From assembly GCF_030028105.1 (NCBI RefSeq), contig NC_092379.1, positions 44,564,150 through 44,628,149 of the forward strand: DNA of 64,000 nt, read 5' to 3'. The notes under the pieces are model-generated. The model did no database searches and was not told where the DNA came from. It was given only the letters and a program-made list of their open reading frames with translations. Positions 1 through 64,000 of the stretch are shown piece by piece. This DNA comes from Mobula birostris (taxonomy: Eukaryota). The stretch's first letter is position 1. Each line of letters starts with the position of its first letter. Made by a program: the position numbers and the translations under genes.

Positions 1-745
1 TACCGCATAGCCCTCTATTTTTCTAAGCTCCATGTACCTATCTAAGAGTCTCTTAAAAAACCCTACTGTATCCATCTCTACCACCTTTGTTGTCAGTGCA
101 TTCCACACACCCACCACTCTCTAGGTGAGAAACTTACCTCTGATGTCCCCCTTATACCTACTTTCAAGCACCTTAAAACTATGCTCCCTCATGTTAGCCA
201 TTTCAGCCCTGGGAAAAAGCCTCCGGCTATCCACACGATTAATGCCTCTCATCATCTTATACGCTTCAACCAGGTCACTTCTCATGTCCTGACTAATCAA
301 GAATCTATCAACCTCTCTGCCCTGAATATACCCAATGACTTCTCCTCTGTGACAATGAATTCCACAGATTCTCTGGCGAAAGAAATCCTTCCTCATCTCC
401 ATTCTAATTCGACAAACCTCTGTTCTGAGATTGCTTCCTCTGGTCTTAGGCTATCCCATCATAGAAAACATCCTCCCCATATCCACTCTAGAGGCCTTTC
501 AGTATTTGACAGGTTACAATGAGATCCCTCCCCCTCATTCTTCTGAATTCAAATGAGTACAGGCACAGAGCCATCGAACGCTCCTCGTACGACAAGCCTT
601 TCAATCCTGGACCTTTCAATCACTTTCGTGACCCTCCTTTGAACCCACTCCTGTCTTGGCACACCCTTTGTTAGATATTGGGCCCAAAACTACCTTCAAT
701 ATTCCAAGTGAAGCCTTATAAAATGTGAACATTACATCCTTGTTT
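1..745 (-). mobile_element. Two adjacent CR1 LINE 3'-end fragments (degenerate)
   Basis: Minus-strand translation DLVEAYKMMRGINRVD...FPR...HSFKV and MRKDFFRQR match the C-terminus of CR1 ORF2 (compare the intact copy at 53009-54295). Confidence 0.8.
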
Positions 746-1204
746 TGATACGCTAGCCATCATTGGTGGGGTCTGAACCTGGAGCAAGTGTGAACATCTC
801 CTTGGCTGCAGATGTGAAGGTTTATTTCCAGGAGTCACTGGACAGTAACCAGAAGAGAAGCTTACTCAACACCAAGGAGCACACGTCCAACCGTTAACCA
901 GAAGCTAGGTGAGGGTCAAAGTGTCCATCCCAGCTCCCCTTCAGCGTACCATTTCTATACAACTCTGGCTCCTTAGTACAGGAGGATACTGCGGACTGCG
1001 TCAAGCCTTTTGCCCGGGATACTTTAGGTTGGAGGAATATGAAAGGACACACACTGATTAAACAGTTCACTCTTCAGGCAAAAGCCTCAAGATAACCACC
1101 TTCTTGGAGGAGCACCTCCAGCTGGAGTACTGGAATGGTGTAATCATGCCAATAGATTGACAGGCACTGCTTCCATCTACTGTGGACAAAGGAACTTTAT
1201 AAAG

Positions 1205-1278
1205 CAGGGGCTCCCAACCTGGGGCCCCTCGGTTGATGGTAGGGGGTCGATGGCGTAAAAGAGGGTTGTGAACCCCGG
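1205..1278. mobile_element. 74-bp hAT-type MITE
   Basis: Imperfect TIRs CAGGGGCTCCCAACCT / GGGTTGTGAACCCCGG. Flanks TTATAAAG (1197-1204) and TTACAAAG (1279-1286) form a 7/8-identical 8-bp TSD. Confidence 0.7.
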
Positions 1279-1789
1279 TTACAAAGGTGAACAGATGGTG
1301 CAGACTACGACAACAGAAACTTTGCAAGCAGGAAGTGGCATTAACAAGGCGTAGCATATTGAGTACGTAGACATATTAACCGGATACAACTCAGTTCTTT
1401 GCCACGGACACACCATCCATACTAATCTTTCCCACCTCCAGCTCATCCATACAGTAAAATGCAAGCGGTAATGTGGGGGTGGGGGGGGAGGTGTGAAATC
1501 ATGCAATTGCTCCAGTGAGCGGAATGACAGACAGCCTGTTACCGGAATGAGCCAAGTGCTCTCCGTTATTTCACACACTGCCATGACGTGTGGGATACAG
1601 AGGCTCCTCAGTACAAGCAATTGATACACATGTGACTTAAAGCCAAGGTGACAGCAGCAGCTTCAGCAAGATAAATCATGACAAGCCATGGGGAATAAGA
1701 TCACCTTTCTTCACTATAATCCACGCTTCCCTCATCCACGTCACCTGCATTCCCACCCCACAAGCCTTTCCAGCGCATCAGTGTCTGTA

Positions 1790-2197
1790 GCCCCCACCAG
1801 CCACAATAGACTCCCAGACTAATCTCAATCCTCCGCTATCTGCAAGGGGTCTCTGCCACTAATCACACCCCCCTTCACCCACCCCACCCTTCAGGTTTCC
1901 ACGCCACTCATTCATCCTCGCCGCTCTCCCCGAAAGCAAGACAAGGTCTACACTCGCCCATTTGCCTCCGTTCAGGGCTGCAAACAGTTCTTGCAGGCGA
2001 AGCGGTGCTTTCCTCTCGGGGCTATTCGCTGTATCTGGAGCTCCTGCCGTGGCCTCCTCGACATCGGAGGACCAACACAAATGGGGTGGGGGGGGGGGGT
2101 TCTTCATCGAGCACCTTCTCTGGGTCCGCTGAGACAGCCAGGGTATCCCAATGGCCACCCACTTCAATTTGACTTCCCGCTGCCACCCCAGTGTCTG
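1790..2197 (+). mobile_element. Penelope-like element relic, GIY-YIG endonuclease region
   Basis: Frameshifted translation [43 protein letters not shown] resembles the PLE motifs VIYCIRC..CGLLYIG / RF.EH / PVA.HFN. Confidence 0.7.
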
Positions 2198-2213
2198 CTC
2201 TACAACTACATAC

Positions 2214-2361
2214 CTGCTCATCAGAAGCCAGGGAAGTGAAGAGGGGTATAATGTCACTTTTCAAAAACTCCAGCTCCACAACCTTTGCAAATTCACCCAA
2301 CTTTGATGCTGCTGCCTGGCGGACCACTGGTGTGTCATCTGAGCACAAGCTGTGGAAAAGT
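2214..2361 (-). CDS. PPP2R1A/B: PP2A scaffold (A) subunit-like exon, equivalent to PPP2R1A exon 5 (HEAT repeat 5 region)
   Basis: tttctgcag| (Q)[49 protein letters not shown] |gtatgt; 148 nt, phase 2 to 0. Closely matches recalled PP2A-A sequence and exon size. Diagnostic residues are mixed between A-alpha and A-beta. Confidence 0.93.
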
Positions 2362-2529
2362 CTGCAGAAAGAATAAAATTAAAGGTCACATAGGAGTAGT
2401 CGCCCATTGATGCAGAACTTAACAATTCGCAAGCAGAAATACAAGCACTAAAAATTGACATTTTTGCAATTAATGTTTCTAAATCAGAAGCTAGTAAAAT
2501 ATTTTGCTGAACCCATCATCATTATGTGC

Positions 2530-2910
2530 TGCGTCATATGCTATGGGTGGTCACGGTCTTTCCATGACCCTGATTGTTCTCCGTAAAGTTTTCTACAGAA
2601 GTGGTTTGTCATTTCCACCTTCTGGGCAGTGTGTGTCTTTACAAGGTGGGTGACCCCCAGCCCATTATCAATACACTTCAGAAACTGTCTACCTGGCGTC
2701 AGGGGTCGCATAACCAGGACTTGTGATCTGCACCGGCTGCTCATCCACCACCTGATCCCATGGCTTCACCTGACCCTGATCGGGGCGGGGGCGGGGGCGG
2801 GGGTGGGGGGGGGGTGTATCTAAGGGGTGCTACACCTTGCCCAAGGGTGGCCTGCAGACCAGCAGAAAGAAGCCTTACACCTCCTTTGGTAGAGACGCAT
2901 CTCCACCACA
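2530..2910 (-). mobile_element. RTE-related short interspersed element (copy 1)
   Basis: Reverse-complement homolog of 3665-4035; contains the Bov-A-like 3' motif GAAGG..ATG.CAAACCACTTC. Confidence 0.6.
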
Positions 2911-3664
2911 CCATCCAAAAATCCAATATTTGTGGTATTCAGTTTTTATCCTGAGAAATACTTCAAGATAGCAACAGAACATAGAAATTTACTGAACATT
3001 ACAGGCCCTTCAGCCCACAATGTTGTGCTGACCACGTAACCTACTCTAGAAGCTGCCTAGAATTTCCCCACCATACAGCCCTGTCTTTTTCTGAAACAAC
3101 TGACTGTGTCTGAAAGTTTACACAAATGACACCACAAAAAATTTTAATTCAGGGAGTAAAGCGGCTGGAAGTGAACCCCAGATATGGGACTCCTGCACTT
3201 GGAGCAGAACAGAGCCATTGGTTGTGGACTGCAGGGGCACACAGTTACCAAAGCAACCTTCTCGTCCGACAAAACTCAAACACCTCTGAACAGGTGAAAT
3301 CCTCTGCGCGCCAGATTAATCAAAATGGCCCTGAAGCAGAGCAACAGGCTTGACAAGACACGGCTCTCAAAAAGAGCACGCCTTTGTAAATGACAAGGCC
3401 ACTTCAACCCCACAGCCGAGAGTAAGCGATGAGCACCACTCCACTCTGATGCACCTCGGCTTTTGCTCCTTCCTCACTAAAAACACACAAAAAACCTTCA
3501 GTTTATGTCATTAAAAACAAAAATGCCACACTTTCTGTGCTATTTTGGGGCTGATTATTCTCTAAACTAGAAACTTCTACCCACTCAGTTAAAACAAGGT
3601 CCTGTCCACCATGGTGGTAGCATCTTATCGCCAATAAAACCAAATTATACCGAAATTGGGTGGC

Positions 3665-4035
3665 AGGAAGGAAATACGTCCCTGCCAAAGGAGGTGTAAG
3701 GCACTCCTTCCCTCCACTGGCCTGCAGGTCACCCTAGGGCAAGGTGTAGCACCCGCTTAGCCTCCCCGATCGGGACTACGTGAAGCCGTGGGAGCAGGTG
3801 GTGGACGGTTGTATGAGCAGCAGGTGCAGATCTCAACTCCTGACACTGACACCAGGCAGACAGTCTCGGAAGCGTATTGATAATGGGCTGGGGGTCACCC
3901 GTCTTGTAAAGACACACGCTGCCCAGAAAGAAGGAGATGGCAAACCACTTCCGTAGAAAACTTCGCCAAGACAATCGCGTCCACGGAAAGACCCACGATC
4001 GTCCACACCATACGACACGGTACATAATGAGCGAT
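3665..4035 (+). mobile_element. RTE-related short interspersed element (copy 2)
   Basis: Shares GGAGGTGTAAGG, CTTGTAAAGACACAC and CAAACCACTTC.GTAGAAAA with the inverted copy at 2530-2910. Confidence 0.6.
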
Positions 4036-4131
4036 ACTACAGAATGTAGATTTTCTACAATAATACTGTAATATTCCTAGCTAACTTCTATCATGTTCAT
4101 CTGCAGCATTCCAAGGGAGGAAAGTACTTAC

Positions 4132-4364
4132 TGACGCAGCTCGGTCTTTACAGAGCTGGATACCCGAGGGTAGCAGACACTGAAAAGGCTGCATGCCGAA
4201 GTCCTGGACGTGAACCAGTCACCACAAGTCAGGCGCTTGACCAGTGGCACAAAGTGGACTTCTAGGTCTGCAGGAGAGTGCTCGTGGGAGATGGCTCGCA
4301 GTGAATCGATGGCTTTATCTCGTACTACCGATTTTTCCACCGTTGCCAGGTTCTCCAAGGGAGG
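4132..4364 (-). CDS. PPP2R1A/B: PP2A scaffold (A) subunit-like exon, equivalent to PPP2R1A exon 4 (HEAT repeats 3-4)
   Basis: cccactaatcag| [77 protein letters not shown](Q) |gtaagt; 233 nt, phase 0 to 2; joins 2361 in frame. Confidence 0.95.
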
Positions 4365-4796
4365 CTGATTAGTGGGAAAGAATTAAACTGAAACACATCT
4401 TCGTTTTACTCTACCTCTAAGAAACACAATATTTAGAAACAATCTTTAAGATAAATTCTTAAATTGCTGAGAATTAGGAATTCTCATAAAGAAAATGAGA
4501 CAGAGAAACATTTAAAGGTAGAACAATATAGAGCCGTGCTGGAGGACAAAAGACAAACTATCAAGAACTGTATAAATCAAAGGACATATTTTCTCAATCA
4601 CAGAAATTCCCAAGATTCCTAACCAGAAAACACTGTAGTAATATTAAATGGAAATTACACTGACACGTTCCTAATTATCAGTAATTACTATTTCATCTTC
4701 AAATTAAGTACCAATAATTGTTCATCCTATGAGGTTTTAATAAGCAAATAAACATGAAGCTGCCTGTCATAATAATTTTGCCAAAGTTTGAGGGAA

Positions 4797-5662
4797 GTCC
4801 ATGGTCATCCACTTTGTTAGAAGAAATAAAAGTGTAAACTACTTTCTAAATTGGGAGAAAATTCAAGAATCCGAGGTGCAAAGGGACTTGGGAGTCCTCG
4901 TGCAGCATTCACTAAAGGTTAACTTGCAGGCTGAGGAAGGCAAATGCAATGTTAGCAGTCATTTCGAGAGGACTAGAATATAAAAGCAGGGATGTAATGT
5001 TAAGGTTTCATAATGTATTGGTGAGGCATCATTTAGAGTATTATGAGGAGATTTGGGCCCCTCATCTAAGAAAGGAGGTGCTGACATTGTGCAGAGTTTC
5101 AAGGAGATTCACAAAAATAATACTGGGAATGGAAGGCTTGTCACGTGAGGAGTGTTAGATGGCTCTGGGCCTGTACTCGTTGGAGTTCAGAAGAATGAGA
5201 AGAGACCTCATTGAAACCTATGAAATGTTGGAAGGTCTGAATAGAGTGGATGTGCAGAGGATGTTTCCTATGGCAGGGGAGTCTAAGGCTAGAGGACACA
5301 GCCCCAGAATAGAGAGATATCCTTTTAGAATGAAAATGATGAGGAATTTCTTTAGCCAGAGGGTGGTGAATATGTGGAATTCTGGGCCACAGGTGGCTGT
5401 GGAGATCAAGTCATTGGGTATATTTAAGGCAGAGGTTGATAGGTTCTTGATAGGTTCATGGCATCAAAGGTTACTGGGAGAAGACTGGGGAGTGGGGCAG
5501 AGGAGGGGAAAGAAGGATCAGCCATGATTGAAAGACAAATTGATAAGACTCTTGATTAATCGCAGCATGGAAGGATACAGGGAGAAGGCAGGAGATTGGG
5601 GCTGAGAGGGGAAAATGGATCAATGGGCCAAATAGCCTAACTCTGCACCTATATCTTATAGA
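4797..5662 (+). mobile_element. CR1 LINE 3' fragment
   Basis: QRDLGVLV, LVRHHLEY, LYSLEFRRMRRDLIETY and FFSQRVVNMWN motifs broken by stops and frameshifts; CR1-type 3' UTR. Confidence 0.9.
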
Positions 5663-6024
5663 ACTATTCAAACAACAACTGTGCCCACGTTTCAGTTTAG
5701 AATTGCAGGCATCACAGAGGCTCCTAGAAAACGTTTCTGAATTGCTATTTTCTGTAATACAAAGCCACGCCATCTCAGCGTTCTTCAAGAAACACTGCTA
5801 AGAGTTTGTGATATTTTATATACAGCCTCCACCCACACATGAGCGAATTGGATTCCTTACGTAAATGCTTTAAGAATTCTCTGCCTGTGCTCGCAGGTAA
5901 TTTTACACAAAAAGAAAACATTTTTGAAAGGAGTATCAATACAAAAGAATGTACACACTCTACACTCAACATACTGAACGCTGGAATGTCTAATTTGGAA
6001 CCACTGCAAACAATAAAGTAAAAC

Positions 6025-6630
6025 ATGGAACAGTACAGTGCAGAAACAGGCCATTCAGCCCACAATGTTGTGCTGAACCAGCTAAAAAGAAAATCAAAAA
6101 CCACCAAGAACTAATCCCTCCTACCTACACTATGTCCATCTCCCTCCATCTTTCTCATACCCAGGTGCCTATCCAAAAATCTCTGAAAAGCCTCTACCAT
6201 CATAGCAGTCAATGTATTCCAGGCATCCACCACTCTGATGGTAAAAAAACTTACCCCTCACATCCCCCTTGAACCTACCTACCCACTCTCACCTTTAATG
6301 CATACCTCTGGTATTAGACATTTAATTCCTGGGAAACAGATACTCCTCTCTACTTTATCTATGCACATGCTTCTCATAATTTTACAAACCTCTATCAGAT
6401 CTCCCTCGGCCTCCAGCGCTTCAGAGAAAACATAAGTTTATCCAGCTCTCATGATCGCATGTCCTCTGAACGAGGCAACATTCTGGCGAGCCTCTTCCGC
6501 ATCGACCCCAAAGCCCCAACATCTTTCCTATAGTGGGACAATCAGAACTGCATGTAATACTCCAGACGTGGCCCACCCAGAGTCTGATAAAGTTGCAGCA
6601 CTTCCTCTAAAGCAGGCAGCATCCTGGTTA
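6025..6630 (-). mobile_element. CR1 LINE 3' fragment
   Basis: Starts with the reverse-complemented CR1 tail (catggaacagtacag..aggccattcagcccac) followed by degenerate ORF2 C-terminus. Confidence 0.75.
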
Positions 6631-7075
6631 AACCTCATTGATCGAGCTACTTTGGTGGTTTCATTAATCGATTTCATTACTTTAATTCTGAATTGTCCTG
6701 TGATGAACTGATCACTGAAAATTATTTTAATTTGAACTATGCCCTGTAATAGCCTGAGGCCCTCGTTATATAATTTCAGAATCTTGTTCCCCATTACGGG
6801 TATTTAAAAACAATACAAGTATGTTATTTTAAATAAATATTTGATGCATAGGACCATTGCATCTGGGCATTAAAATCTGTGTTTTGTTTCCCCCGGTTGG
6901 GCTCATGTTGAACGTATATTTGGTCAATACAGAGCAGAGGTTTCAGTGTTCGGGGGATGGTATCAGTCCGTGTAGGTTTTCCAACAGGCTGCGCGGGTGA
7001 ACCTGGATCAGGGGTAGAGTAACTACACTTCACTGTAGCAATTCTCAATGATACACCCCTCCAATATTTCAACCA

Positions 7076-7209
7076 GGTCCTGAAGAAGGGTCTCGGCCAG
7101 AAACATCGACCGCTTACTCTTCTCCACAGACGCTGCCTGAGCTGCTGAGTTCCTCCAGCGTTTTGTGAGAGTTGCTTTGGATTTCCAGCATCTGCAAACT
7201 TTCTCGTGC
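7076..7209 (+). mobile_element. Penelope-type terminal repeat with a degenerate minimal hammerhead ribozyme (7076-7111)
   Basis: GGTC-CTGAAGA-A-GGG TCTCGG CCA-GAAA-CATC-GACC, followed by the family tail gctgcctgagctgctgagttcctccagc...ttccagcatctgca. Confidence 0.75.
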
Positions 7210-7758
7210 CTACAAATATGTTGGGGCAGCACAAAGCCTCATCTGCCTCAAAGATTTTATTGCAAACAATAAAAGCAGAGAGGGTTCTGTATGTGTCCAT
7301 TTACCCCTCATTCAAGCAACCCATCATAACAAAGAAAGATTACAGGGACATTGCCTGGTCTGGAGGACCTGAGTTATATGGAAAGATTGAATACGTTAGG
7401 ACTTCTTTTTAACTTGGAACATAGAAGATTGCAAAGAGATATGACAGAAGGAGACAAGATTATGAGGGGTTGAGATAGGGTAAATGCAAGCAGTCATTGT
7501 CCCCTGAGGTTGGATGAGACTGCAGTTGAGGGTGATATGAAGGATCTTCCAACAATGGAACAAAAACAAAAAGAATAACATTAGATCAAGTCCTTTGAGT
7601 AAACATATACTTAATTTCCTCAACAATTTTCCAAATTAAACAATGAATATTGTGGATAGCAAATTGACTTTGGAGTAGTATATACATACAACTTTCTTAT
7701 TGCCCTAATCAAAGACTGGCAGGACAGTCAAGGTAAGAAGGTATAACAATAATCTTAC

Positions 7759-7868
7759 CTCTAGTTTTTTAATGAGTCTGGCCTCCTGTGCCTTCAATCT
7801 CTCCTTCTGATACTTTTCATGTTCTTCCTTCAATTTGTCTACAATAGATCTCTTGTCAGATGCTGTCT
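7759..7868 (-). CDS. CEP350: CEP350-like coiled-coil exon, second internally deleted copy (exon E)
   Basis: ccctaacag| (E)TASDKRSIVDKLKEEHEKYQKERLKAQEARLIKKLE |gtaaga; 110 nt, phase 1 to 0. Resembles recalled CEP350 ETTSD...KSVVNQLKKEQKKRQKERLKAQEASLIKQLE. Confidence 0.8.
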
Positions 7869-8155
7869 CTGTTAGGGACGCAATCAAATCAAAGTTATAA
7901 TAGGTAGCAGCTTCCAATTCAACCAATTATTTATCATTCAAAATATACACCTCAGCAGGGAGAAATCAACTAACAATTTTACTTAGTTTCTATTCATTTA
8001 TCGCTACCTGAAGCTTAAGTTTCCAATTAAGATCCATCTGATTCAATGCAGTAATATCTGTCAGAATTAAATGGAAACTCTCACATACCATTTTGTTTTG
8101 TTTATCACACATGTACTGAGAGCCCCCAGTCTTAGAACAGATACCGACTAACACA

Positions 8156-9600
8156 TGTAGGGTTCTTGGTAATGTTAACTGCTAAGGTTAATGAAATGGC
8201 GTCTCCGTAATGCTAACTGCTGATGTAATAGTTTCTCTGTAGCTGCGATATTTGGGTTTTAACTACAGATAACAGGGAACTAACCAAATGAGAGACACAT
8301 TATTCTATCTTGTTTGTCTGGGAACCGAGTTTTTGTGGTTTTTCGGTCGAGGCGAGTGAGGAGGTAGAATGAGTGCGCGGAGTGCTCGGTGATCACCGGA
8401 CGAAGTCTACGGGAACTCGAGGGTCCAGCGGTTGGCAACGTTTCGGCGGAGGTCATTTAGGGAGGAACACCGGAGGCGTGAGCTCCAACAATTTTGTGCA
8501 CAAACTGTTAACTTTAACAAGAGTGATGCTTTTGTCTTCTATATTTGGTTTCTCTACTAACCACACAACAAAATAAGGGTTATAAAGTGTAATCATTTGA
8601 TAGCTAGATAGAATTGGGGACCACGTGACCGAGGCCCCAGACTGTGAGTACTCTGCACTCATTCTTGGGGTTCTGTGGTTGGTATCGGAGATCCGTGAAG
8701 GGCTACCCAAAGTGAGTCACCCCTTGAACCAGCTTCAGTGTGGTTACCCTCCCTTGGGGAAGAAAGGGAAAGGGAAAAGGGGACGGGAGGTTGGAGAATA
8801 TCTAAACCCATCGGAGCCCTTTCGACAGATGCAAAATGCGAGGAGGCTTTTCAGTCGCTGAAAGAGTTGCTGACCCAGACACCGGTGCTGGCTCTTGCAG
8901 AGCCCCGACTACCGTATGTTGTATCAGGATCAGGGCTGGTTCTGCCTGAGAAGTATCGGAGCATTGCGTTGAGTTCACTTCATGATGATTCTGGACATTT
9001 GGGGGTGGAAAAGACCTATGGTTTTTCTGGCCCTGAATGAAGTTGGAGGTTGAAGAGTACTGCAAGTGTGCATTTGCTGCATACGCCGGAAGACACTGCC
9101 TGTGCAGGCAGCTCCTCTGTCATACCTGCAGAGTGCAGGGCTCCTGGACCTGGTGTGTATGGATTTCCTGTCGAAAGAACCCGATGCCAGCAACACGGCC
9201 AATGTCTTAGTCATCACGGACCACTACACTGGATATGCTCAGGCTTTTCCTATCAAGGACCAGAAGGCGACTACGGTGGCAAAAGTGTTATGGGAGAAGT
9301 ATTTCATGCATTATGGCCTTCCCCAGGCGGATACATAGCGACCAGGGATGGGACTTCGAGAGTAGACTCATCTATGAGTTACTGGGCATGCTGGGAGTTG
9401 AGAAATTGAGGACCATGCCCTATCACCTGCAGGGCAATCCCCAGCCTGAGAGGTTTAAGCTTGGGACCCTGGAGATCAGCAAGGAGAGCAGGTGGAGTTA
9501 ACATATCGGGCATCTGGTTCACTGTACCCGAAATGAAGCTACTGAGTGCACGCCATATGCAGGAAGCCAAGGCGTTACTAGTGAAGGCTTGAAACATGGA
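8156..9600 (+). mobile_element. Heavily deleted Gypsy LTR retrotransposon (LTR piece, RT/RNaseH linker, integrase)
   Basis: TGTAG start; CEEAFQSLKELLTQTPVLA, LHDDSGHLGVEKT, CICCIRRK, LDLVCMDF, LVITDHYTGYA, RIHSDQG.DFES and PYHLQGNPQPERF are HHCC plus DDE integrase motifs. Confidence 0.9.
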
Positions 9601-10693
9601 TTGTCCCATATAACTGCTGAAAAGGCATGTTTAATTGGGGCCCATGCAACTGTCCGAGGCTTCACCTTTAGTTTGGAGAAAGTGGGAGAAACCTAAGTCA
9701 AACTTGAGAGTAAGAACTAGTTCTACCAGGTGAGGAAAGATGGTGATGAAGGGGAACTGATGAGGTCTGTTGTCCAGAAAGAAGCAGAACTTTAAGAACT
9801 TCCTGGAAGGGGATGAAAATGTATAAACACTAAACCCATAGTGAAAATAAAGTGATCTGGGCCAGGCAACTGAAAGTGATTGAAGTGATGGAGAGATTGC
9901 AGACCAGATAATGTTCTAAGTGTCGGTTGCCAGAAAAACATTGGCAAGAACTCAAGGAAGAACGCTTCCTACTTCTTTCTAAAATTAGGACTACATTATC
10001 TGTTACATTGATAAAACCAGACAGGCTTCCGGTTACCATTGCATCTCTATTGGTAGAGTAATCCTTCAATACCGTACCATATGAATAGCCTGGATTGTGG
10101 GAGCCCAGGTCGGTCTTACAAGAGATATTGTTAAGCCTGGAAAATTGTAGCTATGGAGGAAAGATTGGATAAGCTTGGGTTGTTTTCTAGTCTTGAGATG
10201 TATAAAATTGGGAGGATTAAATGGCAGAAATGAGAAGGGCTTATTTCCTGAACAGGGGGATTAAAAAAAAAAAACTGAGGTCCATAGTAACTGCTGGTAG
10301 TATTAAAAGTATTTTCACTCAGAGGATGGTAGAGAGATCTGAAATACTTCCAAGGCATAAATTCCCCTCATATTTAAAAAGTAAATGAATATCTGAAGCG
10401 CTGTGATCAACTGGGCTACAGAGCCTGAGGTAGGACGTGGAATTAGAATGGGTAGCTCTTTTCTTGACCATCACAGATGCAATTCCCAACATATTTATTT
10501 TTATGGTTCTGTGAGCTTGGCTTAGGAAATAGGCAGGTAGGTTTTATTTTTAGAAACACAGTTTAGTTGTTCAACTAAATTTTAGAAGTGTTTATACTTG
10601 TAAACTTTCAACTTAAACTTTCTTTTATCAAGTGTTTTTGGAATGTGTCATCTCAGGTGTTTACAGAGAGAACATTTTGAGATGCAGACGTAC

Positions 10694-10773
10694 CCTTTTT
10701 AACAAAGCAACTCAATGACACATTAGATCCTTCACCCTCAGGAAGCGATTTCCAGCTCTTTTCAGATTCAGTC
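10694..10773 (-). CDS. CEP350: CEP350-like exon D
   Basis: ctttttgttttcag| (R)TESEKSWKSLPEGEGSNVSLSCFVKK |gtacgt; 80 nt, phase 2 to 1. Resembles recalled CEP350 RSETAKNWKSLTESERSRGSL. Confidence 0.75.
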
Positions 10774-10941
10774 CTGAAAACAAAAAGCAGAAAACTAATT
10801 TTGAGCTTAAGAGCTTGGCAGATAAATATCATATTGTCTTTGGAATTTTGCAGTGACAAAGGATCGCAGATCGACATTGTAGACTGCTTTTCTTTTCACA
10901 AATTCTGCCTGATTCCGTGCACGTTACAGCAAGCTACTCAC

Positions 10942-11004
10942 AACATTTCTGAGCCAAATCCCACAGACTCAGGAGCACAGCAAATTTCACAGATTATCAT
11001 TAAA
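10942..11004 (-). CDS. Possible optional 63-nt cassette exon C (no recognised homology)
   Basis: ttctattctgcag| LMIICEICCAPESVGFGSEM |gtgagt; phase 2 to 2, open in the frame set by the flanking exons. Confidence 0.3.
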
Positions 11005-11432
11005 CTGCAGAATAGAATGAATTATGTCACTGGATGGAACAATCAGCTATTGAAAGAAAACCTGCTAGAAATTTAGGTAAACTTTTTGAAAACAGAAATC
11101 AAAATATCACAGGTGCTGGAAATGTAAAGAGAATGACAAAGTATTCAGCAGGTGAAGCAGTGTCTAAAAAGAGAGAAACAAAATTACTGAAATAATATTT
11201 CAAAAGTCACTGTCATTGTTTCATGCTCCACCTCCTCAGTAGAAAGTACTGTACTACTCTTTAAAGAAGTCTGCTAAATAAATGAACAACAGTCACGTGC
11301 AACCTAATTTAAAAATAAGTACTTTCAATAGGGGAGAGGCCATCCCATTATGTTTAACTTATAAAACAGTGACACTACCAGTATTCTGAGAAGTCCTTTT
11401 CCAACTAAGGCTGTATTGCCCAGTGACATTAC

Positions 11433-11563
11433 CTTTGTAGAGAAAGTGGTTCAGCCTTGGGCTTCTCAGCAGCAATGGAGGAAGGGGTTTTGATTTGTGG
11501 TTTGGTGGAACTGGACACTTTGCTTAGTTTTGCTGGAGTCCTTTTAATCGATCCATCACAGGA
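11433..11563 (-). CDS. CEP350: CEP350-like exon B
   Basis: ttctttctcttgtattaccag| SCDGSIKRTPAKLSKVSSSTKPQIKTPSSIAAEKPKAEPLSLQ |gtaatg; 131 nt, phase 0 to 2. Resembles recalled CEP350 SYDEFIKKTEAELS...TAKPQIKTLSSASEKPKIKPL. Confidence 0.8.
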
Positions 11564-12619
11564 CTGGTAATACAAGAGAAAGAAAACGGTGAAATGTTCA
11601 AAGGTTCATTTTATTGTCAAAGTATGCACGTACAACTCTGATACTTGTCTTCTCCAGATAGCCCTGAAATACAGAAAGACCATGAGAGTTGATGAAAGAA
11701 AAGACACCAACTCTCCCCACCATCAGTACGACAAAGAAAAGAAACAATAACAATCTCCGACCCCCTCGCCTGCAAAACAGACCAGTCACAGTAACATCGA
11801 AACCCCCAACCCCACGTTACACACAAAATATTTACAGCTCACCCACCCACCAACCAGCCACAATTAACAAAACACCAAAACCTGAAGGAAACCAATATGA
11901 AGTACAGTCCAAAATGCACATATGTCTCAGGATATTGGAAACAGCTTTCCATCGGCATACGAAGACAGTGGCTGCAAATTCAACAAATCAGCAAAAGCAT
12001 TTTCAACTTAATCAATCCAATTTTAGTTGGTAAATTAATCAAGGCTGACAACTGAAAATATTCAGAGGATGGCAAATCAATTTGGCTAAATGCTGTAAAA
12101 AATAAATTGTAAAGCCTGCAACAATTCAGATTTCTCCAAACTTTCAGAAAGCATTGCCTCCTGCTGCTTTAACATAGCAGATACAAAGCAGGAGAATAGC
12201 AGCAATTGGGGAGAGACAACCGAACGCACTATTGCATACTTTTCAAAGACTTTTGAAAGTCAGAAGCAATATAGCAATGCAAAGGGCCTTAAGAATGAGT
12301 TGAGGGTGATATAAAGGATTTTCCAGCAATGGAACAGAAACAAAAAGAATAAAGGTAGATCAAGTCCTTTGAATAATCATGTAATTTCCTCAAACACCAG
12401 GAAATCTGCAGATGCTAGGATTTCAAGCAACACACATAAACATTCACCAGCAACTTTTATGTGTGTTATTGAATTTCCTCAAAAATTTTCCCAAATTAAA
12501 CAATGAATATTGTGGATAGAAAATTGATTTTGTAGTAGTATTATACATACAACTTTCTTATTGCCCTAATCAAAGACTGGCAGGACAGTCAAGGTAAGAA
12601 GGTGCGACGATAATCTTAC

Positions 12620-12777
12620 CCTTAGTTCGTTAATGAGCCTGGCCTCCTGTGCCTTCAATCTCTCCTTCCGAAGCTTCTGCCCTTTCTTCAATTTGTTTAC
12701 AACAGGTTCATGTTTCCTCAGATCATCTTTCAGTGCATGAATCCTGCCCTCGATGTCACTCTGCTCAGATGCTTTCT
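12620..12777 (-). CDS. CEP350: CEP350-like coiled-coil exon A
   Basis: cccgaacag| (E)KASEQSDIEGRIHALKDDLRKHEPVVNKLKKGQKLRKERLKAQEARLINELR |gtaaga; 158 nt, phase 1 to 0. Strong match to recalled CEP350 SDQSDIEGRIRALKDELRKRKSVVNQLKKEQKKRQKERLKAQEASLIKQLE. Confidence 0.85.
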
Positions 12778-12889
12778 CTGTTCGGGATGCAATCAAATCA
12801 AAGTTATAATAGGTAGTAGCTTCCAATTCAACCAATTATTTATCATTCAAAATACATACCTCAGCAGGGTGAAATCAACTAACAATTTT

Positions 12890-13592
12890 TGCTTGCGCCT
12901 CGGCGAACGAAAACATACTTGGTCTGTTGTAAGTCCATGGGCAGGAAAGCGGGTGTTGATCCGTGGTGGGACGTCGGGACTGGAGCAAGTGTTCCAAGCC
13001 GCTCCCGGAGTTTTCTTAATGGAATTTGTACATTTTTGCCTTCTTTCGTGGAGCCTCCGCCACGCTATCAGGATATCACGAGTGATTGCCGATTGCGTCG
13101 TCTCTGATCTGGGCCGACATTTACGTGCCAGGAAGCACCTAATTAATTAGCTTGTTTATTTTGGCTTTTTTTTCTTACAGATGTGCTGTGTGCCTCCCGA
13201 CTACCGCTACACCCCTGCATGCTTCGCGGCCCGGAGGTTGGGGACACTGCCGAATATTGATGATTGCGATAGTCTGTACACTTATCTAATCTGATTGGTC
13301 ACTTTGATGCAGCACAGGCTACGCTGAAAACGCCGTGCATGGCGGGGGGACTACACACATGTGCACTCGGCAGAATGAACGGAACTGAACCCCCGCAACC
13401 CAGAAACAATCTCTCTTTACAAATGGCTTTTTAGTGAAAATATTGCTATATTACCATTATCCTAATTAGTATTACTTTTATAATGCTCACATAACAGTAC
13501 TTGTGTATTTATTTTTGATTTTTCTTCGAGATCTACTGGGAAAGTCTCAAAGATCGACTGATCGATCGTGATCGACAGGTTGGCGAGTCCTC
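12890..13592. mobile_element. hAT-like non-autonomous DNA transposon fragments
   Basis: CpG-rich block ending GGTTGGGGACACTG (13249) and a second end GATCGACAGGTTGGCGAGTCCT with GATCGA subterminal repeats; both resemble hAT termini. Confidence 0.5.
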
Positions 13593-14607
13593 AGTCTAGC
13601 CTTTTCTGCACAACCCATTGAAGCACTGACGAATCAAAAATCTATCAACCTTTATTTTATACTGAATGGCTTGGCCTCCACTGCTGTCTGTGGTAATGAA
13701 TTCCCTTTATTTTATACTGAATGGCTTGGCCTCCACTGCTGTCTGTGGTAATGAATTCCAGTTTCACTGCCCACATCCTGAAGTAATTCTTCTTCATTTC
13801 TGTTCTAGATGGATATCCCTCTTCTCTGAGACTATGCACTCTGGTCACAGATGCCTCCACTATAGGAATAAATTGAATTGAATTGACTTTATTTCTTACA
13901 TCCTTTACATACATGAGGAGTAAAAATCTTGACGTTACCTCTCCATCTAAACGTGCAATGTGCAATCATAGTAATTGATAATAATCTATAATAAAGAGAA
14001 CAGTGAATGCAATATAGAATACACTTAGATCAGAGTAAATTAATTAGTCTGATGGCCCGGTGGAAGAAGCAGTCCCGGAACCTGTTGGTCCGGGATTTTA
14101 TGCTGTGGTACCACTTCCTGGATGGTAGCAGCTGGAATACATTATGGTTGGGGTGACTTGGTTCCCCAATAATCCTATGGGCCCTTTGTACACTTCTGTC
14201 TTTGTAAAGGTCCTGAATCATGGGAAGTTCACAACTATAGATGCACTGAGCTGTCTGTAAAGTCCTGCAATTAAGGGAGGTACAGTTCCCATGCCAGTCA
14301 GGATGCTCTTAATTGTGAGAATGTAGAAAGTTTTTTTTGGATTTTGGGGCTGAAGCCAAACTTTGCAAACTGTCTGAGGTGAAACAGGCACTTTTGTGCC
14401 TTTTTCACCACACAGCTGCTGTGTACACACCACATGAGGTCTTCGAAGATGTGGATGCTAGCTACCCTCTCAACCCCAGATCCACTGATGTCAATAGGTC
14501 CTAGCCTGTCTCCATTCCTCCTGTAATCCACAACCAGCTCCTTTGTTTTTGCGACCTTGAGGGAAGGGTTCTTTTCTTGACACCACTGTGTCATTTTGGC
14601 CACCTTG

Positions 14608-17011
14608 TGTCATATGGCGGTGGCTGGGAACGGGCCCAAGTGCAAGACACAGACACTGAACTACTAGGGACAGGACTAGGATACAGGGCGATGGCAAGGA
14701 CACGGACAGGAAAACCAGGAACCTGGAACAGGACTGAATAAGAGAGCTAGGAGCCCGGGCTTGGTCTCCGAGCCATAAACTGGACAAGGACCCAGTACCT
14801 GGGTCTTGCCTCTGGCTCGGACCCCAGAACTAGGCAAGTATGAGGCTTGGCAGGCAGGCAGGACGACGCTGGACTTTTCAGGCTTGAGGCTAGAGACTAG
14901 AGGCAAGGCTTGGCAGGAGGCGGGAGGCTGGAGTCTTCAGGCTTGAGGCTAGAGGCCAGAGACTTGGCTTGGCTTGGCTAGAGGCTAGAAGCCAGAGACT
15001 TGGCTTGGCTTGGCAAGAGGCTAGAGGCTGGCGTCTCCAGGCTTGGGGCTAGACAGGAGGCTGGCGTCTCCAGGCTTGGGGCTAGACAGGAGGCTGGCGT
15101 CTCCAGGCTTGGGGCTAGACAGGAGGCTGGCGTCTCCAGGCTTGGGGCTAGACAGGAGGCTGGCGTCTCCAGGCTTGGGGCTAGACAGGAGGCTGGCGTC
15201 TCCAGGCTTGGGGCTAGACAGGAGGCTGGCGTCTCCAGGCTTGGGGCTAGACAGGAGGCTGGCGTCTCCAGGCTTGGGGCTAGACAGGAGGCTGGCGTCT
15301 CCAGGCTTGGGGCTAGACAGGAGGCTGGCGTCGCCAGGCTTGGGGCTAGACAGGAGGCTGGCGTCGCCAGGCTTGGGGCTAGACAGGAGGCTGGCGTCGC
15401 CAGGCTTGGGGCTAGACAGGAGGCTGGCGTCGCCAGGCTTGGGGCTAGACAGGAGGCTGGCGTCTCCAGGCTTGGGGCTAGACAGGAGGCTGGCGTCTCC
15501 AGGCTTGGGGCTAGACAGGAGGCTGAAGTCTCCAGGCTTGGGGCTAGACAGGAGGCTGGAGTCTCCAGGCTTGGGGCTAGACAGGAGGCTGGATTCTCCA
15601 GGCTTGGGGCTAGACAGGAGGCTGGAGTCTCCAGGCTTGGGGCTAGACAGGGGGCTGGAGTCTCCAGGCTTGGGGCTAGACAGGGGGCTGGAGTCTCCAG
15701 GCTTGGGGCTAGACAGGGGGCTGGAGTCTCCAGGCTTGGGGCTAGACAGGGGGCTGGAGTCTCCAGGCTTGGGGCTAGACAGGGGGCTGGAGTCTCCAGG
15801 CTTGGGGCTAGACAGGGGGCTGGAGTCTCCAGGCTTGGGGCTAGACAGGGGGCTGGAGTCTCCAGGCTTGGGGCTAGACAGGGGGCTGGAGTCTCCAGGC
15901 TTGGGGCTAGACAGGGGGCTGGAGTCTCCAGGCTTGGGGCTAGACAGGGGGCTGGAGTCTCCAGGCTTGGGGCTAGACAGGGGGCTGGAGTCTCCAGGCT
16001 TGGGGCTAGACAGGGGGCTGGAGTCTCCAGGCTTGGGGCTAGACAGGGGGCTGGAGTCTCCAGGCTTGGGGCTAGACAGGAGGCTGGAGTCTCCAGGCTT
16101 GGGGCTAGACAGGAGGCTGGAGTCTCCAGGCTTGGGGCTAGACAGGAGGCTGGAGTCTCCAGGCTTGGGGCTAGACAGGAGGCTGGCGTCGCCAGGCTTG
16201 GGGCTAGACAGGAGGCTGGAGTCTCCAGGCTTGGGGCTAGACAGGGGGCTGGAGTCTCCAGGCTTGGGGCTAGGCAGGGGGCTGGCGTCGCCAGGCTTGG
16301 GGCTAGGCAGGAGGCTGGAGTCTTCAGGCTTGAGGCTAGGCCAGAGACAAGGCGAGGCTGGAGGCTGGAGACTTGAGGCGAGATGAGGCTGGGGGCTGGG
16401 GGCAGGAGATTTGAGGCGAGGCTGGAGGCAGGAGACTTGAGGTGAGGCGAGGCTGGAGGCTGGAGGCAGAAGAGTTGAGGCGATGCTTGGCAGGCTCCTC
16501 CTGGGCTGGGCGTGGATCTCCTGGGCAGGGCGCGGATCACCACCCGACAGAGACAAGGGACAGGAATGGACAGAAACAACACCCGGTAATGGCAAGACGG
16601 CCTGGCTTACCTGGGCAGAGGCAAGGGACAGGAAGGGAGCTAGGTACAGGGTGGCTCCAGGACAAGCCTGCTGGCAAGACGAGGTGAGTTTACCAGCAAG
16701 ACAAGGCAAGGCTTCTGGCAAAGCAAGGCGAGACGAGAACTTCAGGCGAGGCGAGGGTTACCGGCAAGACAAGGCAGGGCTTCAGGCCAGGAAACAGAAG
16801 GCAGGAGATGGGATACAAGGAGTACGGACAAGAACAATTCAGCAGTCACGCCTGGGTCTCTGAAGGTATTTATGCAGCCAGCCCCAACGAGCATCAGCTG
16901 CCTCAATTAGCTCAACAAGAACAGAAACAGGGTAGATAGGAAAACCTGGAGCAAGTGTCGATGGACCGGGCCGTGAACCGGAATATGGACTTCACGGACC
17001 GGACCATGACA
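14608..17011 (-). mobile_element. Solo LTR expanded by an internal minisatellite
   Basis: Termini TGTCAT...ATGACA; 5-bp TSD CCTTG / CCTCG; host LINE continues on both sides; TATA-like CATAAATA on the minus strand near 16870. Confidence 0.8.
15026..16325. repeat. 33-bp GC-rich minisatellite, about 39 copies
   Basis: Unit GGCTGG(C/A)GTC(T/G)CCAGGCTTGGGGCTAGACAGG(A/G); explains the 11-aa periodic ORFs in four frames. Confidence 0.97.
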
Positions 17012-17619
17012 CCTCGTTATTGTTTGAGATAAGGCCACTCAATGCAGAGTCGTCGGCAAATGCAATTAGCAGATAAGAGCTGTGGGTGACGATGCAGTCG
17101 TGGTTATATAGGCAGTAAAGGACAGAACACAGCCCTGAGGGGCTCCTGTAATGAGAGTCAGAGGGGTAGAGGTGAGGGAGTCCACTCTTACCACCTGCTG
17201 GTGGTCTGACGGGAAGTTCAGGATACAGCTGCACAAGACAGTGTCAAGATCGAGGTCTCTGAGCTTCTTGTCAAGGCTGGATGGAATTATGCTGAACTGT
17301 ACTCCAAGAACAGCATTCTCATACAAGCAATCTTCTTCTCCAGATGTGTAAGGACTGTGTGTTGAACAGTGGTTATTGTGTCATTTGTCGATCAGTTGTG
17401 TCGGTAGGTGAATTGTAGGGGGTCCAGTTTGGGTGGTAGCAAGCTGCAGATGTAATCCTTGACCAGCCTCTCAAAGCATTTGCTTATTATTGGAGTGAGT
17501 GTGACGGGACGCCAGTCGAGGCATGTTACCTTGGTCTTTTTTGGTACAGGGACAATGTGGATAATTTGAAGCAGGAGGGCACTCTGTACTGGTAGGACGA
17601 GAGATTAAACATCTTCTCG

Positions 17620-18190
17620 ACATCCACTCTATGTTGGTATTTCAATATTCAATAGGCCTCAATGAAATTCCCCCTATTTCTAATCAACTCCAGTGAGTAC
17701 AGGCCTAGAGCCACCAATCACACCTCAAGCATCAACTTTTATTTTCACCAGTCAATCCCATGAGTTTCTTTAGACCCTTTCTAATGCCAGGATATCTTTT
17801 TTGAGTTAATGGGCCCACAACTGCTCACAATACTCTAAGTGTGGTCTGACCAATGCCTTGTTGAACCTCAGCATTAAATCTTTCTTTTGTATACTTGTCC
17901 TCTTGAAATGGTTGATAATGTTTGATTTGTCTTCCTTACCACAAACTCAATCTGCAAGGTAACCTTTGGGAGCCCTACAGGAGGACTCCCAAGTCTCATT
18001 GCACATCCGCTTTTTTTTTAAATTTTTAACCTGCTTAGAAAATAGCCTACTCCATTATTGCTTATATGCATGATCATACAGTTCCCGGCATAATATTCAA
18101 TCTGGCACTTCTTTGTCCATTCTCTGAATCTGTCTGTCGTTCTGCAGATTCACTGATTCCGCAACACTACCTGTCCCTCCACCTATCTTC
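17620..18190 (-). mobile_element. Old CR1 fragment
   Basis: Degenerate reverse-strand ORF2 C-terminal motifs (ggtcagaccacacttagagtattgtgagcag). Confidence 0.7.
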
Positions 18191-18544
18191 GAATTTTCAA
18201 TCACCACCTCCATTTCCATCACATTGTCAGTCAGGAAGTGCAGTTACTGCAAATTCCCTCATATGAAGTTATCAGTGACACCAACCGACTCCCTGATCTC
18301 CCAGATTCTCAGGCAGAATATGTCTCTGCCATAACTGGCATTGCAGCTATGCAACAGGGAGAGGAATTCTGAAGAAAAGCTCTGAAATTTGACTTCCCAG
18401 AGTACACCTCACCTCAGATGCCATTTCTCTGATTCACAGTCTGACTTGTTTCTTGCTTCCTATATGTTTCTCCAATGCCCTGTCCAATTTCAGCTTCCTA
18501 AATCTTACATATGACTCCTCTTACTTTTTTAAACAAATACAATG

Positions 18545-19090
18545 CTAATTTTTATAGATGCATCATAGAAAGCATATGAAAGTTGTCCTGTCCAAGACCG
18601 AAAGAAGCTGCAGAAGATCGTGAACACAGCGCAGCACATCACACAAACCAATCTTCCGTCCGTGGACTCACTTTATACCGCACGCTGTCGGAACAGTACT
18701 GCCAGGATAATCAAGGACACGATCCACCCAGCCAACACACTCTTCGTCCCTCTTCCCTCCGGGAGAAGGTTCAGCATCCTGAAGACTCGTACGGCCAGAT
18801 TTGGGAACAGCTTCTTTCCAACTCTGATAAGACTGCTGAACGGGTCCTGACCCGGATCTGGGCCGTACCCTCCAAATATCCGGACCTGCCTCTCGGTTCT
18901 TGTACACTACCTTACTTCCCATTTTTGTATTTTCTATTTATGATTTATACTTTTTTTAACATATACTAATTTTAACTATTTTTAATATTTAATATTTGTC
19001 ATCCAGGGAGTGTGAAGCGCAGAATCAAATATCGCTCTGATGATTGTACGTTCTTGTACCAATTATTTGGAAACAATGAAGTATAAAGTA
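18545..19090 (+). mobile_element. Rex1/Babar-type LINE 3' end
   Basis: RIIKDTIHPANTLFVPLPSGRRF..LKTRTARFGNSFFPTLIRLLN plus 3' UTR ending in an (AAAGTAT)n tail; the same UTR occurs inverted at 24110-24345. Confidence 0.85.
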
Positions 19091-20039
19091 CAATATCTTT
19101 CATCTTCCTAAGTTCCTGAAAGTCCCCGTCCTTCTCTACCTTCCTAACATGGACCAGGAATTCTGGAATTCTGATCGACTGGACTGTGAGTGACTCTGAC
19201 ATGTCAGATGGACTTAATGGGAACATTGACTCCCAGACTACTCTCTAAGATTCCTTTCCAATTCTCATGTAGCTTGCCATCCACAAATTTACATTCATCT
19301 ACCTGTAGGTCTATCCTTATCAATAACCATCTGAAACCTTTCAGATTTATAATCCTTAAATCTTTCCCAATTAAACTGCAATCAGCTCTATTGGCTTATT
19401 ACTGAAAACTAAGTGAAGTGTGTCCCCCTCCCTGGTGACCATCTACATGCTGTTTCAGGAAACCTTTCTAAAGACACCTAACAAATAATGCCCCATCCAA
19501 GCCTCAGGCAGTAAGGGAGCCCCAGTAATTCTGGGGAGATTAATCACCCCAGTAGAGCAACTCTATTGATATTTTATCAGACCCTAACCTGCTGACATAT
19601 CTGTTAATCTCTCTTACTGTCTATTGGTAGGCCTACAGTATCATCCCATTACAGTGATTGCACCTTCCGTATTTCTGACTTCTACCTACATTGTCTTACT
19701 GGATGAGCATCTTGGAGGACCTCGACTTTGTGACATTCTGCCTGATCAGCAGTGCAGCTCTCCAACATCATTCACCTCTCTCTGGACTGTTTGAATCATC
19801 TGAATCCTAGAATGCTTAACCATCAGTCCTGCCCTTCTCTCAGCTAGATCTTTGCAATGGCTAACTCACTGTTTCACATAGTAATCCTGTCTCCAAGTAT
19901 GGCTGCCCTAACTTTTCCACACCTTTCCAGAATTACAAGACAGGGCAATAAAATCCTGATTGGCTAACATGCATCCACAGTCCTGTTATCTACAGCCATA
20001 AACCAAACATTGCTGCTACAGAGAAACCATTACTCCAGC

Positions 20040-22075
20040 AGTGAACATTACAAAAAACCATGACATTAGCAGCAAACCCTCACAGCTCATTACAATAGGA
20101 AGCATCCTCTCCATACCCACCCTATCTATTCTTTTCAACATTCGGTAAGTTTCAATTAGATGAACCGTATTCTTCTCAATTCCGGTGAGTACATCCGAAG
20201 GTTGCCAAACGTTCCTCATATGTGAACCCCTTCATTCCAATAATCATCCTCGTGAACCTCCGCTGGACTGTCTCCAATGACAACACATACTTTCTAAGAT
20301 ATGAGGCCCAAAACTGTTGTCAGTACTCCATGTGAGGCCTGGCTAGTGACATATAAAGGCACAGAATTATCTCTTTGCTTTTGTATTCTGTTCCCCTTGA
20401 AATGAATGCCAACATTGCATTTACCCTCTTTACCACAGACTCTGCCTATGAAATAACTTTTTTGATGTCTTTCATGAGGACATCTATGTCCCTCTGCACC
20501 TCTGATGTTTGAACCTTCTCGCCATTTAGATAATAGTCTGCACTATTGCTCCTTTTACCAAAATTCATTATCATACCTTTCCCAACACTGTATTCCATCT
20601 GCCACTTTTTTGCCTATTCTTCCAAGTTCTCTAAGTCCTGCTGCAAACACATTGCTTCCTCAGCATTACTTACCCCTCCACCTACCTTCATATCATTTGC
20701 AAACTTTGCCACAAACCCTTCAATTCGATTATCTAAATCATTGATAAACAATGTGAAAAGTAGCAGTCCCAATACAGACCCCTGAGGAACACTACCAGTC
20801 AGTGGCAGCCAACCACAAAAGGCCTCTTTAATTCTCACTTTCTGCCTCTTGCCTGTCAGCCATTCCACTATCCATGCGAGTATCTTTCCTGTAACGCTCT
20901 AGGATTTTATCTTGTTATGCAGCCTAGTGTGTGGCACCTTATCAACATCTTCTGAAAATCCAAGTAAGTGACATCCACATTTTTCACATTGCTTGTTACT
21001 TCCTTAAAGAATTCTAACCGATTTATCAAGGAAGATTTCCCTTCATAGAAATCATGCTGACTGTGACATATTTTAGCATTAGTTTCCAAGTACCTCGAAA
21101 CCTCATTCTTAATAAAACTCCAACAATTTTCCAACCACTAGGGTTAGGCTAACTGGCCTCTTTTTTTTTTCCTTTCTCCCTTCTGAAAGAGTGGAGTGAC
21201 ATTTTCAATCTCCCAGTGCTCTGGGACCATGCCAGAATCAAGTGATGCTTGAAAGATCATGGCCGTTATCTCATCAGCAACCTCTCTCAGGAATCTGAGA
21301 TGCAGTCTCTCTGGTCCTGGTCACTTACCCACCTTAAATCCTCTGAGTTTTCCCAACAGTTTTTGTTTTCTTTTATTAACAATGGCATTTACTCCTGCTC
21401 CCTGACATGCACAGATCTCTGGAACATAGCTAATATCTTCTACAGTGAAGACAGATGTGAAGTCCTCATTAAGTTCATCTTCTATTTTTTGTCCCCCATT
21501 TTTATCTCACCAGCATCATTTTCCATTGGTTTAATATCAATCATCACCTCCCTTTTACTCTATATATAACCCAAAAAACATGTGTATCCTACTTTATAGG
21601 TACTCCTGTCAATGTGAGATCATCCTTTTCTGTGCAACATAGCTATCCTGCACCTTGTGCAAAATTCCCAGAAACCTCAGCCACCTCTGCTCTGCTGTAA
21701 TCCCTGCCAGTATCAACTTCCAATTCACCTGGACAAGGTCCTCTCTCATGTCTCCGTAAATCCCTTTATTCAATTGGGATACCGATATATGTGAGTAATG
21801 CTTCACCCTCTCAAATTGCAGTATGAATTCAATCATATTATGATAACTGCCTCCTAAGGGGTTCCTTCACATTAAGCTCCCTTATGATATTGGGGCTATT
21901 ACTTGACATGCAGTCCAAAGATAGGTTTTCACCGAGCAGGCTCAAGCACAAGCTGCTCTAAAAGCCATCTCATAGGCATTCAACAAATCCCCTCTCCTGT
22001 GATTCAACACCAACCTGATTTTCCCAATCCCCTTGCATATTGAAGTCTCCAATACAATTGTGTCATTACCCTTAT
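20040..22075 (-). mobile_element. CR1 LINE ORF2 fragments
   Basis: YLDFQK, SVPQGSVLG and KFAND RT motifs, broken by stops and frameshifts. Confidence 0.85.
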
Positions 22076-22079
22076 TATC

Positions 22080-23670
22080 AGAATAAAATAGTTTGTTAAC
22101 GTAGCAGCAGCCGTTCAATTCAATACATAAGATAGAAGAAGAAAAAAAAACAAAATAAAATAATAAATAAACAAACAAACAAATAAATAAATAACAGTAT
22201 AGGAAAACTGATTAGATTAACATCATGCAAAAACACAGAAATAATATACATTTAAAAAGTGAGGTAGTGTCTAAGGGTTCAAAGTCCATTTAGGAATTGG
22301 GTGGCAGAGGGGAAGCTGTTCCTGAAACGCTGAATGTGTGCTTTCAGGCTTCTGTACCTCCTACCTGGTGGAATTATTTAGAAGAGGGCATGTCCTGGGC
22401 ACTGGAGGTCCTTATTATTTGATGCTGCCTTTCTGAAACAGTGCTCCTTCAAAGATCTTCTGGGTACATTGTAGGCAAGTACCCAAGACGGAGCTGACTC
22501 AACTTACACCCTCTGCAACTTCTTTCCGTCCTGTGCAGTAGCACCTTCCCCACCCCACCACCCCCCACCCCTTACCAGACAGTGGTGTAGCCTGTCAGAA
22601 TACTCTCCACGGTACATCTATAGACATTTTTGAGTGTATTTGTTGACATACCAAATCTTTTTAAATTCAAAATTATGTATAGCTGCTGTCTGGCCTTCTT
22701 TGTAAATGCATCAATATGTTGTGACCAGGTTAGATTCTTAGAGATCTTGACTTCCATGAACTTGAAACTGCTCAGTCTCTCCATTTCTGATCCCTCTATG
22801 AGGATTGGTATGTGTTCGTTCGTCATACCCTCCTGGAAGTCTACAATCAGCTCTTTCGTCTTATTGACATTCAGTGCCAGGTTGTTGCTGTGGCACCACT
22901 CCACTAGCTGGCATATCTCACGCCTGTAGGACCTCTCATCACCACCTGAGATTCTACCAACAACGATTATATCATTAGCAAATTTATAGATGTTATTTGA
23001 GCTATTGCTAGCCACACAGTCAAGAGTGTAGAGAGAGTAGAGCAGTGGGCTAAGCACACAGCCCTGAGGTGCACCAGCGTTGATTGTCAGCAAAGCGAAG
23101 AGGTCATCACCAATCCGCACAGATTGTGGCTTTCTGGTGAGGAAGTTGAGGATTCAATTGCAGAGGGAGGGACAGAGGCCCAGGTTCTGCAACTTCTCAA
23201 TCAGGATTATGGGAATGATGGCATTAAATACTGAGCAATAGTCTTGTCATCAGTGTTTGTGTTGTCCAGGTGGTCTAAAGCCATGTAACGAGCCATTGAG
23301 ATTGCATCTGCCTTTGAACTATTGTGGCTATAGGCAAATTTCAATGGATCCAGGATCTTGCTGAGCCAGGAGCTCAGTCATGTCATGACCAACCTCTCAA
23401 AGCATCTCATCACTGTAGATGTTAGTGCTACCAGACCATAGTCATTAAAGCAGCTCACATTATTCTTCTTAGGCACTCATATAATTGTTGTCTTTTTGAA
23501 ACAAGTTGGAACATTTGCCCGAAGCAGTGAGAGGTTGAAAATGCCCATGAATACTCCCACCAGTTGGTTGGCACAGGTTTTCAGAGTCCTAGAAGGTACT
23601 CCATCGGGACCATCCACTTTGCGAGAGTTCACTCTCTTTAAAGACAGCTTAACATTGGCCTCTGATACAG
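22080..23670 (-). mobile_element. Rex1/Babar-type LINE fragment inserted in CR1
   Basis: GAPQGCVLSPLLYSLYT.DC, KFAND, WCHSNNLALNVNKTKELIVDF and YRCTVESILT. Confidence 0.9.
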
Positions 23671-24109
23671 GAATCTTCCTCCTTGCCCTCCAAACTCCCT
23701 AACATATTTATGCATGCAGCACTGTCTCTGAGTCCAAATCCTTCCCCTTTGGTAAATACTGAAGCAAAGTATTTATGATGTATTTCACTCATATTCTGCA
23801 CATCCAAGCAAATGATTCTCTTTTTATCCTTGAGGTGTCCTACCCTCTCACAAGTTACCTTGAGATTCACCTTAATTCTACTTGCCAATGACTTTTCATG
23901 GCCCCTCTTGGCTTTCATAAATTTCCTTTTTCAGTTCATTTTCTGAAATCAGTATAACTTTCATATATTCCATTTGATCCTAACTTCCAAAACTTGACAT
24001 ACTTTTCCTTTTCCTTCTTGACTAAATTTATCACTTCTGTGGGCATCCAGGTTTCCCTTCTCTTTCCATCCCTGTCCCTCCCTCCAAGAGGAATATACCT
24101 TTCCTGTAC

Positions 24110-24345
24110 TTTACGTTTATACTTTATACTTTATTATCGCCAAACAATTGATACTAGAGTGTACAATCATCACAGCAATATTTGATTCTGCTCTTCGTCC
24201 TCCCTGGAGTGCAAATCGATAGTAAATATTAAAAATTTAAATTATAAATCATAAGTAGAAAATAGAAAAGGGAAAGTAAGGTAGTGCAAAAAAACCGAGA
24301 GGCAGGTCCGGATATTTGGAGGGTAGGGCCCAGATCCGGATCCAC
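24110..24345 (-). mobile_element. LINE 3' end, same family as 18545-19090
   Basis: Near-identical reverse complement of ~18855-19090 including the tail. Confidence 0.8.
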
Positions 24346-25165
24346 AGAGATCAATTGCAAAGAGATGTACTCTGTGCAATTGATCTTTAAGCACTTTCCC
24401 CATGTCTGATATGGATTTTCCAGAAGAAAAGTTATTTCCAATTAACCCTTCTGAGTCCCTGCATAATGCCCTCATAATTTGCCTTCTCCAATTAAAATTA
24501 TCCCATCCTCATCTATAACTATCTTGAAAGTGAGGGAGTTGTGGTCTCTGTCAGCTAACTGCTCACCCAGTGAGAGGGCAGTCACCTGAATAGACTCATT
24601 ACCCAACACTAGGTTGTAGTACAATCCCATTAGTTAGATTGCACCCTTCCTGTTCTTGCGTTCTACCCAAATGGACTCAACGTTTGAACCCTCCTCTAGT
24701 TCTCCCTTGAGTGCAGCTGTAATATTGTCCCCGACTGGTAGTCCAACTCACTCCTCTCTTACCTCCTTCTCTATCTTTTCAAAAACTTCAAAAGCCTGGT
24801 AGATTAATCACGCAGAAATTACTACCTTCTCTTCACCCTATTTCCTGTCTCTATATGCTCAGTCTGTAGAACCTCATCCTCTTTTTTGGCAATGACATTG
24901 TTGCCATTATGCACCACGAGCTTTGGCTGTTCACTCTTCCCCTTGAGAATATCCTGCAGCCACCCTGATACATCTGGACCCTAGCACCCGGGAGGCAACA
25001 CAGCATCCTGGAGTCTTTATTGTGTGCACAGTATCTCCTGTTTGTACCACTAACTATCAAGTTCCCAATCACTAAAGCACTGCATGAGTTTACGTTTCCC
25101 TGCCACAAAGGAACCACCAGGGTTTCAAAATCTCATTTATAACTTAAAAAAAAATAATTGAATCA

Positions 25166-25706
25166 CTACTACTACTACTACGTCAACTCAGGCCTAGGGG
25201 GCCTGCGTCGGGCACTTCTCCCTCTCCCTCATCAGTCTGTTCAGTTCATCTACACTAGCTGCGCCGCTGTCTTCTCGGAACGTGTTGGCCATAGTCTTGG
25301 GAGGGTGCCCAGGGTTCATCCTCCCGTGCTTGGGCTCCCATATGATGACTAGGCTGGCAGATAGCTTGGGGTGGCGTAGACAGTACCCCGCTAGTTCCAG
25401 TCTTCTCGCCTCGATTTTAGTGGTGACCATCGGTAGGTTGTTATAGAGCTCGAGGTTCATCATGTGCTGTTGCCAACTCACGTCAAGAGCCATCCGGAGC
25501 ATTCGTGTATCGCAACCATCTAGAGACTTTCACATCGTCTTGGTGAGTGTCCACGTCTCGCATCCGTACGTGAGAATGGACTTTATAACTGCAATGAAAA
25601 TCCTCTTTTTCAGCCCTCTGGTCAGGTTCGACTTCCAGATTTCCTTCATGTCGTTCGCAGCCCTGCATGCCAGTGCCTTCCATGTCTTTATGTCTTTCTT
25701 TATGTC
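25166..25706 (-). mobile_element. 5'-truncated RTE-clade LINE with (TAG)n tail and 9-bp TSD
   Basis: MLRMALDVSWQQHMMNLELY..LP..TTKIEARRLELAGYCLRH; (GTA)n tail; TSD ATTGAATCA at 25157-25165 and 25707-25715. Confidence 0.85.
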
Positions 25707-26934
25707 ATTGAATCAGGTACAGGCAAACGTTACCAAAATTTTTGGTGGACTCGTGCTGACTGGCGAATAGTCGGTGACTGCATTGGTTTCCTTCCAGAGA
25801 CTAAAGGCGAGTTGGATGGTCCGTTCACTGGCCACAAGGTACTGTCCTTCGTGTACCTGGGAAACAGGAGGAAAGTGGCGATATGAGGTAATGCAGTTAC
25901 TGTGGATATGGTCAGGACCAAACCAATAACAGTTATCTCCTGCAGAGACAGAGCCCAAGTTCACGGTCAGAATGCGAAGTTCGGTCTAGGATGAAGAGCA
26001 GTGAGAGCTAGTGCCTGATTCCGGGAGCAAATCTCAGCGATCCCAGGACCAGTGTAGTTGTCAAATTGTGTCTGGTTGGGAATATTTTACTGTACATTTG
26101 CAAATTGCGGTATTGCCATTGTGTGCTGTTCTGGGTCTGGGGAGGAGCTCTGAGTGGAACTGCAATTATACCTTATTGCAGACCGCACTGGTTTCCTTCC
26201 AGAGATCAAAGGCAAGATAGAGGGTGTGTTCACTGGCCACAAGTTACTGATATTTGTGTATATGGGTGACAGAAAGAAAGAGGCCTCTTTCCTAATTCTA
26301 TACACTCAGTATGTAGGATCTCTTCTCAGTTTTTGACAATGACATTGGTGCCAATTTGCAACAGGACCTCTGGCTTTTCACCCTTCCTCTTGACAATATC
26401 CTACAGCCGCACCTCTACACCCTGGACTCCAGCACCAGGGAGGCAACACACCATCCTTGTGTTTATTTTGCTGCCACAGAATCTCCTGCCTGTCCCCACT
26501 AAGTACTGAGTCTCCTGTCACTACCACGCTGCCTGACTTTTACTTTCCCTGCCACAGGGGAACCACCAGGATTCCTTCGTCTCGCTTTTAACTTCAAGAA
26601 TTCATAGAATCAGGTACATGCAAAAGTTTCCAAAAAGTGTTAGTGGACTCAGGCTGACTGTTTGAGAACCTCGCTTAAAAACTGCTACACTCTTGATATT
26701 GAAGATCACGGAGGTATTGTCTACAGGCCAAGTGTTGCATGGAGCACATAGAAGGTGACCGCACTGATTTCCTTCCAGAGTCCAAAGGCGAGCTGGATGG
26801 TGCAGACATTGGGTGTAGGACACTGTTGCTTGTGTACATGGATGACATTTATATATGGAATACATAAAAAAAAATAGTACCCCTGTAATACATTTAAACC
26901 ATAGGGCATATGCAAACATGAGAGCTATAGTCAA

Positions 26935-28005
26935 GTGGGAAATTGTGATTGCCAAAGACAGGTTGAGAAGGATATTCCTGATAATGATAACATTAATCCC
27001 AAGAGACTTTGTCAGTACTTTAGCCGCAAAAGAAACGTTAAGTGGGAAGTTAATTGTATTTGGAATAACAGTAGGGTATTAAATTATGCAGAGAAGGACA
27101 TAACAGATACTCTCAACTCTTATTTTGCTGAAGTGCTCACCTGCAAAGATGTTAGCAATACACCTGTAAGTTTAGAGAAAAATAAAGTTCCTTAAAGTGA
27201 CTCAGAGATCTTAGAAAGTGAAAAGCCTGAAAGTTATTAAATCTCAGTGTCAGACAACATATATCCAAGGGTACTTAAACTAGTCTATGATTGAAAATAC
27301 AAAGGCCTAACAAGAATTATTCAAAATTCTCTTAAGATTGGTAAAATCCTGAAGGTCTTGAAATAGGCTAACATTTTACTGGTATGTAAGAAGGGTGACT
27401 GCGCTGACCCTTGTAACTATGGACCAGTAAATTTAACGTGTATTGTGGGTAAGATAAGGGAAACATTAATAAAGAACGAGTTGTAAAATCATCTGATAAG
27501 AACAGGCATGCAGCTAGTGGGAGTATAGTATCCTTGTCAGGTTGACTGCCAGTAACTAGTGATGATCCGCAGGGGTCGGTGTTGGGACCAATTCTTTTTA
27601 TGCTGTATATAATGATTTAGATGATGAAATAGATGTCTTTGTTGCCAAGTTTGCAGATGATACAAAGATTGGCAGAGTGGCAGGTAGTGTTGAGGAAACA
27701 GGTAGGATGCAGAAGGACGTAAAAGGATGCAGAAGGACTTAGGCAGATTAGGAGAATGGGCACGAAAGTTGGCAAATGAAATATAATGTTAGAAAAGGCA
27801 CGGTCATGTACTTTGGTAGTTGAAATAGATGTGCGAACTATTTTCCATATGGGGAGAAAATCCAAAAATCAGAGATGCAAAAGGACTTGGGAATCCTTGT
27901 GCAGAACATCCTAAGGGTTAACTTGCAGATTGAATTGGTGGTGAGGAAGACAAATGCAATGTTAGCATTCATTTCAAGAGGTCGAGAGTACAAGAGCAGG
28001 AATGT
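26935..28005 (+). mobile_element. CR1 LINE ORF2 fragments
   Basis: LNSYFAEV, NYGPVNLT, PQGSVLGP and KFADDTK motifs. Confidence 0.8.
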
Positions 28006-29555
28006 GAAACATCCACTGCACCTCTTCCTATAGATGCTGCCTGGCCTGCTGTGTTCACCAGCAATGTTTATGTGTGTTGCTCATTATTTTGCCGACTGAA
28101 ATATTTCTCAATTTCTTTTGACATTTGAGATACCCATTAAAGACTATTAGATCAGCAACATCACACACAAAATGCTGGAGGAACTTGGATTTCCAGCATT
28201 TGCAGATTTTCTCGTGTTTATACAATCTACGCAGTTTTATCTCCTGCATCCATTCATCTGCCTATTTTGAGTACTGTATTTATTCCTGTAGCCGGTTTGC
28301 CTCTTCCTTTGCAGACTGAAATATTTCTTCTCAATTTCTTTTGTCCTTTGACAAGATTTGAGATGCCCATTAAAGACTGCTACATCATACAAAATGCTGG
28401 AGGAATCGGCCAATTTCTGTTGGACTGAGCGGGTTGAGCAGTTTGTAATCAACAAGGGGATGTTTGTCTCTCCGTATTTTTGGTCTTGTAGGAGCTGCAC
28501 TGCATTTGCAAATATCGTGTTTATAAGGGTGATTCATCAATTGATTGTCTGCATTTTTATGTGAGCAGTTTTAAAGTTAGGTGCAACAATAAAGCATTGA
28601 CTGATAGTAACACTTTAGCAAATGTGAGGAGTTCTGTGTTGAAAGAAGAAACAGTTATGGATATTTAAAAAAAAAGTCTACAATATGACTATATGCAAAG
28701 CAGAAAGAAATCGTTGCTAAGCCAATGAATAAGATGTGGTGCTTCATCGTTATCAATACTGTAAAATATATTCTATTACATCTACATCTGACTCTGTTAC
28801 AGACATCTGACTACGGCATCGAGTTTGCTGCTCGATGTTGAACCACTCTCCCGTTTCTCTGTGATGGACTCAACGGGAGGCATCATGTCTGACTGTGAGG
28901 TTGTGTCAGACTGCGCTGTATCTGTTGGAATCAGTCAATGTTCTGATCTAAAGTCAGTGAGGTGGTAAATGCTGGAATAGGGAACAAACTCGGGGAATGC
29001 TGGCAACACTAAGCCCCAAGCAGCTTGTGTGGAAAGAAAAACCAGTTAACACTCATGTCAGGGGTGTCTCTGAGAACAGTTCTGAGGAGAGATACTTTAA
29101 CTGTATTCCCACATGTTCTGGTTTACCTGTATCAGTGTTTCCAGCATTTCCTCTTTTGTTCCGTCCTTCGGGGGATCGCCATGGAAGTTGATGATTGTCT
29201 GATGGAAGAATCCTGCCATCAGCGTCCGGATTTATTCATTTCATCCAGACGAGATGCAGAAGGTGCCGGTAGAAAATGTTCCATCCAGTATTGACTCTCA
29301 GGAGGTAGCTACTCAGTTTTAGATTTACGCTGCCACTTCGCATTCCGCTCATCAGTAAGGAATCCGTATCCAGATGATATTGAATTTATTTTACTGTGTA
29401 AACTCATTCTCTGTCCCGCCAGTTCTGCGCCCTCTCTCGACCCTCTCACCGCTAAATGCAACAATAAAGTGGAAATATTACAGGACCCCCTCAAGCTGCA
29501 GCATCGGTTTCTGCTCAGTATTTTCTCAACTTGCTGTTCCCTGTCTCTCTTCCAG

Positions 29556-30456
29556 CGAACTTGGTGGCAATTGTGATCCTGTCCCTGGAGAAGTGCGGTC
29601 TCTCCAAATGTGTCACTCATTACCTGGTGGGAATGGCAGCGGCTGATCTCCTGGTCGTTATCTCCGATCCGTTGCTGAGGGGAACTGCTGTGATTTATTT
29701 TCCCCGATCATTCCTGCGAACCACTCCTGTGTGCAGACTTGGTCTATGGTTGATTTTTGCGAGCACCGCTGCCTCAGTCTGGCGGACTGTCGCTTTCACC
29801 GTCGATCGATTTGTGGCTATTTGCGGTGAGGAGCTGAAAACAAAATATTGCACGGAGAGAACGGCGGCTGTGGTTATCGGGACAATGATTATGCTGGCCT
29901 GTTTGGAGACTGTCCCCTGGGGCTTTATATCCGGGCCTGGAGAAATAATTGATGGTGTTCCCTGGGAATGAGTCCTTACACAGAGCTTCACAAACTCTCC
30001 CTCATGGGCCGCATTTGACATGTTTGACCTCATCTTAACCCTTGTGTCCCAATCTTTCTGATGTTGCTATTCAATATTCTGACTGTCAGGTGGATTCTAG
30101 TGGCCAGTCGAGCCCGCAGGAGGCTCCGGGGACAAAAGAGTAGAGAGAATGACAAGGACTGGGTGATGGAGAACCGACGCAAATCCATCGTTTTGCTCTT
30201 CAGCATAACCAGTAGTTTCATATTGTTGTGGGGAACATACGTGGTATTTTCTATCTGTAAATGGATTTCAATGAGTTTTGTTTATTCTGCCACGGATCCC
30301 TGTTACATCACACAACATACATCAGAAATGCTGCAGATTCTCATTTCCTGCACCAACACGTGTATTTATGTCCTGACTCAGAGCAAGTTCCGAGAGGAAC
30401 TAAAGAATGCGGTGAAATACCTACCGAATCGGATTTTGAAACTCATGAAACATTAG
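29556..30456 (+). pseudogene. GPR139/GPR142-like class A GPCR main exon, disabled
   Basis: ctctcttccag| ANLVAIVILS..KCGLSKC..YLVGMAAADLL, FTVDRFVAIC, KTKYCTERTA, ENRRKSIVLL, SCTNTCIYVLTQSKFREEL. In-frame TGA at 29969-29971 and a -1 frameshift near 30040. Upstream exon not identified. Confidence 0.88.
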
Positions 30457-30892
30457 AAATAAATGCTGTAAAGTTTTACAATTCAGCTGCCTCAGCAGGC
30501 CAGGCAGTATGTATGGAAAAGAGTAAATTGTCAACGTTTCGGGCCGAACCACTTCATTAGCTTCCTGTCAACTGTTTACTCTTTTCTATTTTGTGTGTGT
30601 TGCTTAGAGTGACAAGACAGCTGTTTACAGCTGAGCCCGACAGCATCACTGGCCTCACCGTTCCAGAGAAATCCCTTTTGCGCCTCACGTCCGGCCCTGT
30701 TAAACTGAAGCTTGAGCAATCCGGTTTCCACTGTTCCCCGGTTCTGACAGAATTGCCTGATCTTGGAGCATAGTTTCGTCCCTATCAATCACTCTTGCTC
30801 CTGTTAAAACCCGTCCTTTTCTTCACCCTCTTCCCCCCTCCTTCTTTACCTGTAGGTTATCTTTCTCACTGCCATCTTGAACAACCTTCCTG

Positions 30893-32323
30893 TGTTACGT
30901 ACCCCGTAACTGGGTTGCCAAACCAGCAGAAATGGATCACTCAGTTGGAGTCTGGATTACTGGAACTAAGAAAGTTTTATTAAAGAAATAAGCAACACAG
31001 TACTCTAATAGTAAGGATATAAATGCAACAGGTTAGCAATGAATAAACACACTTGTACACAGAACTAGGATAATAGGGTCAATCAAGCTCTATCGCAGTC
31101 TAGGGGTAAAATGATCAATCACAAGTGACAGAGTTCAATTTAGTTCAGTTCGCANNNNNNNNNNNNNNNNNNNNNNNNNNNNNNNNNNNNNNNNNNNNNN
31201 NNNNNNNNNNNNNNNNNNNNNNNNNNNNNNNNNNNNNNNNNNNNNNNNNNNNNNNNNNNNNNNNNNNNNNNNNNNNNNNNNNNNNNNNNNNNNNNNNNNN
31301 NNNNNNNNNNNNNNNNNNNNNNNNNNNNNNNNNNNNNNNNNNNNNNNNNNNNNNNNNNNNNNNNNNNNNNNNNNNNNNNNNNNNNNNNNNNNNNNNNNNN
31401 NNNNNNNNNNNNNNNNNNNNNNNNNNNNNNNNNNNNNNNNNNNNNNNNNNNNNNNNNNNNNNNNNNNNNNNNNNNNNNNNNNNNNNNNNNNNNNNNNNNN
31501 NNNNNNNNNNNNNNNNNNNNNNNNNNNNNNNNNNNNNNNNNNNNNNNNNNNNNNNNNNNNNNNNNNNNNNNNNNNNNNNNNNNNNNNNNNNNNNNNNNNN
31601 NNNNNNNNNNNNNNNNNNNNNNNNNNNNNNNNNNNNNNNNNNNNNNNNNNNNNNNNNNNNNNNNNNNNNNNNNNNNNNNNNNNNNNNNNNNNNNNNNNNN
31701 NNNNNNNNNNNNNNNNNNNNNNNNNNNNNNNNNAAATCGGATTCCAAACAGACCTTCGATATTCCTCGCAGTTAGCTTTCAGGCGAGCCCTTTGTAATGT
31801 TTTCTGAGGTCACCGACTGTGACCCCTCCGTTCCAGATACGATCGTTCTTCTGCGGTGAACCCGGCATCCAGGCAAGGGTGGACACACACACCAGGTTCC
31901 CGCCGATCCATACCTTTCCACCCTGTGCGTCTATGGCTGGTCCCGCGACCAGCCCTCCAAAACTCCCACCGACTTGTGGGGGCGCACCGCTTCCAGGGTC
32001 TCGTTACCTCGTGGTGTCGTGAGTGGTGTCTGTTGCCTTAGCGAACCTGTCCCTTTTTATCCCCCGTTGGGGTATCGCCTGTCCATCAGACTTCAAACAG
32101 TTTCGGGTTCAAAGCGGCCGGTCTTGACAATACTCAGACCGGTGTCTCCTTCCGTTAAACTCTCTCGTCTCTTCATTAACATTTCCAAATGCTGCTCCAT
32201 TGTCTTATTTATCTCTCTCTCTCCTGAAGACAGGTGGCAGATCAACTGATGATCCCACTGGTGCTAGCACAGGACAGTTAACATCTTAGTCTATGTGTAC
32301 TTTTGTAACCCTCTTTTGTCACA
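30893..32323 (-). mobile_element. LTR (solo or collapsed element) spanning an assembly gap
   Basis: TGT...ACA termini; 4-bp TSD CCTG at 30889-30892 and 32324-32327; minus-strand GATAAAAAG near 32055 and AATAAA near 30978. Confidence 0.75.
31155..31733. other. Assembly gap (579 N)
   Basis: Run of N. Confidence 1.
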
Positions 32324-32389
32324 CCTGTAAGAGAATTTTCCTGTTTTACAACTGAAGACAAAGTACCGTCGCGTTCACTTGTCTCTCTG

Positions 32390-32494
32390 TGATAGATAGA
32401 GAGATAGAGAAAGTGAGCGCGACCGGGAGACAGCGCGAGGCTGAGGGCGCGAATGAGAGAGCGAATGAGACATCGCGAGCGGAGACAGAGTGGG

Positions 32495-32545
<51 letters not shown>

Positions 32546-32840
32546 GAGAGATAGTGAGTGTATAGAGAGAGCGAATGCGACATCGTGAAGGAGTGAGCAC
32601 CAGGGTTGAGGGCGCAAAGGAGAGAGTGAATAGGACATCGCGAGAATGAGGACTCGTGGAATTTGGTGTGAGGTAGAGGGCGCGAGGGAGAGGGCACGAG
32701 GGTTACGGGCGCGAGGCAGATGATGCGAGGGTGAGCGCGAGAGAGAGGGCGTGTGGGAGAGACAGAGAAAGATAGAATAAGAGAGAGAGATAGTGAAGCC
32801 ATTGAGACATGGTGAGTGAGACAGGGAGATAGAGAGAGGG
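32390..32840. repeat. Purine-rich low-complexity tract with a (GA)n microsatellite at ~32498-32532
   Basis: Direct reading. Confidence 0.9.
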
Positions 32841-33289
32841 AAGAGGCTGCATTATATTGTCGGATCTGTGTTTCCCCTCCATCACTGAGATTGGCTTGTT
32901 TAGCAAATGATAAGTATTATTTTGAATTATGTACTGCTGCTACTGTAGAATTTTGTTTTTCTTTCTGTATTAAAATCGTTCGAGTTCTAACAAAGTGTTT
33001 TGTTTCAACACGTGTGCAGGCTCCTTTGTTTGCGAATGCGTAAATCAATACCGTTAACTGAATCAAAAAAAAAACATACAGTGAATGAATTTCAAAACAA
33101 TTTTCATTACAAAGAGGCTATTTGAAGGCACATGAATATACAGAGATTGAATGCAAAGAATCACATGCAGCAATCAGGTTAGCCGAGGTGGGGGTACGGG
33201 GTAGGGGGTGGTGGTAATAAACAGGAGTATCTGTGGAAATGAGTGAGATTGCAGTAAGTTGCATTACCTCCATCATGCCAAGGACAAGG

Positions 33290-34990
33290 ATGTCTCTGAG
33301 AAGGTACAGGCCATTCTGAAAGGGCAGGGCGAGCAGCCAGAGAGTCCTTATTAGAACCAACAACAGAAGGACAAGGTTCTGCAAAGGGTATTCAGAGGGT
33401 TAAGAATTAGGAATGCTGGGGTGGTGATTTCAGGATTTCTTCAGTTGCCACATGCTTGCGAGGTAAGTTATGGTAATTTAGTACACTTAAATGAGTGGCT
33501 AACAATCTGGTGCAGGGGGGAATGCATCAGGAACACAGATCACTGGGCTCTCTTGCAGAATAAGTGGGGTTGGTGTAAGGAGGATGGGTTACAGTGAAGG
33601 GAAACTAACACTCACACAGGGAATCTTGCTGGAGCCACCCTGAGGATTTTTATCACGTGCCATGTGGAGGGCGTGTTTGGATCCAGAGCCACGGGTTAGT
33701 AAGTAGCATTGAGCGGAAGGTAGAGGTGAGGTCAAAGAACCCCCAGAAGAAGTAATGATAGGGCCACATTATTGAGCAGAGTGGCACCAAAAGGCAAAAG
33801 TGAGTTTATTTCAGAGTAGAGTGCAGAACAGTGAAAGCAGGTGTACTTAGAGCCTGGATTAGGCATGTCACGGTGATTCATCCATTACAGAGATCTGGTT
33901 GAGAGAGGGGCAGGACTGGTATCTGAGCATTCCGGGATTTTTATGATTCAGACAGTCCACAGGGTGCACAAAGAGGTTGGGGAGCTGTACTGCTGATCAG
34001 ACAGAATGTCACAAGTTTGAGGTCATCCCAGAGGCTCATCCAATAAGACAATGTGGGTAGAGTTCAGGAATAAGAAAGGTGCAATCACTGTGATGGGGTT
34101 ATACTGTAGACCTTACAACAGCCAGTAAGAGAGAGGAAAAGATGAGTCAGCAGGTTATGGGCTGATGTGAAAACAATAGAGTAGCTGTAGTGGGTGAATA
34201 ATCTTCTCTGAATGACAGGGACTCCTTTACCACCTGAGGTTTGGGCGGGACATTATTTGTGAGGTATGTTCAGGAAGGTTTCCAGAGAAAGTGTATAGAT
34301 TGTCCGCCAGGGAGGGGGCATATTTGGCGTAGTATTGGGAAATGAGCCTAGCAAGATGATTGGAGATTCATTGGGAAAAAAATTAAGGATGATAATGCAG
34401 AAAGTTTTAAGATGATTATTGATAAGGATAAAAAATGGACTTGCAGTGGATAGATGTAAGTTTGTGGAAGTTTAATTGCAGCATAATTGGACATGAATCA
34501 CAGACAGTAGTCTCCGAGCTGATGTTACTGGATGGAGCTAATGTTAAGTGATGCCTGACAAGCGAGCATCACTTACAGTCCAGCCAGCCAGAATTCGGGA
34601 GTTCCCTGTCTCTGTGAGGAAGCTGGAGAAAGACAGGGACACTCGGGAACTGAGGGTGATGAGAATTTGTTTAAAAATGCAAGAGGAGTCATGTGTAAGG
34701 TTGAGGAAGATGAAATTAGACAGGGTCTTTGAGGGCCATACCAGAAGCAAGAAACAAGCCACACTGTGAATCAGGAGAGCGAACAGTGACCAGAAAATGA
34801 ATACATTGAGTTTATGCCTGGAGCCAGAGTTAGCATGCGAGGTAGAAGATGAACACATTGCATTGGTGTTCACTAAGGAGAAGGATATGGAGGACAGCGT
34901 GGTCAGAAATGGGGTATGGTGATATCCCCTGGCATGTTGATACTAAAGAGGAGATGCTGTTGGGACTCTCAGACCATTTAGATGGGTAAA
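33290..34990 (+). mobile_element. Old CR1 ORF1 (esterase) and ORF2 (endonuclease) region
   Basis: Degenerate homolog of 38200-39400 (WVEFRNKKGAIT.MG, VLGNEP, VFTKEKD). Confidence 0.7.
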
Positions 34991-35644
34991 TCCTGTGGGT
35001 TATTTAGTGCTTTGGGATACACAGACCACATGCTGTTAAATATGATGTTTAAACTGCTGGCACTGTACTGTAAGGAGACAGATCTTAACAATATCTGGCC
35101 CGTACTGCAAGGGGAAGGGGAGAGTCTGTCTCTGGTATAAACATGCCCTGCATATGTGACTGCTCAAGAAAGGCAGCAGTTGAATACAGGGACAGTGAAC
35201 TTTACAATATTGAGACCTTCACTACCAGGACACAGGCCTATAATACTCACAGGACTGTGCAGTGAGCACACGGACCTGTACATACCCAGCACTGCACTCT
35301 ACCATTAAACCCTTGTACAACACAGGCATTTCAAGGACAGTCACCTGTACAACCCTGATAGTGGACTGCTATTCACAGACACTATCTATCCCCACCCTCC
35401 CACTGAGCATCTCTCAGGATGTAACAGAGAGTTGATAAAGTAGAACCTTGAATTATGTGTGCTTCAATTTCCAAAAGTTTTGGAAATGCCACCGGCAGAA
35501 AGAGAAACATGGTTGTAGGCAGGTTATGGAAAGTTGTAAAAGCAACTGAGTAATGTGTGACTGTAATTTCCCCAAAATTGACAGATTATCTTAGTGCAGA
35601 ATTTTTGCAGATTTAGGAATTTCATCTAATACTTTGATAATGTT

Positions 35645-38600
35645 AGAAACATAGAAAACCTGCAGCACAATACAGGCCCTTCAGCCCACAAAGCTGTGCC
35701 AGAGATGTCCTTAACGTAGAACTGCCTCGGCTTACCCATAGCCCTCTATTTTTCTGAGCTCCATGTATTCATCCAGGAGTTTCTTAAAAAACCCTATTGT
35801 TTCCACCTCCAGCACTGCTGCCAGCAGCCCATTCCATGCACTCACTACTCTCTGCATAAGAAAAACTTACCCCTGAGATCCCCTCTGTACCTACTTCCAA
35901 GCACCATAAAACAATGTCCTCTCGTGCGAGCCATTTCAGCCCTGGGGGAAAAAAAAACTTTGACTATCCACATGATCAATGCCTCTTGTTATCTTCTACA
36001 CCTCTATCAGATCACCTCTCATCCTCCGTCGCTCCAAGGAGAAAAGGCAGAGTTTATGCAACCCATTCTCATAGGCGTGCTTCCCAATCCAGGCAACATC
36101 TTTGTAAATCTCCTCTGAACCCTCTCTATGGTTTCCACATCCTTCCTGTAGTGAGGTGACGAGAATTGAGCACAGTACTCCAAGTGGGGTCTGACCAGGG
36201 TCCTATAGAGCCTCAACCTTACCATCTGGCTCTTAAACTCAATCCCACCGTTGACGAAGGCCAATGCACCGTATGCCTTCTTAACCACAGAGTCAACCTG
36301 AGTAGTAGCTTTACGTGTCTTATGGACTCGGAACCCAAGATCCCTCTGATCCTCCACATGGCCAAGAGTCTTGCCATTAATACTACAGTTGAAGTCAGGA
36401 GTTTACATACACCTTAGCCAAATACATTTTAACTCAGTTTTTTCACAATTGCTGACATTTAGTCTGAGAAAATATTCCCTGTCTTAGGTCAGTTCGGATC
36501 ACTACTTTATTTTACGAATGTGAAATGTCAGAATAATAGTAGAGAGAATGATTTATTTCAGCTTTTATTTCTTTCATCACTCTCCCAGTAGGTCAGAAGT
36601 TTACATACACTTTGTTAGTATTTGGTAGCACTGCCGTTAAATTGTTCAACTTCTGTCAAACATTTTGGGTAGCCGTCCACAAGCTTCTCAGAGTAAGTTG
36701 CTGGAATTTTGTTCCATTCCTCCAGACAGAACTGGTGTAACTGGAGTCAGGTTTGTAGGCCTCCTTGCTCTCACATACTTTTTTAGGTCTGCCCACAAAT
36801 TTTCTATCGGATTGAGGTCAGGGCTTTGTGATGGCCACTCCAGTACCTTGACTTTGTTGTCTTTAAGCAATTTGGAACAGATACATGAAGGAATAAACTC
36901 CTTTATTCCTCCAAAGAGAAAAGGTAGGATCACTGAGTGAAGGTTTAAATAAATAGTTTCGATAAATTAAACTAAAAAGGTTATTTTTTTTTAAGATTAA
37001 AAAAAATATGAAATGGGACCAAATTCATAATGACTGCTTAATCATAGGATATAAATTTAGATTAGAAATTTTGGCTAGTTGTACAGGTAAAGAAGGTCCT
37101 AATAACGAAATTAAGTAAAATTGTTCACAGCTTTCAATTCCAAATCAACCCAAGGTGGTCGTTCATTTTTATCAGTCCAATATAACCAATAACACACATA
37201 ACATATATTAACAGCCCAATAATACATTCCGAATGCTCAAAATATTCAATCAGGCTCGTAAGGAACGGCCTACTTTGACGAAGCCATGCCGACTATTCCT
37301 AATCATATTATGCCTGTCCAAATGTTCACAAATCCTGCCTCTCAGGATATTCTCAATCAACTTACCAACCACTGAAGTAAGACTCACTGGCCTATAATTT
37401 TCTGGGTTATCCCAACTCCCTTTCTTGAATAAGGGAATAACATTTGCAACCCTCCAATCCTCCGGAACCTCTCCCATCCTCATTGAAGATGCAAAGATCA
37501 TCGCCAGAGGTTCAGCAGACTTCTCCATCGCTCCCACAGTTGCCTGGGGTACATCTCGTCCGGTCCGGTGACCCATCCAACCTGATGCTTTCCAAAAGCT
37601 CCAGCACATCCTCTTCCTTAATATCTACATGCTCAAGCTTTTCAGTCTGCTGCAAGTCATCCCTACAATCGCTAAGATCCTTTTCCGTAGTGAATACTGA
37701 ATCAAAGTATTCATTAATTACTCTGCCATCTCCTCCGGTTCCATACACACATTTCCACTGTCACACTTGGTTGGTCTTATTGTCTCACATCTTAGCCTCT
37801 GGCTCTTCACATGCTTGTAGAATGCCTTGGGGTTTTCCTTCATCCTGTCTGCCAAGGCCTTCACATGGCACCTTCTGGCTCTCCTAATTTTATTCTTAAG
37901 CTCCTTCCTGCTAGCCTTATAGTCTTCTAGATTCTTATCATTACCTAATTTTTTTTGAACCGTTTGTAAGCTCTTCTTCTTGACCAGATTTACAACCACC
38001 TTTGCACATGACAGTTCCTGAATCCTACCGTCCTTTCCTTGTCTCATTGGAACGTACCTATGCAGAACCCCACACAAATATCCCCTGAGGATTTGCCGCA
38101 TTTCTTTCTTGAGAACATCTGTTTCCAATTTCTGCTTCCAAGTTCCTGCCTGATAGCCTCATGTTTCCCCTTACTCCAGTTAAATGTTTCCCTAACTTGT
38201 CTGTTCCTATTCCTCTCCTATACTATGGTAAAGGAGATAGAATTGTGATCACTATCAGAAATAGAATTGTGATCACTATCTCCAAAATTCTCTCCCACTG
38301 AGAGACCTGACACCTGACCAGGTTCATTTCCCAATACCAGATCAAGAACAGCCTCTCCTCTTGTAGGCTTCTCTACATATTGTGTCAAGAAACCTTCCTG
38401 AGCACACCTAACAAACTCCACCCCATCGAAACTCCTCACTCTAGGGAGATGCCGTTCAATATTTGAGGAAATTAAAATCTCCCACCACAACAACTCTGTT
38501 ATTGTTACACCTTTGCAGAATCTGTCTCCCTATCTGCTCCTCAATGTCCCTGTTACTATTGGGTGGTCTATAAAAAACACCCTGTAGAGTTATCGACCCC

Positions 38601-39750
38601 TTCCTATTCTGAACTTCCACCCATAGAGACTCCGTAGACAACCCCTCCATGACTTCCTCCTTTTCTACAGCTGTGACACTATCCCTGATCAACAGTGTCA
38701 TACCCACACCTGTTTTGCCTCCCTCCCTGTCCTTTCTGAAACATCTAAAGCCTGGCACTTGAAGTAGCTGTTCCTGCCCCTGCACTATTCAAGTCTCTGC
38801 AATGGCCACAACGTTATAGCTCCAAGTGCTGATCCACGCTCTAAGCTCATGCACATTGTTCATAATACTCCTTGCATTAAAATAGACACATCTCAAACAC
38901 CAGCAATTCTAGTTTAAACTCTCCCCAGTAGCCTTAGCAAACGTCCATGCTAGGATATTGGTCCCCTTCGGATTAAGTGCACCTCGTCCCTTTCGTACAG
39001 GTCACACCTGCCCCAAAAGTGGTCCCAATGATCCAGAAATCTGAATCTCTGCCCCCTGCTGCAATCCCTCAACCACACATTTATCCTCCACCTCATTCTA
39101 TTCCTATACTTACTGTCACATGGCACAGGCAGTAATCCCGAGATTAATACCTTTAAGGTCCTGCTGCTCAACTTCCTTCCAAACTCCCTGTAGTCTGTTT
39201 TTAGGACCTTCTCCCTTTTTCTACATATGTCGTTGGTACCAATATGTACCACAACCTCTGGCTGTTCTTCCCACTTCAAGAAATTGTGGACGCAATCAGA
39301 AACATCCCGGACCCTGACACCTGGGCGGCAGAATAACTCTCTGCGTTTCTTTCCTGCATCCACAGAATCGCCTGTCTGACCTCCTAACTATAGGGTCCCC
39401 TATCACTGCTGCCATCCCCTTCCTTTCCCTGGCCTTCTGAGCCACAGGGTCAGACTCTGTGACAGAGGCGTGGCCACTGTTGTTTCCCCCAGCTAGGTTG
39501 TTCCCCCTCCCCCAACAGTACTCAAACAGGAGAACTTATTGTTATCTGTGACAGACACTGCGGTACGCTCTAGCATTTGCCTCTTGCCCTTCCCTCTCCA
39601 GACTGTTACCCACTTATCTGTCTCCCCAGGCCCCAGAGTGACTACCTGCCTATAGCTCCCCTCAATCACCTCCTCACTTTCCCTGACCAGACGAAGGTCA
39701 TCGAGCTGCTCCTCCAGTTCCCTATCACGGTCCCTAAGGAGCTGCAGCTC
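35645..39750 (-). mobile_element. CR1 LINE, long deleted copy (ORF1 SGNH esterase, APE, part of RT, 3' tail)
   Basis: PEVVVHIGTND..DHWDHFWGR (38950-39363), GVFYRPPNS / VVGDFN, LDLVLGNEP..GDSDHN, PEDWRVANV.PLFKKG..NYRPVSLTS, LVRPHLEYC; tail ttagaaacatagaaa at 35643. Confidence 0.92.
36386..36868 (-). mobile_element. Tc1/mariner fragment of the Sleeping Beauty (IR/DR) type: right ITR plus transposase C-terminus
   Basis: TA|CAGTTGAAGTCAGGAGTTTACATACACCTTAGCC outer DR; inner DR CCCAGTAGGTCAGAAGTTTACATACACT at ~36584-36611. Minus strand [41 protein letters not shown], +1 shift, [42 protein letters not shown] (stop 36615-36617). Confidence 0.93.
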
Positions 39751-39759
39751 CTGGATTCT

Positions 39760-41560
39760 TGTTACTTCCCTTCTTGATCAAATCTCTAACATTTGCTACA
39801 CTCCAGTCCTATGGGACCTCACATGTTGTGATCGAGGACACATAGATCCTTGTCAAATCCCCAGCAAACTTCCTACACTATTGTAGGATATATGCCTTCA
39901 CGCCCTGAGGTCTTATCCATCTTATTGCTTTTCAGACATTCCAGCACAACCGCCTCCTTAATTTCAACACACCTCTGCACATTAGCATGCCCCACTCTGT
40001 TTTCATTGCCATTCAATTCCTTCACCTCGGTAAATACTGACACAACGTACTCATTCAGTACCTCAGCCACTTGGTCTGACTTCAACCACATCATTCCTCC
40101 TTTAATCTTGAGTCGAGCTTTCCATTCTCTGGTTATCCTCGTCTTATTAATACAAATCAAAAGGCCTTGGGATTATCTTTGGTCCCACATTATGAGGACA
40201 GTTTGTGGCCCCTTTTGGCCTTTCCTATCACCTGCTTTAGCATTTCCCTGTTATCTTTATATTCCAAAGGTACCCAGTCTGACTTTAGCTTCATAAACCT
40301 TCCATATCCTTTTGACTAAATTTAGGATCTCTCTGCTTGTCTAAAGATCCCTTACTTAACATCTGTCTCACTCCTCGCCAGAACATGCTGATCCTGAACT
40401 CAGAGTTGCTGGTCTCTAACTGTCAGATGTGGACTTGTCTGACACTGGCTGCTCCCAATCAATGCCCCTTGGCTTCTGTCTTACTCTGTACTGACTTGTC
40501 CTCCTGCAATTTAGTACCTTTATAAAAGATCTACTTTTATTTTAACTTGTAACCAAGAAAAAAAAGTTGTGATCACTGTTCCCAAAATGTTCACCGACTC
40601 TTAGCTGTCACCTGGCCCTGCTCATTTCCAAAAACTAATTCCCATCTGTTCTCACCTCTGGTTGGGCCCCGTACATAATGCTTCAAACACTTCTCAGATT
40701 CACAGAAGAAATTTTGCACATCTAAGAATTAAGCAAGTCCCAGTCAATTCTAGGGAAGATAAAGTCCCCCCACTGGTTATTGTGGGGCCAATACAAACAT
40801 CCCAACAGTGTAACTGCAGATTGCCTCTGAAAATGAACCTTCCAGTTTGCTGTGACATTCCCCGTGGGGTAACCTCTGCATCTTTTAACCCTCCTCCCAC
40901 CCCACTCACAAGTAAAACAATCAGACCCATGAATGTTGAGCTGCCAGCCCTGTCCGTCCGACAACATAAACCCTCCTGGTGAAGATATTGGTTCTCCTCC
41001 TGTTCAGATGCAAATGATCCTGTTTGTCCCGGTCTCCCACCTGCCTGGAAGGTGCCCATTGATCCATAAATCTGAAGACCTCCCTCCTGCTCAGTCAGCA
41101 ACATCTTAAACTGCACGAAATATCGATTTCTCACCACACTAGCACGTGGTTTAGGTCACAATTCCGAGATTAAAATCCTGGAAGTCCTGCTTTTTTAACC
41201 CCAAATCACTTTGTAGGTCCTAATTCCTGCTCGTTTAAACTCTTCCGTGTAGCTCGAGGAAACCTCCCCAAAACATATTGTCTCCCCTCTCCTTGGACCC
41301 GTCTCCCCTTCATTTCGAGAGTCCAATGATCCTTGTACCTGAAGCCCCCACCCACCTCACACCAGCTCCTCAGCCACTTCTTTACCTGGGCTTAAGAAGG
41401 CGCCAGAAGCGCGGTCTATATATTTGGTTATGTATCCTGTTCCTGTATGTGACCGGTTTTTCATTTCCCCGGCGACCCAGAGGAACAATTGTTCTAATGA
41501 ATTAACCCTCTCATCACTGGAAGTGACTGCACCCTCGCCCACCAACTGCTGTGTGTGAGG
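39760..41560 (-). mobile_element. Old CR1 fragments
   Basis: VLNEYVVSVFT, DKTSG.EGIYP and GDF.FP.IDW motifs. Confidence 0.7.
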
Positions 41561-41859
41561 GCGCTCGCACTGGTCATGGGGCCGGGAGGGACAGACCGAG
41601 GTCATCGGGGATTTGTAGAATGGAAAAGCACTTCCTATAATTTAAAGCAGGAGAATCGGCAAATTCCCAGAAATCCTCCAGCATGTACCTGGTGTGTGAG
41701 GGAGTTTTGTTTTCGCTGGAGCGCTTTGTGTCGGATAAATCGTTGGAAATTGGCGTTTGTGGTAAAGTGAAGGCGGAGCTGGACGATGAGAGGCCGGTCT
41801 CGGCTCTGCCCGTCATTCTGACTCTGTCTCCTCCCCTCCCCGCCTCTGTCTCTCTGCGC

Positions 41860-41893
41860 GTTTCTCGGGCAGGTCGGGGCGCTGTGTATAAAA
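41860..41893 (+). promoter_or_regulatory. H4 promoter (GC-rich GGTC element and TATA box)
   Basis: GGGCAGGTCGGGGC followed by TATAAAA at 41887-41893, about 55 nt before the start codon position. Confidence 0.7.
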
Positions 41894-41938
41894 GGAGACA
41901 GCAGCAGTCAGTTTGTCACTGAGCAGCGACCTGAGTGA

Positions 41939-42259
<321 letters not shown>

Positions 42260-42290
42260 AAATCTCACTTCCTTCCTAGCACGAAACAAA

Positions 42291-42331
42291 GGCTCTTTTA
42301 AGAGCCACCCACCGCCTCACAGACGGAGCTG
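42291..42331 (+). terminator. Histone 3' stem-loop and downstream element (H4)
   Basis: AAA GGCTCT TTTA AGAGCC ACCCA, then purine-rich AGACGGAGCTG. Confidence 0.95.
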
Positions 42332-42783
42332 CATCCACACACATTTAATTATTTTTTATCGATATATTCAGCTGAGTTACATTTGCAACAGATTAATCGG
42401 TTCCGCTTGAAATCTACCTGCGAACCTGCCTTTCCAGTCCGTGATTACAATAAAATCTGAATGCATTAAGGTCGATCCTTTTATCCGTCTCGGACAGAAA
42501 TAAGTTCACTCGTTTAGAGAAACGATTCCGTAATTATGCATTTAAATCTTAACTGAGGGATTTAGATATTAAATGAAAGTGAATTTGTATAATCCGTGAT
42601 AGAATTAATTGTAAATAAAAATAATCGGGCAGTTGCTGGCTGCTCTGAAATTGGCGGGCGATTTGAAATTAATATCGCGCTAATCACACTGCATTCTGAT
42701 TGGATGAAGTCCGACCGCCAGTTAACAGTGTCCCATTTGGCCCTTAATTGTTATTCGCCGTCAGCCCGCATGAAATGAATCAA

Positions 42784-42870
42784 CCAATCGCAGCAACTAG
42801 ATCCTTTAATAGACACCTGATGTAGAGCCAATCAGAGGCGATGGGACGGCCCTTCTCAAACAGTATATAA
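42784..42870 (+). promoter_or_regulatory. H3 promoter
   Basis: CCAAT at 42784 and 42828; TATATAA at 42864-42870. Confidence 0.8.
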
Positions 42871-42934
42871 TCATGTCCCTGAACCTGTTTCGTCTATCTT
42901 GGTCCTGTATTTCAGTTTGTGTTGTCGGTTCTGA

Positions 42935-43351
<417 letters not shown>

Positions 43352-43380
43352 ATCCGACCTCCACAACAAACACAAGAAAA

Positions 43381-43396
43381 GGCTCTTTTAAGAGCC
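43381..43396 (+). terminator. Histone 3' stem-loop (H3)
   Basis: AAAA GGCTCT TTTA AGAGCC AC. Confidence 0.95.
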
Positions 43397-44220
43397 ACTA
43401 CCACAGCAAAGGAAAGGCCTGTCGCTTGCTGATCATTGTATTGGCGATCTGCCCTCCTGATGAGGTTGTTCGGTTTTGCACTGACTGACCGCGGTCATCA
43501 GCTGTTCTGTGCCGACAGGTTGATTCAGCGAGGGACAGGAGATGAACGGGCTCCCTCCCCGTCAGGGTCTCACCTGGCCCTTCACTTCTCCCACAAACCT
43601 GCCATGTACAGCTGCTGCGCCTGTTCCGTTTTGTTTGCTTTGGATATGCCCGGCTGTCCTTGGAGTGGGAGCATGCGCTCGCGATGGGGATTTTCGAGTC
43701 TGGTGACCCCAGGCAATAGTGCTTCTTGTTTTTTTTTAAAATTTGATTTCACTCTCCAGTACATATTTAATGTTGGTGTTTTGTGTGAATAAACGTGTAG
43801 TTTTGTGGGTCATACCTGATTGAAGGTCAGTCAGCAATATCACCGGGTAGTTTATCATATATCTTCCCCCTGCAGTCCATCCCCAGAGACAGATCCCCCT
43901 CTCAAGACTCCCCCAACCCTCTCACATAGGTTTCAGCAGTTCCTAATCAACTCAGCTGAATCGGGCCTTGGGATGCGAGGTGCGGAATCTCCGTCACGCT
44001 CTCCTGGAGCGGGAGAAGGAACTGGGCCTGCAGACCACCCCACCGGTCTCACTCTCTCTCACTCACACACAGCCCGAGTGAAACGCAGTGTTTCACTTCA
44101 AATCTGCGACGTCACGGCGGCACTGAATGTCAGCAAGGTACCGGGAATATCGGGTTTTATGCGAGAAGTTCCCCCGGAAAACTCAGTCGGACCCGCATCG
44201 GGAATCACAATGTTCATGAT

Positions 44221-44259
44221 CAGCTCTTTTCTGAGATGTGGGTGGCTCTGAGAAGAGCC
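44221..44259 (-). terminator. Histone 3' stem-loop and downstream element (H1)
   Basis: Minus strand GGCTCT TCTC AGAGCC ACCCA (44244-44259), then AGAAAAGAGCTG. Confidence 0.95.
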
Positions 44260-44295
44260 GTTGGGTTCAAACACTTACAAACGGTATATCTCAAT

Positions 44296-44908
44296 TCACT
44301 TTTTGACTGCTGTCTTCTTGGCCGCCGCCTTCTTTGGGGCTGCGAGTTTCTTGGGGCTCTTTGGCTTAGCTGCCGCTTTTTTTGCCGCTGGTTTCTTCGC
44401 TGTCGCTTTCCTAGCCGCTGGTTTCTTCGCTGTCGCTTTCCTAGCCGCTGGTTTCTTAGCTGTCGCTTTCCTAGCCGCTGGTTTCTTGGCGCCAGACTTC
44501 TTGCTGGGAGATTTCTTTGCCGATGGCTTGTTCGCTTTCTTCACCACTTTCACGGCACTTTTTCCTTGACCGGATTTAAAGGATCCCGAAAGACCCGCGC
44601 CCTTGGTCTGAACCAAGGAGCCGCTTTGCACTCTTCTTGATGCACATCCTGATCTGGGCGCGACGTTTCCCCACATCTACACCGCTGCCGGTCAGAGCCT
44701 TCATGATGGCCATAGCGGACATACCCTTCCTATCGCGGCAATCCGCCACAATCTTATCGATTTGTTCGCCCAGCTTGGGACCGGCTGGTTTGCTCCGGCC
44801 GGACGTCTTCCTCCCGGGGGTCGTCTTTGCGGCGGCGGGTGCGGCTGGAGGAGCCGTTTCGGCGGGTGCGGCTGGAGGAGCCGTTTCGGCGGGTGCTGTC
44901 TCGGTCAT
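44296..44908 (-). pseudogene. H1: Histone H1-like gene with a frameshift in the globular domain (~44630)
   Basis: MTETAPAETAPP...GPKLGEQI..RKGMS..KAL..GVDV..IRMCIK, then shifted [19 protein letters not shown] and a Lys/Ala/Pro tail. Span is 613 nt (3n+1). Confidence 0.88.
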
Positions 44909-44969
44909 GTCGGGAAATCCTTCTCACAATTACAACTGAATAAGAAATGAAGCGAAAGGCGGCGGCATA

Positions 44970-45050
44970 GAGCATTTTAAAGGCAGCGAGCGGACGGGGC
45001 GGAGACATCCTCCTGTCAGTTCCTGGCGGCTTCATTTTTCTGTGTTTCTC
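44970..45050 (-). promoter_or_regulatory. H1 promoter (TATA-like, GC box, H1/AC box)
   Basis: TTTAAAA near 44978, GGGGCGG at ~44996-45002, AAACACA on the minus strand at 45041-45047. Confidence 0.75.
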
Positions 45051-45484
45051 TCTCGTCAAAAACTCTCCGATTCCAATTAAAATCGGACACTCCGGAGACT
45101 CGGACTGGTTCCTGTCCGTCACTGAGGCCGGAAAGTTCGCTGGAAAGAGTGTTTAATCGGGATTAAAGGCAGCACTTTCTATTTTAACCCGTTTAATTAC
45201 TGCACTGCCCGCAATCTCTCTCCATATTGTTGACCTGTTCTCTGCTTTTCGGCTGAAATTTTGAAACTAGCTAAAACTTTGTGGTTAATTCTCGCTTCGG
45301 GACTGAGCTGGGGAGAGGGGCGATCCCGTAACAGAGAAATCTTTTCTTTTTGTACAGGAGGCGCTGGGAAATCCGGCGATGTGTTCGGACCCACAAACAC
45401 AGTGATACTCGTCTAAGCCGCCCGCCGCTTTAAAACACTCTCTCTGAATCAGCAAGTCAGGCAGCATCAATGGTGAGAATAAAC

Positions 45485-45520
45485 AGTCGACATTTCGGGT
45501 TGAGACCCTTCATCAGGACT
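45485..45520 (-). ncRNA. Minimal type I hammerhead ribozyme motif in a Penelope-derived hairpin element (45450-45600)
   Basis: Minus strand AGTC-CTGATGA-A-GGG TCTCAA CCC-GAAA-TGTC-GACT, enclosed by a perfect 19-bp inverted repeat (45450-45468 / 45530-45548). Confidence 0.7.
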
Positions 45521-45719
45521 CTGGTGGGAGATGCTGCCTGACTTGCTGGGTTCCTCCAGCATTTTGTCCGCGTTGTTCGCGATTCCCAGAATCTCTTTGG
45601 CGTTATGCTGACACAATGTTCACATCTGCACCTTCAGAGGCCTGTACTGCTGTCAAAATTAAACGACAGGTTCCTCGTCAGATAACACGGTGATAAATCT
45701 GATTCTGATTCCAAGGAAT

Positions 45720-48700
45720 AAAGGACAAAGGACATTGTCTGGCCAAATTGACTGTGTAACTGAGAACCTCGGGTCCGGGAAATATACCTTAGAAATCTTT
45801 TCTACACTCTCCCCAGTTTAACCACGTTTCCTATAACGGTGACAAGAGCCGTACACAAATCGGCAAGTGTAGCCTCCGGGCATTTACACAACTGTAACAT
45901 AATGTCACAACTGATATACTCTATTCCCTGACTAATGAAAACCAGCATATTAAACCCCGTTCTTCACCACCCTGTCTACAGGTGACACAACTTTCAATGA
46001 ACTGTGTGTGCACTTTACTCTTAAATCTCTCCGGCCCATTCCACTCCCCAATGACCGATCATTCATAGTGTAAGTTCTATACTGGTTTGACGTTCCAATC
46101 TGCACCGGTTCACACTTATCTGAATTGAAATGCATTTGACACACTTGGCCCTCTTCCCTAAGTGATCACGATCACCCTGTAATCTGCGACAACCTACCAA
46201 GTAAAGTTGAGGGAAGTTATTCCAACTCATTAATAAACTTTTTTGTGCACTGGCATTGATCAGTGAAGGTGATTAGTATCAAAATCAAGTTCATTATCAC
46301 GGAGATATGTCATTAACTTTGTTGTTCTGCTACAGCAGTACAGAACAATTTCTAAAATAAAATACCAGTTAAAATAAGAAATACAGAATTAACTAAATCG
46401 TGTAAAAAGAGAATCAGGGAGGGGTGTGAGTCCGAAGATGAGAATAGGAAACCTAAAACTTTGTCCATTCTTGCCTCTTTTCCTCTTCATATATCTGAAA
46501 ATAAATCTTTTTGTATCTTGTTTCTATTATGGGCCAGTTACTTACATAATTCATCTGACCTCTGCATATTGCTATTATAGTTATGCTATGTTTTTTTTAA
46601 AAATTTCATAATTCTTTAGCTTCCCATTAAATTTGATGATATTCTTTGCCCTCTCTATGCTGCCTTTGTCTTCTGTTGTTAGCAATGGTTGCCTCATCCT
46701 CCCTTTTAAATACTGTTTCTGCTGAGGGATGAACCGATCCTGTGTCTGCCAAATTTCTCCTGGAGACTGAAACTTTTCATACAAGGTAATATGAGGAAGT
46801 TGAAATGCCCAACTGCTGTAAGCTTGTTCCCATTACACCTCTGTGTGATTTACCAACATGTCTGCCGCACAATATCTGAGCCTATTGGGAGGCCGGCAGT
46901 ATAATCCCATCAAAATCATCATTCATCATTTTATTTAAAACCTCTACTTACAAGACCTCATCAAAACCCCTCTCATTCCTGCAGTGTTGGTCTCCTTCAT
47001 CAAAGATGCAACATCCTCCATCCATAACGTAGCCTTTAAATGTTTCCCCTTCACCTTAAACAATTTCCCTGTAAATTTAGGCTTCCCTACCCTGACACAA
47101 AGAGTGCTCACCTACTGATTTTGTAAACCTCTGGACGGTCACCAGACAGCTCCTTACTCTCTCAGGAGAGAGAAAGCGAGTCCCAGTCTGTCCAAGCTTC
47201 TGCAGATAATTAAAGTCCTCCAGTGTCACAGTAACATCCTCATCAAACTTCCCTCCACACTTTCCAGCTTTGTGACATCCTTCCTGCAACTGGATGACCA
47301 GAACTGTGCAAAATAGTGTGGTCTCACTTTGACTTTTACAGTTGTCATATGGCATCCCAAATTCTTTACTCAGTTCCCTGATCAATGAAGACAAATAGGC
47401 CAAGCACCACCTTCACCATCCTGACTACCTGTGTTGTCACTTTCAGTGAATGATGTTTCTGTATTCCATGGTCTCTCTGTTCTGTAATACTCTCCAAGGA
47501 ACAAGAATTTACTGTGCAGATCCTTCCCTGGTTGAACTTCTCATAATGCAACACCTCACACTTGTCCACATCAATATCCTTCTGCCATTCTTTGGCTGAC
47601 TTCCCCAGTTAATCTCAATCCTATTGTACTCTCACACAATCTTCACAGTCCACACTACCACCAGCATTGCTGACATCTGCGAACTCACTGTCACTACAAT
47701 GTCAGAGAAATTGTTAATGTAGATGACAAATGACAGTACCAGCACTGATCCCTGTGGATGTCACTGGTCAGAGGCCTCCAACCTGAATAACAAGCTGCCA
47801 TGACCACCCTTTGTCTCCTTCCACCAAGACAAGTATCTTGTCTGGCATCCCCTCTGCTCTAAATGTGTAATACAAAAGAAATAAAGATTAAATCAAAATA
47901 TATCTACCTACGGCCTACATCTCTCAGAAGAGACGAAACCTCAACTCCCCACTCCAATTCTGGCCCACTCATACAATGACCGCTCTGGTTAAATCTAACT
48001 TCTTTTTATTGGATCTTGCCACGTTCCGAATTATGGGCAGTCAAACGTTTCCTTGGGAACTGTGACATGCAAAATGTGCCAACTGCTCATGTTCTCTTCA
48101 TTCAAACCCCCTCTCCCTTTACATAATCTGATGACTGTGTGGGACTGTGGCACTCAAAACTGTGGGCTGCAGGAAACCAAAGTACATGCCTGCGCTGTTC
48201 TACAAGGCCACAAATGATTTAAAAAACACTGTATAACAAACACTGGAATTCCCCAGCTGAGATGAATGGGGAAGCTGGATAACTGAAAAGATTCAAAGAA
48301 AAGGAAGGTAAATGTTTTGTAAAATCAGGGAAGTGGGATTGACATACAAGAAAGGCTGATGGCAGATCAGCCTTTATATGGAATTGTGGGTGAGGGACTA
48401 AGAGAGGACACACTGAAGGGTTCATCCAGTGAGACAACGTGGATAGAGCTCAGGATAAGAGAGGTGCATTCACTGATGGGGTTGTATCACAGGCCTCCCA
48501 AATGCCAGCAGGAGATAAAGGAACAGAAATGTAGCAGGTAATGAAAGATGTAAAAGCAACAGGGTAGTTGCGGTGGGTGACTAATTTCCCCAATGTTGAC
48601 TGGGACTCCTGTAGAGTCAGGGGCTTAGATATCACTGAATATGTTAGAAGAATACTGGGATGTTACTGAACATAGAAGTGGATAGTCTAACCTGGGAAGG

Positions 48701-51700
48701 GGGTCATAGAAAACATTGTATTGGGAAATGAGCCTGGCCATTGATAGAAGTTTCATTTTGGGAACAGTAAATAAGGATAAGACTGGACCCGGTGGTAATG
48801 TGGTCATTTGGGGTACAGTTAATTGCAACTGTCTACATTGAACATGTAAATGATGCTTAAAAGCAATCGGGTCAGAATTCAGACAGAACTGTTTCTACGG
48901 GGAGGAAACACAAGGATGGTAAAGTCTGGCAGAGGGGCATAGTGAGAGATGGTATGAATTCAGACTGAAATAAAATGAAGGATAAGGAATATTTCAGAAG
49001 TAGAAATTGGAGAAGACCTCTGGCAACATGAAGCAAGCAAGGGAGAAGTTAGAGAGAGAATCAGAAGTGTGAAATGGGAAGAAGAAATAACTTTGGTGAG
49101 AAGGGGCACTGCGGAGAGGGTACGACAACACAAGCACAGAGGAGAGAGTTTATGTCTGAAGTGTGCGAGGGACTAAACCAGTACTTCTCATCAGTAATCT
49201 TCAATGTGGTCATGGAGGATAGTGAGATAAGAGAATGGAATGCTGATATTCCAGAGCATGTTGTTCCTCAGGCAATGGAGACAAACAGGAAATTATAGAT
49301 TGGTGAGATTTGGATCAATGCTCCGGAAATTATTTGACAATATTATTAGAGGTAGGATTTCTAATAAAAGTTAGGAGGGTAAAAGGAGGATATCATGATT
49401 CAGAAGGCAAAGTGAGCAAAATCCAAGAGATTCTCTTGGTATATTCATAGGACAAGGTAAGTTAGACACAGAATTGTTCCCCTTGGAGGTGAACATGGCC
49501 ATCTGTGTGTGGAGGCAAATGAAATAGGAGAGGCTTTCCATGAATATTTCTGACAGTTATTTCACCATTGCAAAAATTCTTTAAGGTTGTTAAATCTCCT
49601 GGGCCTTAACAGGTACATTCTCGTACTTTGTGGGAAGCTGGAGAATACACTGTGGAGGCCAGGGGAGAGATTATTTTGCTTCATCTCAGGCACCAGTTGA
49701 GGTTGCACACGATTGGACAGGGTGACTAATGTGGAATTGATAGTTTTGAGGGCAAGACTGTGCATGATACGAAGAGGTAGGCAGTGTTGAGGAAGCAGGG
49801 AGTCTGCAGTAGCACTTGGACAGATTTAGAGAATGGACAAGGAAGTGCCAGATGAAATACCGTGTAAGGAAGTGTGTGGTCATGTACTCTGGTAGGAGGA
49901 ATAACAGCCTAGGCTCTTTCTAATCAGGGAGAGAACAGAAATCAGTTGTGCAAAGGGTCTCAGTGCACGATTCCTTAAAGGTTAATGTATACATTGAGTT
50001 GGTAGTGAGGAAGGCAAATGTAATATTTGTATGCATTTCAAGAGAACTAGAAAATAAAAACAAGGATCTAATGCTGAGGCTTTGGTCAGACCTTATTTGG
50101 AGTATCATGAGCAGGGGTGGGTAACTTTTCTAAGAAAGGATGTGCTGGCATTGCAGAGGCTGTAGTGGAAATTCACGAGAATGATCCCAGGACTGAAAGA
50201 GTTAGGATATAATAATCATTTGATGATCTGGGCCTGTACTCATTGGATTCTAGAAGAATGAGGGAGAATCTTATAGAAACACATTGAATATTGAACGGCC
50301 TAGATAGCATTGATGTGAGAGGATGTTTCTAATAATGGAGGAATCTAGAACCAAACCACACCCTGAATAAAAGGTGCCCCTCTAGAAGAGAGATGAGTAA
50401 TTTCTTTAGTCAGAAGGTGATGAATCAATGGATTTCATTTCCACAGGCAACCATAAAGGCAGTCAGTAGGTTTATTTAAAGCTGAGATTAGTAGATTTTT
50501 AATTATTATTAAGGGTATCAAAGTTTATGGGTAGAAGGCAGGAGAATGGGGTTGAGAGGGATATATGATGGAATGGCAGAACAGACTGAATGGGCCAAAA
50601 GGCCTAATCCTGCTCCTATGACTTCAGGACTGATGGTTAATGCGGTGCCATTGTTTAAAAAGGGTAGTGGAAACTACAGGTCCATCAGTCTGTAATATGT
50701 TGGAAGAGTTTCTGATCCACCAAAATTTGGTTTGATTCAAGACAGTCAGCACAGTTTTGTGCAAGGGAAATTATGTCTGGTAATTTCTTGCAGCCCTTTG
50801 AGGGGTTTCACAAGGGCGTAGATGAGGTTAGAGCTGTGGATGTTGTCTATATGGACATTAGCCAGGCCTTTGACTATAGTCTGGAAGGTTAGATCTAGAA
50901 AATGGAATCTGGGGAGATAGTTGATCGATTCCATAATTGCCTCCGTGACAGGAGGCAGAGGCTGATGGTTGAGGGTTGTGTCTCAGACTGGAGCTGTCTG
51001 TCTAGTGCTGTGCCACTGGGTGGCGGGACCTTTGTTGTTCGTAATTTATATAAATAATGTCCATGTGAATGTATAGTTCACTGAAAGTGACATCTCAGCT
51101 AGATATGGTGGGGAAGATGGTGTTTGATTTGCTGGCCTTCATCATTCATGTCACTGAGTACAAGAGTTGAGAAGAAGTGTTGCAGATACACAAATCTTTG
51201 GTGAGGACTGATTAAAGGAAACCATGCTGACTTTGGCCTATTTTTTCATGTGTTGCAAAGTACCCGAGAATACATCCTTGACAATTGACTCCATCATCTT
51301 CCCAACCACTGAGATCGGACGAGCTGGCCTATGATTTGCTTTCTTCTGCTTCCCCCTCTTCTTTAAGAGTGGATGACCTTTGCAATCTTCCTGTTCTCTG
51401 GAACCACACCAGAATCCAGAAACTATGGAAAGATTATTACTAAAGCTGCCACAATCTCTTCAGCCACATCTTTCACAGCACTGGTGTAGACAATCTGGTC
51501 CAGGTGAATTATCTACCTTCAGACCTTTCAGTTTCCCAAGGACCATCTCTCTAGTAAAGGCAAAATTACTCATTTCTGCGCCCCGATTCTCTTGAATTTC
51601 CAGCAGACTGTTAGTGACCTCCCCAGTGAAGACTGATGCACAATACTTATTCAGTTTGTCTGCCATTTTCCTGTACCCCATTACTACCTCTCCAGTAACA

Positions 51701-52526
51701 ACTTCCAATGAACCAATATCTACCATTGCCTCTCTTTTACACTTTGTATATCTTAAGAAACTTTTGGTATCCTCTTTAATACCAGTGGCTAGCTTACCTT
51801 CGTATTCCAAATTTTCCCTCCCTTTATGACTTTTTTCATTGCCTTTTGTTGGTTTTAAAAGTTGTAAATCCTCTGAGAGTCAGGGATATCTCAGAGCAGA
51901 TACAGAACAGGGGAATGGTGATCATTCAGCCGGAGATGGTGATTCATGTCAGTACCAATGGACAGGTAGAAAAGGGATGATGTCCCACAGTGAATACAGA
52001 GAGTAAGGGAAGAAGTTATGGAGCAGAACCTGAAAGGTTGTGATCTCCGGGTTACTCCCAGTGACTTGTGGTGGTAGGGATACAAACCGAAAGTGAGAGC
52101 AGATGAATGTGTGGCTAAAGAGCTGATACAGGGGCAGGGTTTCAGGATTACGGAACATTGGAACCTCTTTTGGTGCTGGGGTAACATTTACAAGATGGAT
52201 GGTTTATAATTTCACTGGAGGGGGGTCAGTATCATGAGGTTCATTGCTGCTCCCTATGAGGGTTGAAACAAGATTGACAGGGGGATGTGAAACAGAACAC
52301 CAGTCACTGAATGGAGAGATTGAAGCTGAGTTAGATGCCATACACAGCAATACATAACGATGGATTTTGAGGCAAATCCACATCTGACCTGGAGTTTGTT
52401 TAAAGACCAGTGCAGTGTTTCAGGGCCAGTTTGTTCCAGTAAGAGGGAGGGTCAAGGATGGCAAGGTTCAGGAACCTTGGATGATGAGACAGGAAGTTAA
52501 TTTAATCAAGGAGGAGGGAGAAGCAG
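45720..52526. mobile_element. Stack of old CR1 fragments in both orientations
   Basis: Repeated degenerate CR1 motifs (DKCEVLH, WIELR, LNQYFSSV, LNKYCASVFT, DNSPGPDCLH). Confidence 0.8.
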
Positions 52527-52540
52527 AACACATCAAAGTT

Positions 52541-54380
52541 GCTTTTATAGATATGTGAAAAGGAAAAGACTGGTAAAGACAAATGTAGGTCCCCTGCAGA
52601 CAGAAACAGGTGAATTGATTATGGGGAGCAAGGACATGGCAGACCAATTGAATAATTACTTTGGTTCTGTCTTCACTAAGGAGGACATAAATAATCTTCC
52701 AGAAATAGTAGGGGACAGAGGGTCCAGTGAGATGGAGGAACTGAGCGAAATACATGTTAGTAGGGAAGTGGTGTTAGGTAAATTGAAGGGATTGAAGGCA
52801 GATAAATCCCCAAGGCCAGATGGTCTGCATCCCAGGGTGCTTAAGGAAGTAGCCCAAGAAATAGTGGATGCATTAGTGATAATTTTTCAAAACTCGTTAG
52901 ATTCTGGACTAGTTCCTGAGGATTGGAGGGTGGCTAATGTAACTCCACTTTTTAAAAAAAGGAGGGAGAGAGAAACCGGGGAATTATAGACCAGTTAGCC
53001 TAACGTCGGTGGTGGGGAAACTGCTGGAGTCAGTTATCAAGGATGTGATAACAGCACATTTGGAAAGCGGTGAAATGATCAGACAAAGTCAGCATGGATT
53101 TGTGAAAGGAAAATCATGCCTGACGAATCTCATAGAATTTTTTGAGGATGTAACTAGTAGAGTGGATAGGGGAGAACCAGTGGATGTGGTATATTTGGAT
53201 TTTCAGAAGGCTTTTGACAAGGTCCCACACAGGAGATTAGTGTGCAAACTTAAAGCACACGGTATTGTGGGTAAGGTATTGGTGTGGGTGGAGAGTTGGT
53301 TAGCAGACAGGAAGCAAAGAGTGGGAATAAACGGGACCTTTTCAGAATGGCAGGCAGTGACTAGTGGGGTACCGCAAGGCTCAGTGCTGGGACCTCAGTT
53401 GTTTACAATATATATTAATGACTTGGATGAGGGAATTAAATGCAGCATCTCCAAGTTTGCAGATGACACGAAGCTGGGTGGCAGTGTTAGCTGTGAGGAG
53501 GATGCTAAGAGGATGCAGGGTGACTTGGATAGGTTGGGTGAGTGGGCAAATTCATGGCAGATGCAATTTAATGTGGATAAATGTGAAGTTATCCACTTTG
53601 GTGGCAAAAATAGGAAAACAGATTATTATCTGAATGGTGGCCGATTAGGAAAAGGGGAGGTGCAACGAGACCTGGGTGTCATTATACACCAGTCATTGAA
53701 AGTGGGCATGCAGGTACAGCAGGCGGTGAAAAAGGCGAATGGTATGCTGGCATTTATAGCGAGAGGATTCAAGTACAGGAGCAGGGAGGTACTACTGCAG
53801 TTGTACAAGGCCTTGGTGAGACCACACCTGGAGTATTGTGTGCAGTTTTGGTCCCCTAATCTGAGGAAAGACATCCTTGCCATAGAGGGAGTACAAAGAA
53901 GGTTCACCAGATTGATTCCTGGGATGGCAGGACTTTCATATGAAGAAAGACTGGATGAACTGGGCTTGTACTCGTTGGAATTTAGAAGATTGAGGGGGGA
54001 TCTGATTGAAACATATAAAATCCTAAAGGGATTGGACAGGCTAGATGCAGGAAGATTGTTCCCGATGTTGGGGAAGTCCAGAACGAGGGGCCACAGTTTG
54101 AGGATAGAGGGGAAGCCTTTTAGGACCGAGATTAGGAAAAACTTCTTCACACAGAGAGTGGTGAATCTGTGGAATTCTCTGCCACAGGAAACAGTTGAGG
54201 CCAGTTCATTGGCTATATTTAAGAGGGAGTTAGATATGGCCCTTGTGGCTACGGGGATCAGGGGGTATGGAGGGAAGGCTGGGGCGGGGTTCTGAGTTGG
54301 ATGATCAGCCATGATCATAATAAATGGCGATGCAGGCTCGAAGGGCCGAATGGCCTACTCCTGCACCTATTTTCTATGTA
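52541..54380 (+). mobile_element. Young 5'-truncated CR1 LINE; RT region open except a +1 A in an A7 run (52954-52960)
   Basis: ORFs 52555-52989 and 53009-54295 with DKSPRPDGLHPRVLKE, YLDFQKAFDKVPH, GVPQGSVLGP and KFADDTK; 3' hairpin GGGCCGAATGGCCT and TTTCTATG tail. Confidence 0.97.
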
Positions 54381-54419
54381 TGAACACAGCAAGCCAGGCA
54401 GCATCTCTAGGAAGAGGTA

Positions 54420-54457
54420 CAGTCGACGTTTCAGGCCGAGACCCTTCGTCAGGACTG
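54420..54457 (-). ncRNA. Minimal type I hammerhead ribozyme motif, intact core (Penelope terminal repeat)
   Basis: Minus strand CAGTC-CTGACGA-AGG GTCTCGG CCT-GAAA-CGTC^GACTG: 5-bp stem I, 3-bp stem II, palindromic ACGT stem III, GUC cleavage triplet. Confidence 0.8.
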
Positions 54458-55644
54458 GTCAAGAAGCGTAAGTAAGGCTTAGGAATCTGTAATCAAAGGG
54501 TGTTTGAGAACTATATTTAAAAAACAGAGGAACTCAAGAATGTTTGGAGAGCTGGAAACAGTGATGAAAAATCTCCGGCGAGTAGGATTGAAGATAATTC
54601 CATTGCATTCTGTAAATTCGTTGTGGTGAAAAGGATACCTAGGGCTGCTGTTTGGGAGATCCGACATCAAGGGTGTGTACACAGTTAATGGCGGGAACAT
54701 TAACAGTATTGACAAAGAGAAGGATGTCGAGGTTCAGAGACATCAGTTCCCTAAAACTGGGAGCACAGATTGACAGGGAGGTAAAGTCGGTGTATGGCAT
54801 GTTTACCTTCATCAGGCAAGGCATTGAGTTCAAGCCCCAGGACATGATGTTACAGGTTTATAAAATGCTGGTTAGGCCACATTGAGAGTATAGTGTTCAA
54901 TTCTGATCACCTCAATATAGGAAGCATGTGGAGGGTTTGGAGGAGGATGTCTGGAGGAGGTGTGCGCTGAGGAGAGGCTCGACATGCTGAAACTTTTTTC
55001 TTCTGGAGTAGCGTCGGCTCAGGAGAGGTTTGATAGAAACCTGTGGAATTTTGTGGGTCATAGTTGGTGTAGACAGCCAGTAATATTTTTCACAGAAGGC
55101 ATGTATTTAAGCTCAGAGGAAGAAAGTGAAGAAAACAGATTGATGGAGACATGGAATGCACTGTCAGGGGTGGTGGCAGAGGCAGAGAGCACAGGAGTAT
55201 TGAAGGAAATCTTAGACAGACACAGGAATATGTAGAGAAGGGCCAAAGGGCCACTCCTGTACTGTCCTTTGTTCTCTGAACAGCAGATGGCTCCTGGGCA
55301 TGGATCCCTGCATGAGACTGGGATATTGTACCCCCAACAGAAAAATGATTCTCAGAGGGGCGGGACCGGCAACTCCGTTTCACAGTACAAATGCTACAGG
55401 TACGATGGAGTGGAGGGGAAAGAAGGGAGAGATGTTGTTTGACCAGGGAGAACATCTCAGTGGTACTTAGAGAAGACATCCCTGGGGATTGCCGCATCAT
55501 GTAGATTGGGACCGCCGCACTGCGGGGGGGGGGGGGTTGGTGGAGCAGAATTTATTCTGTGTGTCCAGTTTTATCAATCAGTGTTTAGAAGTTCCTACTA
55601 GAGACAGGACAGCACTGAACCTCCTTGTCGATCCACCCACCCCC

Positions 55645-55711
55645 TCCCTTTTCTTCCTGGCACAAACAAAAGTCTGTTCTCAGAGCGACCCACCGCCTTA
55701 CAGACGGAGCC
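55645..55711 (+). pseudogene. Orphan decayed histone H4 3' UTR, stem-loop and downstream element
   Basis: cttttcttcctggcacaaacaaaagtctgttctcagagcgacccaccgccttacagacggagc aligns to the H4 3' region at 42268-42329; no H4 coding sequence upstream. Confidence 0.75.
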
Positions 55712-56268
55712 ATGTCTCGGGAGATCTAACCAAACTGACCCTTTCTTTGCAAATGTTCATTTATATTTCAGAGACCCAGGCGGACGAGATTTTCAGTAAA
55801 TACTGTCAGTTCCATACGGTAAATGTACTTTTGTCGATAAATTTAAAGCTGCAAATCAATATTGTTCTGTGAGGCGGTGGGAATTGCTCATGAAGCGATC
55901 AGCAGGCGGTGTTCCTGCCTGCTGCACACCGGAACGGTCCAGGGTCAACCCAAACAACGCGGTTTCAGGTCATGAAGAGCGGAATCGTTCAATGATCGGA
56001 GATTAAATTCACCCTCCGGGGGCTGACTCTGAAAGTTCATTTCCCCACCCCGCAAGGGGAGAGAGCTCCATTCAGCCAGCAGTGAGGGGAAATGAGTCAG
56101 GGTGAAGCGGACGTGTACTGTGCAGAATAATACCGATTTAATTCGCGGAAGAAGAAAAAACGTTACCACGGATGGCTCCGGTCGGGGCCGCGGCTGTAAC
56201 AGATACACAGCCCAGTTACTCTGAACGGAAATCACCCGCTGTTCAGCCCTTCCACAGACACCGTGAGT

Positions 56269-56284
56269 GGCTCTGAAAAGAGCC
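56269..56284 (-). terminator. Histone 3' stem-loop (H2A)
   Basis: Minus strand AAA GGCTCT TTTC AGAGCC AC. Confidence 0.95.
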
Positions 56285-56314
56285 TTTGGGTAAATAGGTT
56301 CAGCTTACGTCGCT

Positions 56315-56873
<559 letters not shown>

Positions 56874-57583
56874 CAAGAGCCCGTAAAGGTAGAAGCGCGG
56901 AAAGTAACCTTCTCCTCCCCAAAGTACACTGAAAAATGGAAGAAGCCCGCCAAAAAAAACTATTGTTCACATTTAATCTGAAATTAAATCTTTGCTGATC
57001 TGTTTGACGACTGGGTCTTCGCATTTCCCCGTTACTGAAATCGGACACATTTAATGCAAGTGTAGTTGATATTGGAGTGTCTGGGAACTCAATTCTCTAA
57101 TACTGTATCTTTGAATTCGTAAAGGAACCGAGTAAAACTGACACTCAGCTTCTGCCCGGTACCGGTCATTGTGTAAACGTTATCAGGTTATGGACAAACG
57201 GCGCTTCTCAAACTGTGACCAGCGTCTCGTCTAGTCTGCAATTTTAAAAAAAAGTTGTTCTATGAAAGAACCGTGTAGTCGTTCCGGCCTCGCATTGAAA
57301 TGAGATTCAGAATAATTACCTAACTGTAACTAATAAACTCCTGAACGCACAGCTAAAACAGCAACGGCAGCAATCCTCCGCTCGACATGTATACCGGCAG
57401 GGACGGACTGATGGGGATGGGGAGGTAACAATTCCGTTTTAGGAATGTTAAACACCGGGATTATACGGGGAAAATGAACTGGACATTCCAACCGCACTTT
57501 AACTCTTGTAAGGTCACCACACATAAAATATGCGCCATATATTGCCTAAATGCTGGTACAACTCTCTCAGTGAAATCGTGAGT

Positions 57584-57599
57584 GGCTCTTAAAAGAACC
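57584..57599 (-). terminator. Histone 3' stem-loop (H2B)
   Basis: Minus strand GGTTCT TTTA AGAGCC AC (one G-U pair), followed by GAGAGAGTTG. Confidence 0.9.
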
Positions 57600-57630
57600 G
57601 TTGTGTTTTCGATCATCTCACTGGGGAGCT

Positions 57631-58005
57631 TTACTTGGAGCTGGTGTACTTGGTCACTGCCTTTGTCCCTTCGGACACGGCGTGCTTGGCCAGCTCCCCG
57701 GGCAGCAGCAGGCGCACGGCGGTCTGAATCTCCCGTGAGGTGATGGTTGACCGCTTGTTGTAATGGGCCAGGCGGGAAGCCTCGCCCCCGATGCGTTCGA
57801 AGATATCGTTCACGAATGAATTCATGATGCTCATGGCCTTGGAGGAGATGCCAGTATCGGGGTGAACCTGCTTCATCACTTTGTAGATGTAGATGGAGTA
57901 ACTCTCCTTCCTCAGCCTCTTGCGCTTCTTCCCTGCCTTGCCCGCTGGTTTGGGCAGAGCTTTCTTGGCGCCCTTCTTCGGAGCGGGTTTCGCTGTCTCA
58001 GGCAT
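57631..58005 (-). CDS. H2B: Histone H2B
   Basis: 124-aa intact ORF: [27 protein letters not shown]...[10 protein letters not shown]. Unusual RLRKES and ERIGGEA. Confidence 0.97.
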
Positions 58006-58057
58006 TTCAGCTGACCGCTTCAGAAGCAGAAATAAATAAAATTGACTCCGAGCACGA

Positions 58058-58190
58058 ATTAAATAGGCAGCGCCCAGAGGTGTATGCTAATGAGGGATGG
58101 GATGCTTAGGATTCTCAATGGCTATTTGAAGAAACGATTCACGCAGTAAAATCGTTTGATTGGATAACTGAAGAAATTCTTTTAACCAAT
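58058..58190 (-). promoter_or_regulatory. H2B promoter
   Basis: CTATTTAA near 58062, octamer variant ATTAGCAT (58084-58091), CCAAT boxes near 58159 and 58186. Confidence 0.75.
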
Positions 58191-58674
58191 CAGAACTCCC
58201 TCTCCACTACCCAGTGTTCGTTCTGGGTAACACCGCGGACGGGGATCTGTCGCTGATCTGTTGAGTTGCCGCTGCCGGGTAATTCGGCAGGAAGGAAATC
58301 TAAAGTACAAAATGGACCAACTACAGCGGCAGTATTCGGCCATTTGGCCCATCTTATCTGCTAGAAAAGCAGATGGAATGAGAAAAACACACAGTTGATA
58401 ACATCAGACGTTTCTGTAATGAAACAGGCCAGCGGGAGACCGAAGGTCAAATGGACCAGGTGAAAGATAAATTTACTGCAGCAGCATCATAAACACATAG
58501 TATCCACGATACAGCACTCACAAGAACTAAACTTGCTGTACAGAACTGTAAAAGGAGAAGAGAATTTGAATCTCAAGACAGTCCATTGCAGTGTAAATTG
58601 ATCAAAGTGTTGCTGTCTTGAGGTGGAGAGGAGTGTTGTTCAGGTTTGTTAAAGTACGTAATGTCTGTACTTGT

Positions 58675-59920
58675 ACTGTGTGGGAGTGTGGGGTTCGTTC
58701 TGTACCTGTCAGTCTCCGGTAGAGTGTGAGAGTATGGGGTTCATTCTGTGCCTGTCAGTCTCCGGTACAGTGTGGGAGTGTGGGGTTCATCCTGTACCTG
58801 TCAGTCTCTGATACAGTGTGAGAGTGTGGGGTTCATCCTGTACCTGTCAGTCTCTGGTACAGTGTGAGAGTGTGGGTTTCATTCTGTACCTGTCAGTCTC
58901 TGATACAGTGTGGGAGTGTGGGGTTCATCCTGTACCTGTCAGTCTCTGGTACAGTGTGAGAGTGTGGGTTTCATTCTGTACCTGTCAGTCTCCAGTACTG
59001 TGTGGGAGTCTGGGGTTCATCCTGTACCTGTCAGTCTCCGGTACAGTGTGAGAGTCTGGGGTTCATCCTGTACCTGTCAGTCTCCGGTACAGTGTGAGAG
59101 TGTGGGGTTCATCCTGTACCTGTCAGTCTCTGGTACAGTGTGGGAGTGTGGGGTTCATCCTGTACCTGTCAGTCTCTGATACTGTGTGGGGTTCATCCTG
59201 TACCTGTCAGTCTCCAGTACAGTGTGGGAGTGTGGGGTTCATCCTGTACCTGTCAGTCTCTGGTACAGTGTGGGAGTGTGGGTTTCATTCTGTACCTGTC
59301 AGTCTCCAGTACAGTGTGGGAGTGTGGGGTTCATCCTGTACCTGTCAAGTCTCTGATACAGTGTGGGAGTGTGGGGTTCATCCTGTACCTGTCAGTCTCC
59401 AGTACAGTGTGGGAGTGTGAGGTTCATCCTGTACCTGTCAGTCTCTGGTACAGTGTGGGAGTGTGGGGTTCATCCTGTACCTGTCAGTCTCTGGTACAGT
59501 GTGAGAGTGTGGGGTTCATCCTGTACCTGTCAGTCTCTGATACAGTGTGAGAGTGTGGGGTTCATCCTGTACCCGTCAGTCTCTGGTACAGTGTGGGAGT
59601 CTGGGGTTCATCCAGTACCTGTCAGTCTCTGGTACTGTGTGGGAGTCTGGGGTTCATCCAGTACCTGTCAGTCTCTGGTACAGTGTGAGAGTGTGGGGTT
59701 CATCCTGCACCTGTCAGTCTCTGATACAGTGTGAGAGTCTGGGGTTCATCCTGTACCCGTCAGTCTCTGGTATGGTGTGACAGTGTGGGGTTCATCCTGT
59801 ACCTGTCAGTCTCCGGTATAGTGTGAGAGTGTGGGGTTCATCCTGTACCTGTCAGTCTCCGGTACAGTGTGAGTGTGGGGTTCATCCTGTACCCGTCAGT
59901 CTCCAGTACAGTGTGGGAGT
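58675..59920. repeat. 46-bp tandem repeat, about 27 copies
   Basis: Unit GTGTG(A/G)GAGTGTGGGGTTCATCCTGTACCTGTCAGTCTCTGGTACA; period measured between 58801 and 58847. Confidence 0.97.
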
Positions 59921-60040
59921 TGATACTTGGCACTGTGTCTCCCCCAGTCTCTCATGCAGTGTAAGTGTATATAAGTTCTTTCAGATTCATCCTCACAATT
60001 GAATTCTTTTTAGCTTTTTAAACAATATCATACAATGCGA

Positions 60041-60488
60041 TGTGGCCACACATTTGTCGGAGGAACAACACCTTATGGGTAGCTTCCAACCTGATGGCAT
60101 GAACATCGAACTCTCACATTTCTGGGAATGCCTCCCGCTGCCCCCCCCCTCACCATGTCCCATCATCTTGCCCACCCACCATCTCCCTCTGGTGCTCCTC
60201 CCCCCTTTTCTTTCTTCCATGGCCTCCTGTCTCTTTCACTAATCAACTTCCCAGCTCTTTACTTCATCCGTCCCCTTACAGGTTTCACTCACCTTAGTTT
60301 TCTCACCCCTACCCCACCTTTTAAATCTACTCCTCACATTTTCTCCTTAAGTCCTGCAGAAGGGTTTTGGCCCAAAACATTGGCTGTACTTTTTTTTTCT
60401 CTGGATGCTGCCTGACCCGCTGAGTTTGTTCAGTATTTGTGTGTGTGGCTTGGATTTCCAGCATCTGTAGATCTTCTCTTGTTTGTGA
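60041..60488 (+). mobile_element. Penelope-like element 3' end (GIY-YIG C-terminus plus terminal repeat with decayed hammerhead)
   Basis: EEQHL..GSFQPDGMNIE, pyrimidine-rich tract, GTCCTGCAGAAGGGTTTTGGCCCAAAACATTGGCTG near 60351, then the family tail. Confidence 0.8.
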
Positions 60489-60974
60489 CACAATGCGGTA
60501 CGTCGGTATATCAGGGATGATGTATTTGGTTACATTGTACTAATCTGAATGGACTTTGGAGCAGAGCAACAAGCCCAGAGCATTCAACCCAGCTCTGGTC
60601 TTGTGATAAATATGTCACTGTCCTCGAGTCTCTGGGTGGGAGGGTTTGAATGGTGTGAATCGTGGAGCAACATTCGGGCTGATGGAATTGAGAGTGATTT
60701 TGACTGTAGATATGTAAACAGTGTGTCCACAGTGATCAGTGATGGGACCTCTGTCTGATCGGATCAAAATACACATGGGCTGATCAGATCACTGATGACA
60801 CGAATGTTGGTGTAGTTGTGGATGGTGAGGAAAGTTTTCAAATGACAGAATTCCAACTGATCTATATCCACTTCTGTCTGATACACTGAGGGATCTTGAC
60901 GTGTTTGTCCATATCATCCTGCAAGTGTCATTGAAAGGAAATAAACTGCTAAAAAGATCACAGAGGGGGAGCAG

Positions 60975-61695
60975 TCAAGTCAAGTTGCTTTTTATTGTCA
61001 TTTCGACCATAAACTGCTGGTACAGTACACAGTAAAAACAAAACAGTATTCCTCCAGGACCATGGTGCTACATGAAACAAGACAAAACTACACTAGACTA
61101 AGTGAGAGAAGATAAGGCTACACTAGACTATGTAAAACAACACAAAAACTACACTTGACTACAGACCTGCACAGAACTACATAAAGAGCACAAAACAGTG
61201 CAGGGCAGTACAATAAGTAATAAACAAGACAATAGGCACAGTAGAGAACAAATTACAATATAATAATAAATGATGTAGATGTCAATCTAGACTCGGTGTA
61301 TTAAGGAGCCTGATGGCTTGGGGGAAGAAACCGTTGCCCAGTGACAGCCCAAATGCGTTGGTACCTTTTGCCAGATGGCAGGAGGGAGAAGAGTTTGTAT
61401 GAAGGTGCGTGGGGTCCTTCACAATGCTGTTGGAGTTACGGGTGCAGCATGTGGTGTAAATGTCTGTAATAATGGGAAGAGAGACCCCGATGATATTCTC
61501 AGCTGATCTCACTATCCGTTGCAGGGTCTTGCGATCTGAGACGGTACAATTCCCGAACCAGGCAGTGATGCAGCTGCTCAGGATGCTCTCGATACATCCT
61601 CTGTGGAATGTGGTGAGGATGGGGGGTGGCAAATGGGCTTTTCTCAGCCGTTGCAGAAAGTAGAGACACTGCTGGGCTTTCTTGGCTATAGAGTG
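60975..61695 (-). mobile_element. Rex1/Babar-type LINE 3' fragment
   Basis: [41 protein letters not shown]...FFPQAIRLLN; (TTGAC)n tail. Confidence 0.9.
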
Positions 61696-62372
61696 GATTC
61701 GGTGGGGGGGGGGTGTCAGTGCAGGGTAATGTAACGGGTGGAAAAGTGCATAATTAACAACCACTGACATTGAGTTGTGTTTCTCTTTAAGAAGCTGGAC
61801 TGATGTTACGATGGAAGTACATGAAGTTGTTTTTTAAACTGTGCTTTATGTTTCTGTGTTTGTAGGGTAATTAATGAGTTGTTATGGTTCTGAAACAGAA
61901 AATGCCTCATGCCATTTTATTTGTAAAAGCCTTCACACTGCAAGAATACCGCAGTGTCAATCTGCACCAAGAAAACCTGATCACATTCTCTTGAGGTTCA
62001 ATGGCATTGCTGACTCTGAGTTTACCACCGTCAAATGCCAGCAGGGTCACAATCAGCAGAAACTCACACAAAGCAGCTCTGTTTGTATTGTGTGCTTTAG
62101 TAGGTCTGTGGGAGATACCCAGAATGTGAAGCTATAGTAATGGAGAGAGACACACTGAGCCAAGTCACAGCTTGATGGGCAGACAGGAAAACAGAGAATT
62201 TGATGTTGTGTCCTTATGCCTGAACTATGCCCAGTTAGAAGTGTTGTTCCTCCGGACAGTGTTCAGCCTCACTGTAACAGTGTGACATCAGACACCAACA
62301 TGAAAACTAAAATAATTTCAGCAGAGATATATTCTCTTTCACATGTTGATCTTCTTTGCAAACATTTTACAG

Positions 62373-62960
62373 GGCAGAAAAGGCAAAGAATTTCTGTCTG
62401 AGAATCTCAAATGCAACAGCATGTCACTTCTGCTGTGTCCATCAGTTCCCCAGCATTTGAATGCTACCAATCACTGAATATGAAGGGGGAGATGGTTGAG
62501 AAGACAGCACACCAGAGTCCCAATACATGGACTTGTCCATGGACTGACCTGATAAATGGCCATAGAGTTGATACCAGTGAGTTGACATTCACTACCACTC
62601 ATTTTGGAAGGGATTCATTAGATCAGGGCACTGCACCTGCAGATACACCAAGTTCACAGGGGGAGAGGCCATTCACCTGCTCCGTGTGTGGGACGGAATT
62701 AATTCAGTCACATGAGCTCTTACAACACCAGCCAGTTCACACCGGTGAGCAGATAGACTTGGCTCTGTTGTCTCTGTCCCTCAGTAAAGCTTCACACCTG
62801 TTCCGAGTGTGGGAGGAGATTCATTCAGTTCACCCACCGTGTGAGGCTCCAGTGAGTTTACAATTCATAGAGGACACACTTCTGTCCTGAGTCAGCAAAG
62901 AAATTTACTTAAGTCATCCCACCTGCTGAAACACCAGCAACTTCACATCAGGGAGGAAGT
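62373..62960 (+). pseudogene. C2H2 zinc-finger gene relic
   Basis: One recognisable finger GERPFTCSVCGTELIQSHELLQHQPVHTGE (~62661-62750) flanked by broken fingers (HTCSECGRRFIQ...*, HLLKHQQLH). Confidence 0.75.
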
Positions 62961-63731
62961 TAAAATAAACTCTATATGGGACTGTTAATATCAGATTCCA
63001 CAGATATTGTGGCTGCTCATCAGATCCAGGACTGAACCCTGGTCACTGAGCATTGAGGGGGTTCATCCCACCATCTTAAAATACACTGGTGTTCAATATT
63101 GTGGATCTGTCATAGACAAATAGATCAATTCCATTTCAAATCCTGTGTCTCAGGTGCTTCCTCCCTGTCACACCGATAATGAACAGTCGAGAGGCCACCC
63201 AGTCCAGCTGGTACCTGCTTGTGTTCCTATTCCACACCAGAGCTTTCAACCCCATCCCTGCTGTTCACCACTCACTCGCCCTATAATGTTCAGGATGTAA
63301 CTGGTCACCGGTCTGGGGATGAAGAGGTTTACCTTGAATTCACTCCATGACTTTCTGTGAACTGCAGAAGATGAATTTACTGGGGTTTTGTCCCAAATAT
63401 TCCTCATCCCTCACGGCTCTGGACCAAGGATGAAGTCTTGTGTGGTTAAAATCTTCCCGTCCTGCTCTATTCATTGTTTTGTGTCATTTTCACTGATTTT
63501 GAAGGGCTGTGCCTCACACTGCCAGGCTGTTGCAATACAACACTCTCCTCTAAAGTACGACAGCAGAATGGTGGAGCAGAAACAAGAGGGGTCAGCACAA
63601 ATGAGGGCTTTGGGGCTCCAGATGTGATGGAGGCTCAAGTTTACGTGGAGTAGAAGGAGGGAATCAGAAGCTACAAATGAAAGTTTAGGAACATTTGGAA
63701 ACTGATTGACTGAAAAAAGAAGTTTAAGTTT

Positions 63732-63925
63732 GCAAAATGCTGGAGGGAGTCAGTAGCCCCGGCAGCCTCTATGGAGAGGAATAAATAGTTGATATTATGG
63801 GCCAAGACACTTCATCCTATCTAGACTGTATTTGTCAGCTTAGATGCTGCCTGATCTGCTGAGTTCCCGCAGTACTTTGTGTGTGTTACTTTACAGTTTA
63901 CTCCCAGCATCTGCTGAACCTCGAG
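63732..63925. mobile_element. Penelope-derived palindromic element (degenerate)
   Basis: caaaatgctggagg..cagc.. paired with tagatgctgcctgatctgctgagttcc; hammerhead core decayed. Confidence 0.6.
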
Positions 63926-64000
63926 TTTCATATCTGCATTTCTAAGTGAGTGGGACTTTGACAGTTGTCACACAAAATGCCTGTTGACATTGAGTAATAA

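Follow-up and report, generated by a model that had tools for sequence, protein, structure and literature searches.

The window analysed here, a 64,000-nucleotide stretch of the Mobula birostris genome, carries at its left end part of a duplicated PP2A scaffold gene on the minus strand, in which exons and introns derived from PPP2R1B are preceded by exons derived from CEP350. Residue numbers were fixed by alignment to 589-aa human A-alpha chains in the PDB. The features, with the four substitutions placed by that alignment, are as follows.

1..7525, minus strand: duplicated PPP2R1B introns and exons, introns ~9% diverged from the parent on contig C24
2214..2361, minus strand: PPP2R1B-derived exon 5 (human residues 168-217), with H169L, R171H, M180V, R183Q and L196V
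2318-2316, minus strand: R183Q, CGG to CAG, a CpG site
2327-2325, minus strand: M180V, ATG to GTG
4132..4364, minus strand: PPP2R1B-derived exon 4 (human residues 91-168), with S95N, E101K, T102S, V109I, A136T, G149S and A164T
4331-4329, minus strand: T102S
4334-4332, minus strand: E101K
7520..7530, no strand: deletion junction, ~1.25 kb removed including exons 2 and 3
7759..7868, minus strand: CEP350 exon A', exon A repeated but 51 nt shorter through an in-frame deletion
10694..10773, minus strand: CEP350 exon C
11433..11563, minus strand: CEP350 exon B, 3-nt in-frame deletion
12620..12777, minus strand: CEP350 exon A, 3-nt in-frame deletion, starting in phase 1

Exons 6-10 and 12-15 of this copy lie beyond the left edge of the window, the gene reaching about -34 kb. 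The copy lacks exons 2, 3 and 11 and carries S219L, and 2 nt are deleted from exon 12, such that reading from exon 10 runs into an early exon 12 stop; with these disabling lesions, it is a pseudogene.

Elsewhere in the window, positions 41939-58010 hold one set of histone genes (H4, H3, H1, H2A, H2B). H3 and H2B are intact, the first Met of H4 is changed to Thr, and H1 and H2A lose their frames. The stretch upstream of H3 is 93% like copies on contig C33 and has a single match on C12, the contig that bears the scaffold copies, and the histone set therefore looks like a stray copy. Co-amplification of the scaffold copies with histone clusters was considered and rejected, as 39 of the 40 scored matches to this upstream stretch lie on C33 and one on C12. 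A 7tm_1 GPCR gene at 29468-30456 is broken into two frames, with a relative bearing a 310-aa frame ~57 kb left of the window (L029:1813-2742). Long tandem repeats occupy 14900-16500 (30-bp unit) and 58700-59900, and a degenerate zinc-finger-like fragment without a Pfam match lies at 62402-62890.

A sequence-only reading of the window had proposed that the scaffold exons carry equivalents of human disease substitutions in loops that bind regulatory B subunits. On the minus strand, VEKSVVR occupies 4340-4320, where VEETVVR is expected, and the 11-residue counterpart of DDTPMVRRAAA begins at 2339; D139-W140-F141 is intact, with DWF at 4220-4212. Alignment to the PDB chains thus bears out all four substitutions (E101K, T102S, M180V, R183Q) together with the kept D139-W140-F141. 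As human disease variants, M180V and R183Q are established, but E101K and T102S are not. The two ordinary scaffold genes of this genome (C24:53.32 Mb and C10:0.21 Mb) both carry VEETVVR and DDTPMVRRAAA. Base errors do not account for the changes: K101/S102 occur in 76/76 copies and V180/Q183 in 65/65 copies possessing exon 5, and a contig from DNA run X1, which may be the assembly's own sample, covers 2171-2365 with 0 differences, depth in X1 being ~1450-1800. All 18 fixed changes of the N-terminal half are also present in two protein models of a second Mobula assembly, which sit on a 135.9-Mb contig and bear extra damage (W140R, D61V). At 28 fixed sites, a Callorhinchus model has the parental residue at 23, the derived residue at 1, and another or a missing residue at 3-4. 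That the changes are an assembly artefact, or simply the normal residues of this lineage, can be put aside with near certainty: the region is highly repetitive, but the parents are normal, the changes are fixed, DNA contigs match, and the copies differ from one another. The earlier reading had taken the changes as a property of this one copy; instead, they are inherited throughout a family of 76, of which the window copy is a broken member. Neither the CEP350 fusion nor the amplification was visible to that reading.

A genome search with exon 4 yielded 78 matches among 89 candidates, comprising the two parental genes, 75 copies on C12 and one on C565. The C12 copies span 35.1-44.8 Mb, plus one at 53.6 Mb, with a median spacing of 121 kb and 37 on the plus and 38 on the minus strand. 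They are intron-containing duplicates of the 15-exon PPP2R1B gene on C24: exons are collinear, exon 4 shows 91% identity to C24 versus 79% to C10, and the introns, which likewise resemble C24 more than C10, align to C24 at 85-91%, with 741 of 8024 aligned bases differing (~9%). Exon 1 (residues 1-26) matches only C24 and C10 (2/2 candidates) and is absent from the duplicates. Pfam HEAT and PPP2R1A-like_HEAT domains are detected; the full set of 15 HEAT repeats of a functional A subunit is not, as the exon-1 helix is missing. A neighbouring copy has exons 2-15 complete, with no indel and no stop. On average, copies differ from one another by 2.4% in introns. Exons 2-6 are clean in 47/75 C12 copies (the C565 copy being excluded), 12/75 have no visible exon 2/3, and 39/75 are damaged. 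At most 36/75 look intact, with clean exons 2-6 and full exons 9, 10, 12 and 13; as these are the exons checked per copy, the number is an upper bound. Database sources label the copies "A beta isoform-like".

Several further features of the array were seen. About ten close, opposite-oriented pairs of exon 4 lie 5-6 kb apart on C12 at 35-45 Mb (for example L077 and L108), one partner being without exons 2-3 and the other without exon 5. The intron after exon 12 contains tandem repeats of that exon's 3' end, with a unit of ~84 bp (C24:53282641-53282706 and C12 copies), once in the parent and seven times in the neighbouring copy. Additional CEP350-exon copies are scattered through the C12 array. 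More diverged partial copies of CEP350 exons and/or of PPP2R1B exons 9-13, all lacking exons 4-5, occur on C19, C39, C3006 and C1163 and at C16:115.99 Mb, C20:81.6 Mb and C12:50.4 Mb.

Four lysine-rich CEP350-derived exons occupy the place of exon 1. For their parent, on C16, matches to vertebrate CEP350 reach 93%. The captured exons derive from just upstream of the CEP350 CAP-Gly exon, the fourth (A') being a shortened repeat of the first (A). In the neighbouring copy, the order A, B, C, A' followed by PPP2R1B exons 2-15 makes one open frame by splice phase; fuller copies have A', whose end is in phase 0, joined to exon 2, and the three indels of the CEP350 part (3, 3 and 51 nt) are all in frame. 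Contigs from runs X13 and X19 join A' to exon 2, in agreement with a chimeric gene, although the RNA status of these runs is guessed. In the CEP350 part, 49 nonsynonymous and 22 synonymous changes separate the copies from the parent (pairwise dN/dS 0.94). Exon A opens in phase 1, and an additional upstream exon is therefore required. Inspection by eye of the frames in the 50 kb that precede the neighbouring copy revealed transposon-like frames and a GPCR frame, but no convincing first exon with an ATG. The first Met lies no earlier than residue 245, with none in the CEP350 exons or in exons 2-5, and database models of the copies begin with several different N-termini. An Atlas search with the N-terminal part gave no usable match.

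Spliced contigs of the family were found in three runs (X13, X16 and X19) that we presume, by guess, to be RNA; none of the runs listed as containing the sequence is annotated as RNA. In X16 (organism A), a 227-nt contig joins derived exons 4 and 5 with 0 differences and spans V180/Q183; its depth is 28.5 versus 980 for the parental spliced contig, contig depth being a poor gauge of level. X13 and X19 (organism B) yield the 368-nt contig joining A' to exon 2, and exon 4 is spliced to exon 5 in X19. X13 and X19 also have contigs over parts of intron 5 (L085:1709-2929), similar in depth to those of the derived exons, which may represent read-through into this intron.

To ask what selection acted before amplification, the state shared by the copies was compared with C24. 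It differs by 33 nonsynonymous codons and 38 synonymous bases among 563 codons, a pairwise dN/dS of 0.41 with intron-derived, CpG-aware rates. For exons 7-15 the 33-change set rests on two copies; a stricter 28-change set, obtained after sampling 27-29 top-scoring loci for exons 8-10, 12 and 13, omits I395V, R398H, H454R, S543T and E559K. Introns have lost 85 CpGs in the copy versus 45 in the parent, an asymmetry that places ~60% of the divergence on the copy branch. Branch dN/dS depends on this estimated share, running from 0.83 (whole gene, P=0.16) at a share of 0.5 to 0.55 at a share of 0.75. A neutral stem would be expected to gather 1.9-2.9 stops and 1.6-9.5 frameshifts, and the probability of finding none is <=0.03 under all nine settings. 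Conservative replacements prevail among the 28 fixed changes (mean BLOSUM +0.46 versus -0.36 under neutrality, p=0.0045). The pre-amplification gene thus looks constrained on frame and fold. Against this reading, conserved sites (>=90% among homologues) were not spared during the stem, being hit by 26 of the 33 changes, with 25.1 expected by chance.

We then analysed whether the changes cluster on the B-binding surface. An AlphaFold model of a mammalian A-alpha supplied the loops, and a "ridge" was defined as the loop plus five residues, set to include R183. With the 33 changes, 5 fall in strict loops versus 3.2 expected (p=0.21), 11 in all 15 ridges versus 8.3 (p=0.19), 7 in the HEAT2-7 ridge versus 3.8 (p=0.074), 2 on the 13 paper-listed contacts versus 1.0 (p=0.27), and 3 on the C-binding ridge versus 2.7 (p=0.53), where L496H and V536I lie. 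With the 28 changes, the HEAT2-7 ridge holds 7 versus 3.2 expected (p=0.034), all ridges give p=0.14 and paper-listed contacts p=0.22. Adding to these contacts A41, F54, D57 and Y60, with F54 and Y60 as B55 contacts, gives 4 versus 1.1 (p=0.022, 28 changes). That two of 28 changes match human disease variants exactly has P=0.04, calculated post hoc. Loop clustering, a check proposed in the earlier reading, is hence borderline, with p 0.02-0.34 depending on definition, and correcting for how many definitions were tried would leave no clustering p-value significant. At the neutral rate, 4.5-6.8 changes are expected in the HEAT2-7 ridge and 7 are seen (P 0.17-0.52); in the rest of the protein 35-53 are expected and 21-26 seen, corresponding to dN/dS of 1.0-1.55 on the ridge and 0.40-0.74 outside it. 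Among the 13 paper-listed contacts, M180 and R183 are changed in all copies and 11 are kept; V15 is absent. Such mild ridge enrichment is expected if the ridge was released and the fold remained constrained, and adaptive change would also produce it.

Since amplification, per-copy selection is weak or absent. Alleles of exons 2-6 among the copies comprise 67 nonsynonymous, 33 synonymous and 2 stop changes (dN/dS-like ratio 0.89), with neutral BLOSUM scores, and the 36 intact-looking copies give 0.91, without purifying signal. Disease-type alleles are present at low frequency, namely S219L in 2/73 copies (one being the window copy), R258H in 2/73 and P179L in 1/65, indicating that human hotspot alleles recur once constraint is off. 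Relaxed selection, one of the options of the sequence-only reading, applies to the B-binding ridge and to the time after amplification, but not in the form of a simple neutral pseudogene, as the stem shows constraint on frame and fold.

Single mutants of human A-alpha, as described in the accessible parts of the cited papers, are the basis for extrapolating what the residues would do to subunit binding. M180V retains binding of B55-alpha, B56-delta, STRN3 and C, and abolishes that of B56-alpha, beta, gamma1, epsilon and PR72 (PMC7862067), whereas R183G/Q/W weaken B55 and B56 binding and raise striatin binding (PMC9707111). The statement that both impair B binding is accordingly correct for some B families, but M180V keeps B55-alpha and STRN3. 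In the HEAT3 loop, named earlier as a B contact at E100/E101, the contact listed in the parts seen is E100, not E101 (PMC3698643, PMC1945078), and E101K appears there only inside engineered multiple mutants (PMC3900686). The STRN3 pocket is placed at V15 and A41 (PMC11126936); V15 being missing with exon 1, the striatin gain of R183 mutants is doubtful in the chimera and a striatin-biased scaffold unlikely. Of the "lost or re-tuned" B binding suggested previously, loss is likely, while re-tuning finds no support in a HEAT2-7 ridge evolving at about the neutral rate. The combined residues would predict a scaffold unable to form most holoenzymes. The family shares M180V and R183Q exactly with human PPP2R1A variants, M180V by the same base change (c.538A>G), as given in the portions available (PMC7862067, PMC9707111), but unlike there, both sit in one molecule and are fixed in a duplicate beside a normal parent, together with ~26 other fixed changes.

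Collectively, a PPP2R1B gene was duplicated with its introns from C24, lost exon 1, acquired in-frame CEP350 exons, was amplified and had its changes fixed, and the window copy was broken. We favour, with a probability of about 0.6, the reading that the changes belong to a shared Mobula CEP350-PPP2R1B family and accumulated likely as B binding was no longer needed, with the HEAT fold likely selected. The ancestral fusion protein would have been made and folded, its coiled-coil tag standing in for the first helix. It would have failed to recruit B56 or B'' (M180V, R183Q) or B55 (R183Q), and probably striatin too, the V15 pocket having gone with exon 1. Such a protein would be a B-less scaffold with at most the C subunit bound through HEAT11-15.

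An exon-1-less duplicate that was dead on arrival, never translated and drifting neutrally as a transcribed pseudogene carried by segmental amplification, would fit the missing start codon, the chance rate of hits at conserved sites, the neutral variation among copies with 39/75 damaged, the dN/dS of 0.94 in the CEP350 part and the CpG transition behind R183Q. Against such drift stand a frame open over ~2.2 kb despite ~9% intron divergence (P <=0.03), the conservative substitutions (p=0.0045) and the deficit outside the ridge, as well as splice phases that agree across the fusion and a junction present in contigs, and we regard it as unlikely. Adaptive re-tuning, in which ridge changes were selected for a decoy or self-targeting scaffold and amplification raised its dose, draws on the nominal ridge p-values (0.034, or 0.022 with the B55 contacts added), the post hoc P=0.04 and the 36/75 intact-looking copies. 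A CEP350-related paper, in the part available, also calls PPP2R3C a functional partner at the distal centriole. We consider such selection improbable, as the ridge rate is not above neutral, all 15 ridges give p=0.14-0.19 and the paper-listed contacts p=0.22-0.27, the key contacts W140, F141, P179 and W257 are kept, intact copies lack purifying signal and the second-assembly models are damaged further. Quite doubtful, too, is a translated Mobula fusion whose coiled-coil tag replaces B recruitment, carrying the C subunit to centrosomal partners or titrating it in a dominant-negative manner, and which, in one lineage, selection for dose multiplied into dozens of intact copies. Centrosomal targeting by the captured fragment is a guess, since the centriole-length function maps, in the accessible text, to the CEP350 N-terminus (PMC9623370), whereas the captured exons lie near the CAP-Gly exon.

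The favoured family shares exon structure 2-15 and HEAT repeats with PPP2R1B (A-beta) and PPP2R1A (A-alpha), but differs in the absent exon 1, the CEP350 N-terminus, the B-contact changes and the ~75 copies, half of them broken. Young chimeric families amplified by segmental duplication are known from primates, including USP6/TBC1D3, NBPF, NPIP and the truncated antagonist SRGAP2C. Like these, the ray family combines an exon-shuffled fusion, later amplification in both orientations and a mix of intact and broken copies; unlike them, it joins an essential phosphatase scaffold to a centrosomal protein, in a ray, with a predicted product and no demonstrated signal of positive selection. Young amplified chimeric duplicates are a known type of object. 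We found no published description of this family among the openly accessible papers listed on the Mobula genome and segmental duplication and on PPP2R1B or PP2A scaffold duplication.

The disease-like residues are mostly a by-product; of more interest is the fusion family, with its putative protein product. PP2A scaffolds rank with the best-conserved proteins of animals, and a B-binding-defective fusion present at ~75 copies over 10 Mb is unusual. If translated, it would be a natural experiment on the role of a B-less scaffold. If not, it would show human hotspot alleles recurring once constraint lifts, and one decaying family would account for many of this genome's "PP2A A beta-like" annotations.

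Follow-up and report, generated by a model that had tools for sequence, protein, structure and literature searches.

Adjoining PP2A-scaffold-like and CEP350-like exons in Mobula birostris: a likely copy within a ray-lineage segmental-duplication family

In the window, a 64-kb stretch of the Mobula birostris genome (64,000 nucleotides), gene fragments from the PP2A scaffold gene and from the unrelated CEP350 gene adjoin. The exons and the sequences lying between them are the following:

Positions 12620..12777, minus strand: CEP350-like exon a, open frame, AG/GT sites
Positions 11433..11563, minus strand: CEP350-like exon b, open frame, AG/GT sites
Positions 10694..10773, minus strand: CEP350-like exon c, open frame, AG/GT sites
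Positions 8738..9501, plus strand: decayed LTR-retrotransposon integrase pieces between exons c and a′, in frameshifted overlapping ORFs with integrase-like text read by eye
Positions 7759..7868, minus strand: CEP350-like exon a′, a shortened second copy of exon a, open, AG/GT sites
Positions 4132..4364, minus strand: PP2A-A-like exon, residues 91-167 (HEAT 3-4 region), open, AG/GT sites
Positions 2519..4030, no strand assigned: intron between the PP2A-like exons, with an inverted repeat pair (2519-2904 and 3670-4030, 72% identical)
Positions 2214..2361, minus strand: PP2A-A-like exon, residues about 168-217 (HEAT 5), open, AG/GT sites

Direct re-reading of the window confirmed the preliminary description of six minus-strand exons totalling 860 nt (158+131+80+110+233+148): all are open in their assigned phase, each is preceded by AG and followed by GT, and the three split codons, which were read by eye rather than from exons joined in software, are AGG, GAG and CAA, with no stop. 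The junction side of exon a′ reads ...ARLIKKLE, and the PP2A-like side also reads as first given. RNA-contig depth is high over the inverted repeats of the PP2A-like intron and almost nil over the unique sequence that separates them.

The last two exons, previously assigned to PPP2R1, match the solved PP2A-A alpha chain over residues 91-217. Positions 4364-4134 correspond to residues 91-167, with 65/77 identities (E 3e-40), and positions 2360-2214 to residues 170-217, with 36/48 identities (E 3e-29); exon 2214..2361 also scores 28.8 bits as a Pfam HEAT repeat (cut-off, 23.5). The parental mRNA is spliced between them at the same position. The extreme conservation typical of this family is not kept, 12/77 and 12/48 residues being non-identical to the solved chain. 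The best of 129 library matches to exon 4132..4364 is 84% identical, and the PP2A-A fragments of many animals are all equally distant from it at this value. Exon 2214..2361 encodes Gln at the position of Arg183, where the parental mRNA has an Arg codon; substitutions of Arg183 in people are disease-associated. When the exons were compared with the parent, 9 nonsynonymous and 8 synonymous codons were counted (19 of the 23 differences being listed), and the parent keeps the canonical residue at all 9 of the nonsynonymous codons listed. These counts fit relaxed constraint as well as function. A complete PP2A scaffold consists of 15 HEAT repeats, from the N-terminal repeats through the catalytic-subunit-binding end, and the repeats divide the labour. 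The window contains no complete array of this kind: as the preliminary description held for the upstream part of PPP2R1, residues about 58-90 have no match in the whole window (best E 0.49, with the first 33 residues of P0019 as query), and the next PP2A-A exon has no match in positions 1-2213. Compared with PPP2R1A and PPP2R1B, the window thus has two exons only, without the catalytic-subunit end.

Exons a, b and c proved to be consecutive CEP350 exons, as had been proposed, with protein matches in the right order and phase. The 52 full codons of exon a correspond to M. birostris CEP350 residues about 2044-2096, and 42 library proteins match this exon at E <= 0.001; the long ones among them, of about 2100-3250 aa, align near residue 2000, and both of the two that were looked up are CEP350. 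Taken together, the three exons match M. birostris CEP350 residues 2041-2173 and, one after the other, Narcine CEP350 residues 2065-2120, 2121-2166 and 2166-2192. Exon a is 68% identical to the true Mobula protein (15 substitutions and a one-codon gap); identity to ray CEP350 is 78% for exon b and 63-70% for exon c (residues about 2142-2168). By contrast, the corresponding 53-residue CEP350 segment is nearly invariant from sharks to rays. A tblastn search with full-length CEP350 of eight species (E <= 0.01) revealed no further CEP350 piece in the 64-kb window, bearing out the earlier statement on this point. Where CEP350 is some 3000 aa long and has a CAP-Gly domain and a C-terminal DUF4378, the window holds four pieces, the three consecutive exons covering about 125 of 3210 residues (about 2044-2168) and both domains (2551-2615 and 3057-3191 of the 3210-aa P0216) lying outside the part represented.

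The fourth exon, described from the outset as a repeat of the first, is indeed a duplicate of exon a that is shorter by 48 nt, and its flanking introns are homologous to those of exon a (88-93% identical). Blastn and alignment define two direct repeats:

Positions 12298..12889, minus strand: duplicated block 1, exon a with 112 nt of intron before it and intron sequence after it
Positions 7524..7980, minus strand: duplicated block 2, exon a′ with intron sequence on both sides, starting at the corresponding upstream boundary

In both blocks homology starts at one point, 112 nt upstream of the exon, and in block 2 it stops at 7524. The blocks differ at 25/347 intron positions and at 18/107 exon positions, and exon a′ retains several parental residues that are gone from exon a.

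To ask what is transcribed, we used assembled RNA contigs, not raw reads, aligned to the window at a 90% likeness threshold; that they are RNA was inferred from the spliced records. Records 2 and 24 (depth 16 and 28.5) join 4132 directly to 2361, covering 2235/2280-2361 and then 4132-4220/4276 with 0-3 other letters, and record 2 extends downstream by another 346 letters. Runs labelled as two organisms have this same precise splice, which establishes transcription and correct splicing of the local PP2A-like pair at 4132^2361. The preliminary description had gone further and proposed one maintained gene, in which exons a, b, c and a′ are spliced to the PP2A-like exons through 7759^4364, so that HEAT repeats that bind B subunits would be tethered to a coiled coil from a centriolar protein. 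Several observations agree with such a gene: the exons lie on the same strand and in order, the phases fit without a stop in the six exons or three split codons, and contig depth is of the same order for exon a′ (12-98) and the local PP2A-like pair (14-28). Furthermore, PP2A residues 58-90 are not found upstream in 60 kb, so that exon 4364 needs another upstream partner. A published report (PMC11014585) proposes that PPP2R3C, FOP and CEP350 form one complex with PP2A; the link named between these proteins in the preliminary description is thus in print. The contigs, however, speak against this joint. Records 7, 21 and 28 (368 nt in two runs, 129 nt in a third) cover exactly 7759-7869/7870, that is, exon a′, and have unlike flanks. 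Records 7 and 21 carry 98 and 159 letters beside exon a′, none of which matches 4364-4132 at 90% although exon 4364 was in the same aligned stretch, and record 28 ends exactly at 7759. The 7759-to-4364 joint is absent from the 15 joints listed in the contig alignment, a listing that leaves aside 338 joints and 28,731 pieces, and no record listed links CEP350-like to PP2A-like exons of the window in either order. In addition, exon a′ contigs mismatch the window in 3-5 of 111 letters, a higher number than in the local PP2A-like contigs, and may therefore derive from other copies. Considering also that the CEP350 piece is without CAP-Gly and DUF4378, we regard a single CEP350-to-PP2A gene as very unlikely.

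A gene model from the same species points to the opposite order. NCBI annotates a 163-aa 'centrosome-associated protein 350-like' of M. birostris, here P0121 (XP_072106470.1, XP_072106471.1, XP_072106472.1 and XP_072106570.1), with gene models on two contigs (two loci); nothing in its name gives a sign of a chimera. In one ORF, P0121 has 64 PP2A-like residues (scored 28.3 bits by Pfam PPP2R1A-like_HEAT) and then goes straight on to CEP350-like exons a and b, the diverged exons of the window: 46/53 residues (87%) of exon a and 40/46 (87%) of exon b are identical, and the two have derived changes in common, namely nine substitutions and a one-codon gap in exon a, and four substitutions and a one-codon gap in exon b. 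Together, the order of P0121 and these common changes indicate that a PP2A/CEP350 chimera family exists, with its parts arranged opposite to the CEP350-to-PP2A model. The idea of a chimeric gene thus holds insofar as PP2A-like and CEP350-like exons of this lineage are modelled in one ORF, whereas the proposed order finds no support. P0121 differs from the window in other respects as well. Its diverged PP2A-A-like piece corresponds to residues about 233-297, which are missing from the window; a search of the whole window with residues 1-63 of P0121 gave nothing at E <= 1, and hence no PP2A-like unit precedes exon a within 51 kb. P0121 has no exon a′ and stops four codons past exon b, whereas exon c is open in the window; the copies are thus without a common ORF design.

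Both parents are intact elsewhere, as had been expected. Full-length CEP350 is encoded by contigs of chromosome size, one of 117.8 Mb in M. birostris (3210 aa) and one of 118.1 Mb in M. hypostoma (3210-3251 aa). High-depth contigs (510-2016) represent a separate PP2A-A mRNA, which differs from the window exons at 8/146 and 15-18/231 letters and whose loose ends at 4365 and at 2213, read by eye, give the adjoining exons of a normal PP2A-A. The intron homology between the a and a′ copies and the exact splicing of the local PP2A-like pair show that introns were kept, which excludes retrocopying. These results support the view that the window pieces are DNA-level copies with introns. Another conceivable origin, compatible with the other readings, is that transposon capture or transduction rather than plain segmental duplication moved the fragments. 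Retrotransposon remains and highly transcribed repeats do lie between the gene fragments, and the shared starting point of homology in the two exon-a copies would suit such an event. Repeat searches, however, revealed neither terminal repeats nor target-site duplications nor transposon ends at the block borders, and the retained introns also argue against it; we consider this origin highly improbable. An assembly error, either a misjoin or repeated copies collapsed into one, might be suspected in a repeat-rich region with a 579-N gap (31155-31733), all the more as related M. birostris copies sit on small contigs (<= 47.7 kb). Against this, exons a and a′ lie in copies 88-93% identical that each have their own indels, RNA contigs carry the window's own variants at 4132^2361, and PP2A-like exons beside CEP350-like exons also occur in an independent assembly and annotation, so that an assembly artefact is barely plausible.

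The rate of change offers a further view of these copies. Between exons a and a′, pN is 15/78.5 (0.19) and pS 2/20.5, compared with 25/347 (0.072) in the intron. Nonsynonymous change is thus about 2.6 times intron change (Fisher p 0.0025, from 33 codons of one pair, with half of the signal beside two indels), and pS is at the intron level; change in this CEP350-like exon outpaces that in the introns around it. Hardly any variation occurs over this segment in the true CEP350 of eight cartilaginous fishes, whereas exon a has 15 changes and exon a′ 8-9. The copies thus appear to have escaped very strong parental constraint and to change fast. All three indels relative to the true protein are whole codons. 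At two sites the CEP350-like copies hold the ancestral residue, and the CEP350 proteins of both Mobula species have a newer one in common, so the family is not very young.

These data also bear on the rival reading that the exons are dead debris, pseudogenic duplication leftovers in a decaying, repeat-rich histone-cluster region, with frames open by chance and transcription reflecting read-through or noise. Open frames and intact splice sites had been taken to favour a maintained gene, but this argument is weak. In simulations at 3-6% neutral divergence, the six frames remain open in 45-21% of runs and the 24 splice letters intact in 48-23%, and frames and splice sites together would survive by chance in roughly 5-20%. 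Debris would also agree with the altered ultra-conserved PP2A-A positions, including the Arg183 equivalent, with the broken look of the nearby H1, H2A and 7TM receptor ORFs, and with a CEP350-to-PP2A model that has no start codon or first exon. Likewise, copy designs differ (a′ lacks part of the exon, and exon c stays open in the window but is closed in P0121), and local contig depth is in the tens versus hundreds to thousands for the parent, although depth ranks poorly. By contrast, plain decay predicts equal nonsynonymous and intron change, not a 2.6-fold excess with pS equal to the intron value. The whole-codon indels, the exact splicing in runs labelled as two organisms and a family still open though not very young are also at odds with decay. 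Debris is a somewhat unlikely explanation.

We lean towards the view that the window holds one member of a segmental-duplication family of the ray lineage, with intron-bearing PP2A-scaffold and CEP350 fragments adjoining on one strand. The preliminary interpretation as a chimeric gene is thus partly supported, and the copies appear to form a young, transcribed, fast-evolving chimeric duplicate family. The PP2A fragment would come from a PPP2R1A-type scaffold gene (residues 91-217), and the CEP350 fragment would consist of three consecutive exons (about 2044-2168 of 3210) plus a shortened extra first exon. If, as P0121 suggests, the working transcription unit of the family has PP2A-like exons followed by CEP350-like exons, then the window would not be one CEP350-to-PP2A gene. 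It would rather comprise a CEP350-like tail (a, b, c), the truncated a′, and the head of a PP2A-like unit running past coordinate 1. The protein, if made, would be a short HEAT-plus-coiled-coil polypeptide without the catalytic-subunit end, CAP-Gly or DUF4378, and so at most a decoy or adaptor, not a phosphatase scaffold or centriole protein. The copies are probably transcribed but functionless; a translated, selected product is a real but lesser possibility. At its most far-reaching, the hypothesis would be that manta and devil rays have a positively selected, multi-copy new family, joining regulatory-subunit-binding HEAT repeats of PP2A with an altered Arg183 site to a CEP350 coiled coil and acting, for example in the germ line, as a decoy or adaptor in a PP2A-PPP2R3C-FOP-CEP350 centriole module. 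We consider this quite unlikely; if true, nature would have fused two members of a single complex in the ray chimera.

Chimeric new genes that arose by segmental duplication include the jingwei-type genes of flies and the core-duplicon families of primates. The features of the window resemble these systems: in them, likewise, introns are kept, parents are intact, several diverged copies are present, and transcription is accompanied by fast protein change. The ray copies differ from jingwei-type and core-duplicon genes in that both of their parents belong to one complex, as proposed in the report cited above (PMC11014585).

Six minus-strand exons had been described as one gene, in which four CEP350-like exons lead by way of the joint 7759^4364 into two exons of the PP2A scaffold subunit (PP2A-A).

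12777–12620, minus strand: CEP350-like exon a
11563–11433, minus strand: CEP350-like exon b
10773–10694, minus strand: CEP350-like exon c
7868–7759, minus strand: CEP350-like exon a′
4364–4132, minus strand: PP2A-like exon
2361–2214, minus strand: PP2A-like exon

Checked exon by exon, all six are open in the phases claimed, carry AG and GT at their borders and total 860 nt; the split codons, read by eye, are AGG, GAG and CAA, and thus include no stop. The exons were used singly, not as a joined model, in the homology searches. Full-length CEP350 proteins of eight cartilaginous fishes matched exactly four pieces of the window by tblastn, namely a, b, c and a′, confirming that the first three are consecutive CEP350 exons, that the fourth is a second copy of a and that the window holds no other CEP350 exon. 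Exons a, b and c are colinear with residues 2041–2173 of Mobula birostris CEP350. When the 52-residue exon a was searched against 1.84 billion representatives, 42 proteins were found at E ≤ 0.001; most of the long ones had 2,700–3,250 aa and matched near residue 2,000, and those looked up were named CEP350. The blocks 12298–12889 and 7524–7980 are 88–93% identical, in intron and exon alike, and in both the homology begins 112 nt upstream of the exon, a′ being shorter by 48 nt. In CEP350 itself, residues ~2041–2170 are almost invariant from sharks to rays (3210-aa protein P0216, P0214 and six other CEP350 proteins). No domain of P0216 and no solved structure in the PDB, where CEP350 is represented by its CAP-Gly domain only, covers this segment, which is an unannotated yet strongly constrained part of CEP350.

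The last two exons were correctly assigned to PP2A-A. The translation of 4364–4134 matched residues 91–167 of solved PP2A-A chains (E 3e-40, 65/77 identical) and that of 2360–2214 residues 170–217 (E 3e-29, 36/48 identical), and the product of the latter exceeds the cut-off for Pfam HEAT. Exon 4364–4132 matched 129 library proteins (42–135 aa), with a maximum identity of 84% and canonical sequence in all the top matches; since no closer relative was found among proteins of this size, its 12 differences are the window's own. At the position of Arg183, as numbered from the solved-chain match, the window has Gln; R183Q is mentioned in publications on PPP2R1A variants linked to disease. Upstream PP2A sequence had been reported missing, and PP2A-A residues ~58–90 indeed gave no tblastn match in the whole window, nor did three-frame translation of 1–2213 reveal a following PP2A exon. 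The intron between the PP2A-like exons contains an inverted pair of one repeat (2519–2904 and 3670–4030, 72% identical), which could pair in the pre-mRNA. PP2A-A and CEP350 each rank with the best-conserved proteins of their kind, and intact parents exist elsewhere, as expected: annotated CEP350 proteins of 3210–3251 aa lie on contigs of 117.8 Mb (M. birostris) and 118.1 Mb (M. hypostoma), and PP2A-A mRNA is present in high-depth RNA contigs. The pieces in the window are fragments of both.

No run catalogued as RNA contained this stretch. To examine transcription, positions 2100–8000 were compared at 90% likeness with the contigs of four small runs, three from organism A and one from organism B; judging from spliced records and empty unique intron bins, these contigs are probably RNA. 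Contigs of depth 510–2016 differ from the two PP2A-like exons by 8 of 146 and 15–18 of 231 letters, skip the intron and, read by eye, extend at both ends into normal neighbouring PP2A-A exons; they are parental PP2A-A mRNA. Contigs of depth 14–28.5 (records 2, 24 and partly 17) run from 2235/2280–2361 directly into 4132–4220/4276 with 0–2 other letters per piece, and are transcripts of the window's own PP2A-like copy, spliced in both organisms at exactly the predicted joint, 4132^2361. The 346 further downstream letters of record 2 show that the local transcript continues past the window start, and all the local-copy records stop short of 4364. Parental PP2A-A mRNA of the two organisms differs at three letters (4221, 4236 and 4308), all synonymous, consistent with two close relatives that each have the local PP2A-like copy. 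Near-identical transcripts in the two organisms, and a nearest protein from M. birostris, point to a mobulid ray or a near relative as the source. The highest RNA-contig depth in 2100–8000, by far, belongs to a short dispersed repeat at 7072–7208 (45,000–130,000), with copies near 45529, 54382, 60351 and 63842; Rfam at gathering score gave no match in 1–16000 of the window.

The joint on which the six-exon gene depends did not appear. No 7759-to-4364 joint was among the 15 joints listed, beside 338 further joints and 28,731 pieces, in a comparison of contigs rather than raw reads, from which rare forms drop out. Exon a′ is covered by records 7 and 21 (368 nt, depth 12–15) and record 28 (129 nt, depth 98), which span 7759–7869/7870 gap-free with 3–5 other letters and may derive from other copies. 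The flanks of a′ in records 7 and 21 (98 letters on one side, 159 on the other) had no placement in 2100–8000 at 90% likeness; had they been exon 4364–4132, or even its parental version, they should have aligned. The preliminary description had also argued that open frames and intact splice sites favour a maintained gene. Under simulated neutral change, the joint chance of open frames and intact splice letters is ~0.2 to 0.05 at 3–6% divergence, where the observation is unremarkable, and ~0.006 at ≥10%, where alone it is telling. The argument is therefore weak, and we dropped the step from open frames to selection. One gene running through 7759^4364 is possible but unlikely.

An independent chimera came from the protein search. 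The best match of exon a was P0121, a 163-aa M. birostris protein named 'centrosome-associated protein 350-like', which has four accession numbers (XP_072106470–72 and XP_072106570) on two contigs of ≤47.7 kb each. Its residues 1–64 are PP2A-A-like (Pfam PPP2R1A-like_HEAT), a piece that we take to be canonical PP2A-A residues ~233–297; PP2A-A fragments match this piece at 46–85% identity (most at 58–79%) over ≤48% of the query. The remainder consists of CEP350-like exons a and b and four extra codons. P0121 and the window are 87% identical in these exons (46/53 and 40/46), and relative to true CEP350 they have in common nine substitutions in a and four in b, plus a one-codon gap in each exon, indicating that both come from one duplicate. 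The order in P0121 is PP2A-like to CEP350-like, whereas the six-exon model runs from CEP350-like to PP2A-like. Thus, in the lineage of P0121 and the window copy, the annotation places PP2A-like and CEP350-like exons in a single reading frame, PP2A first. We considered a tandem array of P0121-type units; its upstream side is unsupported, since the PP2A-like piece of P0121 had no tblastn match in the whole window, which is therefore not simply a tandem repeat of such a unit upstream. Among proteins of 90–285 aa, the search for further chimeras yielded P0121 only. Of the 42 matches of exon a, ten were examined (P0121, P0122, P0123, P0125, P0127, P0128, P0137, P0148, P0152 and P0160), and the nine others, including the unrelated repetitive protein P0122, were judged not chimeric. 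A member of the chimera family is already in the public annotation, under a name that hides the PP2A part; a literature search found no published description of a PP2A-A/CEP350 chimera.

We then compared how the copies evolve. True CEP350 differs in the exon a segment by 0–1 residues among six ray proteins and by 3–4 from two sharks; relative to it, exon a carries substitutions at 15/53 positions and a′ at 8–9/36. At two positions both Mobula CEP350 proteins carry a newer residue and the copies keep that of other rays, showing that the duplication is not very recent. Between the a and a′ blocks, 25/347 aligned intron letters (7.2%) and 18/107 exon letters differ. In 33 codons paired by hand from the DNA alignment, excluding those at two indels, changes affect 15/78.5 nonsynonymous and 2/20.5 synonymous sites (nonsynonymous versus intron, odds ratio 3.0, p 0.0025). 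This pattern hints at positive selection, in one small pair with half of the changes between two indels. For the PP2A-like exons, 19 of 23 differences from parental mRNA were listed and correspond to nine nonsynonymous and eight synonymous codons, the parent always retaining the canonical residue; constraint is strongly relaxed, and these 9/8 codons fit weak constraint as well as its absence. We rejected intronic RNA contigs (records 3, 9, 10 and 12; 3–5% different) as a standard of neutral change for the PP2A-like exons, because their source is either parental pre-mRNA or other copies and the 90% threshold introduces bias.

Duplicated gene fragments form a mosaic at this locus. The PP2A-like and CEP350-like pieces have retrotransposon remnants and strongly transcribed repeats between them, and the surrounding region includes a histone cluster that is partly decayed.

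14875 to ~16400: 33-bp minisatellite of ~45 units; on either strand several frames are open
22572–23120 and 53009–54295: reverse-transcriptase ORFs
29531–29971 and 30061–30456, plus strand: rhodopsin-type 7TM receptor in two ORFs (Pfam 7tm_1, E 1.8e-12 and 0.0012)
38950–39363, minus strand: ORF with GDSL-lipase/OSK-like domain
42941–43351 (plus strand), 44296–44908, 56322–56828 and 57631–58005 (minus strand): histone cluster, ORFs read by eye

Of the histone ORFs, those for H3 and H2B appear intact. H1 is divided between two overlapping ORFs whose frames differ, and the H2A-like reading frame lacks the canonical C-terminal half, so that both H1 and H2A are probably frameshifted. The receptor ORFs may be a broken intronless gene, GDSL-lipase/OSK-like domains are known from the esterase-type ORF1 of LINE elements, and the CEP350 of one shark matches the minisatellite spuriously, owing to low complexity.

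On the best-supported reading, chimeric PP2A-like/CEP350-like units form a lineage-specific family whose members are transcribed and spliced. The window would hold a CEP350-like tail, the truncated a′ and then the start of a PP2A-like unit leaving the window. The catalytic subunit binds to the C-terminal repeats of the scaffold, and CAP-Gly (2551–2615) and DUF4378 (3057–3191) fall outside the CEP350 segment present; judged from its sequence, the putative product would lack the features that make either parent work, leaving no plausible mechanism but that of a decoy or adaptor. M2, a motif of CAP350, presumably lies in the DUF4378 region. According to PMC4357431, M2 recruits FOP. A PP2A–PPP2R3C–FOP–CEP350 complex is proposed in PMC11014585, which makes the decoy or adaptor hypothesis worth testing. 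Both parents would thus be partners in one proposed centriolar phosphatase module. If translated and selected, the chimera would be a natural experiment, in which a scaffold fragment unable to hold the catalytic subunit is coupled to part of CEP350. Otherwise, it neatly illustrates how prediction software and those who read sequences come to call transcribed duplicate debris a gene. The observation is sound and the independent chimera unexpected, fast adaptive change is hinted at, none of the contig joints listed crosses from a CEP350-like to a PP2A-like exon, and a translated product is hypothetical. New genes are known to arise as chimeras by DNA-level duplication, and to our knowledge well-documented cases are scarce in cartilaginous fishes; the units described here are of a kind already known, chimeric duplicates formed through DNA-level exon shuffling.
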